From Nemertoderma westbladi (Eukaryota > Animalia > Xenacoelomorpha): a DNA stretch of 64,000 nt. The stretch spans positions 1 through 64,000 of the forward strand of contig JAUCBJ010007962.1 of the NCBI GenBank assembly GCA_032718475.1, in the 5' to 3' direction. Both the position numbers and the translations under genes were made by a program. The notes below the pieces were generated by a model. That model had not been told where the DNA came from and did not search any database. It was given only the letters and a program-made list of their open reading frames with translations. Below, piece by piece: positions 1 through 64,000 of the stretch. Numbering within the stretch: position 1 is the stretch's first letter; every line of letters starts with the position of its first letter.

Positions 1-1845
1 GCCCATATATTTTGAATTCTTCCATTTTGTATAGTATGTAGCCCTACCTATGTAATTTTGTATTAGGATATAAGTAGATAGTTCCAGGGTAGCAAGTTCC
101 TGTTGGACCCTGGATGTGGGCTTGCTGTTATTAGCCTTGATGGGCTAGCTATTGGTTTTAATTTTCTCTATAATTGCGCTAAATTAACTTTTGAGCATCG
201 TATTAATAGTACCGCTAAATTAAGCACCGGCAAAATTACCTTATATGGTGACGATTTGAGGGTTTCGGGAGCAATAGGTTCACGATCCGGCTTTCTTATT
301 GGCCTAACTGCTTCCAGGTTGGTCTAATGATAGCTCGGATTGGGGAGCCAATGAGAGAGCGATTGCATCATCCCTCATGAACCACCTATAAATTGGCCGT
401 GTTTCTGGTAAATGTAATCATCTTTGTTGTACACTATGTGCTTTGTAATTAATCTCAGTGCTTTCTTTATAATTCTGCATTTCTACCTCTTTTCGATTTT
501 TTCTTACGATGATTCGCTAATTTGACTATTTCTGCTTGTGTTTCTCAATCAACCTCAATGATTACTATAAATTACAATTGGAACTATGATTTCTACCCTT
601 TAGTAAATGGTTCTATGTGATTCTTTTCGACACAATAATCCTACGGGATTCCTTAGACTGTCAGACTGTTTGGTAATTTGAATGCGCCACTATGGTAGCT
701 ATTCATTCTGATGGAGAGCTAAGTTACCGGTAAGTGCGGCGGGCGCATCGGGGGGTTAGCGACGAAGGGAGTGCGGAGGATTCAAGGGCGGGCAGTGCTG
801 GCGAGAGCACTATTGCGGCTAGAAGTTCGTGGTATAGGAACCCAGGTTCGCCGGTACGGTAACTAGGGGGCTGATAATCCAGATTTTGTCTCTATTTGTA
901 GTATTAGATTAGGGGCAGGAATTGGGTTAGTTAGGAAGCTCCAGATGTATCCGGGAGAGACCTGCGTGCCTTACAATCGTGAGCTAAACTGTAAACTATT
1001 GTTTGTTGAATCGTGAGCTAAACTGTAAACTATTGTTTGTTGAAACGTGAGCTAAACTGTAAACTATTGCTTGTTACGCTGATTGGTGTGTTACTAAAGT
1101 GTGCCTAATAAATCACGAATGCTTAGATAGGTGCTCTTTTCCCTTTGATTGATTTCTATTTCTTAGTTTATGACGAATAGTTACTGATTAGGTCGAAAAA
1201 TAATACAGTATTTTAGGCTGTTACTGGTGCTACCAGTTGTGCGATAAATTAGAATTGCGCATTCTGGAATACTTAGTAATTAGTACGCTGTACATATTTG
1301 TGACTGTAATTAACTAGTAAAATTAAGAATTTTGTACGCAGTATAGCGGAGAGTAGTTAAGGTAGGATTTGGAGTACCGTAACTATTGATTACTTAAATA
1401 TTCTCACATTCACACATTCCGTTAGGGAACCCCAGTCTTTGCGATTAGATGCGATTAGATTAGATTAGAAAAGACGTAATTGTTCACGTGTTTAGCAGTA
1501 AATTAGGCTGTAGGAATACACTCAGAGTGCAAGTCTCTCGCACTCGTTTTAAGTAGCTTAGGGAGCCGATTTTGGGTTTATTGTTTTGGTTATTCCCACA
1601 TGGCTCATATATTCGAACAGTTAGCTCTCTATCGAGTAATTGGTAGAGAAAGGAACAAGAAATTAGCAGGAGCCGTATAAAATTAGTAAATATATTAGCG
1701 AACGGCAGATTAGCGCCATCCAACGGTAAGTAGCGGTTTTGGATTTAGCAACCCTACATTACAAATAATACGCTCCTGATTGCCCTGCTTAATAAATAGA
1801 GCAATTTGTGTCTTCATTGGTTGGGTCGGGGTAGTTTGTTTAACA
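1..1845 (+). repeat. 5' LTR of element A (partial)
   Basis: Near-identical to 30416-32452; identity ends at ...GTTTAACA (1845). CCAAT ~348, TATA-like CTATAAA ~386, AATAAA at 1107 and ~1792. Confidence 0.95.
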
Positions 1846-1856
1846 GTAAGGCACGC
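1846..1856 (+). promoter_or_regulatory. Putative self-priming primer-binding site of element A
   Basis: GTAAGGCACGC directly after the LTR is the exact reverse complement of GCGTGCCTTAC at 964-974; no TGG tRNA PBS. Confidence 0.6.
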
Positions 1857-3140
1857 GATATTTACTGTTACTTCGTAACAGTAAGGCACGTTTTGTCTGC
1901 TGTAGGCCTACAGCATACAGTAAGACACAGAGTGTATTCTGAGTTAGATCACTGTATTATTTGCCGTTACCTCATAACAGTAAGGTACATTGTTTTGCTA
2001 CAGCGCACAGTAAGACAGAGAGTGTATCCTTAGGCTGTTAAGTAGGATCACTGTACTGCGTACAGTGAAGGCACGTGATTCGCTGTTGCTTGCAACAGCA
2101 TAGAGTGTTTATTAGGCTGTTAAGTTAGATTACTGTCGCATCATTAGTCGCATACAGTAGTACAGTAGTGCATTAGGCTGATTGCTGTACTGCGTACAGT
2201 AGAAAAGACATTTGTTTCACTGTACCGCACACAGTATTCATTAGGCCGTTAGGTTAGTGTACTGTTTTACTTATTGTACTGCGCACAGTGGATGTACGGT
2301 TGTGTGTTTACTAATCGCAAATACAGCAGTTCATTAGGCCGTTAGGGCAAGTTGTAAGTTTTGAAAATTTTAGCTAGGTTTGTGAGAATTCAGTTTTGGT
2401 CAAAATTATTTAGTGATAAAATCTTAGAGTTTTGTACCGGTATGTTGGATAACCGCTTAGTTATTTTATACCATCTGGAGATACATGGCAAGATGGAACT
2501 TCTGAGTTTGGGGTTCGTGTGGGTCTGCGGGTTCGGTTTGCAATCAGCGAAGTGCCTGAACCTTTGGATGCGGACGTGGAATCTCACAGCAAACAAGGTT
2601 GGTTGTTCTGTTGGCACCATTGTGTTTGTGGAAGCAGTAAAAAATTACCGGTTGTTTAACTGCGAAGCTGAACTCAATTTATTAGTTAGGTTAGTTAGGT
2701 TTAGCCGGCCATGGTTTTTGAATTGCTCGAGTTAGAGAGAGAGTTAGAGAGAGTCGCAACCCGAAGATGTAGCCACGCGCTAGTGGATACATATAATATT
2801 TGAAATTAAAATTGCGTTAATTAGAGCTATATGTGTAGAGTTAGAAATATTTGGGTGGCAAGTTCATTTTGAATATTTTGTATTAGATTCAAAATTATTT
2901 TGTGTCATACCGGTATTTAAATGCTATATAATAGCTATAGAATAATATTTTTGTTTAAATATTGTACTGGTATTTGCTATAACCATATCCTATTAAATTC
3001 ACAATATTGCATTGTGAATTTATTTTGACATTTTGGACCAACAAATTATTTGACAATTAATTTAATCGTATTTTCGATTAAATTATATATATCTCGAATT
3101 TTTGCGAGATTTAGCCGGAAGGCAAAACATTATTTAGACT

Positions 3141-5428
3141 ATGAGTGTCTCAGACAAAGAGGCACTAGAGGACAGCTATGAGACAGCGGCTGGACCGCCG
3201 ACCGACGATAGCACTAGCATTACTGTTGACGACAATGCCGACTATGACGACGCAGCGAGTGACGCTGACGTAAGTGAACAGGAGGACGAGACAGTAACTA
3301 GTGAGGAAGAGCAACCAGTATAAGTAATAGTATTAGGATCCCCTACCACTACTGTAAGGAAGGATTGTACAGCAGCCCGACCAGAGGTGAGTGATAGGGA
3401 GGGTAGTGTAGCAGAAGTGAGAGCCCGGAGCCCGGTTTCCAGACCTGTGGGTATGGTAAGTGCCGTGGTCCCAGCGGCTATAAGGAGTACCCGTAGTTCC
3501 CGAAATAATCCTTCAACTCCACCAAGTGTAAGTCAGGTAAGCGAGAGAGAATTAGACATCGCGATAAAGAAGAAACTTCGCGCGCATGCCGGACATATAA
3601 CTCAGACGGCGGATAAGGTAAGGAAGATGCTAGCCGACTCAGGTAACATCGGAAGGGAAGGGTTAGTAGAGATTAGAAAGGGATACAACTCAGCGTTATT
3701 CAAGCAGACGGAGGAGCTTGCTGTCCTAGCGAAAAGAGCAGTGGAGTCTCAGTCGAGCGACGTGGCAACGAGGGTTTATGATAGGATTTTAGCAGCCTTG
3801 TTAGAGCACCGCGCGTTATCGGAGCGATTTCGACGAGTTAGGACGGAGAACTGGTTGCTATGGGCATCACAAGTGCAGGCGACTCAGGTGAGTGATGCAG
3901 AGTCGAGAAACTTAGTGGAGCATGAAGAGACGCAGGATAAAGAAGAGCGCCGGTATCAGAGGGAAGTTACTAGCTGGCTGATGCAGAGTGGAGTGGTGGT
4001 ACCAGGCCAGGTGCTACCGACGACGGAGAACATCCAACAGAGGACGTTAACTCCACCCGATAGCGCATCCAGAGACAGTGGCGATTCCCAGGTTAGTCAC
4101 GCGCGAGGGAAGGTTATATGTGCTAGATCCCTCGTTTCTCACAACTCGGCGGAGGAGAGAAGACACCGACTGGACGAACAGCAGGCGGAAGTTTTGCGTG
4201 CATCGGAAGCACGGAAGGAAGCCGAGGGGGAACGGGAGCGCACACGTAAGTTAGACGCAAAGTTGCGAGAGTTGGAAGACAAAGGTAAGCGTGCGCATGC
4301 GGAACGCGAACGGAAGGAACGCGAACTCCAACTAGAACGCGAACGGAAGGAATGCGAACTCCAACTAGAACGCGAACGGAAGGAACGCGAACTCCAACTA
4401 GAACGCGAACAGAAGGAACGCGAACTCCAACTAGAACGCGAACAGAAAGAACGCGAACTCGAACTTGAACGCGAACGCAAGGAACGCGAACTCAAGATCG
4501 AGAAGGAGCGACAGAGTATAAAGCGAAGGCGCGACTGGAAGAAGAGAGCGCAGCGAGACGAGCGAGGGAAGAAGAAGAACGTAAACTGGCACAGTTAGAA
4601 AGTGCGAGATTACATTTAGAGAGCGAAGAACGGACCAGGAAGGTGAATGAAATCGCCGAGAAGGGGATGCGAATGATCGAAGAATGTGGGGCGAGTGTAG
4701 GTACTGAGTTGCAAGAACTGTTCGCACTGCAGAAGGCCGAACAGGAAGCGAGAACTCCGACTATACGCGAGTCAACGACGACCAGAATTCCTATACCTGG
4801 TCCAGCTATTACGAGTACACGGATCGCTAAACAGTTCTCTACATATCGCACGCCGGTTGGTATTAGTGCTTCACCCATCGCTCAGGATCCACATCATCAG
4901 AACACCGTACCACTACATACAGAACGAGACGAAGAAGTGTTTAGAGAAACTCCGACGGGCCGAGTATTGGGCGAACTGAACCCGCGGGTTTGGAATACGC
5001 GGACGGAGCGCCGACCCAGTTCGACGGAGAACTTCCGGGTTAAACCGGAAGAGGGATTATATGAGAGACAGCGGATTACTCAGATAGAGCCGACTATACA
5101 ACAGAACCCTAGCCAGGAATTTATTACGAGGGATGAGTTAAGTGCTAGTTTAGCGCAAGCTATATCGCCGCACATCCAACCTATAACGGACATGCTTAGT
5201 AACCTACGGTTAAAGGAAGCAGCCCAGGTAAGAAGTAATTCTAATCCTAGCAGGCCTGAGTCAGATAAAGTCCAACCTAGTCAACGAGTACGTATATCGG
5301 AGGCAACTATACCACATAGACCTCAGGTAAGGATGCCTGTCCCGAATATCCATAATCCCGATTTCGAAAATTCGGCGGAAATATTTATACAAGAAGCATG
5401 GGTGCCTAAGGAGGTGAGTTCTCTATAA
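3141..5428 (+). pseudogene. gag: Element A gag, N-terminal part (acidic N-terminus, 11-aa coiled-coil repeats); stops and frameshifts
   Basis: ORFs 3141-3323 and 3387-4598 share a frame across one TAA; continues in 4643-5428; ERERKERELQL repeats. Confidence 0.8.
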
Positions 5429-5429
5429 G

Positions 5430-6634
5430 TGTGCCCAAAACAGGTGGCGGCGGACTCGTGAGGGTCTGGGGACACGTTAAATCCAAATGCTTCTTGTATA
5501 GTGCAAGGGAGATACTGAAGGCCCTCGTGTCTGACGAACCATGAATCGACATGGTGCCGTGGTACCGTCTAGTCGGCCTGTTGCCGTACTGCCAGTCCTG
5601 TACACAGTAGGGGTGGTGGCATGGCGTGATTTGTGGTTCATGTGGTGTGAACTGTGATTTGTATGTGGGCGACCAGTGGCAGTTAGCTTTGGGGCTTGGA
5701 TGTGTGCCATTGACCGTCAGCTGTTCCGCTTTTTGATACTATATGTTATTATCTCCATGTTCAGCTGATTGGTCTTTGGAGTGTGTTTAGGTCTGAGATG
5801 AGCTTTCTGTTGCTGTGGGTATGTGAGTACACGTGATTGTATGTATGGCCACTGCGAGTGAGTATGGGAACCCTTGCCAGTTGGTCCAGACGCCGCTGGT
5901 ATTAGTAGGACCATATCTTTACTGCGCCCCAGCATACTTTGTGCACACAGGTTATTTTACCCTGACGGTAAAATAAAGTACTCTCGACTATCTCTTTCGC
6001 GATGTCTCTAGTCGATACAACTATTCCCTCTCAATTTTGTCTTTCCCGATTTTGACCCCGATTTTGTCTTTCCCGATTATGTCATCTGTGTGTGCATGGT
6101 ATGTGTCCGATTTTGTGTTTACCGTTGTGTACTTGATATTGTGAACATCTGTTGAGTACACGTGTACAGCGACTGGTAAGTGGTTACTTGTTCCTAGCTT
6201 TCAAGCTAGTCAGTATTGTTTGCGGAACTTATTTCCCTTCAATACTGCCGGCGAGGCGGGTGAAAACGTGTCAATATTCCATGTTGGGTAGCGCAAGCCC
6301 GCTTGGGACAAGACCGTCGGTTAGGCCCAAGGGCGACCTTGGTGCTTGATCGCTATCGACTGGTCCACCCGCCGGTTGACTCTCTGAGTTGGCTCAATGT
6401 ACAGTCAGGCCACAGTAAGTTGACAGTAGCCGCCCATCTGGCTACACATTCGACGAGCTGTGCCGGTGTGATCGGGGGACCGAAAACAGAACCCGGGAAG
6501 CATCGGGCCACCCTCCGGCCCGGTCTGATAATAACATCAGTCAGACTGGCCCCAGGGGTGGTGGAAAGGTGTCCGCCTCGTGGGTGCGCCTCCGGGAGGA
6601 GCCCAGAAGGACACAAGTGCAGGGCCTCGGCACA
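5430..6634 (+). mobile_element. Solo-LTR-like insertion in gag of A
   Basis: Ends TGTGCC...GGCACA, AATAAA at 5972, non-coding; gag resumes right after it. No clean TSD seen. Confidence 0.6.
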
Positions 6635-7221
6635 CAAACCAACGCGAGCGCTAAGGACTGACACAGACTCAAGTGATGAAGAGGAAGAAATGAGACGTCA
6701 GAAGTCCCGAAACTATAAGGAAAGAATGACCGACGCGGAGCAGGTAAGTTCAAATCCCCGGGAAAGGATCAGACTTAATAACCCTGCGGAACTAAACCAT
6801 TTGTTAACCCGGAACGACGCAACCCTTAGGGACATAGGTAAGTTTGCTGCTAGGCAAGGACTGCCGACGCAACAACCCCAGAAGTTTATGGGCAACCATA
6901 AACATTGGAGAACTTTCAAAACCTATGTCGACGAACAGCTAACCAACAGCACCTTTACTCCCAATGAGAAGTTCAACTATTTGCTTCAAATGCTCCATCG
7001 AGAACCTAGAGCCATTGCTGACAACTTCGTTGGCAATGAAAGAGCATTCGAGTTGGCAATGAAGACGCTTAGCGACATCTACGGGAATAAAACCAAGATG
7101 GCATAGTGGAAGACTTGGGTAAGGGCGGAAGGATTACAACTCCGTTAGAGCTGTTGAACTTAGCAAACGCGATTTCGAACGCATTAGACATCTTGAGGAC
7201 GGTGAATCTACCTCATCATGG
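6635..7221 (+). pseudogene. gag: Element A gag, capsid-like DUF1759-type segment
   Basis: KFMGNHKHWRTFKTYVDEQL...EKFNYLLQML...AMKTLSDIYG resembles the BEL/Pao gag core. Confidence 0.8.
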
Positions 7222-8461
7222 TGTAAAAGCTTCTGTGGGATATAACTGGCCCCTTTGCTTCGCAATCCAGTTTCCCCCCAGGCGCTGGAATACTCTAAAA
7301 GGTTCTCTAACTGTATATATATTCCCCTCGCCCGCAAGGTACCATTACAGGTATTTTAACAGACATAAAAGTCATTCTTCTATATACGTGCTTTGGCGGA
7401 CATGGTAAGGCAAAAAACCCGCAATGCACCAAATGCCTTTACACGGCTTGGCCTTGATGATTCAGATTGCGACATCTAGCAGCTGGTTGCTGGCATGGAA
7501 ACAGCCATTGGACGCATGGTTCTTTGTTTGGCTTGAGCCAATCAGAGCGATTTCTTCTGTCGACGTGTAGATATTCGGCCGATGATACTAGAAGTGTTCA
7601 GTCTTACTGTTTTTGTGATACTGTTGTGTTCCTTCTATCTAGGCCAGGAACACCGGCTCTAGAGTCAATTCGTTTCAGACTTTAGAAGAAACATTAGTAG
7701 GCTTAAGATTATAGAGCGTATAACTGTTATCAGTGCAACACGGCACATACATTGTCATATCATATCTTAACCTACCGTCTTAATGCTGTTTACTGTTGTG
7801 TTTTGATTGAATATTATTTGGAGAACATTTATAAAGAACCCAAATTTCCCAATTTTCTTGATACACTACAGGTTAGAGAGACGGGTTATATATAGCGATT
7901 GCGACTTATATTATTGTGGTTTGTAGTGAATTTAATGCTATTTGATAAGCACTACATGAGTCCGTTGCTGTTCTCTTTATATATGATAAAATTCATTGAC
8001 GGTCGGCAAATTAGTGAGCAGTATTGTGTTTTACCGGTAGTGTGCATGATTGTGACTGATAACTAAGCATTTTCTAAAGAATGCGCCTCATACGTGAATC
8101 ATAAGCCTTACCGACTTGCCGTTGTGATTAGTATAAGTCATATCTCTGTTTACCTAGATAGAGCGCCACGTCCTAAAGGAACTGTTAATATTTCCCGAAA
8201 GTGAATAATATTAGTCAGAAATTATTTATTAACGATCAATCGAATAATACAATAGGCTTACACTGCAATAATAATCTAAGCCCTCAGAATCCAGTCTCCC
8301 GGGTATATCCAGCGGGTGAATGGACGCGCACTAGGCTGGCTTCTGCTATTGTTGTGTTTATTGGTATTAAATATTTGTCAACTTCTAAAGTCTATTTATA
8401 AACCAAAAGACATATAAATTTTGGCAGGTTAAACTGCTAAAGGTCTTCAAAAGCGCGTACA
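7222..8461 (+). repeat. 5' LTR of element B
   Basis: TGTAAAAG...GCGTACA; about 10 substitutions versus the 3' LTR by manual comparison. Confidence 0.97.
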
Positions 8462-8472
8462 ATAACAGTTAT
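8462..8472 (+). promoter_or_regulatory. Putative self-priming primer-binding site of element B
   Basis: ATAACAGTTAT is the exact reverse complement of ATAACTGTTAT at 7720-7730; no TGG. Confidence 0.55.
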
Positions 8473-8519
8473 TGTCTTTATTGCAGTAAGCAATAAAGTT
8501 GAAAGTACCGGTCGACCGG

Positions 8520-8660
8520 TAAACCTGAACCGGTACTTCTGTAGGTCAGTAGGCCCAACTGCCAGAACCGGTACTGCCGTAGGTCCGTAGGTCCAACTGC
8601 CAGAACCGGTACTTCTGTAGGTCCGTAGGCCCAACTGTCCTAACCGGTACTTCCAGTATA
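8520..8660 (+). repeat. ~37-bp tandem repeat in the leader of B
   Basis: AACCGGTACTTCTGTAGGTCCGTAGGCCCAACTGCCAG-like unit, 3-4 copies. Confidence 0.85.
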
Positions 8661-8882
8661 AGTACATTAGTATTATTCGATTTTGATTATTGTATACCGG
8701 TAGGTCTTAGTATTTAATCAGGGACTGCAGCCCTGGTTCTTTATTGAGATTTTACCTATTTCTGTCGGTTTTATTTACATGTAAGTTAATATTGAGCTGA
8801 AGACGTGTAAGTCTGCTCAGATTGTTCAGATAATTGTAGGCCGGACTGTTGTTAGATTGTTGTTGGGTTTGGAGAGATTACG

Positions 8883-9350
8883 GCGTGTGTAGAGTTTGTC
8901 CGATAGAGTGCCAGTTAGTAAGTTGGGGCAGCCATAGCTGTAAGGTCAATCCCCTCTTAAAGAATAAGTCGTACTACCGTGTTAGAACGCATACTAACTA
9001 ACCATTTTGGAATCTGCACATACTGTAGTTTATTTAGGCTTGACAGTATTCTGCCAACGTTTTGGCCTGTGTTTGTTTGTGTGGTCTGTTCAGGTACCGT
9101 AATAGTTATTACTCAGATATTTTGTAGGCTGGATTGTTGTCTAGCTATTATTAGGTCTGAAGAGATTGCTGCGTGTGTAGAGTTTGTCCGATAGAGTGCC
9201 AGTTAGTAAGTTGGGGCAGCCATAGCTGTAAGGTCAATCCCCTCTTAAAGAATAAGTCGTACTACCGTGTTAGAACGCATACTAACTAACCATTTTGGAA
9301 TCTACACATACTGTAGTTTATTTAGGCTTGGTGGTAGTCTGCCAGCGTTT
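8883..9350 (+). repeat. Direct duplication (~288-bp period) in the leader of B
   Basis: GCGTGTGTAGAGTTTGTCCGATAGAGTGCC... starts at ~8883 and ~9171. Confidence 0.9.
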
Positions 9351-10698
9351 GGTTTGTATTTTGTTTGAGTATTCTGTACGGGTAGCGTAATATTTATTAT
9401 TCAGAGTTTATGCGATTATTCGCAACATTCATGTCCCCAAGTTTATTCCTACAGTAATTGTGTTTGTTACACATACCGTTATAGTTAAATTAACCCCGGT
9501 ACTACACGAGCTGCTTGGCGTAGGAAAAGACTGGTGACTTTGTGCTTCGGTCACTCCAGCAGATGCCGTGGTTCTTTTAACTGTTCAAGTATATTTAACT
9601 ACTGATTATTTGTTGTACCAGTACTTGTACCTAATTTAGGGTTTAGTGTACAGTGCTTTCCGAGGTAATTAGTGTGTAGGCAGTATATTTGTGTTGTAAA
9701 GTGGTTAATAGGCACGCTGGATCTGGTAGTCCGCGGTAATTAACTTCTAGGTAGGAACACTCCGTGATACATAACGTAGTACCTATAGCGATACGGTTAT
9801 AGGTCGTCAGGCGGTGGTATTTTCCTATCTGGACAACGCAGTGTATTTACTACTACTTATTATTTTCAAATACCGTAGTACCCTGTCCGTTGTAATAACC
9901 AGAATTCTAACCCTTTGTTAGGCTGGTTTGTAGACTTCCTGTAAAATTACCCTAAAATTTCGTACGTAATATTTTTGTTGTGTTTAATTAGAGATTTAAT
10001 CTCACCCGTATCGTAAGTAATTTGTAGTATTAAGTAACTTAGGTAAATTAGAATTATCTGTTTTAGTGTCCCATAGGTAGCACTTCACTGAGAGCGCACA
10101 GCTTCTGTGTAGTGACTCCCCCAGAAATAATAACATTATTATTTCAAATATTGACAAAACCCCTTTTAAACGGGTATATATCTATTATAAATCAACTCAA
10201 ACGATTTATAAATAGTAGGCCTGCCATACAACAACTAGGTCTCAAAATCAGTTGGACTACTGCTTAAATAACGGTAACAAAGTAAGTTAAAGTAACCAAG
10301 TAACCCTAAAATATTCAGAAATTCAATTATTCTAAATTAATTGACATACCGGTATTTACCATAGGCTTCTTATATTTATTTCTATAAATTTGAGCTGAAA
10401 TCATACCGGTACTCTGTAATTAATTCTAGTCCATAATTATACTTATATATACTATCAGTGTAAGCTGTATACCGGTATTCACGATAGGCCTATTATATAT
10501 TTATATATATTTGTGCTAAAATTAGATACCGGTACTCTGTGACAAACCTAGTTTACAATACTTATATATACTATAAGTGTATACCGGTATTCTAATATAC
10601 TGTAATAAATTAACGGTACTAGGCCAACGGTCATACTGAATTACTAGACTTGCTTTAACTGAAACTATAGCAGTAGACATTCAACTGTATAGCTAAAC

Positions 10699-13600
10699 AT
10701 GTCTGACACTCAGCAAAACCTGTCAGACAGTCTAATCGATACAACCATCTGTGACACAGATAGGAGTGTGGAGCGATTAAGAAAGGAGTTCAGCTCACCT
10801 CCTACTGAAAGAAAGGTCATCCCTCCAGTAGTAGTATCAGACCCTAAGCTAATCCAACACCGTAGGTCTATCATCGGCACTCGGGCCCAAGTCAAACGGA
10901 ACCAGGAAGCAGCTGTCCCACAGCAGCAACAGCCTAGTCAAGAAACTTGTTCCCAGCGATCCGATAGCTCCAGTAGTTCGGATACTGTCGAGCTGACCCC
11001 CGAACGCGGATTGCAGATGGCGGCTACAGCCTACTCGGATCCCCTTCTCACCCTTCCTGCCGCAGTGCTAACTACTATATTGATTGCGGTGGAGGAACAT
11101 CAAGCTGATTGGGCGAGAAGTAAGCGAGCGACCCAAGATAATTATGCGGGATACGCCAGGGAAGAATTGATGTCTATTGTCGAGTCACAATGGAACTTTC
11201 CCGGACCCGGACTCCCGTTAGATTTGTCCGAGGCTACTTGGGAGGATATATACAGGATGGGAGTGACTAAAGATACAATGGACCCAGCTGTTTGGAAGAG
11301 GTCGGCAGCAGGATATGTGCAGGGATTCTTCGGCTCCTTGGAGCAATTGGAAGAACAACTGTTTCGACAACCCCTAGGACCTCAAGAGCAGGAAGAGCTG
11401 CTATATCAAGTACGCGAAAGAACCCTGCGCATTAGACTAATCCTATCAGCCTTTGAGGAAACTTCCAAAAGAAGACAGGACACGTCGCTGCAGGTTGCTG
11501 TCAAAACTTGGTTCCAGCGGGTAGGTCTCAAAGTACAAGAAACGGACCAGTGGAAATCCCAGCTGTCTGAGAGACTAACCTATGAAGAACCAACCGATGC
11601 CACCCTTTCTCAAGTGGAAGGCGAAGAGACCGCAGAGAGACCACGAACGAGAGACGCCATCGACATATATCTGTCCGACTATCAGCGATTCCTAGGAGAC
11701 GAAGAGTTGAGGAGACGGCTGTCTGGACTTTCCCCTAATAGTGAAGGAACCCAGCGTGTGTTAGACTCAATCGATGCTGAAATGTTAGCTGCTAACCAAG
11801 CTGAGTTTGATGAAAAACTCCGCCTCACTAGAGTCCAAGAAGAACTAGTAAAGAAAAAAAGGATAGAGGACCGAAAGGCAGCTGCAGTAACAGCGGCAAT
11901 GGCCGAAGTGGAAGCAGAAAGAAAGGCAGCGGCGGCAGAAGTAGAAGCAGAAAGAAAGGCAGCGGCGGCAGAAGTAGAAGCAGAAAGAAAGGCAGCGGCG
12001 GCAGAAGCAGAAGCAGAAAGAAAGGCAGCGGCGGCAGAAGCCGAAGCAGAAAGAAAAGCGACTGTGGCAGCAGCAAAGGCAGTGGCAGAAGCAGAACAGA
12101 GGGCGTCTGAAGAGACCACACAACTGGAGTTGGAAAATCTTCAAGAGACGCAAGATTGCATAAATAAACAGTTAACTGCTAGTCAAATGCAGATGAGGAG
12201 TCGATCTACTCCCAAACGCCAGGGATACACCTCATCAGAGGAAAGCGAAACCACCGATCCTGAAGGCGGAGGAAATAGATCTCGTCTAAGCAGGCGTAGA
12301 AAAACATCTCACCATCACAAATTGCCTGATTTGCCCCCAGCGGTTAGAAGACAACTAGCTAGCCCAGACTTAGGTAGTATAGAACCTACAGACCAAATTA
12401 TTAAGGTCAAAAGACTCCCTACAATAGTCGATGAGCCTGAAATAATTGGGCCTGTCGTTCCCAAAGCCACTACTGTGCTAGAGACCCCTGTACTTCCAGA
12501 GCTTAACTCTAAATTCCCTTTACACAGGACTACACTGCCTGTACCCGGTAGAACAGTCCATGAGAATATCCCTGTCCTGGAAGCTGAGAGAGAAATCAAA
12601 GATTTGTCTCCCGTCGTCCCGCGTCAGCCCGCTACAATGTTGGCGACTCCCGCTTCGGCGGTCGAGTGGGTAGAGGAGGGACGGCGGGGGATGAATCTCC
12701 TGCTCGGACAGATGCAGGAGACTGTCCACCAGCTTAAGGGAACAGTAAGGGAAGGTAGGGCAGAATTGCAAGAAGTGCAGCAAAGTATCGCACTGGAACG
12801 CGACAAATTAGTCAATATACAAAAGGGCATACCAATACCCCCTGTAACATTGTGTCAACCTGTTAGGTCTGAAGTATTACATGCGCAAGGTGTGGAGCCT
12901 ACATGCATCTATACTGCTAGTGAAGTGGAAACTCCTATAGCAAACCCTATTAAGGGTGATTATAGACCTGTTGTTAATGATATTCCCTATAGACCTGATA
13001 ATGATCCGAGAAATTTATATACCGATAATTCGATATTAAATAACACGATGGCCCAAGAAAGCTTTACGCGTCAGATGGCTAGAACAGAAGCCCGCCAAGC
13101 GGTCAAAGTGGGAGAGATCGTCAAATTCAATGGAGATGAGATGAAATGGTTACCTTTCAACGAATATTACAAAGACAGCATACAGAACTCTGTGCTATCT
13201 AACGGAGAGAAACTTAGGTTCCTCATCAAGTGCTTGGAAGGACCTCCCAAGTTAATGGCGTTAAAGTTTATTGGACATCCAGAAGGATTATGACAAGTTT
13301 GGGATACATTAAACATCAGGTATGGTAACAAGGATAACATAGCTAAGTATTTGTATGCAAAATTAGTAGCCCCCCGAAACTTCCTTAGTAGCGGTATTAT
13401 AGAGTTTTCCGATGAGATTCAGGAGATCTGTAGACAATTGGACTGGTTAGGTAAGTCTCATGAATATCAGAGTTCCATGGTTATTGGAGCAGTAGTCTCT
13501 ACTTTACCAAAGGGTGGAGTATGTACACGTTGGGACAAGAAAGTGTTGTATATGAATGAGCAGCAACGACGAAGCCCTACCATGGCTGATCTCATGTCCT

Positions 13601-15390
13601 TCTTAGATAGTGAAGTAAAATTACAACTCATAAAGCAGTCCAGAGAGAAAACATCGGAAAATAAGGTAAGTGAGAAACCCGTTTCTAGGAGAAGGATAAT
13701 ACCAGTGTGTTATACTGACGACGGCGAAAGCCAAGCTTCTCAAGAAGAGGACAGCGGGAAAGACACAGCAAAATCTTACTATGACAACAAGACCTATAAA
13801 GACGTAAGTAAATACAAGTCTCGAACCAGTGACAGGAGAGAACAGGTAACAACAACTCCTCCTACGTCTCCTAAGAGAATTTACGGAAGAAAGCCCGAAG
13901 AAAGAACGAGAGTGCATAACGTTACCCAAGGTAAGGTGAGTAACATCAAACCAAAATGTGCGCTGTGCGACGGGCCCCACCGTTTGAGTGCGTGTGCTGA
14001 ATTTCTGAAGAAATCCCTTGTAGACAGACGTACAGTCCTGTGGAATAAGCGGTTATGCTATAATTGCCTCAGATCAGGACACCAACGGCGAACCTGTTAC
14101 TCCGACGTAAAGTGTGCAAAGTGTGGCGCGAAACATCACATCTTGTTACACAGTGAGTTCGAACGAAACAACCCGAGTCAGGTAAGTGAGCCCGAACTAC
14201 ATGTCCAATTCAGTGATGTAAATGACACTGATCAAGAGTCTGAGATGGAAGGATTCTATACTGACGAATTCTCCGACGCCAACGAATCCTGTTACCTAAT
14301 AAATACCTCAGTGTATCGAGCACTTACTTATGAAAAGGACACCGACAATGAGTTCCCCCCAACTACTTTTGCCAGACAACCATCTTGGAAAGCTCCAACT
14401 TCCAATGTAGGAATCAGAGAATTTCCTGTAGTGCAGGTAAGAGTTCATGGTCCTAACAAAAGTTACATAGTGAACGCCCTCCTTGACTCCGGCAGCACAG
14501 GAAAATTCATCGATCAAGAACTAGCCGAAGATATCTTTGCTGGACAACCCAAATTCCGGACTAAATTGAATATGTCAGGAATTATGCAGGTTTGGAAATC
14601 TACCCTAACGGCAGACTACTATGTAGGTGTGTTGTCCACCCCCCAGGATAAATTAGGAGCACAAGGTATAAGGTCGGTAAAAATGGTGGCTATAAAGAAC
14701 TTCGCTACTACCCAAGCAGACCTTTATAATTGGGACGAGGATGAGAGCATCCAACATCTTAAGATACCTCGATTCCAGACAGATTATCCTGGAGTGCAAA
14801 TACTCATCGGCCAAAACGCGCATGAGGCGCTCGAGACATTGGAGAAACGGCCTACTCAACCGCAGCCACTACAAACCTATGCGGTAAGAACTAGAGTAGG
14901 TTGGTACTTCACTGGCCCTTCCCGTAGAACTCTCAAAGAGAGATTACCTCAACAACAGGTATACCAAGTAAAGGAATGGGAAGTGGAGAGCAGTGATGTG
15001 GACGATCCAACTGAGGGAACACCATACTCCTCAGATAATGACGATATTAACTCCAATGTAGATCAATGGAGACATTGTCTTGGGACGATTAATCCAGCCG
15101 ACATCGCTTCCAGAGGAGCAACTCCTCAAGAACTGATAGATAATCCAGGCTGGTTAGGTGGATCCTACTTCTTAAGTAAAGAAGAAGGAGAATGGCCTCC
15201 TCATCTTACCCCGGTGAAGATTAGACAGGCCAAGGGAGCGGAGAAAGTAACACAACAACTAAATCGCCCAGCTAGTCGTTTATGTTTACTGGAAAGAGAC
15301 CGAAAACTGTCCGGAAACTATGGAAGGCAAGATACTCTTCCTACGACCACTTCCCTAATCCGACAAATATCTAGGGACTCCATAACGTAA
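10699..15390 (+). pseudogene. gag-pol: Element B gag-protease fused in frame to RNase H tail and integrase C-terminal remnants; one in-frame TGA at 13291-13293
   Basis: DUF1759-like KFNGDEMKWLPF; three knuckles CALCDGPHRLSAC, CYNCLRSGHQRRTC, CAKCGAKHHILLH; protease ALLDSGS; QWRHCLGTINPADIASRG; NRPASRLCLLE; no YxDD and no DDE. Confidence 0.9.
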
Positions 15391-17021
15391 TAACATATGG
15401 AGTGGGCGTGTGACTATATCATTTTATATTTGTTTTTATTTTATATTTATGTATGTATTATTATGTAATTTTATTATAATCGTTTCCTTTAATTTTATTT
15501 AGTAGAATGTTATTTTAGTGATTATTTAGTAAATTAGTGCAATATATTAGTGTTTATTACGTACGTAATTACTTATAATATATATTTAGTGCGACGGCGA
15601 GAAAATAATTATTTTTCTATTTCCTTACTGTCCGTATCATATTATAAATAGGTGACTACAGTAAGATGAAATGTCCGTACTTATTAAAGTACAATAAAGC
15701 CACTACTATATTCAAGTATTATTGGTAGGCAGAGTATTAGGAATGCAAAGTTCAGATCCTCGTGTCTCGGCTAAACCAAGCTCTAGGTAGACCTTGGAAA
15801 CGACTTGCCTCTTCACACTGACATTGCTTCGTGCGATATTGCTCTTCTACCTTATATTAAATAATACATATAGTAGCGTGATGTCCCTATAACAGTAGCG
15901 TAAAACGCAAATAAATCTGTTAAACTTTTTGACCATCTGTAATTCTAGTCGATTAAGATATCGTGGCACCCACCGATATACTTGAAAGACAAATTCTAGA
16001 ATCAGTGGTTAACGTCCCCAGACAAGTTCTGGAATAAATCGGTGCCTATCTTAAATATTAATTTAATATTTATTAAAATCTGTAAAATTCAGATCCTTTA
16101 AAATTTCTAGTCAATTAAGATATCGCAGCACTTACCGATACTCTTAAAAGACAATTTTCATAGAATTAAGGATCCTATGTCCCCAGACCTGCTCTGGAAT
16201 CAAATTGTGTCAATTTTAACATCAAATAATAAAATTCACGGGAATAAATTTAAATTCATATTTTAAATGAATTTCATAAATTGTCATTTTGTGCAATTTA
16301 TAACATTCCCAAAATTCCATTAATTAATAGATCATGGGAGCGGAGATTCATCCTATTGAGTGTATTAGAGTGCGAGAATCTCCAACATATAGTCAATAGC
16401 CGATAAAATTAATAAAATCATGCATAAAGAGGATATTGACAATTAAAGAATTATTATTAAATAGCATCCCAGATCTGTATGCATGAGAATTACCCTAATT
16501 CTACCGCTAGCATTCCATAATGTCACCATAGCAACACCCACGCTAGAATCAGAAGCAAGTTAAGAGAACAATAGAAAGCTTGTCCCATTGCATAGCATAG
16601 AGAATACATAGCACACTGTTAGTATCCAAGGATACACAGTAATAACGTGACATTCTGGAATGCACTGACTAACGGACAAATGGCCTGTATGTGTACAATT
16701 GGTGACAGTTGTGTGGAATTTGTGCGTTTATAGGTGAATGTTACTGCTAAAGTATGTTTACAGTAGCTAGTCGCAATTGTGAAAGTAGCCCAACTCTCCT
16801 ATAGAAAGAACCTCAAGTGGATTCAAGCCTTTGGGACGGACAGTGGAGTGACTTGTGCCGGTTATCGTTGTCGTGCTGTTGCTACATGTTGGCGTAAATA
16901 CCGCGACGACAGTACATCGGCGCTGAGAATCCCACTGTCCGGGGGCAAAGAGAGGTAGGCAGCGACGCCCGCTCGCCTAAACATAAACTCATTACAATAT
17001 TAATAAACTCAGATAGCAGAT

Positions 17022-18470
17022 ATGACGGAGTTGATAGAAGATGATCTTGGTATCAGGGAGCGATATACTCTACCTTTACAAGCATTTGTGGATAGCTTGA
17101 TACGCGATGAAGCCGATCCAACCATTACGGAGGACGATGGTCGTTATATCGAACCGCCGATGTCCCAAGAGCAACTTACGCGTGAATTGGACTATCGAAA
17201 ATTCACCGCTCGCTATACGCATCGTAATGGTACATATATGGACTTCCTAACTACCGGCCATCCTATCGATTTACATGATACGGACGATGTAGACACCGAA
17301 AGGGAAATGGTTCTATTTAAATATCATACCCAGCGGAGTCGTAACGATAAACCGAAAATAGATCACGAAAATTCTATTCGTAACAGACTGGGAAGACGAA
17401 CCAATATGCCTAGAATCTGAGGAGATTCAGCCTATCGCGCCCGGAACAGCGACAACGATTACATCCTAGAATGGTATCAAGGTCCACAGTGTCTCACTGC
17501 GTACGATTATCGCCATGCCAACTATGTTTCTCGGCAACGTTGTCGGTTATGCGCATCGAGAGACCATGTTACGCCCATGGACACAAACGTCCGCTGTTCC
17601 TATTTCCACGAACAACCGGCGATGGAAATTTATTGCGCGTATTGCAGACTCAATAACTTGCACATTTTTGCGGTTTGCCCTCAATTTATGACTCAATGGC
17701 ACCATGGTCAACTAAAGGGACGCGCCAGTTTCGATTGCCCTTTTTAATCACGATTTGGAAAGCGTAGATGAAATGATCACACTACGTTACATCAGAGCTT
17801 GGGAAGCGAACGCTGATTTACATTGTGATTCGCGCCATCGTTATTATCCTGGACGCGCTTACGAAGGAGTTTATGCGTTCCATCCTTATCTATTCGCTTC
17901 TGTCGAACAGAAATCACGCATATCGAGTTACGAACTACTGAAGTGCGTCGGAGAATGTATTTCAACCAAGTTCGTACGCAAATTCTCAGGAGTGTTAATC
18001 CCAGCGACCTTCATTCCTATAGCTTAATCAATTATATCCGTCAGGACCCGGACTATGGAGACTTATTTGTTAACTCACACCCCGAGTTACAGGAAGTATA
18101 TCGACGGCCTTATGAATACCGAGCCTGCGAACGCGAGTTGGAAAGAACCATTAAACCCCGGAGGTTTCTAACTGCCTATGGTCCACCCACGGCTCTCGTT
18201 CAGACCACTCGTAAAGGACCCGTAAGAGCGGCTGTCTTGAAACGAGCTCTCAAAGCCGTTAGACCCCTCTCCCCCGACGTTGATGTCAATCAACCCGGTA
18301 CTTCGACTGGCGGATACACCGACCATAATCCTACACCCTCTGATGCAATCATATTGCACCCTTCACCCAGGAGTTATAGCCCTCCTTGTAAAGTGGCTCG
18401 CCCCAAAGAGAAAAGGACTCTGGCTAGCTTTAAAAAACTGCGTAAACGCCGTCCGCGCAAGAAAGACTAA
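17022..18470 (+). pseudogene. Extra 3' ORF of element B (triple Zn knuckle, WExxADxH domain, basic C-terminus), disrupted
   Basis: Reading through TGA at 17418-17420 gives CRLCASRDH..., CAYCRLNNLHIFAVC and a degenerate third knuckle; after a frameshift, RAWEANADLHCDSRHRYYPGRAYEGVYAFHP; ends KKLRKRRPRKKD. Confidence 0.75.
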
Positions 18471-18540
18471 CTGTTTAGAGTATTTACGTATATTAGAAAC
18501 TGTGATTTTGTATATTTTATAGACTCAAATCCCATTTTCT

Positions 18541-18548
18541 GGGAGCGG
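18541..18548 (+). promoter_or_regulatory. Polypurine tract of element B
   Basis: GGGAGCGG directly before the 3' LTR TGT. Confidence 0.8.
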
Positions 18549-19788
18549 TGTAAAAGCTTCTGTGGGATATAACTGGCCCCTTTGCTTCGCAATCCAGTTT
18601 CTCCCCAGGCGCTGGAATACTCTAAAAGGTTCTCTAACTGTATATATATTCCCCTCGCCCGCAAGGTACCATTACAGGTATTTTAACGGACATAAAAGTC
18701 ATTCTTCTATATACGTGCTTTGGCGGACATGGTAAGGCAAAAAACCCGCAATGCACCAAATGCCTTTACACGGCTTGGCCTTGATGATTCAGATTGCGAC
18801 ATCTAGCAGCTGGTTGCTGGCATGGAAACAGCCATTGGACGCATGGTTCTTTGTTTGGCTTGAGCCAATCAGAGCGATTTCTTCTGTCGACGTGTAGATA
18901 TTCGGCCGATGATACTAGGAGTGTTCAGTCTTACTGTTTTTGTGATACTGTTGTGTTCCTTCTATCTAGGCCAGGAACACCGGCTCTAGAGTCAATTCGT
19001 TTCAGACTTTAGAAGAAACATTAGTAGGCTTAAGATTATAGAGCATATAACTGTTATCAGTGCAACACGGCACATACATTGTCATATCATATCTTAACCT
19101 ACCGTCTTAATGCTGTTTACTGTTGTGTTTTGATTGAATATTATTTGGAGAACATTTATAAAGAACCCAAATTTCCCAATTTTCTTGATACACTACAGGT
19201 TAGAGAGATGGGTTATATATAGCGATTGCGACTTATATTATTGTGGTTTGTAGTGAATTTAATGCTATTTGATAAGCACTACATGAGTCCGTTGCTGTTC
19301 TCTTTATATATGATAAAATTCATTGACGGTCGGCAAATTAGTGAGCAGTATTATGTTTTACCGGTAGTGTGCATGATTGTGACTGATAACTAAGCATTTT
19401 CTAAAGAATGCGCCTCATACGTGAATCATAAGCCTTACCGACTTGCCGTTGTGATTAGTATAAGTCATATCTCTGTTTACCTAGATAGAGCGCCACGTCC
19501 TAAAGGAACTGTTAATATTTCCCGAAAGTGAATAATATTAGTCAGAAATTATTTATTAACGATCAATCGAATAATACAATAGGCTTACACTGCAATAATA
19601 ATCTAAGCCCTCAGAATCCAGTCTCCCGGGTATATCCAGCAGGTGAATGGACGCGCACTAGGCTGGCTTCTGCTAATGTTGTGTTTATTGGTATTAAATA
19701 TTTGTCAACTTCTAAAGTCTATTTATAAACCAAAAGACATATAAATTTTGGCATGTTAAACTGCTAAAGGTCTTCAAAAGCGCATACA
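18549..19788 (+). repeat. 3' LTR of element B
   Basis: Copy of 7222-8461, followed by TSD CATGG. Confidence 0.97.
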
Positions 19789-19793
19789 CATGG

Positions 19794-22700
19794 TGATCAC
19801 GCCGAAGTTTTGAAAAGCGTAATAAGACGTTTAAACATGCGTTACCGACAGAAATGGCGCAAATTAGAGAATAAGTTGGAAGGTCAAGGTAAAGTATTGA
19901 CACTTCAACACATTCATGACATGATAGCCATAGACGCATTAGCAGAGATGAAGTCAAACTTCTCAGAGGAGAATATGAGGGAGTCTAAGCCTGTTACTGG
20001 TAAGTCAATGGTAAGTTTTGACGATGACAGGACCACTGTGACTTTTAACTCAGTAGACAGATATGATTCGAGTACCCCAGCCTTTAGATCAGACTCGCGA
20101 GTATGGTCAGGTGAGCGGTTAGATAGACCTAGGTTAAAGCAACAGGAGTTGCCGGATGGATTTGTAGGTTGCCAATTCTGCTTGCTAAAAGAGGTAAGAT
20201 CTGATGACAATAAGTTGGACAGTTGCAGACGGTTTCAAAGAATTAAATTCGGAACAGAGAAGAGTTCAAGTGCGGACGTTGGACACCTGTTGGGCATGTC
20301 TTGCGCCAGGCCATGTACGGCGGCAGTGCCCGAACAGCAAGGATGGATGCATGGAATGCGGCAGACTACATCACAAGTTGCTACATGCGGATTTCCATAC
20401 CCCAACGGACCGTTACTTACAGAGAAATCCTCAAAGGAAGGGGAGCAAAGAACCCGTATCGATAAGAAGAAATACGTATACTGGCATCCAGGACGATGGT
20501 TATCAACCAGGTTCGTCGGACGAGGATGGCGAGGCGAGCGCGAGAGAAGTGACCTGCCAAGGTTTCACCGCGGATAGTTCATCGACCAGCGCACGGACGT
20601 ATTTATCATCGGCCACGTCGGAAATATTTAGCATGATTCCGGTGAAACTTACTGGGGATAAGGGATCGAAGAGAATATATGTGATGTTGGACACTGCGTC
20701 CACATTATCATATATCGACGAGGAAGTGGCGAGAGCCGTTTCTAGCTTCCAGGACGCCGAGGAAATCCAAATAGAGTTAAACTCCATGCACGGGGTAGGG
20801 GACCTCAAGGGACACAGAATTTCGGTAGAACTAGATTCCCTACTTCCGAGAGACCAACATACTCGACAAGAACGGAGAGCTTTGCCATTAGATGGATTCA
20901 AGTGTCTAGCTATGAAGGGGTTCGGCAGGCAGTTAGGTAAGGTGCCGCCGATGAGTCCCATAGCACAGGAGTATTTTGACAAGCTCAAAGTACCGAGACA
21001 CCAGGTAGGTTATAGGAATGTTTCTATGTTGATTGGTGCAGAACAGCTGATCGCACACCAAATATGGGAAACGAGACCAGCTGAGCCGCATGTCAATGGA
21101 CCACATGCCTATAGGACTATATTAGGTTGGTATACAAGAGTACCCATGTCTTATGAGTTTACAGGTGGCGACAAGCCAATAGATAGATAGGACGGATTAC
21201 AGCCTATAACTGAACCACCGTTAGTAGAACCACCAGACATAGACGAGTTTAGGAGAACCTGTATTGACCATTATAGTGACGTTAGCGAGTCGGACGAGGA
21301 GTTGATTCCCGATAATGTTAGGTTGTCGGAACCACTTCATAACGACCGGACAGATAGTGAACCCGAGGACTACTGTTATCAGACCCGTGGGTCTGGTTCA
21401 GCGGCCCACGCTACCTATTTGAGTAACATTTTGACTTATACCGACATAGTGGAGGGTCAAGTGGCTAAATATCGAGACCTCGACATTTTCCAATACAGTG
21501 AGGAGGAATTGCAGAAGGAATTGATACGCCAGGACCTCGAGACAGGAGCTAGAACCGTCGAAAGGCTGGATAGGGACGCAATGGAACCCGGTGGGTATGA
21601 CCTAACCATGTCCACTGATGAGAAACGGTCGCTGGAGATGATGGAAGATACCATACGTCTGCTACCGACAGGACATTTTGAAGTTGGAATGTTGTGGCGT
21701 CGACAACCACCTAAGTTGGAGAACAACTACAGCTTAGCCTTGAAAAGATTGGACGGAGTAAGGGCTCGGTTGTTAAGGAATCCAGACATTAGGGAGAAGT
21801 GTTGCGCCCAGATCAACAACTATTTCGCCAAGGGATTTGCTGGGAAGGTAGAGGACCCTGACTTAGTGACAGACCAGACATATTACCTCCCACACCACTA
21901 TATGACTCACCCTGACAAACCTGATAAAGTCCGAGTGGTCAACGACTGCGCAGCAGTTTACAGAGGTATGTCCCTGAATTCAGAGTTGATGGATGGACCC
22001 AACCTGAATAACTATTTGATCGGAATACTGTTACGTTTTAGACAGCGGCGATTCGCGTTTACTTGCGACATCGAGGCGATGTTCCACCAGGTAAGAGCCT
22101 GTAAGGCAGACCAGGATAGCCTTCGATTTCTCTGGTTCGAGAATGAAGACTTATCCGGCCCGGTGGTTACATACCAGATGTACGTTAGGATATTTGGTGC
22201 CCGCGATAGTCCGAATGGCACGCTGTTTGTTCTAAAGAAAACGGCAACAGCCCAGATTGGTAAGTATCCAGTAGAGGTGATCGAGTCTATATTGAGAAAC
22301 TTCTATATGGACGACGGATTGGTGTCCAAGGACACGGCAGAACAAGCCATAGAAGTGGCTCACGGCCTACAGGAGTGCTTGGCTACAGGGGGTTTTCCTC
22401 TAACCAAGTTCACTACAAACTCGGAGGCTCTATTAGAGTCGTTCCCGGTGAAAGATCACGGGAGCGGAGACATAGAATTGGGGGTAGAACCCATCCCCAT
22501 GGCGCGAGTACTGGGACTCGCTTGGAACCCGAACACGGACAAGTTCCAGGTAAGAGTTAGATTTGAGCCCAGTAGTCCAGACAAAGTTTTGACAAAGAGA
22601 ATTTGCTTATCGACATTAAGTAGACTATTTGACCCGATGAACTTTATCAGTCCGGTAATATTACAGGCACGAGCGTGCATGAGGAAAATTTGGTTGTCCG

Positions 22701-25271
22701 ACTTAGAGTGGGACGAACCAATATCTCCTATACATGCAAAGCAGTGGAGAGAGTGGGAAGTCGAGTTGCATCTATTGAAAAATATAGATGTACCCTGTTC
22801 CTACTTTCCGAATCAGCTGGTATTCCCAGCTGATCTCGAACTCCATTTATTTAGTGACGCAAGTGACACCGGCTTTGGTATGGTAGCCTACCTTCGCCGA
22901 GAGGTAAGTCAGGATAAGTTTGAGACGGCTTTTGTGACTTCTACATCAAAGACAATGCCGGTCAAATACATGACTGTCCCTCATGCAGAGTTACAGGCGG
23001 CAGTAGTTTCAGTCGAGGTAAGTAAGCAGATAACAAAGGAGTTAGACACGACATTGACCTTATTCTATTGGACGGACGCATCCTTAGTGTTAGTATACAT
23101 TGCAGCTGACAATATTGCACTAAAGACATTTGTGGCCAACAGACGCGCTCAGATCGTCGACTTTTCGACGAAGGAACAATGGAGACATTGTCCGGGAGTG
23201 TTGAACCCGGCCGACATAACTTCGAGAGGTGCAATGCCAGCGGAATTCTGTCAGGAAGAGTCTCAGGAGTTTTGGTTGCATGGACCTGATTTTCTGATGA
23301 GGACACAGGAACATTGGCCAGAGTGACTGAAGATAGTGACCAATCCGATGCCCGAAGATGCAGAAGTCAAAGTGGAGAAAGTCTCTAAGTCAAAGTCTAA
23401 AGCCAAACTCAAGTCATTGGAGCAGCCTGAAGAGTCATTGGAGCAGCCTGAAGAGTCATTGGAGTGGCCCGGAGACCTGTCAGACCTACAGACTTACGTG
23501 ACTACTAGGTCCGGAAGGGTAAGTTATGACATAAAACCACCCTTACAGACTAAACCAGAGTCACAGTTGGTAAGTGACGGACAGAAAATGACCGACACAA
23601 TGGAGCCTTTGGTTTCCAAACCTGCGGGTTTGGATTCGAAACTTCCATTAGTTAGCGGACAACCGTCGCTGGCATTAGAGTCATGCAGTGTTTATGACAA
23701 ATTACTAAATTCGTCTGCCTCTTGGCTGACAATTTGTAAAAGAACTGCGTGGTTAAGCCGATACGTTTCGTACCTTTGTTTAAAACATTTGAAACATTTA
23801 GGAGAACAATTGAGCACTAATATTGAGCGAATTCGGAAATTGAAACAACCTCTGACAGAGGATGAGATTGATCAAGCGGAATTAAAGCATTTGAAGTACT
23901 ATAAAATGTGTGCCTTCCCAAAAGAATTCTATCTATTGTTGGCTCAACAACCAGTTCTCTCCTTAGAAAATGGAGTCCATTAATCCATAAGGGTTTGATT
24001 TGTCATAGATCAAGAATCCAGACTGTCGACATAAACTCACAGTTTAGGTTCCCAGTGATAATCCCTAGTCACCCAATAGAATTGCAAAGAGCGATTCTAT
24101 GGGATATACACAAGAGGTTGCATCACGCGGGAAAGTTACACTGTTTGTCGACAGCGAGACAGCGATTCATTCTATTGCAGCCAAGCAGGGCAGTAGGCAC
24201 TATGTACGATGCCTGTCTGGTTTGCAAGAGGGTGAACGCCAGAGTATTGGAACAGGAGATGGCTGAACTCCCGGAAGCGAGAGTGCAGGCATATGACCCA
24301 CCTTTTACAAATACAGGGGTGGATTGTTTTGGTCCGATTGAGGCAAAGAGTGGATGGCTGACCCACAAGCGATGGGGCCTGCTACTGACATGCATGGCTA
24401 GTAGAGCCATACATATCGAGCGTGTGGCAGACATGTCGACCAAATCTCTGCTCCTGGCCTTAAAGAGATTTATGGCCAGGAGAGGACTAGTACAGGCGTT
24501 TTACTCTGACAAGGGTACAAACTTTGTCGGAGGGAATAGCGAGTTAAATGCGGCTCACAAAGCAGCGCAGAATAAAGAAATTTCTGCAGCACTTTTGCCG
24601 CAAAGAATAGAGTGGAGATTTAATACTCCAGAAAGTCCTTGGAGAGGAGGAAGTTGGGAGCGTTTGGTTCGCTCTGTAAAGCAGGCTATTGCCAAGACGT
24701 TGCCTGTGAACAAACAACTTACCAACGATGAACTGGTCATAGCTTTCATCGAAATCGAGCATACCCTAAACTCGAGGCCGATAGCTATGTTGCCAGACGG
24801 TGTTGCATTAACGCCGAATCATTTGCTAATGCAGAGTCCAGCATTTCTTCTGCCGGCATCAGAACCCATTAGTGCCGACCTATATAGTCGTAAGAGCTGG
24901 AAAGTAACACAATTTTAGCGTACACATTCTGGGAATATTGGCGGGAATATTATCTTCCCACCATATCCACCAGAACAAAGTGGTACAAAACGGTTCGGAG
25001 CCTCCAAAGAGGAGACTACGTATTGATAACCGAACCGATTATCAAGAGAAAATATTGGGAGACGGGAGTTATCTTGCACATACACCCAGGCGTGCAAAAC
25101 ATAGTGCGCACAGTCACTGTGAAAATTAGGTGCAAGTGTCCGCACCCAAAGAAGTGTAAAACTAATGGTTTGCACACCTTGGACCGACCGGTCCAAGATA
25201 TCGTGTTATTAGAGGAGACACGCATCGAGACGGGAGATTATAATTTGTCTCCTGCCTCAAAACAGAATTAG
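19794..25271 (+). pseudogene. pol: Element A gag C-terminus (Zn knuckles) and pol: protease, RT, RNase H, integrase; several stops and frameshifts
   Basis: CWACLAPGHVRRQC; VMLDTAS; YYLPHH, DIEAMFHQV, RNFYMDD; LFSDAS; HHCC and DDE integrase motifs; DUF5641-like tail DRPVQDIVLLE. Confidence 0.95.
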
Positions 25272-26025
25272 TGTTGGACGCAACTCACTTCGTATGCATT
25301 CCTCGTATGCAAATACAAGGAAATGCATAGGAGCGGGTTTGTGGTGATTTGCGTTGAGTTTTGTCTGGTGGGTATCAAAAACAAAATTTTATTTTCAAAA
25401 GTTTTGGAAAATTAAAAAATTTTCAAAAATTAGAAATGAACCCAAGACAATTCCAGACGCTGTGTATAGACGCGTTTTGAATTCGTCTATAGATATACAG
25501 TAATTTGAAAAGTCGTGAAGCCTGGAAAATAGCATTTAGAAACCATGGTGACGGCTATATTACGTAGGAGTGTAAATTGAGTTTAGCAACTTCTACAGAT
25601 TGGTGCCAACAGTACAACTAGGGTGCTAAAGGTTAGTAGCATCAGAGGCGTACACGACCCCACTCAGTAGTTTGCAGTGAAGTGTGATGTTCGATATCAA
25701 ACCTGTGGGTTTGGTATAGTCGAGCATTGAGACTATTGTCCTTTCTAACTACTGTAGTTTATTACGAGTAATGGGAGTAGTTTGGGCATCAAAAAAGTGA
25801 GTTGGTCACGGCCAGTTTATCTCCAAACTTTTGCGCTATGCATGGGAATAGGTTAGAGGATAGTTAGGAAGAGACGGGATCTAGAGAGTCGAACCTGAAC
25901 TGCTGGAAGGCGGGGGGGTTCGGGAGGTCTGTCCTTCGGCGGCATCTAACTGATTTATCCGCAGTGTAATTAGTTACGTAACGGAACACTTATTGGGATA
26001 TATATATGTGTATACGCAGATTATA

Positions 26026-29000
26026 ATGGAGAAGGGAATTAGAGCCCAACCGCGGAGAGGATTTACCGCTAGAGAGGAGGCGGAGCTACCATTTGCCCAA
26101 CCGGGATGTAAAGATTCGAACGTTTACTACCACGGGAGGTCGGTAATGGAGCTAAATGGGAAGTATAAACCCTCATATGATAAGGAATTAAGGAGGGAAA
26201 GAATGAGAGCGTTGGGGGACCGTATGGAAGTTTTGCGGAAGGAGTATCGCACTCGGTATCCTTACGATTTTGCGTTAGACGTATGTGACATTAGTGCAGA
26301 CCCGGACGAGGAGATTGCGCGGCTGTACCATATGAACATGTATTTTCGACACGACGAACCTCTACCTGCAGTCCGAGATCAGTTCGACGGAATGCATCTT
26401 TACCGGAGGACTCGAGGCGAGGATCAAGAGACGCCGAAGATCTTCAGTATGTACAAGTTGTTCTATAAATTTGGTGAATGCATGAACAAACAAGACGTGG
26501 CGATTCCCGACCGACTGGACGAGCAACATCCTGAACCGATATTAACGCGATGTCAAGCTCACCAGTTCCTTAGATACAACGAGGGAGGTTACCCAATGAG
26601 CAACCCGATGATTAGTATCGACTTTAGCGGAAAGCAACCTCCAAGACCCATTACGCCGACCGTTACGACATTAGATCCATATACAGAGATTAAACCCTGT
26701 TCGACACCCAGTTTGATAGAGATGGCAGCGGCCATTTCGCTATACCGAGCCTACAAGGATGTAGAGGCGCGGCGCGAAGCGGCACGGGACTCGGGTACCA
26801 AACCCGCGGGTTTGGAGCTCTCGAGTCCCTGGACTACGTTTACTTCGCCTCACTGAGCGAGAAGCCTCACGCCTGAGCATCAGGACGACATAGACGCATT
26901 GCGGCAGGAGGAGTGAGCGGCGAAGGCGAAACAGTTATTCGAAGAGCGGGTGGCGGAGTATAATAAGACCGCGGATAGACATCAGGAGGAGACTAGGAGA
27001 GTGACTGGATTTGTTCCACAGGCCGTATCTCAACCCCGACCGGTGTATTATTCCGACGGCAACGAACCTGCGATATTGGTAGATCACCCGGAGTCGCGAG
27101 AAGCGATTAGATTCTTGCCGATGGTAAGGATGTTGGATCATTGGAACGTCGACTGTCTACGGGAAGTTTTATGCGCGAAGTTCTTGCGTGTTCCCGATGC
27201 AGATCACAGATTACGACACAATGGATTAGATTGGAGCTCCGGGGAAGGAGAGTAAATTATTCGGATGGTTGGATAAGTACATCAAGGTATGGGTCGCGGT
27301 GGCTACATTCCCAGACGACGAGGAGGTAGACCAGACGTGGCTGAGGAGGAAGGGTTCTTACACCTGATATGATGACCACAAGGCTATCGAGCGCATGTGG
27401 ACCCCATCAGACGAGATTCAGCATCAGTGGAGGAAAACGGAGGAATCACTGCAGGATTGGAGGGTGATGTTCTACGACAATGAAGGAGGGTCTCATCAAG
27501 AATGCTTGACTAGTAAGTGCATTCAAATTCGCGCGGCCGATGGTGTGACTCATGTGTTTATGCGCGTAAGGGCGGATCGAGAGAAACCGGAGCCCATAAT
27601 AACGACACAATATCGGAAAGGGAAGGATCCTAGGGAACAGATTTTGGAGGTATGCAGGCGAGGAGGTATGCACGGAGCGGAGCGTATCGACGCCAGGATG
27701 CTACCCAAGAAGGTTAGAGAGGCTATTCTTAACCAAGATTACGTCAAGGTGGGATCGGGAGTCCAGAGTGATTTAGAGAGTGACTTCAACGCCATGACTG
27801 ATTTGGAAGATAGATTGCCGATACCGTTTGTCGACACCAAGCTATTGTTGCTATGGGCACAGGATATTGGAATTTATAGGGAGTATCCCAACTCTGCCAA
27901 GACTGGTATGGGCTTCATAGCGCATTTGTTGTATAATTGGGACTTTAAGTTGAAGACGCAGAAGAAGTACGAGGAGGTGTATGGCGAATACAACATGCCA
28001 CCGGGAGCGGAGTTCAAATCCCACTTCAAGCGGCAAGCGTTAGTGTATTGGAACATTTGCGCGCGACCCCGTGCGTCACTACAATATTATTTGGTGCTTG
28101 AGTCGAACACGGTAACTTGTTTATTAGCGGATATCGTTGCGCGAGTTTTGAAGCGTCATCCATTGGTGTTTGGAGGAGATCAATACGTTCGCTCGAAAGG
28201 AGGAATCCAATCCGACGTGATGAAGCGTTTCTTAACCCCGTTCTTCAACCAATCGTTAGAGAATACGTCGATGGTTAGGAGAGGATTAGCGATATTCGAA
28301 GGAATATATCGACAGAACATCGGAGATTTGGGAGACCGACCGTCAATGGAATATCCGACGCCAGAGGCTTTGGAGAACTGGTTCGGGAATCAAACCCGCG
28401 GGTTTGGTACTCCCTTCCACTCGGAGGCTGATAGACCTATTAGAGAGGGTTGGCCGGAAACGTTAGTAGAGGTGTTTGGAGTGGATCTTCCGGTGGAGAA
28501 GACATATCCGAAACGAACGCGGGAGGAAATATTGGAGATAGAGGACAAGGGCGAGGATGTTTACGTTGTTCCGGATCGACAACCTTTGACCGGAGAGGAC
28601 GACATCGTATTAGACATTGGGAAAGAAGGAAGTGCGAAACCGATTGGAGACCTCATATATGAGAGGGCCTGGTTTCCGCAAGCGCGTAGGTGCAAGTTGT
28701 GCAGCAGCACAAGGCACAATCAAAAGTTATGTGACGCGGTAGTAGAGGCGGCGCATAAGGTCTGCCGTTGGTGCAATGAGACCGACCATTCGTTTCATAC
28801 GTGCACCGACTTCATTTCTCAATGTGGATATTGTGGAGTAAAGGGACATCGTAGCGCGAGATGCCAAATGCGAGATGATTCCTTTCAAAACCATAGCGCT
28901 AACCTACTTCGGGAGATGCTAGATAAGTGGGAAGGTGTGGCCGACTACCACATCCAAGCACAGATGCGTTGGTTACGATTTAAGAGGGGATATGGATTTT

Positions 29001-29710
29001 GGGCAGTAGACCCATCACACGTTGCGTATGAGCCGTATCTGCAGTCGTTACCACAATATCAAGAGCTCATCCTGACCGCTCAAGACCTTCCACAGAACAC
29101 TGGAGTCATCGTTGTTCGGGAATACTTCAGACAATTGAACATGGATAACAAATACACTTGGAACTTTGTTGCTATTTGCAACCGTATTACAAAGGGTGTA
29201 TTTTCGGAAACTAGAAAGGTGGTGCGCGCGAGAGGAGATTGGAGGATGGCGGCTATACAATACCGCAACGAGTTCCTATTGACTCACGTACCGGTGGGGT
29301 CATTGACCGCTAAGAGGATCGAGGAACAGAGAACCGCAGCGCCCACAGCGACGACTGTTGGAGCTCAAAGCTCACGGAAGGAACCAGGAGGAGAGGTCCA
29401 AGACAAGCGTCAAGTCAAGGACGACCACTACCATTCGATTATAGAAGCACAGGGAGCGTTGGAGAAGGCGCGGGTGCAACTGCAGAAGGAGGAGTTGGCG
29501 GAAGCGACCACAGGAGCACGATTGGGACGAGGCCGAGGGAGAAGTACGAGCCGGGAATCTGTCGGGGCTCAGGGAACATCGTCACCGGTTCCAGGGAGTG
29601 ACGCCTCGCGGACAACATCAACAGAGTCGACTACTGGAGGAAGATTGGTGTATCTGGGAAGGGGGCGGAAGAGAGGAGCGAGCCCAAAGAACCCAGGAGC
29701 GGGTCGGTAA
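26026..29710 (+). pseudogene. Large extra 3' ORF of element A (~1200 codons; triple CCHC knuckle, WExxADxH domain, RG-rich tail), disrupted in the 5' third
   Basis: ORF pieces 25993-26856 and 26950-27255 (same frame) plus 27395-29710; CKLCSSTRHNQKLC, CRWCNETDHSFHTC, CGYCGVKGHRSARC, KWEGVADYH...GYGFWAVDP. Confidence 0.8.
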
Positions 29711-30225
29711 TGCATTCATATCATGGGGCGACAGACTCTAGATATATACATCATCGTCGCTCTGATGTATATTGTAGCATTTTCGTAAATATCCGACCGG
29801 ACTCATATACTAGTCGTAACAATTTGAATTTATATTATGAGAGAGGCGAAGGAGGTGATTGGGGAGACAAACCTGCCCTAGCCTTTCACCTACCACCTTT
29901 CACCTTTCACCCACCCTAGCAAGTTTTATAAAAGAGAAGGTATTTTTGTAAATTTAATTTGTATGTAGTAATCATTATGTAGAACGAATGAGAAACGATA
30001 TTTTGTAAATTTAATTTGTATGTAATAATTAAACAGTGAGAGAGATAATATTTTGTAAATTTGATTTATTTGAAAACCCATTATGCAATATCTATGCAAT
30101 ATTTGTAAATAGTAGAATTATTATAGCATCAAGATATTTAGATTATTTGGAAGTGAATTTATTTTGTTTGTATACATCGCCTATACTCTTCTACAATTGG
30201 AGGGAAACATTGCATGATTTCCCTT

Positions 30226-30232
30226 GGAGCGG
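30226..30232 (+). promoter_or_regulatory. Polypurine tract of element A
   Basis: GGAGCGG directly before TGTTAC; same core as the PPT of B. Confidence 0.75.
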
Positions 30233-32452
30233 TGTTACGGTATATTATGGCGCTGTACTTACATTAGTCCGCATTATACAGTATAATAATATTAGTCCGT
30301 TATACAGTATAATATATTAGCCATTATGCAGTATAATATATTAGTCGTTATGCAATATAGTTATTTAGATAAGACATAATAATGCGCAATGACATTTAGA
30401 TAAGGAAAATGAAACGCCCATATATTTTGAATTCATCCATTTTGTATAGTATGTAGCCCTACCTATGTAATTTTGTATTAGGATATAAGTAGATAGTTCC
30501 AGGGTAGCAAGTTCCTGTTGGACCCTGGATGTGGGCTTGCTGTTATTAGCCTTGATGGGCTAGCTATTGGTTTTAATTTTCTCTATAATTGCGCTAAATT
30601 AACTTTTGTGCATCGTATTAATAGTACCGCTAAATTAAGCACCGGCAAATTTACCTTATATGGTGACGATTTGAGGGTTTCGGGAGCAATAGGTTCACGA
30701 TCCGGCTTTCTTATTGGCCTAACTGCTTCCAGGTTGGTCTAATGCTAGCTCGGATTGGGGAGCCAATGAGAGAGCGATTGCATAATCCCTCATGAACCAC
30801 CTATAAATTGGCCGTGTTTCCGGTAAATGTAATCATCTTTGTTGTACACTATGTGCTTTGTAATTAATCTCAGTGCTTTCTTTATAATTCTGCATTTCTA
30901 CCTCTTTTCGATTTTTTCTTACGATGATTCGCTAATTTGACTATTTCTGCTTGTGTTTCTCAATCAACCTCAATGATTACTATAAATTACAATTGGAACT
31001 ATGATTTCTACCCTTTAGTAAATGGTTCTATGTGATTCTTTTCGACACAATAATCCTACGGGATTCCTTAGACTGTCAGACTGTTTGGTAATTTGAATGC
31101 GCCACTACGGTACCTATTCATTCTGATGGAGAGCTAAGTTACCGGTAAGCGCGGCGGGCGCATCGGGGGGTTAGCGACGAAGGGAGTGTGGAGGATTCAA
31201 GGGCGGGCAGTGCTGGCGAGAGCACTATTGCGGCTAGAAGTTCGCGGTATAGAGGAACCCAGGTTCGCCGGAACGGTAACTAGGGGGCTGATAATCCAGA
31301 TTTTGTCTCTATTTGTAGTATTAGGGGGGCAGGAATTGGGTTAGTTAGGAAGCTCCAGATGTATCCGGGAGAGACCTGCGTGCCTTACAATCGTGAGCTA
31401 AACTGTAAACTATTGTTTGTTGAATCGTGAGCTAAACTGTAAACTATTGTTTGTTGAAACGTGAGCTAAACTGTAAACTATTGTTTGTTGAATCGTGAGC
31501 TAAACTGTAAACTATTGCTTGTTACGCTGATTGGTGTGTTACTAAAGTGTGCCTAATAAATCACGAATGCTTAGATAGGTGCTCTTTTCCCTTTGATTGA
31601 TTTCTATTTCTTAGTTTATGACGAATAGTTACTGATTAGGTCGAAAAATAATACAGTATTTTAGGCTCTTACTGGTGCTACCAGTTGTGCGATAAATTAG
31701 AATTGCGCATTCTGGAATACTTAGTAATTAGTACGCTGTACATATTTGTGACTGTAATTAACTAGTAAAATTAAGAATTTTGTACGCAGCATAGCGGAGA
31801 GTAGTTAAGGTAGGATTTGGAGTACCGTAACTATTCATGCAGGGCGGTTATTTGAATTAGAGGACGATAAGTTACATTGTAGTATACAGTATTTAGCGCG
31901 CATTAGTAAATTGCTGGCCTAAAGCCAGCCGCAGGTAAGTCTAGTCCCACTACAGGTATTAGCCGTAATAAAACAGTCCCGATTTTGATTACTTAAATAT
32001 TCTCACATTCACACATTCCGTTAGGGAATCCCAGTCTTTGCGATTAGATGCGATTAGATCAGATTAGATTAGAAAAGACATAATTGTTCACGTGTTTAGC
32101 AGTAAATTAGGCCATAGGAATACACTCAGAGTGCAAGTCTCTCGCACTCGTTTTAAGTAGCTTAGGGAACCGATTTCGGGTTTATTGTTTTGGTTATTCC
32201 CGCTTGGCTCATATATTCGAACAGTTAGCTCTCTATCGAGTAATTGGTAGAGAAAGGAACAAGAAATTAGCAGGAGCTGTATAAAATTAGTAAATATATC
32301 AGCGGACGGCAGATTAGCGCCATCCAACGGTAAGTAGCAGCGGTTTTGGATTTAGCAACCCTACATTACAAATAATACGCTCCTGATTGCCCTGCTTAAT
32401 AAATAGAGCAATTTGTGTCTTTATTGGTTGGGTCGGGGTAGTTTGTTTAACA
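30233..32452 (+). repeat. 3' LTR of element A (2220 bp)
   Basis: TGTTA...TAACA termini; has one more 33-bp unit and a ~150-bp segment (~31835-31985) missing from the 5' LTR. Confidence 0.93.
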
Positions 32453-32635
32453 CCAACCATTTCTAGTATTGATTCATACAGCATGTCTAATGTCCTAAGT
32501 CTAGAGAATGTAATGTAATGTAAGGTAAGTACAGTAGGCAGATGATACGGAAGCCCATAGTATCAAACAGTAGTGGAATAATCAACTACTGTATCATATT
32601 TTCTGTCACAAAGTTCTCAATATATTACACAAAAC

Positions 32636-32983
32636 TCACAACCAGTAGATTTTTGCGATATTTATGCGCCATGACGCTTGAAAGTCGCAAGTGAATCGCA
32701 TGTGAGTTTTATGCGACTGAACGCAAGTTGTTGCGATATCTATGCGACTTAACGCAAGTAGGTCGCTTGCGTAAAGGTCGGGCCATAACTCTTGGGAATC
32801 ACATAAGATACGCCTGCGTTGCACGCTTGCGATACGCTTGCGCACTTTCACTGGGTAGTATCCCCTCGTCTTCTCTTCCGGATGCCTCTCGGTGAAATCC
32901 ACCAGTATCTCCTTTCCTCCTAACTCCGCCTTTCTCTTTCGGACAAGTTTCTCTGCCATTTCGAACTCTCCACAATCGCTCAC
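32636..32983 (-). CDS. Possible start of an extra 3' ORF of element C (duplicate at 34667-34957); unknown function
   Basis: Charged, protein-like ORF downstream of pol in C's sense orientation; no motif recognised. Confidence 0.35.
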   Translation of the reverse strand: MSDCGEFEMAEKLVRKRKAELGGKEILVDFTERHPEEKTRGYYPVKVRKRIASVQRRRILCDSQELWPDLYASDLLALSRIDIATTCVQSHKTHMRFTCDFQASWRINIAKIYWL

Positions 32984-33359
32984 CCGTTAGGTGGTGCCTT
33001 GCCACGGCGCGGTATGGATGAGTGATAAAGTAAAGATGGTTTATTCAGTTCGAAAATGGCCTATCTCTCGCAGAATTTCTGAGTTATTACCTAATTTTGC
33101 CACCTAATTCCTAAAACTGTCAAATTGTACCCTAAATTGAATAAATTAAAAATACGCTATTTTATTTTTAATTTAATCCTACTACTGTGCTACTACTTCT
33201 GCCAATGGATTATTCTACCTTATAATCCACATTCTGGCCTACTCTGTGGGCTTGTGCAGTACAACAGTATGCGTCGCGTGGCCTACACGATTTATCCAGC
33301 TGTACTCACGTGCCCCCCTCTCTCTACTCACTACTAACTAATATTTATATTATACATAC

Positions 33360-33990
33360 CCTTCTACCACTAACTCTTACTAACCAGTACTACGTACCCT
33401 TTCACTAACTTCTAACTAACTCTTACTAATCGGTACTACGTACCCTCTTACTAACCTCTAACTCCCACTAACTCCTACTAACCGGTACTACGTACCCTCT
33501 TACTAACCTCTAACTCCCACTAACTCCTACTAACCGGTACTACGTACCCTCTTACTAACCTCTAACTTCCACTAACTCCTACTAACCGGTACTACGTACC
33601 CTCTTACTAACTTCTAACTCTCCCTACTAACGGTACTACGTACCCTCTTACTAACTTCTAACTCTCCCAACTGACGGTACTACGTAACCTCTTACTAATT
33701 TCTAACTCTCCCAACTAACGGTACTACGCACCCTCTTACTAACTTCTAACTCTCCCAACTAACGGTACTACGTACCCTCTTACTAACTTCTAACTCTCCC
33801 AACTAACGGTACTACGTACCCTCTTACTAACTTCTAACTTAACTAACTAATGGTACTACGTACCCTCTTACTACTTAACTAACTAACTTCTAACTCTCCC
33901 AACTCACGGTACTATGTACCCTCTTATTAACTTCTAACGTAACTAACTAATGGTACTACGTACCCTCTTACAACTTAACTAACTAACTTC
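33360..33990. repeat. Minisatellite (41-50-bp unit with GGTAC-TAC-GTACC hairpin core) in the 3' region of C; second copy ~35335-35905
   Basis: GGTACTACGTACCCTCTTACTAACTTCTAACTCTCCCAACTAAC-like unit repeated more than 10 times. Confidence 0.95.
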
Positions 33991-36040
33991 TATCTGCCTA
34001 CTTACTGCGTACCTATTATGTACTATTATTTTTTTTATTTTTATTTTTATGTGTGGGAAGGGCGTCTCGCCCTCAATCCCACCCCCCTCAGTCCAAAACT
34101 TGGGCGACTAAACTCTACTCGACTAAGGTGCTCCCTCTAACAGGCAGCACTTCCCCACAGCCCTCCTGTAGGTCTTCCTATCTTTCGCCCCTATCTTGCC
34201 ACCTATCCGCACTTCTACCGATCGGACTCTTCCGTCCTCATCGAGTAATTGGTAGAGAAAGGAACAAGAAATTAGCAGGAGCTGTATAAAATTAGTAAAT
34301 ATATCAGCGGACGGCAGATTAGCGCCATCCAACGGTAAGTAGCAGCGGTTTTGGATTTAGCAACCCTACATTACAAATAATACGCTCCTGATTGCCCTGC
34401 TTAATAAATAGAGCAATTTGTGTCTTTATTGGTTGGGTCGGGGTAGTTTGTTTAACACCAACCATTTCTAGTATTGATTCATACAGCATGTCTAATGTCC
34501 TAAGTCTAGAGAATGTAATGTAATGTAAGGTAAGTACAGTAGGCAGATGATACGGAAGCCCATAGTATCAAACAGTAGTGGAATAATCAACTACTGTATC
34601 ATATTTTCTGTCACAAAGTTCTCAATATATTACACAAAACTCACAACCAGTAGATTTTTGCGATATTTATGTGCCATGACGCTTGAAAGTCGCAAGTGAA
34701 TCGCATGTGAGTTTTATGCGACTTAACGCAAGTAGGTCGCTTGCGTAAAGGTCGGGCCATAACTCTTGGGAATCACATAAGATACGCCTGCGTTGCACGC
34801 TTGCGATACGCTTGCGCACTTTCACTGGGTAGTATCCCCTCGTCTTCTCTTCCGGATGCCTCTCGGTGAAATCCACCAGTATCTCCTTTCCTCCTAACTC
34901 CGCCTTTCTCTTTCGGACAAGTTTCTCTGCCATTTCGAACTCTCCACAATCGCTCACCCGTTAGGTGGTGCCTTGCCAAGGCGCGGTATGGATGAGTGAT
35001 AAAGTAAAGATGGTTTATTCAGTTCGAAAATGGCCTATCTCTCGCAGAATTTCTGAGTTATTACCTAATTTTGCCACCTAATTCCTAAAACTGTCAAATT
35101 GTACCCTAAATTGAATAAATTAAAAATACGCTATTTTATTTTTAATTTAATCCTACTACTGTGCTACTACTTCTGCCAATGGATTATTCTACCTTATAAT
35201 CCACATTCTGGCCTACTCTGTGGGCTTGTGCAGTACAACAGTATGCGTCGCGTGGCCTACACGATTTATCCAGCTGTACTCACGTGCCCCCCTCTCTCTA
35301 CTCACTACTAACTAATATTTATATTATACATACCCTTCTACCACTAACTCTTACTAACCAGTACTACGTACCCTTTCACTAACTTCTAACTAACTCTTAC
35401 TAATCGGTACTACGTACCCTCTTACTAACCTCTAACTCCCACTAACTCCTACTAACCGGTACTACGTACCCTCTTACTAACCTCTAACTCCCACTAACTC
35501 CTACTAACCGGTACTACGTACCCTCTTACTAACCTCTAACTTCCACTAACTCCTACTAACCGGTACTACGTACCCTCTTACTAACTTCTAACTCTCCCTA
35601 CTAACGGTACTATGTACCCTCTTACTAACTTCTAACTCTCCCAACTGACGGTACTACGTAACCTCTTACTAATTTCTAACTCTCCCAACTAACAGTACTA
35701 CGCACCCTCTTACTAACTTCTAACTCTCCCAACTAATGGTACTACGTACCCTCTTACTAACTTCTAACTCTCTCAACTAACGGTACTACGTACCCTCTTA
35801 CTAACTTCTAACTCTCCCAACTAACGGTACTACGTACCCTCTTACTAACTTCTATCTTAACTAACTAATGGTACTACATACCCTCTTACTACTTAACTAA
35901 CTAACTTCTATCTGCCTACTTACTGCGTACCTATTATGTACTATTATTTTTTTTATTTTTATTTTTATGTGTGGGAAGGGCGTCTCGCCCTCAATCCCAC
36001 CCCCCTCAGTCCAAAACTTGGGCGACTAAACTCTACTCGA

Positions 36041-39000
36041 CTAAGGTGCTCCCTCTAACAGGCAGCACTTCCCTACAGCCCTCCTGTAGGTCTTCCTATC
36101 TTTCGCCCCTATCTTGCCACCTATCCGCACTTCTACCGATCGGACTCTTCCGTCCTCATCGGAGTAAGTGCCCACAACTCTCGCCAACCGCCACTGGTTG
36201 TTGATGATGGTATCGTCCGTGACGATCACCAGATCACCCTCATTTAACTCCCTGTTTGTATTTCTCCACTTGCTTCTCCTATGAAGCGTGGGTAGATATT
36301 CCTCGACCCACCTCCTCCAGTACTCCGCGCTTATCACCTTAGCGACTTTCCAACTCTGGCGGAGTGTATATTGTCTGGGTCTACACCCCGCATGTCGATG
36401 GTCGCTGGCCTTTCCATTAGAAAGTGACTGGGCGTCAGCACATCTAACGACTCAGGGTCATTATTTTCTGGATATAGCGGTCTGCTATCAATGATACCCT
36501 CACACTTTGCTAGTACCGTCCTTAGTACGTCCTCTGTTACCATGTGGTTGTTCATCAACTTCGTCATCAGACGCTTGGAACTACCCATGAGTCTCTCGAT
36601 GCATCCTAGAGTATGCGGAGCATATGGCGTCCTCCTCTCCCACTTTACCTGTCGCCTTCTCATGGCTGCCCTGACTTCCTCCCCTTCCAGGATATCCAAG
36701 GCCTCTGCCATCTCTTCTCCGCCCCCACAAAGTTGGTCCCGTTGTCAGAACATATTACTGCGATCGTCCCACCTTTGCGGTCTCTGAACCTTTCTAGAGC
36801 ATTAATGAATGCTGATACAGTTGCATCTTGGGCGAGTTCTATCCCTACCGCCCACGTATTGTTACACACGAAGATAATACCGTAGCGTTTCTCCGTGTGT
36901 CGCATCACCTTAATCTTTATTGGCCCAAACATATCCACACCGCAATGCGTAAATGGCGGGTCATGTTGTCTCACCCTACTGGCCGGCAGTGGCGCCATCT
37001 CCTGTATAGCTCGCTCCTTCTTCGTTCGTCGGCAGGTCTGGCACTGCCCCACTACCGCCTTTACCTTCTGCCTCAACTGTTTGACCCAAAAGGTCCTCCG
37101 TATCTCCGTGAGGGTCCAGTTGGTGCCCCCGTGCAATATCGACTTGTGGGAGTCCCATATAATCTGGTGGACTATCAGCGATCCATTAGGGATGATGATG
37201 GGCTTTGGTGGGATGACACACCCTAGAGTTCATTACTAACATCCCGTCATCATTGAGTTGTGGTGACAGCGCAATCAGCTCACTGTCCCGTCAGAGATGC
37301 TGTTGTTTACTGACGCATTCCACCTCGTTGCCGTAGTTCTTTCTCTGCTCGCAGCGGATGATTGCCTTGGCCGCTCCCTCCAGATCGATGGTTGTTCGAA
37401 TTTTTATGTCTTTGCCGACTCCCTTGAGGAAATCCCCGAAGGCTCTCCAGTACGCCACTAACTTCTTGGTCTTGTACCAACTGGAGCTGTAGCTAAGGAG
37501 TTTGTCCATTGGGTTATCGCACAGTTTTTCCGATTTTGGTTGCACGTCCCTTATCTCCCTCACCATTTGTCTATATATCTCTTCACTCTCTGAATCACCT
37601 TCCTCTTCCTCTAATGCTACCTCTCCTGAGCCCGGGTCCACCTTTCTCATCGGCGGCCAGGCTGTCTTATCGCTCAGAAATTGCAGCCCATGCTGCCATA
37701 ATACTTCCTTCTTCAGGAAAGTGTGGCATGCCACGCCCCTCAATAACAAGTCCGCTGGGTTCTCGTCCATTGGGCAGTAGTGCCACCTTTCTAACTCTGT
37801 GGTCGCCCTTTTTTCGTCCATCCTGTTTGCGATGAATATAGGGTACCTTGTCCTTTCGTTATGTAGCCAACCAAGCACTACCATGGAATCCGTCCAGTAG
37901 TGTGTCTCCACTATGTTGGGAATAACGTCCATCAAGTAGGCTGTGGCCCTTACTCCTAACCTCGCTGCTGTTAACTCGAGTTTCGGAACCAATGCTGAAT
38001 TTGGTGGCGTCGACTTTGCCTTGCTGAATGCGAGTTTGGGCTTGTGAGCCCCCTCTCGTTGTACTAAGTAGAGTGCCGCTCCGTATGCCTCTAACGATGC
38101 ATCGGAGAACATTTTTTATGTAGATCCAGATTCGTCATGTCCCCATCTGGGAAATACACTCGTGGCATGCTGTATGTTCCCATCTGCTCTAAACTCTCTG
38201 TCCACTTGTGCCACTGCTTGCTGATCTCTTCCGGGACCTCCGTGTCCCAATCCTCCTTCAATTTGTATACTCTCTTGAGTATCTGTTTCCCCGTGACTAG
38301 TAATGGGGATGCTAGGCCTAGGGATCATATATCCTTGCTATGTACGACACATAGCCCCTCTTTGTGTGGATGTCTGCGCCCTCCTGGCTCAACTGATACT
38401 TCAGTTCATCTGTCTCTCAGTTCCACACGATTTCCAGTGCCTTCTGTTGAGACTCTATCCTCTTGTTCGCCATGTCCTGTCCATTGGCTGTCGTGGGGTT
38501 ATCCATGGTCGATTCTGGCCTCCTATCCTCTATGGCCTTAATAAATTCCTCCGAACTGGATTGGAACTTGGTCAGGTTAAAGCCGGATCCTTTAAGGATG
38601 TCGCGAACCTCGCGCCCTGTATCCAGTAGTTCCTTAACCGTGTTTCCAGACTCCATTCCGTCGTCTACATAGAAGCCGCGTCGAATCATATCGACGGCTT
38701 TGGCGCTGTACTTATCCTCCTTCCCCTCTACTGTGTCTCTTACGGCCCCAGTTGTCGTAAACAAAGACGACTTGGCTCCCATATTCTGTACTACCATCTT
38801 GTACATCAGTATTGTCGACGGTTCCTCGTCGCCGTTGTACCATATGAAGCGTTGGCTGTCGCTATCCCCTTCCGTTACACGGACTTGGTTGAACATGCCT
38901 TCTATGTCGCAGGTGAAGGCGTGTTTCCCATTCCTGAATCTGAGTAGGACCTCGATCCCTGAGTTGTAGATATTGGGACCCTCCAGCAGATAATCGTTTA

Positions 39001-40050
39001 GGCATTTGCCGTTGGTTTTAGCCGATGCGTCAACTACCATCCGCAGTTTACTTTTCTTCGGGTCTAGAGCCACGTGGAGTGGCAGGTAATAAGTCCTGTC
39101 CGTGTTTGGTTTGTCGACCGGTAGTTCTACGGCCCATCCTTTCTCGACGTACTTCTTAATTGTCTTGTCAATGTACTCATTCTTTTCAGGGCTCTGTTTT
39201 AGCATCTGCTTCAACTTACGAAGCCTCGTGAGTACCATTCCTCTATTGTTGGGTAGCAGTAGCTTCGGTAGCTTCCATACCATCCCTATGGTATACCGCC
39301 CCTCGTCGCATCTCATCGACTCCTTTACGCTCTGTAGAGCCTGTTTGTCTTCTCCGATGTTCCGACCCCAGTCTCCTTTAATCCCTCAAAATCCTGCCTG
39401 AGCAGTCTCCTGAGCTGCTCCTCCGCTCCCTCATCCTCAATCTCTCGCATAGTTCCCGCGAACATGCAGCCTGATGTCTCTGACATCCTAAATGGTATTT
39501 TACTCTTAATTGGGCCGCTCAGCGTCCACCCGAATGGTGTTAAAATCGCCACCGGGTCACACTGCCTGTCTTTGCCGAAGACCGTTTGCATTCTCTCGTG
39601 GGCCATCGGGCAGTCCATTCCTACTATAATGGATACCTTCCTAACGTCTACCTCTGGGATTGAGAAGTCGATACTGTCCAGGAATTTATATTGTTCGACC
39701 TCGATGTTGGTTGGTTGCCTGGCATTGATATTTATCAACTCTATCACCTGGATGGGGTCGATGGTCGCCCCATAGTCGCATCCCAGTACTACCGCTGCTA
39801 TCGCGCACTGTCCGGTCCTCATCTCCAGGACCTTATCTTTGCTGGAGATGGTTGTTACTGCCATTCTACTTGGCCTCGTTCTCAACCCTATCTCTTCGGC
39901 CACCCAATTCTCAACTAAGGTGAAGGCTGCTCCAATGTCGACCAGCATCAATGTAGTCACTGATCGATTGCCTTCCCCAATCACTCGCACTGGTACTACC
40001 CCAAGTAGTACCGTTCCTCTCTTCTTTGCTCCCCCTGTGCTCGTTGCCAT
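36041..40050 (-). pseudogene. pol: Element C pol (PR-RT-RH-IN), frameshifted
   Basis: ORF pieces 39325-40050, 38417-39316, 37291-38112, 36660-37136, 36334-36711 and 36041-36337 carry Pao pol motifs. Confidence 0.93.
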
Positions 40051-43000
40051 TGTCTGACCTTTACTTTGACCGAACTTAATTGGTGTTTCCTTGCATTGGT
40101 TAGCGAACAGATTTCATTTCTTCTCGCGTATTCTACCTGATCTTCCCTGGGTAGCGCTTGCCAGTACCTGCAGTTCATGGTCTGATGAAGTGCATTTGTA
40201 TGTAATTGGCATTTGCTCTTTGGGTTGTAGCCGTCCTTATACAGTTCGCTGCGTATCGCACCTACGTTTGTACCAAAGTCCCTACCATTCTTATTGTTTG
40301 GGTTCGGCCTACTGGGCGTGCTGGGGTTATGTTTATTTGTGTTGTTATTTTTCCCCTGTCCGTTCCATGATGTGGTCTTACCCCCGGCTACCTGTGGACT
40401 AGTAGTCCCCTGCGTTGCCGTGTACGGCAGTGACTGTCTGAGCTTTGGCAATGCGTTTGACGCGTTGTGTTCTGGTTTCGGTCTCCAGGTGCCCGTATTC
40501 CCTGTCTAGTGCCCACCATGCTGTTGTGAAGCCGCCCTCGATGCCCTGGTATTGCCTCACGATATCATATGCTGGGCCTCCTGTATATACTTGCAGATAT
40601 TTTAGGCACTCCGCCTGCATCAAGTTCTTTGTTAGTATTTCATTACTATACATGCGCCAAAACTGCAGGTATTCTTCCGGCCTACTTCCATCAAATTTAA
40701 ATGGTTCCACGGGTGGTAACTCGATCCTGGTTTTTAATGCATCGATCAATGTGGCCATTCCCATTGCTTGTGCTTCCAATGGGTTCGATGGATGTTGTAT
40801 AGGTTCTCCCGTCGGGTGCGGTCCATTCATCCTGTCTGCCGCTTTCCTTTGACTTGGATATATCATTGGGGGTAGCGGCCCCCTCCATATTTCGGTGTCA
40901 CACGATCTGTTCTCGTCCAAGGGGTTCGATGTTCTTACTCCTATTGGGGTATATTGTTGATATTGTGATGGGGGAATGTCACCCAGTCCCCCCCCCCCCC
41001 CCCACCGGTATGTTTGGTACTGGGGTTGATGTTAATATATTGGGGCCCATGTACCTATCCGCAATAATTCTCCCCTCCCCTGGATATATGTTATGTCCTT
41101 GCATGCTGTAGTCATACTGCTGTGCTGGTACCGGTATAGGCCTATCCACTTCTGGCCTACCTGCCGGTATGTACTCCGTGACTTCCAGGTTTAATCCCGT
41201 TGTCCGCGCTATCCTATCGCCTACATTATCTCTCCCAGTATGGCCTATGGTATGTGCAGTAAGGCCTACAGTATGTCCTGCAGTCTGTATGTGTTGCTCG
41301 GGATCGAAGTTTAATCTTCTCGAATAATCCTCCAAGCAGCTACCGTATTCTCGATCGGTAGGTAGATCCCGCCGGAAAGTTTCTCTTCGACCCCCTCTAT
41401 TGTTCTCGTCCTCGTACCGGTACATCGCGTACCCCTCTCTCGACGCGTAGTGCGCCTTGTCAGGTCGCGTTTCTCTGGGACGACGGCAATCTCCCGAAGT
41501 TCGACCCCACTGACTCTCTGTTTCCATCTCTACTACCGACGGCTCGCTATCCGTCCTCGCTCTCCGTCGCCCGCGACAACACTTTTTCTATTTTCTTCTC
41601 TTCTTCTCTCTCCAGTGCTGTATTCCCGCTCGTGAGATCTCTTGTCGACCTCCCGGTTAAACTCCACTGTTCTTCTTCCCTCTTCTGATCTGATTGTAAA
41701 TTCGAATTTAGATTTAAATTATTTGAATTATTTTGCATAATTATATTATTTGAGTTATTTTGTATGTTCAGGTTTAGACTATTATTTAAATTATTTCCTA
41801 CGTTTATATTAGAATCGTTCGGATTTAAATTACTACTGTCGGGCAAAATACTATTTCCTGCAATGAAAGTTTGGTTAGAGTTATCCACTACGGTACCATT
41901 AATATTAACGTCCTCTACTGTATTATTATTATTACCCCCCTGCCCGTACGGTCACACCAGTCTCGGGTCTGTCGTGCGGTCCCTGTAAATGGGGTATTAA
42001 TAAATGTTTCCACAACCCTTGGCTCCTCGTAAATACTCGAGCCAGCCTCGCTCTCTGACAATCCCATCTGTGCCAGTTCCAGTCTGCGCTTCTGTTTGGC
42101 TTGATATTGCATAAGCCCCTTCAACCGGGCGTGCATATTATCCCGCACACGCTTCCCCGTTATCTCTCTCTCCAAGTCCTCCCGCGTACTCTGATCGACT
42201 AACTCGGCCTCTCTCGCAATTCTCTCAAGTCGTCTCACCTCACATTCTCTTCGCTCATTCTCCGCCCTCACCTCGTGCTCCTTACGTTCACTCTCCGCCT
42301 CTTTCCTTTCCCTCATTCCCAATTCTTCACACTCCTTAAACTCTCTCGCGATCCTCTCAGCCCTCTCTCTGTTCTCTCTAACCAGTTCTTTCTCCTTCTC
42401 TAGTAACGCACTCCCTTCCTCTAACTGTCTCTCTAATTCTCTCTGGTCTAGCGCCGCCAGATCGAGTTGGCACACCAGATCTCTTTCTAGCACCCGTCTT
42501 TCTTTTGCGGAGGATGTAGCAGACTTATCAGTTACGACGGACTCCCTCCGCCTTCCCGTCCTACTAACTTTCCCCCGCCTCCCGGAACTTTCTCCGACCG
42601 ACGAGACCGAATCCTCGGGGTTAACCTCGGATTCGCCCTCCTGCGGTCTCCTCCAACCCACTAATTTTATTCCCCGGGCATCGACTAAGTATGGCCCTAT
42701 GTACACTACACCAGGCTCCATACCCCATACATTCCCATAGTTCAAACAGTTCGCTGGCAACCCCTCTCGCTCTCTCATCGGCTAGTTCTCCCTGCCCAAA
42801 ATGCACTAAGTAAGCAAAGTGTTTATTCGACTCATCTAGCCGCTTCTCTAACTTCACCTGGTCTATCTTGGCCCCTCCTTTGGCTTCTCTTAATTGCTTC
42901 CGGGTCGCGTTGTAGGCCCGTCGGAGCCAGTCGCTAACCCCGACGTCCTCGTTGCCGATGTCTCCTCTATCCCTCCGTGTCCGGCGCCATACCGGCAGCC

Positions 43001-43270
43001 CCACCGTCGCCGTTCCGGTGGGCCGTCCATCGCCCTCGGCCTGTGGCTGGCCGGCGACATCGGCACGTCGACCGCCGTCGTGTGTCGACTCATCTCTCTC
43101 CCCTCTCGACTCGTTCGCTCGTTGTAGACGGCCCTCCTCCTATTGGATTGCCGAATCGCCTATGGTCGACAGATTCGGCGTCGTGGGTCGGTACCGTCGC
43201 GTCGCGGCCTTGCGGATCGTTAGATCGCCACCCGGGGTCCGAAGCGGTGACGTTTCTCCTTCTCGACTCA
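40051..43270 (-). pseudogene. gag: Element C gag (coiled coil, N-rich tract, DUF1759-like core, degenerate knuckle)
   Basis: PFKFDGSRPEEYLQFWRMY...LKYLQVYTGGPAYDIV; CQLHTNALHQTMNC; E/R-rich helix in 41915-42778. Confidence 0.8.
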
Positions 43271-43354
43271 TCTTTAGTCTCTATTTCTGGTCGGTGGCAG
43301 TCAGTTAGAGTTTGGGTATTTTATCGCTTAGGGCAACTACTCGGATCTTAACAC

Positions 43355-43911
43355 TGTGACGGGATCCACCGAGGATCCCGGTTTATCCGGCTATCTTGAC
43401 TACGCGTCCCCGCCGTGTGTATGTGAAAGAAGTTCTGATTGAGCGTCTTATTGTCCTTGGTATGTATAATGATGGTAATAAAGTATAAGCACAGATTGAA
43501 TGAGTACCGGTAAGATAGTGACTAACTGAATGATGATGGTGGCAGTGGTCGAGGACGGTGTTAAGAGTTCCCGTTCTGCCCTAACTAACTGACTAACTAA
43601 AGTGAATGAAATGACACAGCAACTGGTAATATATTGCACTGGTTGGCCGTATTACATTACTCAGCGGATGCCTGCCCCCCATTGGCTAATAACTCACTTC
43701 TCGCCTCCCATCTCTCTGTGAGTGTTTTCTCCCCCACTACTGTTATTCTCTCTTGGAGGTATAACCCCTGACCCCCATTGTGTGTGTCCTTTGGGGTTTC
43801 TCATCCCCATTTATTGGGGTGATACGAGGTTGATTGGCAATCAACCTCGTGTTCCCAATATTGCTTAAAGCTAACTTTGTGGGGTGATTAGTGGAATTGA
43901 ATTCGCTAACA
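43355..43911 (-). repeat. Probable 5' LTR of element C
   Basis: Minus strand TGTTAG...GTCACA with CCAAT- and TATA-like motifs upstream of gag. The partner LTR is not in the window, so both ends are inferred. Confidence 0.5.
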
Positions 43912-45435
43912 TGGAGTAGGCCTATTGCATGTACTGGCAGACTGGAATACCGCATGCCGGAGTTGGTCATAGGTAGCAGTTAGCCTAGCAGCCTAGGCAA
44001 CTATTGAACTAGGTCAGTCTAATGATAATTCGACCAATCGGTGTGGCAAGGGTCGGAAATTTTTGATGAAATTTTAACCACTTATCAATTCTAGTGAAAA
44101 AACGATGTGGTGAAAATTTCAGCCGATTTGATTTTGCCGTTCTCGAAATATTGATGTTTTAAATTTGGCGAAATTCCAAAAACCAGTGAAGTACATTATT
44201 TGAAGTGGTGTCTGTAGTTGATCTGATTATCAGTTTAATGTTAATTGTATGTGATTCTAAATAAACGATACCTGAACTTCAATATTTGTATTACTAAATG
44301 AATAAACTATTAATCAGAAAGTTGTCAGACGATTTCAAAGTTGCCTCAAAAATGCGAATTTTTTAAAAATGTCCACATTTGAGACCTCAGTACATTAGTC
44401 TGACAACTAGTTTATCTGTTATTTTAGTTTTCCCGGTTAGAGTAACTCATAATGATTCGAATCATATAACTTTAGTAGGTAAACTGATAATCAGATAGTC
44501 TGTATGACTGAATATCTGGGTGAAGAATCTGAAAACTGTCAAAAAATGCAATATTGGAGGCTCTTCTGATATATCATACTTCTGATATCAATATTACCTC
44601 CTCTGACGTGGGCATGTTCAGGCAATAGGGCATGCTTCCAAATGGGCGTGGGCGAAGATAGTGTGGTCACCTTTATGCGCCATGGACATCCCTTCCCCTT
44701 GCATTGCTGAGGCCTAAAGGTTTAGGCAGCCATTCCCCGAAGCGTTTGGCTGTTTAAGGTAGATACACTAAAAGCTACATGTTCTGAGTTTGCAGTATAT
44801 TTTAACGTAAATGACCAAAGATTTATCGAATTAGACTAAACTTTCACAAATTAACTAATGACAAAGTTATAAAGACACAAGACAAGACAAGTCCAGTGAT
44901 AAGAGTGTTGAGTGATAACCAAAGAGCAAACGGCGCCTTATATAGGAAATCCTAAGCGTGGAATCCACTAGAACATTCTACCACATTCTATGAGCGCACA
45001 TTGGACCAATAAATTATCAAACGTCCTACGATTGGCCCAACTAATCTGTCCATGTGTTGTACGCACTCCATTGGCTTATCTAATTTAATACAAATTTTAC
45101 TGACCCAGATTCGAACTCTTGACCTACCTAGGATGTGACCTGCGCCTTAACCTACTGGGCTACTGCACCAAGAGAAACCTATGCCAAATTATAACTAGAG
45201 TAGGTGAAATGCAAAATATAACAAACTATAAATCAAGGCAATTGCATTGGAATTTTGAAAGTTTTTACGTAGTACTAATTACAAATATCTACCTAATAGT
45301 GAAATAATCCCACAATAATGGTGGACAAAATAATTTAAATTATAATATAAATAATCACGGTGATGCTAGTGGCGGTATATTAATATAAACATTAGCGAAG
45401 CAAACAATTCGCCTAGCGGATGCCTACAAGGCCAT

Positions 45436-47075
45436 GTGGAGATGCAGCAGGAGATGCAGGCGAATGGGCCCAGGGGAGATAGGAGCAACGTGTCAAATGG
45501 AGGGGGGTGTGAAGGAAGGGGTGATAGGATGAGACGAGAGGTCACGGGTTGGGGGGGGGGGGGGGGGGGGTACGTCGGTACGGGCACCCCATCGCAACTA
45601 GTTAGTGACGGGTGGGGCTACAGGCAACCGTGTGACGAGAGGGGGGGGGGGGGGGGTGGGGAAATAAATGCCCCACAGATGTTGTTGGTGGGAAATATGC
45701 GTGGTGATTCAAGTGAACCGGGGCTCCCAACGACGGAGGAGAATAGAGGGGGGGGGGGGGGGGGGCAACAAACGCCCCACAGATGTCTGTGGGAAATGCG
45801 CGCATTGAGTCAAGTGAACCATGGCACCCGACGATGGAGGAGAGTAGAAGGGCAGAGAATATCTACGAGGCTGTACAACTGGGTAAGAGGAAAAGCATTC
45901 ACGCCGAAAGTGGCCAAACGAAGGAGCACCGAACCCATTCGGGAGACGGAAGGAGAACGGTAGAGTTCATCCGGGAGGTCGATATGAGATCTCATGAACG
46001 GAGATATAATGCTGGGAGTAGAGGACGCGAGGAGGGTGAAAGAGACGAGCGAAGAAATATTGCTACGGGCAACCAGAGATTTCGGGATAGGACGGATAGT
46101 GAACCGACTACTACTAGGATCGGCATGCTGCATTGCAGCTGCATTTTTAAGAATGCTGTGCCGGCTTGTCAACAAAATTGCACCGCCACAACTCCCTATC
46201 ACCCATGACATTTGCTAGATCATCCGCATCTTTAAGGCCAGTGTCCTTTAAGATGCGTCTCAAGAAAGTCATGGGCTGTCCACCATGCTTATTCACTCCA
46301 TGAGGCTGCCAAAGTACAAGATTATGCACTGGCTGGTCCTCACGGCGAAAGCAATGTCCTGCAAAGCGGAGGCGATTTTGTTCTAGTGTCAAGCTTGGGG
46401 GAACCAATGAGACACCTCCAATGTTATATAGTGTCTGGTTGGAGATGTGTGCATTGTACTTGACACAATGAACCCGGCGTAGCATTCTTGTGAATGTGCC
46501 ATCCAGAGATTTGGTGTCCTCAGCAGTTAGAGCCCAGCATGGACTCCCGTAGAGGAGTACTGGAACTACTGCTGCTCTAAATAATCGGACCTTAAGTTTC
46601 CGATTAATTCTAGGTGACTTCCAAATCCTGGAAAGCCTATTCAAGGCTGCCCATGCCTTTCCCTTACGTATTCGACGGTTAGTCGATAGTTGAGGTAGAG
46701 AAGTAGGGCCAGTGGGGTTGTACTTCGGGAGATTGCCGTTGCCCCGGAGAAACACAACCTGGCGAAATATATCACACACCAGGAGAGGGTTACAGAGTGT
46801 ACCGGGACAAGGAGGATGAGAGAAGAAGAGATCGAAGGGAAACTTCCCATCGGAACGTTGCTGCCGATCTACGATATGGTAGTCGCGGGGAGGAGTTCTC
46901 GGAATATTCGATAAGTTTAAACTTTGATCTCGAGGAGCACATTCAGACTGCAGGACATACTGTAGGTCTTACAGAACATACTATAGGCCATTCTCGGAGA
47001 GATTGTGTAGGTGATAGGGTAGCGCGAATACTGGGATTAAATCTGGAGGTCGCATCTTACATACCGGTGATTAGG
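45436..47075 (+). pseudogene. gag relic of a C-related element, interrupted by a LINE
   Basis: IQTAGHTVGLTEHTIGH matches C's IQTAGHTVGLTAHTIGH; sequence flanking the LINE aligns with the reverse complement of ~41150-41590; poly-G tracts. Confidence 0.75.
46105..46678 (-). mobile_element. 5'-truncated RTE-like LINE 3' fragment with (TAG)n tail
   Basis: KLKVRLFRAAVVPVLLYGS...RLRFAGHC; same family as 54835-55312. Confidence 0.85.
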
Positions 47076-48259
47076 CAGGAACCAGTGATTAGAACATTTT
47101 TTCACTAACTTTTTTCGCTATCGTTTTGAGAGCAGGACTGTACGCTTACCATACCATCTTATAAATTTCAGATATGCAACACATAATTATTGTCACCTAT
47201 GTGGAGGTTCCGCGGAGGAGGCTCCGTGTAGCCTCCGCATATGCATTAATGCAAGACTCTACTTACAACTTATATATCAGAACAATAATAATAATACTGT
47301 TAGACTGTACGTTTTAAAAATGTTAATACTGTACCGGTACCGTTATATTACTTTACTACTGTCATTTGGAGTCTAATTTCTACTAACTACGGCAGATTTA
47401 CTTCATATTACAGTATTATACCAGTATACATACATACACGCCACTCTGATGACAAAAGCTGTAATTAAACTTATTGCTAACACTGAAACAGTAAACAATC
47501 AAAAATAGACAATTTTGGTATACTGGGAGCGAAACTTGTTTTCTTATAACGGTGATATATGGTTCCAAATATAATACCCATGTGTGAAATATTTTTATTT
47601 TTCAATATTTTAATCTCATTCCACTGTGCTTCAAAATTATGACTTTAACAAATATTTAGGTCAATAAAAAACAGTCATGATGACATGACTACAAATACAT
47701 TAAGATGACAAGTGATGGCATTGTACAATAGACAACACTCCTTCACAAGGTTACAGAAGGTTACGAAGCTATATAGCTCATCCGTCAATGAAAGTTATAT
47801 CAATCGACACAGCGCAACCCCAGGATGTGGAAAAAAGTTTAGAAAAAATTTATTAAAGTTTCTTTTATTTATTTGGAAAAATAGCCCCATTGACGAAAAT
47901 TGCCATAGACTCAACAATAGAAACACCAGCTGCTCGGTACTCATGAGGGCCTAGTAAGCTACTACTATTGATTGAATGGATAGGCCCAAACTGCAGAGAA
48001 GTATATTACTTGCCAAGTTTGTGTGCCATTATATTATTGTAATATAGTAGGCCTATACATGTTATTGTAGTAGTTTGTAATATATTATCCCACCAGCTGA
48101 ATAGCTCTTCCCAGTTTGCCAACTAATTTATTTTAGTATAGTAGTAGGCCTATACATGATATTGTAGCTCTAGCCAATCAGAGAGCTAAATGCCGCACTT
48201 TTTATCCAAAAATCTGTCGGAAAAATTGAGAGACTGGAAAGAAGCTAAGAGCTAAGCTC

Positions 48260-49145
48260 AATAACGGGTAAAAATATCTAGAGTAAAAATAACGAGTGTT
48301 GAAAATTAATGTGTTTAAAAAATATCGAGAGTAAAAATAACGCGAAATGAAAAATATCGAAAATAACGAGTGTTGAAAAATATCGAGTTTTGACAAATAT
48401 CGAGATTAAAAATCGAGTGTTGAAAAATATCGAGAGTAAAAATATTGCATTTTGCTTGAGCTTTTTATTTAGAATTATGGAACAATATTTCAGTGCATGG
48501 ATTACAACAGTGCAAGTGCAAGTAAATTGCATTAATACACATTAGGTACCCATTCACCAGATTTATTATACTAGCTAGTTTTTGTTATTTTTATAATAAA
48601 TATTATAGAATAAGTGCTAGCTATCAATTTTGATAAATATTTTTATTTTTATTTATAAATGTTATAGAACAGTGTAATCTACCAATGTTGATAAATATTT
48701 TTTGTTCTAGAACACATTTTTTATTTCTAGAACATTTTTAGGAAAATAATTAGCCCTTATTTAACAACCCTTATTTAAAAAAATTGTTACTATCGATATT
48801 TTTACTCTCGATATTTAACACTCTATATTTTTTTCAACACTCGATATTTTTACTCTCTATATTTTTCAACACTCGATATTTTTACTCTCGATATTTTTCA
48901 ACACTCGATATTTTTACTCTCGATATTTTTACTCTCGATATTTTTCAACACTCGGTATTTTTACTCTCGATATTTTTACCCTCGATATTTTTACTCTGGA
49001 TATTTTTTGAACTCTCGATATTTTTACTCTCGATATTTTTACTCTCGATATTTTTACTCTCGATATTTTTTGAACTCTCGACATTATCGTTATTTTTCAA
49101 CACTCGATATTTTTACTCACGTTATTTTTACTCTCGATATTTTTC
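48260..49145. mobile_element. Foldback-like element whose inverted arms are built from ~15-bp tandem units
   Basis: Left arm (AAAAATATCGAGAGT)n ~48260-48445; right arm (ACTCTCGATATTTTT)n ~48790-49145; AT-rich spacer. Confidence 0.7.
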
Positions 49146-49179
49146 ATGTCAATACATTTTTCAATATAACCGCAGAATG

Positions 49180-51400
49180 TCGCTGCTGAGAGAGCATTCT
49201 GTAAACATATGCTGATGACAGGGAACGTATCGGCAGCAGTAGAATCACTCGATGAGATGGCAAAAGATCGGGTGTTAAACCTCAAAGAGGTAATCACAGA
49301 CAAAAACGGAACAAAGAAATCAGTCCGCGAGTTCCTTCTAGACAAACACCCGCAACCAACTCCAGCTGGTAAATCGATTTTGCTGGATGTTTTCAACCAG
49401 CCCAGAATACCATAATGTAATCTTCGAGAAAATTGACGCCCAACTTATTCAGGTGATGTACCTTTGATTTCGGGGTACTGCAGATGGACGCTCAGGGCTA
49501 GACATCCAAGGGTGGAAACATGTCACCCAGTTCCACAACCCATCCATTGATCTTTGTGCCAGTATCGCCAATGCAGCCAAGAAGATCGCTCAGATGGAGT
49601 TAAACCCATTCGAGTTATTGTCTGTCTTGTCAGGCCGATTGATCGTGATCAACAAATGCCCTGGCATCCACCCAATTGGGATTGGCAAGGCGCTACGGAG
49701 GGTTATCAGAAAATCAATTATCAACTGTATCTCTGATGACCTCCAGACTGTCGACGGCACAACCCAGCTCTGTTGTGGTCAGAAGGCAGGCATCGAGCAC
49801 GCCATCCACAGCCTAAACGAGACACATTTAAGACTGACAACTGCGAGGCTGTGCTCCAGGTTGATGTGAATAACGCATTCAACTCACTGCACCACTCAGC
49901 AGCAATTCAGAACATCCGCTATGTCTGTCCTTCCCTCCACGTCGAACTGTTACTCTCTGCCAACAAAACTTTACATCAGTGGAGAGTATATCCTATTAGT
50001 GGAAGGATCAACCGAAGCTGACCCCATCTCGATCCCAATGTTAGCTATGGGGATGCTCACCATTAATCGGAGAGTTGAACAACGCATCTGAGACCCATCA
50101 GAAGTGGTACGCTGATGACGCAAATGCAGTGAGCTCATTGGTGAAACTCATAAAGTTTCCCAGTCCCATGTCTAGCATTACAGGGACCACTAAATGGCTA
50201 CCATCCCACCAAGTACCATCTGTCAGTAAAGCCCGGGAGGTTGGAGGAGGCACGGCAGGTGTTTCCAAGGACTGCTTCACCATTGGAACCAATGGGAACG
50301 GATTCAATTTGAAAGAATTCATTGGTCATCTGCAGCGGCTCAGTGCGGTCGCTACAGTTGACCCGCACTGTGCATACGTCGGACTTGCCATAGGATTGGT
50401 CGCTAGTTCGAGGTACATCACCTGAGTTGTCCCTGGACCGATACACTTCTTTGGCAAACTCGAGGAATCTGTATGTATGTTTCTTCAGGGTCTCACTAAA
50501 CAACCTTGTTTAACCAAATAAAAGCATGAACTATTCTCACTGCTGTTTCATCATGGGGCTTAGCCATCCCAACACCAACGGATCTGGAAGTACAAAATTC
50601 AAATTATAGATTAATCTGCGAACCCTATACCGAACTGGAAAACCCAGCCACCATAAGAGAGGCCTATCAACAAATCTCGACTGGTATAAAGGCCAGTGTG
50701 GTTGCTTTACTAAAGAAGAAATAGATACGGTGGGCAGCAACTTAACTGAGCAGAAACATAAGTTGAGGGAGTTGATCGCTGAACCCGGAGCCTCGGCTAG
50801 GCTGTAACCCGCCATGATATCCATCTCACTATGGAGGAGTTTCGCGATGCATTGTGTTTGCGTTATGGGTGGCAACTAGAGTCACTTCCAGCCCATTGTG
50901 CCTGTGGCGCATGATTTTCCATTAACCATATCTTGCCTTGTCCCACTGGCAGGTTATCCATCTATAAGGCGCAATGATCTTTGGGATTTTGTCACCACCA
51001 CCCTAACAGAAGTCACTCATAATGTAACCATCGAACCTCACTTGCAACTGATCTCCAGCATGCATTTCATCCATGCGTCCACCTCTGTGGAACAACAAGC
51101 CTGGTTGGATGTTTCGGTCTCTGGTTTCTGGGGGCCGGAAGATGCCAGAAGATGTTTATAGACGTCTCCATCTTCAACCCCCTCACTCTGACGAATGCAG
51201 CCATGGTTATTGATGCCACCCACGTGTTCCATGAGAACTGGAAGCGCACCAAGTATCTGGAGTGGATTCGCGAGGTCAAGCATGCGACATTTATGCCGCT
51301 AATCTTCTCTGCATTTGGGGGTATCTCACCCTGCTCCATGTTCCAACTCCCTGGCGAACAAATCATATACGAACATGTCAGGCTGAGGACCAGGGCAGCA
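49180..51400 (+). mobile_element. Degenerate CRE-clade-like non-LTR retrotransposon (RT, Zn finger, restriction-like endonuclease)
   Basis: GRLIVINKCPGIHPIGIGKALRR, QLCCGQKAGIEHAIH, DVNNAFNSL, WYADD, FRDALCLRYG, LDVSVSGFWG, FIDVSIFNP. Confidence 0.8.
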
Positions 51401-51919
51401 GAAAAAAGTAAAGTAAATTTTCTTTGGCCGCTTGGCCAGGGATTACGCAGAAAGTCTGACGACTTATTTCCAGTGCGGTCCCCCCACAACTTTAATCCCC
51501 AGAGGAAACTCTAGTACTCATTTAGCTACCACTTAAGGATGCAAGGCAGAGATGTGCCCTGGCTGGTCCCTTTCAAGCATTCGTGCCAAAACGAAAACTG
51601 CCCTGGCCCATGTGAGGATCAAACCCACGACCTACAGGAGATGTGAATTTAATGCAACCACTACACCAAGGTGCAACCTCAAGGTGGAACGTCTAGGACT
51701 GTAGGAAAGTAAAAAATCATTTTAAATTTCCCCTCTTTTTGATATTATTCTTATATGTAAAACTCAAAGTTAACCTCGGTGGTGGGCTTTTCATTTTGTA
51801 TGCAGTGTATTTTTATATTATCTGTGATAGAATAATTAAGTTGTGATTTTTAAGCGAGTTGCGCTATATGGAACTCTATCCATTATAAAAAAAAATTCTT
51901 TATTTAAAAAATTCACAAT

Positions 51920-52240
51920 TAGGTACTGTATGTGCGTATTCTTTGCTAGTATGATGTCAAACGAGGACATAAGAGTATTATTAATCGAGTAGGTAATGTA
52001 TGTGATATAATTATTGCTGTATTAGGAATCGCATCTTCTTCATATGAGGGGTAAAGTGCTTCAGTTCATTCCAAATCTGCCTCCTTCCAGTTGGTGAATG
52101 ACTTGAATTTTCACAACTCAGTGCAATGAAGTTTGATTTGTAGGCAGATACGTGTTGGTGTTTTACATGACTTAGTACAATTGATGATGGAGCTTGTAGA
52201 ACATGTATCCAGTCAGGTATTACCAGATCGTCCTCTTCCT
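51920..52240 (-). repeat. Inverted copy of the Academ-like 3' segment at ~55378-55695
   Basis: Reverse-complement match, e.g. TTCAGTTCATTCCAAATCTGCCTCCTTCCAGTTGGTGAAT. Confidence 0.85.
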
Positions 52241-53032
52241 CTCTGGATACATAGTGGGTGTGGTAATACTTGAACGAGTTACTTGTACTACTGATGTCGG
52301 CAGTTTTCCTAACTAGGATCTTTGAGGAAAACTAACTGAGTTCATCTTGACTCTCACATATATTCAAACATTGATATAAATGTAAGTAGCAGACAGATAA
52401 CCAGTTAATGCCTCAAAGTCCAGGCTCAAGTGAACCGTTTATCACAAATAAGTCAGTAGTTAATATTTGTTTGTCTTATTGCTCTACACTGTATACAACT
52501 ACGGGCTCGTTATCTTAATTAAGATACAAGCAACACTGAATGATATTATGGTATACCATACATGAACTATTACCATTAGGAAGAATAGACAAAGCAGCTG
52601 GTCTAGCCTGAATGGTATGTAATTAGCTGCCACTAATAAAGTTAGAAAGCGGCAGATTGGGTGTTGAAATTTGTTTGTAAGCCACTGAATATTATCTTCT
52701 TCCTGTAGGTAATGATAGAATAATTGGGATAACATAGGGCTTCCCCATTGGTTCTATGTACACTAATACAATGCAGAAATTGGGGATGGCATAGGGACGT
52801 CCCTACTGATGTCCTATGTACACTGGTCAAGCAACCAGCATTGTAACCAATAGCAAAAACAAAAACTAGATCATGTATGTGTAATATTAAATGTATTATA
52901 TTATCTATTCTGTCTGTTTCGTGTCACTTTAAACTGTATATTTTTTGCTGGACTTAATGGCTTTCCTGTGGCGTACTTTCAATATTATTATTTACCCCAT
53001 TTAGTCAATAAATAAATAAAATAAATAAATAT

Positions 53033-55695
53033 GTGGCATTCATATATGATAATGAGGGTGTTGGCAATAAGGATACAAATCTAGGCCATCATGACCTTCA
53101 ACAAACTCGAATTATAAGGGACCAAAACGATATAAAAGTCTTACAGACTATACTAACTGATGCATGGATTATACCATGGACTGTAGAAGATCCCAAATTG
53201 ATCTATCTACTGGGTTGGTTTCTCCAATCGACGTTACTAAAGATCTTCTTCAAGCTAGAAGTGTTGGGGCTAAAAGTGTTATTTATAACATCCAAAGAAA
53301 GTTGTTTCCAACTTACAGAACACCATTTACATCCTGTTGAATAATAACAATGCAACCATGAGGAGGCTGGCACTCTTGTAATTCTCCATGCTCTTCATGC
53401 AGCACAAAATGGATCAAAGGTTGCATTCTGTGATGCCCCAAAATGCCAGGTTTATCATAAATGTGGATCTCTAAATATAATAACATATTGTAACATAAAC
53501 AATATATTATCTGACTTATCATTTTACATGGTAGAGGCAAACTTGTTGCTTTTAATTTAGCAAAGAACAATATTGATAAATATCTAGAGGTGCTAAGTGT
53601 TCTTGGCGAACTTTAGCAACTATCAGAATCCATATCTAGAGATTTAGAATGTTTTATATGCCAATTATATCTCAGGTGGTCAGATATTAATAACATTAAC
53701 GAGTTTTTTAGTATTTTCTTTTCATATCAAAAGTGGAGAAATTGAGTCAACCTTGCTGCCTGCCACGTTGTAAGGATTATTTATATTTACACCAATCCAG
53801 AGCCAGTCCAGAGCCAATCCAGAGCCAACTACCAAGCTTATATTTGTTATATTATAAGTTATTACGACAGCAGGCAATCATCCCAGGCATGGAAATCGAT
53901 CAACTTGCTTACTGAGAGGAAAAGCCAACCAACCACCAAGGTTAAGGCTGAATCACCAGCCGATCGACTCAATGGTTGGAAGGCCCACTTTGAAAAGCTC
54001 CTCAATAATGACAGGGTATTGCCTGATAACTTTATAGAAGTAAAAGTGTCTGAGTCTGTACTCCCAGACATTCCCATTGGCGATATCTCCTTTGCAGAAG
54101 TGAAGGCTGCTGCAAAGAGCATTAAGACCAATCGTTCCAGTGGAGTAGATGGTGTTCCCCCTGAGGTCTTTAAAATACCTGAGCGTTTAAAGCTCATCTA
54201 TCCCATCATAGTAGACATATACCAAACAACAAGAGTCCCACAAGAAATGAAAACGAAGAAGTTGGTGCCAATACCAAACAACAAGAGTCCCACAAGAAAT
54301 GAAAACGAAGAAGTTGGTGCCAGTTCCCAAGAAAGGCAACCTAACACTCTATGGTTCTTTTCGGGGAATCACATTGATCTCGATTGCTGCAAAGCTATAC
54401 AATATAATTATATTAAATCGCATCAGGGATCCCATTGAGAGACTGCTCCGTGGAAATCAGAATGGGTTCCGTAAAGGTCGTGGGACCATGGAGCATATTT
54501 TGGCACTTAGAAGGATAATTGAAGAGTTATCAAAAAAGAAAGACAGGCATCTGGCTGTTATCTTTGTTGACTTCTTTAAGGCCTTTGATTCAGTCTCCCG
54601 CTCACGTATGTTCAGCATACTTTCATTATATGGGATTCCTGATGAAATTATTGCAGCAATCAGATCAGTATACGATGATGGTTCGACAACATTTGTGTCT
54701 ACTGTTGATGGTGACACAGAACCATTTGAAGTGTTATGGGGCGTCCTCCAGGGAGACACACTTGCACCATTCTTGTTCATAATTGTGGTTGACTATGTTC
54801 TACGCATGTTCTACGCATGATGATGGGGAATTAAGAATCGAGAATTAATCGGAAACTTAAGGTCTGATCATTTATAGCAGCAGTAGTTCCAGTACTCCTC
54901 TATGGGAGTCCATGCTGGGCTCTAACTGCTGAGGACACCAAATCTCTGGATGGCACATTCAAAAGAATGCTACGCCGGGTTCATTGTGTCAATTACAATG
55001 CACACATCTCCAACCGGTCACTATATAACATTGGAGGTGTCTCATTGGTTCCCTCAAGCTTGACACTAGCTTCGCCGTGAGGACCAGCCAGTGCGTAATC
55101 TTGTACTTTGGCAGCCTCATTGACTGTATAAGCATGGTGGACAGCCCATGACTTTCTTGAGACGCATCTTAAAGGACTTGAAGATGCGGATGATCTAGCA
55201 AATGTCATGGGTGATAGGGAGTTGTGGCGGCGCAATTTTCTCGACAAGCTGGCACAGCATTCTTAAAAATGCAGCTGCAATGCAGCATGCCGATCATAGT
55301 AGTAGTAGTAGTGGAAAAAGTGTAGTACCCATCGTCAATGTTCCTTCTCGCATAGGTCTGGGATGGCTGTTTTGGAAAAGGAGGATATGGTAATACCTGA
55401 CTGCATGCATGTTCTACCAGCTCCATCATCAATTCTCTCTCTATATATCTATGCTGTATTGCAATTGTACTGTACTATTGCAAATAACAAACTTCATTGC
55501 ACGGAGTTCTGCAAATTCAAGTATTCACCAACTGGAAGGAGGCAGATTTGGAATGAACTGAAGCACTTGACCCCTCATATGAAGAAGATGCTATTCCTAA
55601 TACAGCTATAATTGTATCACATACATTACCTACTCGATTAAGTATACTCTATTTCCTCGTATGACATCATACCAGCTATGAATACATACATACCT
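53033..55695 (+). mobile_element. Degenerate Academ(X)-like DNA transposon relic (XPG-like nuclease and Cys-rich tail), split by a LINE
   Basis: HHDLQQTRIIRDQNDI; CNHEEAGTLVILHA (~53351, HEEADT-like); DLECFICQLY; RANYQAYI; after the LINE, LPAPSSIL...KLHCTEFCK. Confidence 0.55.
53875..55312 (+). mobile_element. RTE-like LINE, 5'-truncated and internally deleted, with (TAG)n tail
   Basis: SSGVDGVPPEVFK, FRGITLISIAAKLY, QNGFRKGRG, FVDFFKAFDSV, GVLQGDTLAPFLF, then a jump to the C-terminal region; AGTAGTAGT tail. Confidence 0.88.
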
Positions 55696-56882
55696 TATTA
55701 TGTATTATTTTATTATTATTAAATGAAGAGGATTTAATATTCAAAAATGTAATTATTGAGGGAATCATCTTTGCAGAAATTATCTAGGAATAATCATGAT
55801 AAACAGATACATTAAAGTTAATACTAAACGAGTGTCAAGTTATATATTTGACATTATGTATCTGAGTCATCTTCAATTGCATCTGTAGTGGTGTTCATGG
55901 TAACCTGTGGAGGAGTGTTGTCTGAAATGCCAATTAGATTTCACTTGTCATCTTAAAGTAATTGTAGTTACATCACGATTGTTTTTTATTGACATAAATA
56001 TTTGTTAAAGTCATTATTTTGAAACAGAGTGGAATGAGATTAAAATGATGAAAAATAAAAATATTTCACACATGGGTATTATGTTTGGAACCATATATCA
56101 CCGTTATAACAAAACAGGTTTCGCTCTCAGTATACCAAAATTTTCCAAAACGAATATTCAACAAAATGTTAGCAATGTCTAGAATGTTAGCTATTTTTCT
56201 AAAACATGCCAGTTTTCATATAGCAGCGCTCCCATGGCAACACTAATTATATTCTAGAATTTTATGACACATTTAGAATTGTAAGACCAGTAGCTATCTT
56301 TTTCAAAAGACGCAAAGAATATATATAGAATTCTTAGAATATTACAACCTGTTTGTTATTTTGCCATTTCCATGACAACCGATGATAACACCTGACACCT
56401 GATAATACCAGCTACCGATTCAGATTTGTTATCCTATCAAAAGGAATGGCCAAAAGTTAGGTCTTCCCAAAAATATAAGTTCCATGTGGTTACCAAAAAG
56501 TATCCCCTATGCTGTCTGTCCCATGGACTAAATAATATTTTCGAAGTATTTCGTGACCTTTCGAGTGTTTACAACACTAGGCCCTTAAGGGCCCTGAAAT
56601 CCATTTTAGGTGTTGATACGTATTTTTACACGGTTTATGTAAGTGTTGGTACATGGCCTACTTAAATAGGCCATATATTTAAGTAGGCCATGGTTGGTAC
56701 TTTCGAAGTATTTACCATAAAACTTAATTTCTGTTCTTTAAAATGTGTATATATATAACAATATCAAATATATTTAATTTTATTTTACATTTTTTCTAGG
56801 TTAGTCCTAAAGCTTACTTCCACCAGTGTATATAATTAGTGCAGCTTGAAATGTTTAATTTAACAATATTTTATTATTGCAG

Positions 56883-56989
56883 TTGTCAAAATGTTGGGAC
56901 AGCATGTTCTGCAGCTGATTTCATCGTTACTGATTCTTTAGAAAATGGTCTCTGCTATACGTATCCTGGCAGAAATATTACAACTGCAG
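56883..56989 (+). CDS. Probable internal exon of a DEG/ENaC (ASIC-like) channel gene
   Basis: TTATTATTGCAG acceptor and GT donor; peptide CQNVGTACSAADFIVTDSLENGLCYTYPGRNITTAG fits the C-x-x-x-G-x-x-CS-x-x-DF...G-x-CYT(F/Y) extracellular motif. Confidence 0.65.
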
Positions 56990-57331
56990 GTTATATAATA
57001 TTTTATCATATTGTAATGTTGATAAATTTTATTCCAAACATAAACAAAACATAGCCTGTTTGTTCTACAATGGCTTGAAATGTAGAATAATCGCATATAT
57101 TCAATAAATAAATGAAACATGATTGGCGCAAGTGTGTGGTTCAGCTTCAAAGTGGATAGTTATGTAGTTATAGTTGTGTCTATTCCTCATCCTCATACCA
57201 TGACACCACATAGCACTTAGCTTCCTGATGAAGCCGGATAATCAGCTGACCATTGATGCAATGTTATTGTCATATACCTACCAGGAAGTTTTTTCTTCTT
57301 GCTTGACTAATAAATAAATAAATTATAACTA

Positions 57332-60300
57332 CTAGAAAGGCATTTCCTAAAGGAAATGCAACCACGAAGCTAAGGAAAATTAAACACACTTTGACTCATC
57401 AGTTCATTGGTACTAGTTAAAAGTCATATGTCTTAATACAACTCCCATCACCATGGCAACTGGAGTTTTCTAGAACTGCTCGGTTTTACATGAGGATCCA
57501 GTTTGTAGTTCCGTGACACAAATTGACTTCAAGGAAGTTTCATTGAGTAGTTGATGTCCAAAATTAAGGATGTATTTGTTAAAACATCAGTTTGCAGTGG
57601 TTGTCTTGGAAACTGATAAATATTAAAACGTTAATTGGATGCAGAATAAGTGATATAGTGGGGGTAGCGGTTGGTCCCAAGTCGTAATATCTTAATGTTA
57701 TGGCTTAAGTAATTATTTTATAAAGTTGAACATCTGTTTAACCTGGTTGCCTGTTAACTGAATTTTTTAATTGACCTCAATAAGCGCAACTATTGTCCTT
57801 ATAATTGAGTTGAAAAACTTCAAGTTTCGATCTATTATTATTAATTGAGTTGAAAAACTTCAAGTTTCGATCTATTATGGTTGTTGTACAAATAGAGTTA
57901 AAAATATAGACTTTAATGTAATAGAAATGATTTTAATAAACTCCAGTTACCAGGGTAACTAGATATTTCTAGAAGTTTTGAGTTTTTCAAAAAGTTCCAA
58001 ATAGGAGTCCAGATAACACATACCCAGTTTCAGAGAATGTTATCGTTTAGTCTATCTACAAAATTAACAATTTTTGTGTCAAAACATATGTTTTCAGCGG
58101 TTGCCATGGAAACTGAAAAATAGAACAACGTAATTCGGATGCAGAATAAGTTATATAGAGGGGGTAGGGATTGGTCCCATGTCATAATACCTTTAACTTT
58201 TGCTAAAAATTATCATTTTATAAATTTGAACATCTGTTTAGCCTGGTTGCCATGGTATAGTTTATATCTAAGTTTATATCTATTACGGTTTTTCTACAAA
58301 TGGAGTTATGAATATAGACTTGAATGATATAATCTGTAATAAACTCCAGTTACCACGGTAACTAGATATTTCAGGAATGTTTTGAGTTCCACTAAAAGTT
58401 CCAACTAGTTGTCCAGATAACACATACCCAGTTTTGTAAAATTTTATCGCGAAGTCTATGTCCAAATGAGTTATTTTTGTATAGAAACATCTGTTTTCAG
58501 CGGTTGTCATGGTAACTGCAAAACAGAACAATGAAATTTGGACGCAGAATAAGTTATATTGTAGGGGTAGGGATTGGTTCCAAGTCATAACACCTTCTCC
58601 TTAGGCTGCAAATTAACATTTTATAAATTTTAACATCTGTTTATCCCGGTTGCCAAGGTAACTGGATTTTCAATTTAAACTCAATCGGCTCTGCTATGGA
58701 CCTTATAATTGAGTTGAGAAACCCCAAGTTTATATCTATTGTAGTTTTCTTACAAATAGAGTTATAAATATTGATTGATTTTTCCTGGATATGAGACCCA
58801 GCACAAAAGATGCTCCTCGACGAGTAGTATATACATGCAAAATTTCAGGGTGCTTTTAAAGGCTAGTTTTATCCCCGGTCAAAAAAAACTAATCTGCCCC
58901 ATACAAGTAAAAGGGCCCACTATGAATAGACCATCTCAGCTAAGGAAAATATTTCTTAGCGGAAGTAGTTCATTTTCCTTAGCTTCGTGGATTTTTACGA
59001 GAAAGGCATTTCCTAAAGGAAATGCAACCACGAAGCTAAGGAAAATTAAACAAACGGCCACACTTTGGTTCGTTGCTTAGCCTCGTTTAGTAGCATTTGT
59101 CAATAAATTAACTTCTATTCCCATGGAAACTAGAGTTCTCTGGAACTGTTGCTTTAACCTTTGAAAAAAAAATCAGTACAGATTGTGGTTCAGATAACAC
59201 ATATACTGAGTTTCAGAAAATATTGTAGTTTATGTCCAAATTACCGATTTTCTATCAAAATGCATCTGTTTGCAGTGGTTGTCATGGAAACTGAAAAATA
59301 GAACAAGGTAATTCGGATGCAGAATAAGTCATATAGTGGGGGTAGGGGTTAGTCCCAAGTCATAATACTATTAACTTGTACTTCAAATTATCATTTTATA
59401 AATTTTAACATCTGTTCAGACTTGTTGCTATGGTAACTGTATTTTCTAATTAGCCTCAAACGGCTTGGATATGGATCTTATAGATGAGTTGCAAAACCCC
59501 AAGTTTATATATATTACAGTTTTGCTACAAATAGAGTTATCAATATAGACTTGAGAATGATATAGAGTTTAATAAACTACAGTTACCATGGTAACTAAAT
59601 TTCTGGAATAATTTAAGTTTCACTAAAAGTTCCAACTAGTGGTCCAGATAACACATACCCAGTTTTGTAAAATTTTATCGCGAAGTCTATGTCCAAATGA
59701 ATAATTTTTGTATAAAAACATCTGTTTTCTGCGGTTGTCATGGTAACTGAAAAATAGAACAATGTAATTCGGATGCAGAATAAGTTATATAGTGGGGGTA
59801 AGGGTTGGTCCCAAGTCATAACACCTTGCCCTTAGGCCTCAAATTTACATTTTATAAATTTTAACATCTGTTTATCCCGGTTGCCAAGGTAACTGGATTT
59901 TCTATTTAGCCTCAATCGGATCTGCTATGGACCTTATAGTTGTGTTGCGAATCCCCAAGTTTATATCTATTATAGTTTTCCTACAAATAGAGTTATAAAT
60001 ATTGACTTGAAATACATAGACTTTTTTTGAAGTCCGTTGCCATGGAAACCAGATTTTTCCTGGATATGAGACCCGGCCCAAAAGATGCGCCTCGCCGAGT
60101 AGTATATACATGAAAAATTTCAGGGTACTTTTAAAGGCTAGTTTTTTCCCCGGTCAAAAAAAACCAAATCTGCTCCATACAATTAAAATAGCCCACTATG
60201 AATAGACCATCTCAGCTAAGGAAAATCGTTCTTAGCGAAAGTAGTTGATTTTCCTTAGCTTCGTGGATTAATGTGAGAAAAGAATCACTTTGCAGGATTA

Positions 60301-63300
60301 CTAGAAAGGCATTTCCTGAAGGAAATGCAACCACGAAGCTAAGGAAAATTAAACACACTTTGACTCATCAGTTCATTGGTTCTAGTTAAAAGTCATATGT
60401 CTTAATACAACTCCCATCACCATGGCAACTTGAGTTTTCTAGAACTGCTCGGTTATACATTAAGATCCAGTTTGTAGTTCCGTGACACAAATTTACTTCA
60501 AGGAAGTTTCATTGAGTAGTTGATGTTCAAAATTAAGGATGTACTAGAAAGGCATTTCCTAAAGGAAATGCAACCACGAAGCTAAGGAAAATTAAACAAA
60601 GGGCCACAATTTGGTTTGTTGCTTAGCCTAGTTTAGTAGCATTTGCCAATAAATAACTTATATTCCCATGGAAACTAGAGTTCTCTGGAACTGTTGGTTT
60701 TACCTTTGAAAAAAGATTCAGTAAAGATTGTGGTTCAGATAACACTTTCCGAGTTTCAGAAAATATTGTAGTTTATGTCCAAATTACCGATTTTCTATTA
60801 AAATGCAACTGTTTGCAGTGGTTGTCATGGAAACTGAAAAATAGAACAATGTAATTCGGATGCAGAATAAGTCATATAATGGGGGTAGGTCTTGGTCCCA
60901 AGTCATAATACTATTAACTTGTGCTTCAAATTATCATTTTATAAATTTTAACATCTGTTTAGTCTTGTTGCTATGGTGACTGGATTGTGTAATTAATCTC
61001 GAATGGATTGTATTATGTATATGGACCTTATAGATGAGATGCAAAATACCAAATTTATATATATTACATTATTTTGCTACAAATAGAGTATTGAATTTAG
61101 ACTTGAATGATATAGACTTTAATAAACTCCAGTCACCATGGTAACTAGTTATTTCTGGAATGTTTTCAGTTTCACCAAAAGTCCCAACTAGTGGTCCAGA
61201 TAACACATACCCAGTTTCATAAAATTTTATCATGAAGTCTATGTCCAAATGAGTAATTTTTGCATAAAAACATCTGTTTTCAGCGGTTGTCATGGTAACT
61301 GCAAAATAAAACAATGAAATTCGGACGCAGAATAATTTATATAGTGGGGGTAGGGGTTGGTCCCAAGTCATAACACCTTAACCTTAGGCTTCAAATTAAC
61401 ATTTTATAAATTTTAACATCTGTTTAGCCCGGTTGCCAAGGCAACTGGATTTTCTATTGAACCTCAATCGGCTCTGCTATGGACCTTATAGTTGAGTTGA
61501 GAAACCCCAAGTTTATATCTATTATAGTTTTCCTACAAACAGAGTTATAAATATTGACTTGAAATACATAGACTTTTTTTGAAGTCCGTTGCCATGGAAA
61601 CCAGATTTTTCCTGGATATGAGACCCAGTCTAAAAGATGCGCCTCGACGAGTAGTATATACATGCAAATTTTCAGGGTACTTTTAAAGGCTAGATTTGCC
61701 GGGGGTCAAAAAAAACCAAATCTGCCTCACACAAGTAAAATAGCCCACTATGAATAGACCATCTCAGCTAAGGAAAATCTTTCTTAGCGAAAGTAGTTGA
61801 TTTTCCTTAGCTTCGTGGATCCCTTAAAATCGTCGCGAATGATATCTGAAATGTCTATAATAGCTGATTTACGAGAAAGGCATTTCCTAAAGGAAACGCA
61901 ACCACGAAGCTAAGGAAAATTAAACAATTTGTTTGGTTCGCTTAGCCTTAGCCTCGTTTAGTAGCAATTGTCAATAATTAACTTATACTAGAAAGGCATT
62001 TCCTAAAGGAAATGCAACCACGAAGCTAAGGAAAATTAAACAAACCGCCACACTTTGGTTCGTTGCTTAGCCTAGTTTAGTAGCATTTGCCACTAATTAA
62101 CTTATATTCCCATGGAAACTAGAGTACTCTGGAACTGTTGGTGTTACCTTTGAAAAAAGATTCAGTCCAGATTGTGGTTCAGATAACACATACCAAGTTT
62201 CAGAAAATATTGTAGTTTATGTCCAAATTACCGATTTTCCTTCAAAATGCATCTGTTTGCGGTGGTTGTCATGAAAACTGAAAAACAGAACAATGTAATT
62301 TGGATGCAGAATAAGTTATATAATGGGGGTAGGTCTTGGTCCCAAGTCATAATACTATTAACTTGTGTTTCAAATTATCATTTTATAAATTTTAACTTCT
62401 GTTTAGTCTGGTTGCTATGGTAACTGGATTGTGTAATTAACCTCGAACGGCTTGTATATGGACCTTATAGATGTGTTGCAAAACCCCAAATTTATATATA
62501 TTACATTATTTTGCTACAAATAGAGTATTGAATTTAGATTTGAATGATATAGACTTTGATAAACTACAGTTACCATGGTAACAAGATATTTCTGGAATGT
62601 TTTCAGTTTCACTAAAAGTTCCAACTAGTGGTCCAGATAACACATACCCAGTTTCGTAAAATTTTATCGCGAAGTCTATGTCCAAATGAGTAATTTTTGC
62701 ATAAAAACATCTGTTTTCAGCGGTTGTCATGGTAACTGCAAAATAAAACAATGAAATTCGGACGCAGAATAAATTATATAGTGGGGGTAGGGGTTGGTCC
62801 CAAGTCATAACACCTTGTCCTTAGGCTTCAAATTATCATTTTATAAATTTTAACATCTGTTTAGCCTGGTTGCCAAGGCAACTGGATTTTCTATTGAACC
62901 TCAATCGGCTCTGCTATGGACCTTATAGTTGTGTTGCGAAACCCCAAGTTTATATCTATTATAGTTTCCCTACAAATAGAGTTTTAAATATTGACTTGAA
63001 ATACAGAGACTTTTTTATAAGTCCGTTTCCATGGAAACCAGATTTTTCCTGGATATGAGACCCGGCCCAAAAGATGCGCCTCGACGAGTAGTATATACAT
63101 GCAAAATTTCAGGGTACTTTTAAAGGCTAGTTTTTTCACCGGTCAAAAAACCCCAAATCTGCCTCACACAAGTAAAATAGCCCACTATGAATAGACCATC
63201 TCAGCTAAGGAAAATCTTTCTTAGCGAAAGTAGTTGATTTTCCTTAGCTTCGTGGATTCCCATGGAAACTAGAGTTCTCTGGAACTGTTGCTTTAACCTT

Positions 63301-64000
63301 TGAAAAAAAATTCAGTACAGATTGTGGTTCAGATAACACATATACTGAGTTTCAGAAAATATTGTAGTTTATGTCCAAATTACCGATTTTCTATCAAAAT
63401 GCATCTGTTTGCAGTGGTTGTCATGGAAACTAAAAAATAGAACAATGTAATTCGGATGCAGAATAAGTCATATAGTGGGGGTAGGGGTTAGTCCCAAGTC
63501 ATAATACTATTAACTTGTGCTTCAAATTATCATGTTATAAATTTTAACATCTGTTTAGACTTGTTGCTATGGTAACTGTATTTTCTAATTAACCTCAAAC
63601 GGCTTGGATATGGATCTTATAGATGAGTTGCAAAACCCCAAGTTTATATATATTACAGTTTTGCTACAAATAGAGTTATCAATATAGATTTGAATGATAT
63701 AGAGTTTAATAAACTACAGTTACCATGGTAACTAAATTTCTGGAATAATTTAAGTTTCACTAAAAGTTCCAACTAGTGGTCCAGATAACACATACCCAGT
63801 TTTGTAAAATTTTATCGTGAAGTCTATGTCCAAATGAATAAGTTTTGAATAAAAACATCTGTTTTCAGCGGTTGTCATGGTAACTGAAAAATAGAACAAT
63901 GTAATTCGGATGCAGAATAAGTTATATAGTGGGGGTAGGGGTTGGTCCCAAGTCATAACACCTTGCCCTTAGGCCTCAAATTAACATTTTATAAATTTTA
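57332..64000 (-). mobile_element. Tandem and nested array of non-autonomous Helitrons (units 57332-58991, 58998-60267, 60301-60543 partial, 60544-61819, 61872-beyond the window with 61988-63256 nested inside)
   Basis: Minus strand 5' TC..., 3' hairpin GCATTTCCT-TT-AGGAAATGC then CTAG (CTCG in two units); unit 61988-63256 sits between A and T with no TSD; internal diverged ~420-480-bp repeats. Confidence 0.85.

Follow-up and report, generated by a model that had tools for sequence, protein, structure and literature searches.

The window analyzed here is a stretch of 64,000 nucleotides from a Nemertoderma westbladi contig (JAUCBJ010007962.1, positions 1 to 64,000 of the forward strand), and it holds three BEL elements, designated A, B, and C. 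The 5′ LTR of element A, on the forward strand, occupies 1 to 1845; it starts ~184 bp before the window, ends in TTAACA, and is 98.5% identical to 30416 to 32452. The 3′ LTR (30233 to 32452, 2,220 bp, TGTTA..TAACA) is preceded by a purine tract, and the LTR pair shows 27 differences over 1,842 aligned positions. Relative to the 5′ copy, the 3′ LTR has ~149 bp of extra sequence and one more unit of a 34-bp repeat at 31836 to 31984. The 5′ part of the gag region (3141 to 7221, forward strand) contains stops and frameshifts and has DUF1759 at its end, whereas the remainder of gag-pol (19794 to 25250, forward strand) carries RT, RNase H, and integrase, with further in-frame stops and frameshifts. 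These lesions in gag-pol make this copy of A defective, so that it would depend on proteins supplied in trans; the acidic motifs of RNase H were located in its translation. Pfam returned PF05380 (E = 1.3e-36), the DUF1759 gag domain, and the integrase H2C2 domain in that order, with a PR-RT-RH-IN order between the LTRs, in agreement with the original assignment of A to BEL/Pao. The closest listed protein relatives are 36 to 42% identical, with BEL proteins of marine animals at 38 to 42%, and those named belong to cnidarians, echinoderms, molluscs, a nemertean, a hemichordate, and a tunicate. No chromodomain was matched among the 18 frames scanned, and A falls outside the Ty3/gypsy chromoviruses (Tf1/sushi). 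The element spans >32 kb with C and ~20 kb without it. Extra sense-strand ORFs (pieces of 300 and 780 aa) lie between its pol and 3′ LTR at 25954 to 29710; neither gave a Pfam match, and the longer one has Cys/His knuckle-like repeats as judged by eye.

Element C (7222 to 19788, forward strand) lies inside the gag of A; the original prediction mentions neither this insertion nor the defects of A. It is bounded by LTRs at 7222 to 8461 and 18549 to 19788 (1,240 bp, with 10 of 1,240 positions differing) and a CATGG target duplication, and it contains a gag with DUF1759 and a protease-like motif. Pfam gave no RT match in C, and an ORF region near 17000 to 18470 has no assigned identity. The third BEL element in the window, B (~36170 to 43911), is on the reverse strand. 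Its putative 5′ LTR (43355 to 43911, reverse strand) has an end that is not fixed independently of pairing, and no second LTR was found within the window. Element A seems to be located within the 3′ region of B. A tandem duplication (32231 to 33888 and 34237 to 35866), either real or an assembly artifact, takes in the last ~220 bp of the A 3′ LTR plus flank. Satellite-like arrays with units of ~456 bp and 15 to 17 bp (57300 to 64000 and 48270 to 49160) and LINE-like fragments (46100 to 55300) were also seen.

The primer-binding-site (PBS) position of A is complementary to its own LTR. The 11 nt at 1846 to 1856 (GTAAGGCACGC) are, as the original prediction had it, the exact reverse complement of LTR positions 964 to 974 (GCGTGCCTTAC), the candidate 3′ end of a self-primer, both read on the forward strand. 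The match ends at 11 nt, a 12th pair being possible via G-U wobble in the duplex fold, and there is zero gap between the site and the LTR end. That end is set independently of the pairing, as the two LTR copies agree through TTAACA and diverge after 1845 and 32452, respectively. Within the window the 11-mer occurs at 964 and in the second LTR (31378 to 31388), and reversed at 1846 only, plus a 10/11 copy at 1881 to 1891. The chance expectation of 5e-4 given earlier for such a match is fair: an 11-mer at offset 0 arose in 1 of 5,000 dinucleotide shuffles of the A LTR and at any offset from 0 to 4 in 8 of 5,000, while an 11-nt match to the LTR is found at 4 of 5,340 internal positions of A. A tRNA PBS of the TGG type is likewise absent from A. 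The first TGG downstream of the LTR is at 2289, i.e., there is none for 443 nt and hence no site for a tRNA CCA end. Near the LTR ends of A and C, no alternative primer site was found. No element-encoded tRNA-like primer was found either, since the complement of the A site occurs in the two LTRs only. Rfam over 1 to 33000 gave nothing at gathering level and no tRNA-like RNA (one U12 match had E = 0.34), and ARAGORN found 0 tRNA genes in the 64-kb window and in the 44 scanned loci of the 79 relatives described below.

Signals around the pairing segment were identified by motif. Both AATAAA signals expected downstream of 974 are present on the forward strand, a first candidate polyadenylation signal at 1107 to 1112 and a likely one at 1791 to 1796, with a GU-rich tract next to it. 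Three TATA-like boxes lie at 387, 566, and 1676, and the distance of ~550 nt from the start to the pairing segment given in the original prediction is not confirmed. A predicted GT-AG intron at 730 to 901 (forward strand; motifs only, with donor CCG/GTAAGT at 730 and a pyrimidine-rich acceptor at 901) ends 62 nt upstream of the primer segment. The TATA box at 1676 sits 50 nt upstream of a splice donor (1676 to 1731), near the LTR end. Together these could give a primer-less mRNA, by analogy with the downstream start of Tf2, which yields such an mRNA (excerpts of PMC5341516).

The nested element C has the same geometry as A with other letters. Its PBS position (8462 to 8472, forward strand) has zero gap to the LTR end and no TGG for 272 nt (the first is at 8734), and it is the exact reverse complement of 7720 to 7730 (ATAACTGTTAT, forward strand), the candidate self-primer 3′ end in its own LTR. 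This 11-nt match at offset 0 was reproduced in 4 of 5,000 shuffles, and the site is a near-palindrome. Judged on motifs only, A and C share the order TATA-like box, GT-AG intron (730 to 901 and 7405 to 7642), primer segment, poly(A) signal, LTR end, and site, with the primer segment 62 to 77 nt past the intron acceptor. An extension of the match across a splice junction was tested in A and C and none was found. In B, 9 nt after the putative LTR pair with 43558 to 43566, as 9 contiguous nt or as 13 pairs with a bulge.

Analysis of relatives showed that the site and the LTR vary together. A scan of metagenome contigs, covering 16 of 64 parts, yielded at least 538 confirmed relatives, the best 80 of which reduced to 79 loci; IMG/VR gave 77 pattern matches, none confirmed as a BEL relative. 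In nine loci both LTR 3′ ends are present, which fixes the LTR end independently of pairing. Left out of this fixed-end set were L038, in which the repeat overshoots the end, loci whose repeat stops at the contig end, and L055 and L066, in which the repeat pair is not the LTR adjoining gag. Seven of the nine have an own-LTR match of 11 to 15 nt that starts 0 to 4 nt after the LTR end. The match is direct in L005 and L041; in L003, L004, L007, L020, and L034 it exists only across a predicted GT-AG intron, a pattern indicative of RNA-level pairing. Sites of TGG type characterize the remaining pair, L031 and L071, whose own-LTR match is only 4 nt; the L071 site resembles the tRNA-Met site quoted in excerpts of PMC5445492. 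In an 11 × 11 matrix of A, C, and the nine relatives, the own-LTR match was 11 to 15 nt in 9 of 11 elements and 4 nt in the two of TGG type, compared to a maximum of 9 nt in all 110 cross-pairings (0 of 110 reached 10 nt). A matrix of 10 elements, built under stricter splice rules, agreed with this picture. Every one of the 11 fixed-end elements has a TGG site or a self-match, never both. The original prediction had named co-variation of the post-LTR sequence with a reverse complement in the same LTR as a test of self-priming, and the nested C and the relatives pass it.

Less constrained sets of loci were scored as well. First, among eight further loci in which only the LTR start is fixed, strict acceptor rules gave matches of at least 11 nt in 4 of 8, compared to 3 of 56 cross-locus controls. 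With an acceptor rule relaxed after the strict result and the sequences had been seen, 8 of 8 reached at least 10 nt, all across introns, compared to 3 of 56 controls; L036 shares its family with L034 and does not count independently. Second, when 65 of the 79 loci were scanned without constraint (14 were left out as duplicates or for too little upstream DNA), the result was much less clean, with at least 11 nt in 29 of 65 loci compared to 39 of 195 controls.

Some further trends were apparent among the relatives. LTR introns of 76 to 186 nt whose predicted exon junction is complementary to the post-LTR site are found in L003, L004, L007, L020, and L034 and likewise in L026, L028, L029, L036, L046, L049, L054, and L067. 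An intron of this kind could survive reverse transcription only if splicing spared the 3′ LTR copy in the RNA. In 16 of 17 candidate primers (974, 7730, and 15 loci), the last two bases are A and a pyrimidine (AC or AT), possibly a preference in cleavage or initiation. In relatives having a TATA-like box, the primer segment lies 31 to 150 nt from the likeliest one, compared to several hundred nucleotides in A and C. Finally, in an RT tree (FastTree, 81 rows, without outgroup or named references), A and B were joined on long branches, and the two TGG-type loci clustered with a support of 97; L019, of TGG type by eye, fell beside them.

RNA folding gave different pictures for the two elements. 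The A duplex has a predicted energy of −19.2 kcal/mol and belongs to the minimum-energy structure of 7 of 10 transcript windows, including 5 of 5 that reach 2000; depending on the window, its mean pair probability varies between 0.08 and 0.94, in folds made without a shuffle control. The C duplex is weak, at −10.1 kcal/mol, and none of 4 long folds contains it; these folds likewise had no such control. The A leader has many alternative hairpins and five copies of the junction motif. A local fold predicts an 11-bp leader hairpin (1861 to 1885, forward strand) holding part of a second copy (1876 to 1890) of the LTR-end/PBS junction 15-mer, and this hairpin, by tying up the second copy, may leave the true site free. 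A Tf1-style U5-side flanking duplex has no counterpart of at least 7 nt in A or C. Leader-side flanking matches of 9 to 10 nt occur in A and C at a level not above background, and no clear three-duplex "pretzel" results.

The A family is abundant and diverse in the DNA reads of four runs. One contig, from run X3, joins 1848 to 965 on the opposite strand, the only such case among the nine joints listed in 700 to 2100. In the duplex, 972 is the partner of 1848 and 965 that of 1855. Of the 48 letters of this contig past 1848 (42 + 6), 42 lie on the other side, consistent with a copy in which the LTR end continues into ~924 to 974 in inverted form. The joint was seen in one of the four runs and is absent from X1, which is from the same sample as X3. 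Copying of a long primer, a DNA fold-back, or a library chimera would each give such a contig, so that at most it shows that the two segments meet; Tf1 cDNA often keeps a copy of its PBS (excerpts of PMC11042837). Contigs covering 1807 to 1855 carry one or two more differences than contigs ending at 1845. By counting, the extra differences fall in 1846 to 1855, which means that the commoner A copies probably have a variant site. The listed junction contigs cover 1845/1846 without formally bridging it, none having 31 letters on both sides.

The arrangement in A resembles that of Tf1, in which an 11-nt duplex cut by RNase H provides the primer (excerpts of PMC7175516, PMC4600332, PMC10085805, and PMC5341516). 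Like A, Tf1 and Tf2 of Schizosaccharomyces pombe, Tj1, and Tosmo1-3, all of the Tf1/sushi group, have an 11-nt PBS directly after the 5′ LTR and complementary to the element's own LTR, and no tRNA site (excerpts of PMC7175516, PMC4600332, and PMC10085805). The Tf1 PBS starts with ATAAC, as does the site of C (excerpts of PMC11042837). The differences are as follows. First, the Tf1 group are Ty3/gypsy chromoviruses, whereas A has the proteins of BEL/Pao, another superfamily. Second, the first 11 nt of the RNA serve as primer in Tf1, whereas the primer in A, C, and several relatives appears internal on motif evidence. Third, Tf1 forms the three-duplex structure that is not clear in A or C, and in many relatives the primer spans an intron. 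A published criterion defines a putative self-primer as a complement of at least 10 bp located 0 to 5 bp after the LTR (excerpts of PMC6317226), and A has such an own-LTR complement (≥10 nt, within 0 to 5 nt of the 5′ LTR). The same criterion predicted self-priming in plant Tcn1 (gypsy) and TAR/Houba/Osr-1 (copia), which belong to superfamilies other than BEL/Pao and for which the available excerpts of PMC6317226 do not mention splice-junction primers. Fungal GalEa copia elements lack a tRNA site and have a near-palindromic motif at the PBS position, as does C; the partner sequence there is a nearby hairpin arm and, unlike the own-LTR match of A and C, no U5 complement was found by the authors (excerpts of PMC5445492).

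According to the ICTV profile of the Belpaoviridae (Semotivirus), the PBS is 18 nt long and serves tRNA-Arg or tRNA-Gly, the LTRs measure 0.2 to 1.2 kb, and the genomes 4.2 to 10 kb; the profile describes replication as tRNA primed and "poorly understood" (PMC8742986). Element A shares with it the gag-PR-RT-RH-IN order, the LTRs, the polypurine tract, and the Pao peptidase and DUF1759 domains but differs in lacking a tRNA-type site and in having LTRs of 2.2 kb, a length of ~20 kb when C is discounted, and the extra 3′ ORFs (PMC8742986). The TG..CA LTRs and polypurine tract of the BEL/Pao criterion are present in A, and the 18-nt tRNA-complementary PBS is absent. We keep A in BEL/Pao on its proteins and read the family description as incomplete, because 7 of 9 relatives likewise lack a tRNA-type PBS. 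No paper on BEL self-priming was found in the literature searched, which contains few subscription papers or Repbase reports. By term look-up, the BEL surveys PMC3118150, PMC6238403, and PMC8556966 do not mention PBS, tRNA, or priming, and PMC554778 mentions PCR primers only; the available parts of PMC8220671, PMC13524379, and PMC3601003 contain nothing on BEL priming.

For A, we consider it likely, on the sequence features above, that the minus strand is primed without tRNA by the element's own LTR RNA in a Tf1-like manner, probably with an internal rather than a 5′-terminal primer. The pairing, the zero gap, the exclusion of TGG sites, and the co-variation across the lineage are observations on A's group, from which we infer the transcription start, splicing, the cut, the enzyme, and the priming itself. 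Transcription would start upstream of 964, at the TATA-like box at 387 or 566, and the predicted intron at 730 to 901 would be removed. Positions 964 to 974 would then anneal to 1846 to 1856, and a cut after 974, for which the element's own RNase H is the likeliest enzyme by analogy with Tf1, would free a 3′-OH. Reverse transcriptase would copy 1845 back to 975, and the product would jump to the 3′ R region, with the stretch from 975 to the poly(A) site serving as the strand-transfer overlap. Plus-strand synthesis copying the attached primer would rewrite the PBS and keep both segments matched through drift. Such rewriting would explain both the co-variation and the matches to spliced junctions. 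The scheme is also favored by the presence of the A duplex in most transcript windows folded and by the X3 contig, whose joint is close to the duplex register. Against this scheme, the good TATA box at 1676 together with the AATAAA at 1791, if it were the sole start, would put 964 to 974 in U3. Also against it are the weakness of the C duplex and its absence from long folds, the window-dependent pair probability of A, the lack of a Tf1-like U5 duplex, the apparent site differences in commoner copies of A, the match of only 9 contiguous nt in B, and the less clean unconstrained scan.

The pairing could instead be a selected RNA structure serving packaging, dimerization, translation, or splicing control, with the minus strand primed by another agent. 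This is the best of the alternatives, although we judge it unlikely. Co-variation demonstrates pairing rather than priming, the A leader is rich in alternative hairpins and junction-motif repeats, the C site is near-palindromic, and the conserved hairpin of GalEa copia at the PBS position is of obscure action (excerpts of PMC5445492). However, the pairing is always 0 to 4 nt from the LTR end, 10 to 15 nt long, and in place of a TGG site, and neither A nor C has another primer site near the LTR end. Less probable is the binding of a host tRNA half or fragment by the site. CCTTAC, with which the primer of A ends, resembles the tRNA-Val(TAC) anticodon loop, Val or Ile anticodons are recognizable in most primer ends, and the shared A-plus-pyrimidine end (16 of 17 self-matches) would suit such a primer. 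Half-tRNA priming does exist in copia lineages (excerpts of PMC6317226). It would leave unexplained why pairing is specific to the own LTR (0 of 110 cross-pairings reached 10 nt) and why exon-exon junctions are matched; moreover, the bases upstream of the shared end differ between all families, and Rfam gave no tRNA-like RNA in 1 to 33000. A DNA-level fold-back or template switch during reverse transcription, by which a bit of the LTR was copied as a by-product and not as a primer, is highly improbable: the inverted-joint contig of run X3 could arise in this way or as a library chimera, but a fold-back is unable to yield matches to spliced junctions and leaves the elements without any primer site. 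Chance complementarity has a negligible probability and is effectively refuted by the matrix, since, even with a 2.2-kb LTR and many features scanned for the original prediction, the match arose in 1 (A) and 4 (C) of 5,000 shuffles and is present in 7 of 9 fixed-end relatives.

Self-priming by LTR RNA may extend beyond A. The signature is real and lineage-wide, and it probably works as in Tf1, outside the Tf1/sushi group, with a primer that is internal and often built by splicing. We suggest tentatively, at slightly less than an even chance, that self-priming is the usual mode in a large marine branch of BEL/Pao and that it departs from Tf1 in its primer, which would consist of the 3′ terminus of a long 5′ fragment that is capped, spliced, and cut from mid-R. 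Splicing would build the pairing end in many families, so that host splicing and start choice would gate replication; in A and C the intron would lie wholly upstream of the primer.

If self-priming is true, BEL/Pao would be a third LTR superfamily with tRNA-independent priming, here by an internal and often splice-built primer. This would bear on whether self-priming is ancestral or arose repeatedly, a self-priming precursor having been raised in excerpts of PMC3601003. It would also mean that annotation filters requiring a tRNA PBS discard such elements, and perhaps that the elements escape silencing by 3′ tRNA fragments. It would further define an exact position for the cut (974/975) and an RNA-DNA junction, both open to test.

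A separate observation concerns the splice-donor-like motif GTAAG, which was counted on the sense and antisense strands. The counts were 14 versus 0 in the A gag (3141 to 7106), 9 versus 3 in C (10693 to 15390), and 14 versus 5 in the A pol (19790 to 25250), compared to 7 versus 10 in 46000 to 64000. This sense-strand bias may reflect protection of a very long RNA against early polyadenylation.

Follow-up and report, generated by a model that had tools for sequence, protein, structure and literature searches.

How an LTR retrotransposon that lacks a tRNA site could prime its minus strand is the question raised by element B, which lies together with the related elements A and C in the 64,000-nt stretch of Nemertoderma westbladi DNA analysed here (the window). 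Bel/Pao elements are usually described as tRNA-primed, and Cer7 of C. elegans encodes a tRNA-like primer of its own close to the 3′ end, an arrangement that differs from the LTR segment of B. No tRNA genes were found by ARAGORN within the 64-kb window. Our analysis suggests that self-priming of B in some form is highly likely, and that B rather probably primes minus-strand synthesis with an internal piece of its own RNA (7720–7730) instead of a tRNA.

Element B is an insertion into the gag of element A and shows the hallmarks of an LTR retrotransposon, i.e. a TG...CA LTR pair, a short (5-bp) TSD and a polypurine tract (PPT). Self-comparison of the window gave two LTRs of 1240 bp each, beginning with TGT and ending with ACA (7222–8461 and 18549–19788; all B features on the plus strand), which differ by 10 substitutions, none of them in the 11-mer at 7720–7730 or its second copy at 19047–19057. 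The TSD copies, CATGG, are located at 7217–7221 and 19789–19793. The LTR end at 8461 is therefore set by the second LTR and the TSD and is independent of any pairing, as the initial annotation had stated. The PBS position, ATAACAGTTAT (8462–8472), follows with zero spacer and without TGG; the absence of this triplet, likewise claimed before, holds for the 29 nt directly after the 5′ LTR. At the opposite end, the PPT GGGAGCGG (18541–18548) abuts the 3′ LTR, its counterpart in A being GGAGCGG at the equivalent position.

The gag-protease frame of B (10693–15390, with one in-frame stop at 13291–13293) contains zinc knuckles and an aspartic protease motif and is 25 % identical to that of A (E 2e-20), while its match to DUF1759 (PF03564; E 9.5e-5) reaches 22.9 bits and thus stays below the Pfam cut-off of 25.4. 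RT and integrase are absent, with just a remnant (15052–15198) resembling the end of the RT-RNase H frame of A (48 % over ~50 aa), too little for the RT of B to be placed. Lacking RT and integrase, B is a non-autonomous Bel/Pao LTR retrotransposon. Membership of the Tf1/sushi group was considered and rejected, as the proteins are of the Bel/Pao type rather than of the Ty3/gypsy chromovirus pol type. Broken extra 3′ frames at 17007–18470 (+) encode Cys/His motifs and a basic tail and weakly resemble the zinc-knuckle region in the extra ORF of A (E 0.01). Across the elements of the window, the features of Bel/Pao (Belpaoviridae) comprise a DUF1759 gag, zinc knuckles, a protease, a Pao-type RNase H, the integrase in last position, TG...CA LTRs and a 5-bp TSD.

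Positions 8462–8472 are the exact reverse complement of 7720–7730, the complementarity ending at 11 nt, which bears out the zero-spacer pairing proposed from the initial inspection. An anchored match of at least 11 nt was obtained in 5/5000 dinucleotide shuffles of the B LTR and at 33 of 40,736 arbitrary window positions (0.08 %). The caveat that the 11-mer is nearly palindromic is real, so that the two sites double as a 10/11 direct repeat; the duplex energies were −10.1 kcal/mol for primer:PBS, −5.0 kcal/mol for PBS:PBS and −5.5 kcal/mol for primer:primer. In a folding model of 7600–8560 or 7720–8560, the B helix had a probability of 0.0, in contrast to 0.63–0.95 for the corresponding helix of A, and forcing it cost 7.8 kcal/mol. 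This predicted failure of the helix to form is the main result against the self-priming reading. A loose U5:leader duplex around the B PBS was calculated at −19.7 kcal/mol, a value that stands without a shuffle control.

The same geometry is found in the neighbouring elements. The 5′ LTR of A, whose start lies upstream of the window, extends to 1845, and the PBS position of A (1846–1856) is the exact complement of the predicted self-primer segment at 964–974 (all on the plus strand), an 11-nt pairing seen in 2/5000 shuffles. On the minus strand, the PBS position of C (43344–43354) follows an LTR end at 43355 that is presumed, the second C LTR being absent from the window, and its 9-nt complement (43558–43566) lies 203 nt inside the presumed LTR (13/5000 shuffles of the last 500 nt). 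The primer/PBS sequences of A, B and C are mutually unrelated, those of A and C are non-palindromic, and all three elements are intron-less. The initial annotation had also described the LTRs of A and B as dissimilar. This stood insofar as BLAST gave no significant match (best E 0.097). A stretch chosen by eye around a CCAAT motif common to both LTRs aligned better than any of 500 shuffles, so that a faint promoter likeness between the two may remain.

Both A and C have DUF1759, Pao RNase H (PF05380) and integrase zinc finger (PF17921) domains in the order of Bel/Pao. The pol of A is in pieces (21191–24918, +), with RT and Pao RNase H followed by the integrase zinc finger, and its 3′ LTR lies at 30233–32452 (+). 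Its RT matches Bel/Pao proteins of cnidarians, molluscs, echinoderms, fish, a tunicate and a trematode at ~33–41 % identity; no named Bel/Pao subclade reference (Sinbad, Suzu, Sailor or others) was among these matches.

Several further observations concern A and its surroundings. In the leader of A (1870–2080, +), the LTR-end/PBS junction is repeated several times, and the copy after 1880 retains a 10-nt pairing with the LTR segment, i.e. these may be spare or decoy primer sites. An extra ORF of 780 aa without Pfam hit precedes the 3′ LTR (27368–29710, +); its residues 1–330 resemble 3′–5′ exonuclease clusters (language-model score 0.91; PF01612 on 50 % of the members), which is no more than a lead. 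Another extra ORF (25954–26856) gave no useful match among solved structures. A ~2-kb tandem duplication at 32235–36170 includes the last 218 nt of the 3′ LTR of A as well as a 44-nt tandem array in the flanking DNA, and 57400–64000 is occupied by a complex satellite-like array with units of ~450–500 nt.

Element B belongs to an abundant family (14,053 variant contigs in one public run), which allowed variation at the paired segment to be assessed. In three public runs, no substitution at ≥2 % was listed in 7675–7735, and 7720–7730 therefore does not vary freely, contrary to what the initial annotation had named as evidence against a functional pairing. The listing may miss variants, since a difference between B's own LTRs at 7718 is unlisted, and because the conserved block is ~60 nt wide, the 11-mer is not singled out by it. 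Eight substitutions and nine listed indels fall within 7733–7751 in the same runs. The B-family LTR is hypervariable at 7735–7751, just past the 11-mer and four further bases, whereas the preceding 60 nt are conserved. In the first read mapping, none of the 40 variants seen out of 264 affected either B 11-mer, so that these 40 hold no compensatory change for the B family, and none of the nine LTR joints listed for the family deletes the 11-mer. Among the rows listed, the B 11-mer had no loose end suggestive of an intron and no GT-AG joint, nor was there an intron-bearing B copy. One public run, presumed to be RNA, had zero coverage at 7614–7725 and is uninformative either way.

Relatives from other genomes provided an independent view of the geometry. 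Aligning the RT-RNase H of A with 31 of 120 listed matches led to 80 metagenome and 13 genome loci; in 20 of these 93 loci a second copy defines where the LTR ends, and these form a controlled test set, which includes the near-copy pairs L002/L004, L034/L052 and L083/L084. A contiguous match of at least 9 nt at zero offset was present in only 2/20 relatives. Instead, the LTRs of the relatives contain predicted GT-AG introns whose removal yields the complement of the PBS. When splice sites were called without regard to the PBS, under strict splice rules, 12/20 relatives pair over 10–15 nt across the junction, compared with 1/358 swapped PBS and 0/300 downstream-sequence controls at ≥10 nt. Under a relaxed acceptor rule, 17/20 pair over at least 10 nt (15 across a predicted GT-AG junction and 2 contiguously), with ~1 % in the controls (4/358 swapped PBS and 3/300 downstream). 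L034, L066 and L091 failed the strict splice filter and passed the relaxed one, while three loci failed both, i.e. L054, which has a TGG-type site, L006, whose pairing is seen by eye and only with a G-U pair, and L055, whose LTR end is doubtful. Shifting the junction mostly destroyed the match, and several shifted junctions still matched because of bases repeated across the junction.

The repetition of the pairing in A, C and 17/20 relatives, each with its own sequence, supports the earlier proposal that the geometry rather than the sequence is shared, and also that the pairing of B is functional. Evidence in the same direction comes from the near-copies L083 and L084, in which three exon-1 bases differ and the three matching PBS bases differ likewise, so that both sides have changed together. 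Further loci with a spliced pairing, 2300–3300 nt before the RT match, emerged from a scan of all 93 loci, which had no control of its own, controls covering only the 20-locus tests, and gave spurious hits in coding regions and inverted repeats. Among 31 loci chosen from the scan results, 28 different PBS 11-mers were found, too varied for one tRNA, and 28/31 start with GT or AT. No relatives were found among viral contigs in the scans. Thirteen Bel/Pao contigs (L081–L093) are assigned to bacterial MAGs in the GTDB set and look like animal host contamination.

One family occurs both with and without the intron. L076 carries a 536-nt GT-AG intron (L076:137–672), whereas its sister L079, 99 % identical, has a 3′ LTR from which precisely this intron, GT to AG, is missing, so that the 11-nt match is uninterrupted as in B. 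In L079 (6691–7103), the 5′ LTR has the 3′ end of the intron, while the 3′ LTR is intron-less, with a second exon that is 88 % identical. The L079 contig may therefore be a mosaic of two copies, but even so a molecule with the joined form exists. An intron loss resembling that of L076/L079 may lie in the ancestry of element B. In all six complete intron-bearing elements, the donor is kept in both LTRs.

The two ends of the elements also correspond in their spacing. Where PPT and LTR adjoin without a gap, the PBS gap is likewise zero (4/4 loci from two families), and a PPT gap of 2–4 nt goes with a PBS offset of 1–4 at 17/18 loci (one offset set by eye), L039 being the exception; A and B have a zero gap at both ends. 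Such an approximate mirroring of the PBS gap by the PPT gap is expected if synthesis begins at the first paired base.

In a FastTree tree, A and C are joined on long branches, 42 % and 35 % from their nearest rows, i.e. the relatives are distant. The group around them mixes spliced and TGG rows, with L054 and L071, which retain a TGG-type site, in the same part of the tree. The tree, which holds no named Bel/Pao references, can neither order these events nor count intron losses.

Self-priming as such is described for other elements. According to the available text of two sources (PMC7175516, PMC4600332), Tf1/Tf2 of Schizosaccharomyces pombe, Tj1 and the Tf1/sushi group are self-primed, with an 11-nt PBS complementary to their own LTR RNA. 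Like these, B has no tRNA site and an 11-nt PBS that adjoins the 5′ LTR and is complementary to its own LTR. Tf1/sushi elements are, however, Ty3/gypsy chromoviruses, whereas B is a Bel/Pao element without its own RT or RNase H; B probably works like Tf1 yet falls outside the Tf1/sushi group. Self-priming has also been predicted, as far as the consulted part of PMC6317226 states, for the Tcn1 clade (Ty3/gypsy) and the TAR lineage (Ty1/copia; Houba, Osr-1), where, as for B, it was inferred from PBS/LTR complementarity outside Tf1. Those elements belong to other superfamilies and hosts (fungi, plants), and an intron-built primer is not mentioned in that part of the source.

Based on these data, the following route can be proposed for B. 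Transcription would start upstream of the paired segment, probably near 7600, as suggested by the positions of a CCAAT motif at 7538 and an initiator-like TCAGT at 7598 (candidate promoter 7538–7602, +), so that 7720–7730 would lie ~120–130 nt into the RNA. This segment would then anneal to 8462–8472, probably with the help of Gag, which is proposed because the folding model does not form the helix unaided; the helix would need Gag chaperoning, pairing between two RNAs or partial removal of the 731-nt loop. A cut right after 7730, made by RNase H by analogy with Tf1, would free a 3′-OH facing 8461. Judging from the gene content of B, RT and RNase H would be supplied in trans by an intact Bel/Pao partner; because B itself lacks both, this predicts that the partner's enzyme cuts a duplex differing from its own sequence. 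The resulting strong-stop DNA would span 8461 back to ~7731 and would then transfer to the 3′ LTR. The corresponding segment is split by a predicted intron in most relatives, where splicing would assemble the primer. Since an intron is heritable only from an unspliced copy, either the 3′ LTR would stay unspliced or a separate spliced RNA would prime in trans.

A stricter likeness to Tf1, in which transcription of B starts at 7720 and the 11-mer forms the first 11 nt of the RNA, with the upstream block as core promoter, agrees with the pairing of exactly 11 nt at zero spacer, as in Tf1 (PMC7175516, in the part available). The conserved block, extending from ~45 nt before to a few nt after the 11-mer, has the span of a core promoter, and it could indeed be a core promoter around 7720. 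Nevertheless, we consider this version unlikely. No TATA-like motif occurs 25–45 nt upstream in B, A or C, nor within 300 nt in B, and among the TATA-like hits in 27 relatives 1/12 lies at 25–45 nt before the donor, while the CCAAT and initiator-like motifs of B are found 120–180 nt upstream. Moreover, the intron-bearing relatives would require a first exon of 3–10 nt, which is why, judged from the sequences, the paired segment of B is probably internal to the RNA rather than its 5′ end.

It is also conceivable that the pairing is real but structural, shielding or presenting the PBS or joining RNA dimers, with a host RNA, e.g. a piece of a tRNA, as the primer. Half-tRNA priming is known in Ty1/copia lineages, as the consulted part of PMC6317226 describes, but a host primer of this kind fits poorly with so many different PBS 11-mers in the relatives, each matching its own LTR, or with a register whose start lies 0–4 nt away from the LTR end and varies with the PPT gap; we regard it as quite improbable. 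That the match in B alone reflects chance or a duplicated AT-rich palindrome, e.g. a protein-binding site, with priming by another route, is very improbable, since the near-palindromic sequence, its 10/11 direct identity and the weak duplex that did not form in the folding model are outweighed by a frequency of ~1 in 1000 by shuffling, a sole asymmetric central base that is the complementary one, the same register in A, C and the 17 relatives, with non-palindromic sites in A and C, and the lack of any other primer site in B.

Priming of B by an internal segment of its own RNA may thus be part of a broader pattern. On balance, the evidence leans slightly towards a wide animal Bel/Pao lineage in which tRNA priming has been dropped and a stretch within the element's own LTR RNA provides the primer, put together by splicing in the ancestral state. 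Of the two LTR copies, the 5′ one would be spliced and the 3′ one would keep and transmit the intron, and B, A and C would have fixed the spliced form via intron loss. A term look-up in the main texts of the Sinbad paper and a metazoan BEL/Pao survey (PMC554778, PMC3118150), as far as these were available, returned no text on tRNA or priming, and the consulted parts of PMC3601003, PMC8220671, PMC13524379, PMC5443660 and PMC3286476 hold nothing on Bel/Pao self-priming. Judged by titles and the opening of abstracts, no paper on Bel/Pao self-priming or a splice-built primer was found; earlier remarks could be held by Frame et al. 2001, Butler et al. 2001, Lin and Levin 1997, Repbase, GyDB or supplements.

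If true, Bel/Pao would be the third LTR superfamily that primes without a tRNA, and the primer would shift from the 5′ end of the RNA to an internal, often splice-built, site. Host splicing would thereby be linked to reverse transcription, which raises the question of how one LTR copy alone gets spliced. Such a mode of priming could also explain those Bel/Pao elements for which tRNA-based annotation yields no PBS.

Follow-up and report, generated by a model that had tools for sequence, protein, structure and literature searches.

The locus described here raises what is still an open question for LTR retrotransposons, namely what third genes other than Env do for the elements that carry them. 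The window, a stretch of 64,000 nucleotides from Nemertoderma westbladi, contains a large element, A, and a second element nested inside it, B, each with an extra open reading frame. For that of A, a preliminary description had proposed a nucleic-acid-binding accessory protein, such as a chaperone or export factor. We do find a selected, non-Env, likely nucleic-acid-binding BEL/Pao gene, but because it contains a 3'-5' exonuclease-type domain, the reading shifts from chaperone or export factor to likely nuclease or pseudo-nuclease. Our answer is a tentative one, which we rate at somewhat less than an even chance: the extra ORF may be a BEL/Pao third gene that encodes a DEDDy exonuclease with zinc knuckles and trims the 3' ends of the element's own RNA.

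The carrier itself is readily placed. Element A has a DUF1759 gag, a reverse transcriptase and RNase H of Pao type, an integrase with DUF5641, and TG...CA LTRs. Its pol region matches Peptidase_A17 (E 1.3e-36), Integrase_H2C2 and DUF5641, and has 36-41% identity to BEL/Pao polyproteins, of which those with a name come from marine invertebrates. In a reverse transcriptase tree (75 rows, loci with at least 400 aligned residues), the branch bearing A is long and no relative lies near it, so we give A no clade name. In element B we found no reverse transcriptase or integrase match. None of 80 related loci has a match to the extra ORF of A; long ORFs 3' of pol in such loci were considered and rejected: some were gag genes belonging to adjacent copies, some were different genes of host or mobile origin, the rest had no assignment, and none matched A's ORF.

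Table 1. Features of elements A and B, with positions in the window.
Feature	Position	Strand	Remarks
5' LTR of A	1..1845	+	starts before window; repeats 30416-32452; 27 mismatches/1,842 aligned bases, 1.5%
Candidate self-primer in LTR of A	964..974	+	exact reverse complement of 1846-1856; second copy 31378
Non-tRNA primer-binding site of A	1846..1856	+	directly after LTR; lacks TGG; 11-bp complement in own LTR
gag of A, 5' part	3141..7221	+	broken, split by B; DUF1759 6264-7103, E 1.4e-7
Element B, nested in gag of A	7222..19788	+	1,240-bp LTRs, CATGG target duplication, BEL-type gag
Non-tRNA primer-binding site of B	8462..8472	+	complementary to 7720-7730, own LTR
Extra ORF of B	17022..18470	+	broken, shorter; knuckles, WEANADLH block, basic tail
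Rest of gag and pol of A	19789..25271	+	stops and frame changes; protease region, RT, RNase H, integrase
Extra ORF of A, N-terminal ~450 codons	26026..27367	+	all breaks located here; no Pfam, NCBIfam, PHROGs or PDB match
Predicted DEDDy-type 3'-5' exonuclease domain	27470..28165	+	homolog-only profile; joint profile leads to EXD2
Three tandem CCHC zinc knuckles	28691..28864	+	strict C-x2-C-x4-H-x4-C
Conserved post-knuckle block WE..AD.H...GF	28865..29100	+	by eye common to all seven homologs and B
Low-complexity basic tail and stop codon	29340..29710	+	
Polypurine-tract position of A	30222..30233	+	end GGAGCGG, same in B
3' LTR of A	30234..32452	+	2,219 bp; TGTTA...TAACA

The extra gene of A runs in sense from an ATG at 26026 to a stop codon at 29708-29710 (+ strand), starting 754 nt past the pol stop and ending 523 nt short of the 3' LTR. 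The sense coding region of about 1,200 codons that had been described between pol and the polypurine tract is present, but not as a single open frame, as stops at 26854, 26914 and 27365 and one frame change (between about 27190 and 27260) break the window copy. Its longest open piece is 780 codons, versus a maximum of 255 in 2,000 base shuffles. At the stops at 26914 and 27365 other copies differ from the window (among 40 of 419 rows listed), and in two contigs that span the frame change the length difference from the window preserves a single frame. The tail is basic, as had been stated, and rich in glycine, serine and arginine, but with one RGRG and one RGG it is only modestly RG-rich. By a strict pattern, no convincing splice acceptor was found 5' of the ORF; a donor-like splice site occurs at 1726, inside the LTR of A.

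Searches with the window protein by itself gave little. Pfam, NCBIfam and PHROGs returned nothing useful, and no exonuclease match came from Pfam and PDB. Word-indexed homolog searches gave no match for residues 1-780, or for residues 380-650 among shorter proteins; an Atlas search with residues 500-650 gave none either. Pattern scans across metagenome and viral contigs did not find the ORF, and scans for three of its homologs found no locus. Two single-sequence structure predictions (mean pLDDT 34.3) were unusable. A search of 1.84 billion representatives nevertheless recovered seven distant homologs, with E from 7e-8 to 6e-4. Their layout is shared: a linker joins a DEDDy-type 3'-5' exonuclease to CCHC knuckles, and a small conserved domain follows. 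Profiles built from the homologs only find the window protein among 10,840 segments, with E 2e-16 over 27698-28165 for the exonuclease and E 3e-18 for knuckles plus block, scores that are not independent because the homologs were picked by their likeness to that protein. Against PDB, the joint exonuclease alignment matches EXD2 (E 2.9e-5) and WRN (E 0.048 and 0.15); PF01612 matches one of the seven homologs (E 0.039), and Atlas gave PF01612 plus zf-CCHC (0.84) as a lead only. Taken together, the comparisons suggest that the protein very probably has an exonuclease-plus-knuckle architecture. The N-terminal part of about 800 residues, previously called unrecognised, remains so over its first 450 or so residues, which by profile comparison are not common to the homologs, but not over 27470-28165.

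Candidate catalytic residues are encoded at 27476 and 27482 (ExoI D/E), 27770 (ExoII D), and 28088 and 28100 (ExoIII Y..E). The homologs retain ExoI DxE in 5/7, ExoII VGS...D in 6/7 and ExoIII Y...D in 4/7, with Y...E, as in A, in 1/7. For ExoII, the aspartate D135 of A does not vary in alignment A3 and lines up with EXD2. ExoIII reads Y241-x3-E245, with E replacing D, and homolog P0124 has the same change; in homolog P0122 most of the exonuclease motifs are lost. For ExoI, the register that keeps D37 and E39 scores best (1.5 versus -11.7), and the hairpin that follows has EXD2-like spacing by eye; this register requires an insertion of about 30 residues, and 165 of 1,000 shuffles reach 1.5. 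MAFFT sets a stretch free of acidic residues at ExoI, and hmmsearch gives no ExoI alignment. We lean slightly towards a predicted exonuclease that is catalytically active.

All three knuckles that had been reported have the strict pattern (beginning at 28691, 28763 and 28823), and residue shuffles contained one strict motif in 12 of 100,000 cases and two in none. The WEGVADYH..GYGFWAVDP block was likewise confirmed in A's extra ORF; the post-knuckle block by itself is weak, scoring E 2.4 against a profile of the homologs only that had one mis-cut row out of seven. A cold-shock RNP1 motif within GYGFW was considered and rejected, having no support in Pfam or PDB. The knuckle piece of B scores 74 against A, a value reached by 0 of 2,000 shuffles and the best of 2,821 real segments, and its WE piece scores 49 (7 of 2,000 shuffles, second of 2,821 real segments); the exonuclease profile found nothing in the extra ORF of B. 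Across the other copies of A's family (453, 399 and 208 contigs aligned over 501 bases), the knuckle region is under purifying selection: 28 of 30 polymorphic sites are synonymous, versus 9.9 expected (0 of 20,000 random draws), and the 5 variant sites within knuckle ligand codons are all synonymous. This estimate covers 28660-29160, with the exonuclease domain lying outside it. The 21 near-fixed differences of the window copy that were classified (synonymous 2/5 and 2/16) match the decay expected of that copy.

The same element offers a candidate substrate. In both A and B the complement to the primer site is exact, 11 bp long and at offset 0; 3 of 20,000 LTR shuffles of A and 23 of 20,000 of B hold an 11-bp complement. 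The Tf1 primer is 11 bases long. In A, an AATAAA at 1107, 143 nt downstream of 964, is compatible with an R region. The predicted self-priming loops are about 880 nt in A and 740 nt in B, and the pairing probability of the complement in the folded RNA is 0.65 in A and 0.02 in B. Self-priming has been defined by an LTR complement of at least 10 bp to a site lying 0-5 bp past the 5' LTR (PMC6317226), and both A and B have such a complement. Judged from sequence, A likely primes its copying with a stretch of its own RNA and not with a host tRNA. The co-occurrence of extra ORF and non-tRNA primer site that the preliminary description raised holds within the window, in A and B both; the link is not obligatory, since the 11-base signature also occurs at locus L014, where only 161 nt separate pol from the 3' LTR.

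The primer site speaks for priming that is independent of tRNA, and so supplies a concrete candidate substrate within the same element. We speculate that the CCHC knuckles would grip single-stranded RNA while the exonuclease trims 3' ends of the element's own RNA. The transcript's 5' end would fold onto the primer site, cleavage would release this folded end as a primer, and the exonuclease would then remove the unpaired 3' overhang as far as the 11-bp duplex, so that reverse transcriptase is given a matched end. Element B, with neither a reverse transcriptase nor an exonuclease match, might borrow both in trans. We infer RNA as the substrate, and hold it to be the element's own with a confidence that falls a little short of even; the self-primer specifically is the substrate we favour, and one that is by itself unlikely to be right. 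Further out, and decidedly improbable, is the possibility that a giant self-priming BEL/Pao lineage supplies a primer-maturation enzyme of its own, with an exonuclease-knuckle protein trimming the self-primer to the exact 11-bp duplex, also in trans for RT-less partners such as B, and that in other animals this retroelement gene is represented by the seven orphan homologs.

Other readings of the gene need to be weighed against trimming of the element's own RNA. It might be, though we think it rather unlikely, that the exonuclease fold is dead and that the protein serves as an adaptor, binding element RNA to escort, export or protect it, as with CERV of Cer1, or EXD1 and Maelstrom, which lack catalysis. 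The non-significant ExoI register, the altered ExoIII, the motif losses in P0122, and the fact that B retains only knuckles, block and basic tail are all consistent with this. So is CERV, a non-Env ORF at the same position that is required for genomic RNA export (as described in PMC10309623), and inactive DEDD derivatives are described as retaining RNA binding (PMC5408684). But DxE is kept in five and the ExoII aspartate in six of the seven homologs, in A the register with the top score retains D37 and E39, with EXD2-like spacing to the next hairpin (by eye), and the CERV finger is a C4 one, not CCHC knuckles (PMC10309623). An active nuclease could instead serve counter-defence, trimming or destroying host piRNA or siRNA, or stripping oligo(U) tails from element RNA. 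TbRND, which has the same domain order, is reported to bind U-tails via its knuckles and to lower guide-RNA levels (PMC7797062); the family has many copies, as counted above, and the gene is confined to A's lineage (0/80 related loci), as expected of a conflict gene. Selection in the tested region is strongly purifying, not diversifying, and the resemblance to TbRND is limited to the knuckles. We consider this reading unlikely.

That the nuclease acts on DNA, polishing cDNA ends or proofreading for reverse transcriptase and so permitting an unusually large element, is a less probable option still. The closest solved domains are those of EXD2 and WRN, single-stranded DNA is named as a possible substrate of DEDDy enzymes (PMC5408684), and A is about 20 kb long without B, versus a published 4.2-10 kb (PMC3118150); the CCHC knuckles, however, point to single-stranded RNA, and the family copies are diverse. 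An Env that has diverged, a second gag that arose by duplication, or a neutrally drifting gene captured from the host would fit the Env position, the three knuckles like those of BEL Gag and the broken copy. This reading is largely refuted and we regard it as extremely improbable: no clear Env, gag (DUF1759 included) or named host match emerged from the profile and homolog searches, the knuckle spacing is unlike that in Gag of A and B, and evolution across copies is not neutral in 28660-29160, where 28/30 sites are synonymous. By Kyte-Doolittle hydropathy, a proxy for membrane segments, the highest 19-residue values are 1.34 and 0.84, in keeping with the earlier statement that no signal peptide or transmembrane run is evident, and the search for viral fusogen homology gave only non-significant rotavirus VP4 matches (E 0.08-0.7). 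As the window copy is open over its exonuclease and knuckle domains, activity and substrate are directly assayable. The case also shows that knuckle-bearing "hypothetical" metagenome proteins can be retroelement accessory genes of this sort.

How does the gene compare with known systems? Among solved structures, EXD2 (PDB 6K17) and WRN (PDB 2FBT) are the best matches of the exonuclease alignment, at profile level only, and both are cellular proteins without A's knuckle array. In Trypanosoma brucei RNase D (TbRND; PDB 7C42, 7C45), too, tandem CCHC knuckles come after a 3'-5' exonuclease domain, and they are reported to increase RNA binding and cleavage; it is, however, an enzyme of the host whose knuckles number four and whose linker has 28 residues (PMC7797062), versus three knuckles and about 175 residues in A. 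An exonuclease-only profile matches EXD2 and WRN in PDB, not 7C42 or 7C45; because the TbRND profile match runs through the knuckles only, we take it as shared architecture that does not imply orthology. CERV of C. elegans Cer1 has a Gypsy carrier, a C4 finger where A's protein has CCHC knuckles, H/M/G domains and a G-protein-like domain, and no exonuclease in its published description (PMC10309623). In its priming, A resembles the self-primers Tf1/Sushi, Tcn1, Tj1 and copia TAR, whose primer site adjoins the 5' LTR and complements an LTR stretch, but these are described as Ty3/gypsy or Ty1/copia elements (PMC6317226, PMC4600332), whereas A is BEL/Pao. The exonuclease-type domain links the extra ORF to a kind already known from bdelloid rotifer LTR retrotransposons, the DEDDy-exonuclease ORF3 of Juno, Vesta and the Terminons (Rodriguez et al. 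2017, PMC5408684), for which that account gives no demonstrated activity or role. Likened by description, A's gene joins this kind, being non-Env, carried by an LTR retrotransposon, DEDDy-type and free of a membrane segment, and a Cys-His-Cys zinc motif is noted for Vesta2 and Vesta5. It differs in its three CCHC knuckles, the conserved extra block, an N-terminal extension of about 450 residues, and a motif that would read D-E-D-E (ExoII in A being D) where rotifer ORF3 has DEED; variation in the rotifer ORF3s is described as mostly neutral, in contrast to the purifying selection in A's family (PMC5408684). To the rotifer genes, the present one adds a BEL/Pao carrier, measured purifying selection, a seven-member exonuclease-plus-knuckle family and a candidate substrate.

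The extra gene that element A, a BEL/Pao LTR retrotransposon, carries at the env position likely encodes, judging from its sequence, a DEDDy-type exonuclease with CCHC zinc knuckles. The preliminary description had noted three tandem knuckles, a WEGVADYH block and a basic tail, and had seen no transmembrane-type segment; all of this is borne out, the last by the absence of a hydrophobic run. Most searches with the ORF came back blank (Pfam, NCBIfam, PHROGs, PDB, word-indexed homologs, and metagenome and viral contig patterns). An exhaustive search of 1.84 billion representatives returned seven matches (E 7e-8 to 6e-4; 514-727 residues), one labelled 'hypothetical protein' and the others without a name, from clusters of one or two members and contigs of 2.5-13 kb. 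All have an N-terminal domain that a variable linker joins to CCHC knuckles, followed by an FE..AD.G..T.R...GFF block; the N-terminal domain carries DEDDy motifs: DxE in five of the seven, VGS...D in six and Y...D in four. The exonuclease motifs are degenerate in one homolog, P0122, where the knuckle-plus-block module follows twice in tandem, and another, P0123, starts downstream of the first motif. Profiles built only from the seven, which had been picked by their likeness to the window protein (the product of A's gene), recover it at E 2e-16 and 3e-18 among 10,840 segments. An alignment of the exonuclease domain (the window protein and six homologs, P0122 excluded) matches EXD2 in the PDB at E 2.9e-5 and WRN weakly; through its knuckles, the full alignment also matches Lin28, retroviral nucleocapsids and entries 7C45/7C42, which are Trypanosoma brucei RNase D (TbRND). 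An Atlas lead on the window protein gave the same family pair, PF01612 plus zf-CCHC. The block after the knuckles is a weak match by itself, and the first ~450 residues have zero matches in Pfam, PDB and homolog-profile searches.

The gene is functional at the family level, even though this copy is not intact. The ~1200-codon ORF described between pol and the polypurine tract stands as a coding region, but here it is interrupted by three stops and a frame change near 27190-27260, leaving a longest open piece of 780 codons; pol carries breaks of the same kind. We compared other copies using contigs from three DNA runs (two samples) that together span the entire region. At least two of the three stops are replaced in other copies (among 40 of 419 variants listed), the net length of two contigs across the frame change preserves one frame, and one common variant is shorter in the N-terminal part by a multiple of three bases. 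The preliminary description had proposed checking selection across copies, and in 28660-29160, the knuckles and following block only, evolution is not neutral. With 40 of 47 variant sites listed, 28 of the 30 that are polymorphic among other copies (share below 0.98 in run X2) are synonymous, against 9.9 expected if the same base changes fell at random (0 of 20,000 draws), for a rough pN/pS of 0.035. Near-fixed differences, taken as this copy's own line, are synonymous in 4 of 10 cases vs 2.7 expected, and shifted-frame controls lack the synonymous excess.

Coordinates of the extra gene, the self-primer pairs and other features
Feature	Position	Strand	Remarks
Extra gene of A	ATG 26026 to 29710	+	stops at 26854, 26914, 27365 in this copy
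Segment skipped in common variant	26172-26501		net multiple of three bases; present in 3/3 DNA runs
Block after knuckles	28865-29100
Self-primer pair, A	1846-1856 vs 964-974	+	exact 11-base complement
Self-primer pair, B	8462-8472 vs 7720-7730	+	exact 11-base complement
Pairing segments, related locus L014	L014:327-337 with L014:6918-6928		locus without extra ORF
Leader of A	1846-2340		primer-site core repeated at 1876, 1917, 1975, 2007; stacked hairpins on folding
Stretch within gag of A	5428-6264		no open frame; perhaps another insertion
Element B	7222-19788		long gag; protease-like motif (by eye); LTRs 0.8% apart, young
Tandem duplication, 2 kb	32235-36170		covers A's 3' LTR end plus part of the neighbouring element; tandem arrays of 44 and 52 bases; genuine or an assembly artefact
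Third, decayed BEL/Pao element	36040-43000	-	no extra ORF after pol; 5' LTR not found
AT-rich satellite	57300-64000		higher-order structure; units ~450-500 and 1,200-1,550 bases

Domain search places A in BEL/Pao by its gene order (DUF1759 gag, Peptidase_A17, integrase, DUF5641). Over 1,842 aligned bases its two LTRs show 27 differences, and in the RT region its identity to the best 120 of 848 matches is 36-41%, the named ones being from marine invertebrates; in an RT tree of 75 rows, with loci under 400 aligned residues left out, A sits on a long branch with close relatives absent. Without the nested element B it measures ~20 kb with 2.2-kb LTRs, larger than the ranges in PMC3118150 (4.2-10 kb; LTRs 0.2-1.2 kb). 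B, a second BEL-type element, lies in the gag of A, with LTRs 99.2% identical and a CATGG target duplication; the domain search found no RT or integrase match in it, and it is likely a non-autonomous partner. Its polypurine tract ends GGAGCGG, as does that of A. At the position equivalent to A's extra gene, B has an ORF that is shorter and broken. Ranked by match to A among 2,821 real segments, which include Gag knuckles, its knuckle piece comes first, and the piece after it comes second for the WE block; with profiles the two give E 0.0086 and 0.03. An exonuclease profile search detected no exonuclease in B. The homology of the two ORFs is modest yet collinear.

Both elements lack TGG directly after the 5' LTR, and in each the first 11 bases there match, in exact reverse complement, an 11-mer within its own LTR. 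Chance controls gave 17 and 21 of 20,790 cases with unrelated 11-mers, and 3 (A) and 23 (B) of 20,000 LTR shuffles. By the published criterion of PMC6317226, A and B carry a putative self-priming signature; predicted pairing of primer site with LTR site is 0.65 in A and 0.02 in B. The two signatures are unrelated in sequence and alike in geometry, in two different BEL/Pao elements, and three hairpins immediately follow the LTR of B. Eighty related BEL/Pao loci, the top-ranking ones of 547 confirmed in a quarter of the collection, give no match to the extra ORF at E <1. From pol stop to polypurine tract and LTR start they span 28-520 nt (43 delimited of 56 integrase-end loci), vs 4,962 nt in A. 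With the 5' LTR end delimited in 12, one (L014) has a perfect 11-base self-primer, one 9 bases and ten at most 6; 18 further regions include a 10-base complement in two, both of one family. Self-primer-like complements occur in L014, L018, L026 and L028, all without the extra ORF; in several other loci, the bases that follow the LTR show no TGG and no perfect complement. The co-occurrence of extra ORF and non-tRNA primer site put forward earlier thus holds for A and B but not for L014, which means that the signature does not always require the gene.

Beyond architecture, selection and complementarity, the mechanism is one that we infer. The ExoII aspartate of the window protein is clear and its ExoIII reads Y...E; ExoI is uncertain, for the top-scoring register, FYDNEG, has EXD2-like spacing by eye but a score without significance (reached by 165 of 1,000 shuffles), and MAFFT instead puts an acid-free stretch there. 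We predict a likely active exonuclease; that the protein is a catalytically dead RNA adaptor seems unlikely. The knuckles of TbRND hold its exonuclease on single-stranded RNA (PMC7797062), and by analogy those of the window protein would do the same. The exonuclease might then trim the ends of the element's own RNA, a reading we hold tentatively, and the substrate we favour, itself doubtful, is the element's self-primer. A nuclease for counter-defence is rather unlikely too, and one acting on DNA ends or in proofreading is improbable.

As far as the portions available of PMC13524379, PMC554778 and PMC3118150 show, the extra genes described in BEL/Pao elements resemble Env, and the literature searched on non-Env ORFs and self-priming in BEL/Pao, which took in few subscription journals, yielded neither. 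DEDDy ORF3s, the third genes of LTR elements such as Juno and Vesta, have already been published for bdelloid rotifers (PMC5408684). The extra gene of A is a real, selected accessory gene and a variant of this kind; what is new relative to the rotifer ORF3s is its BEL/Pao carrier, its triple knuckle, its long N-terminus without matches, and the self-priming signature of the element that houses it.
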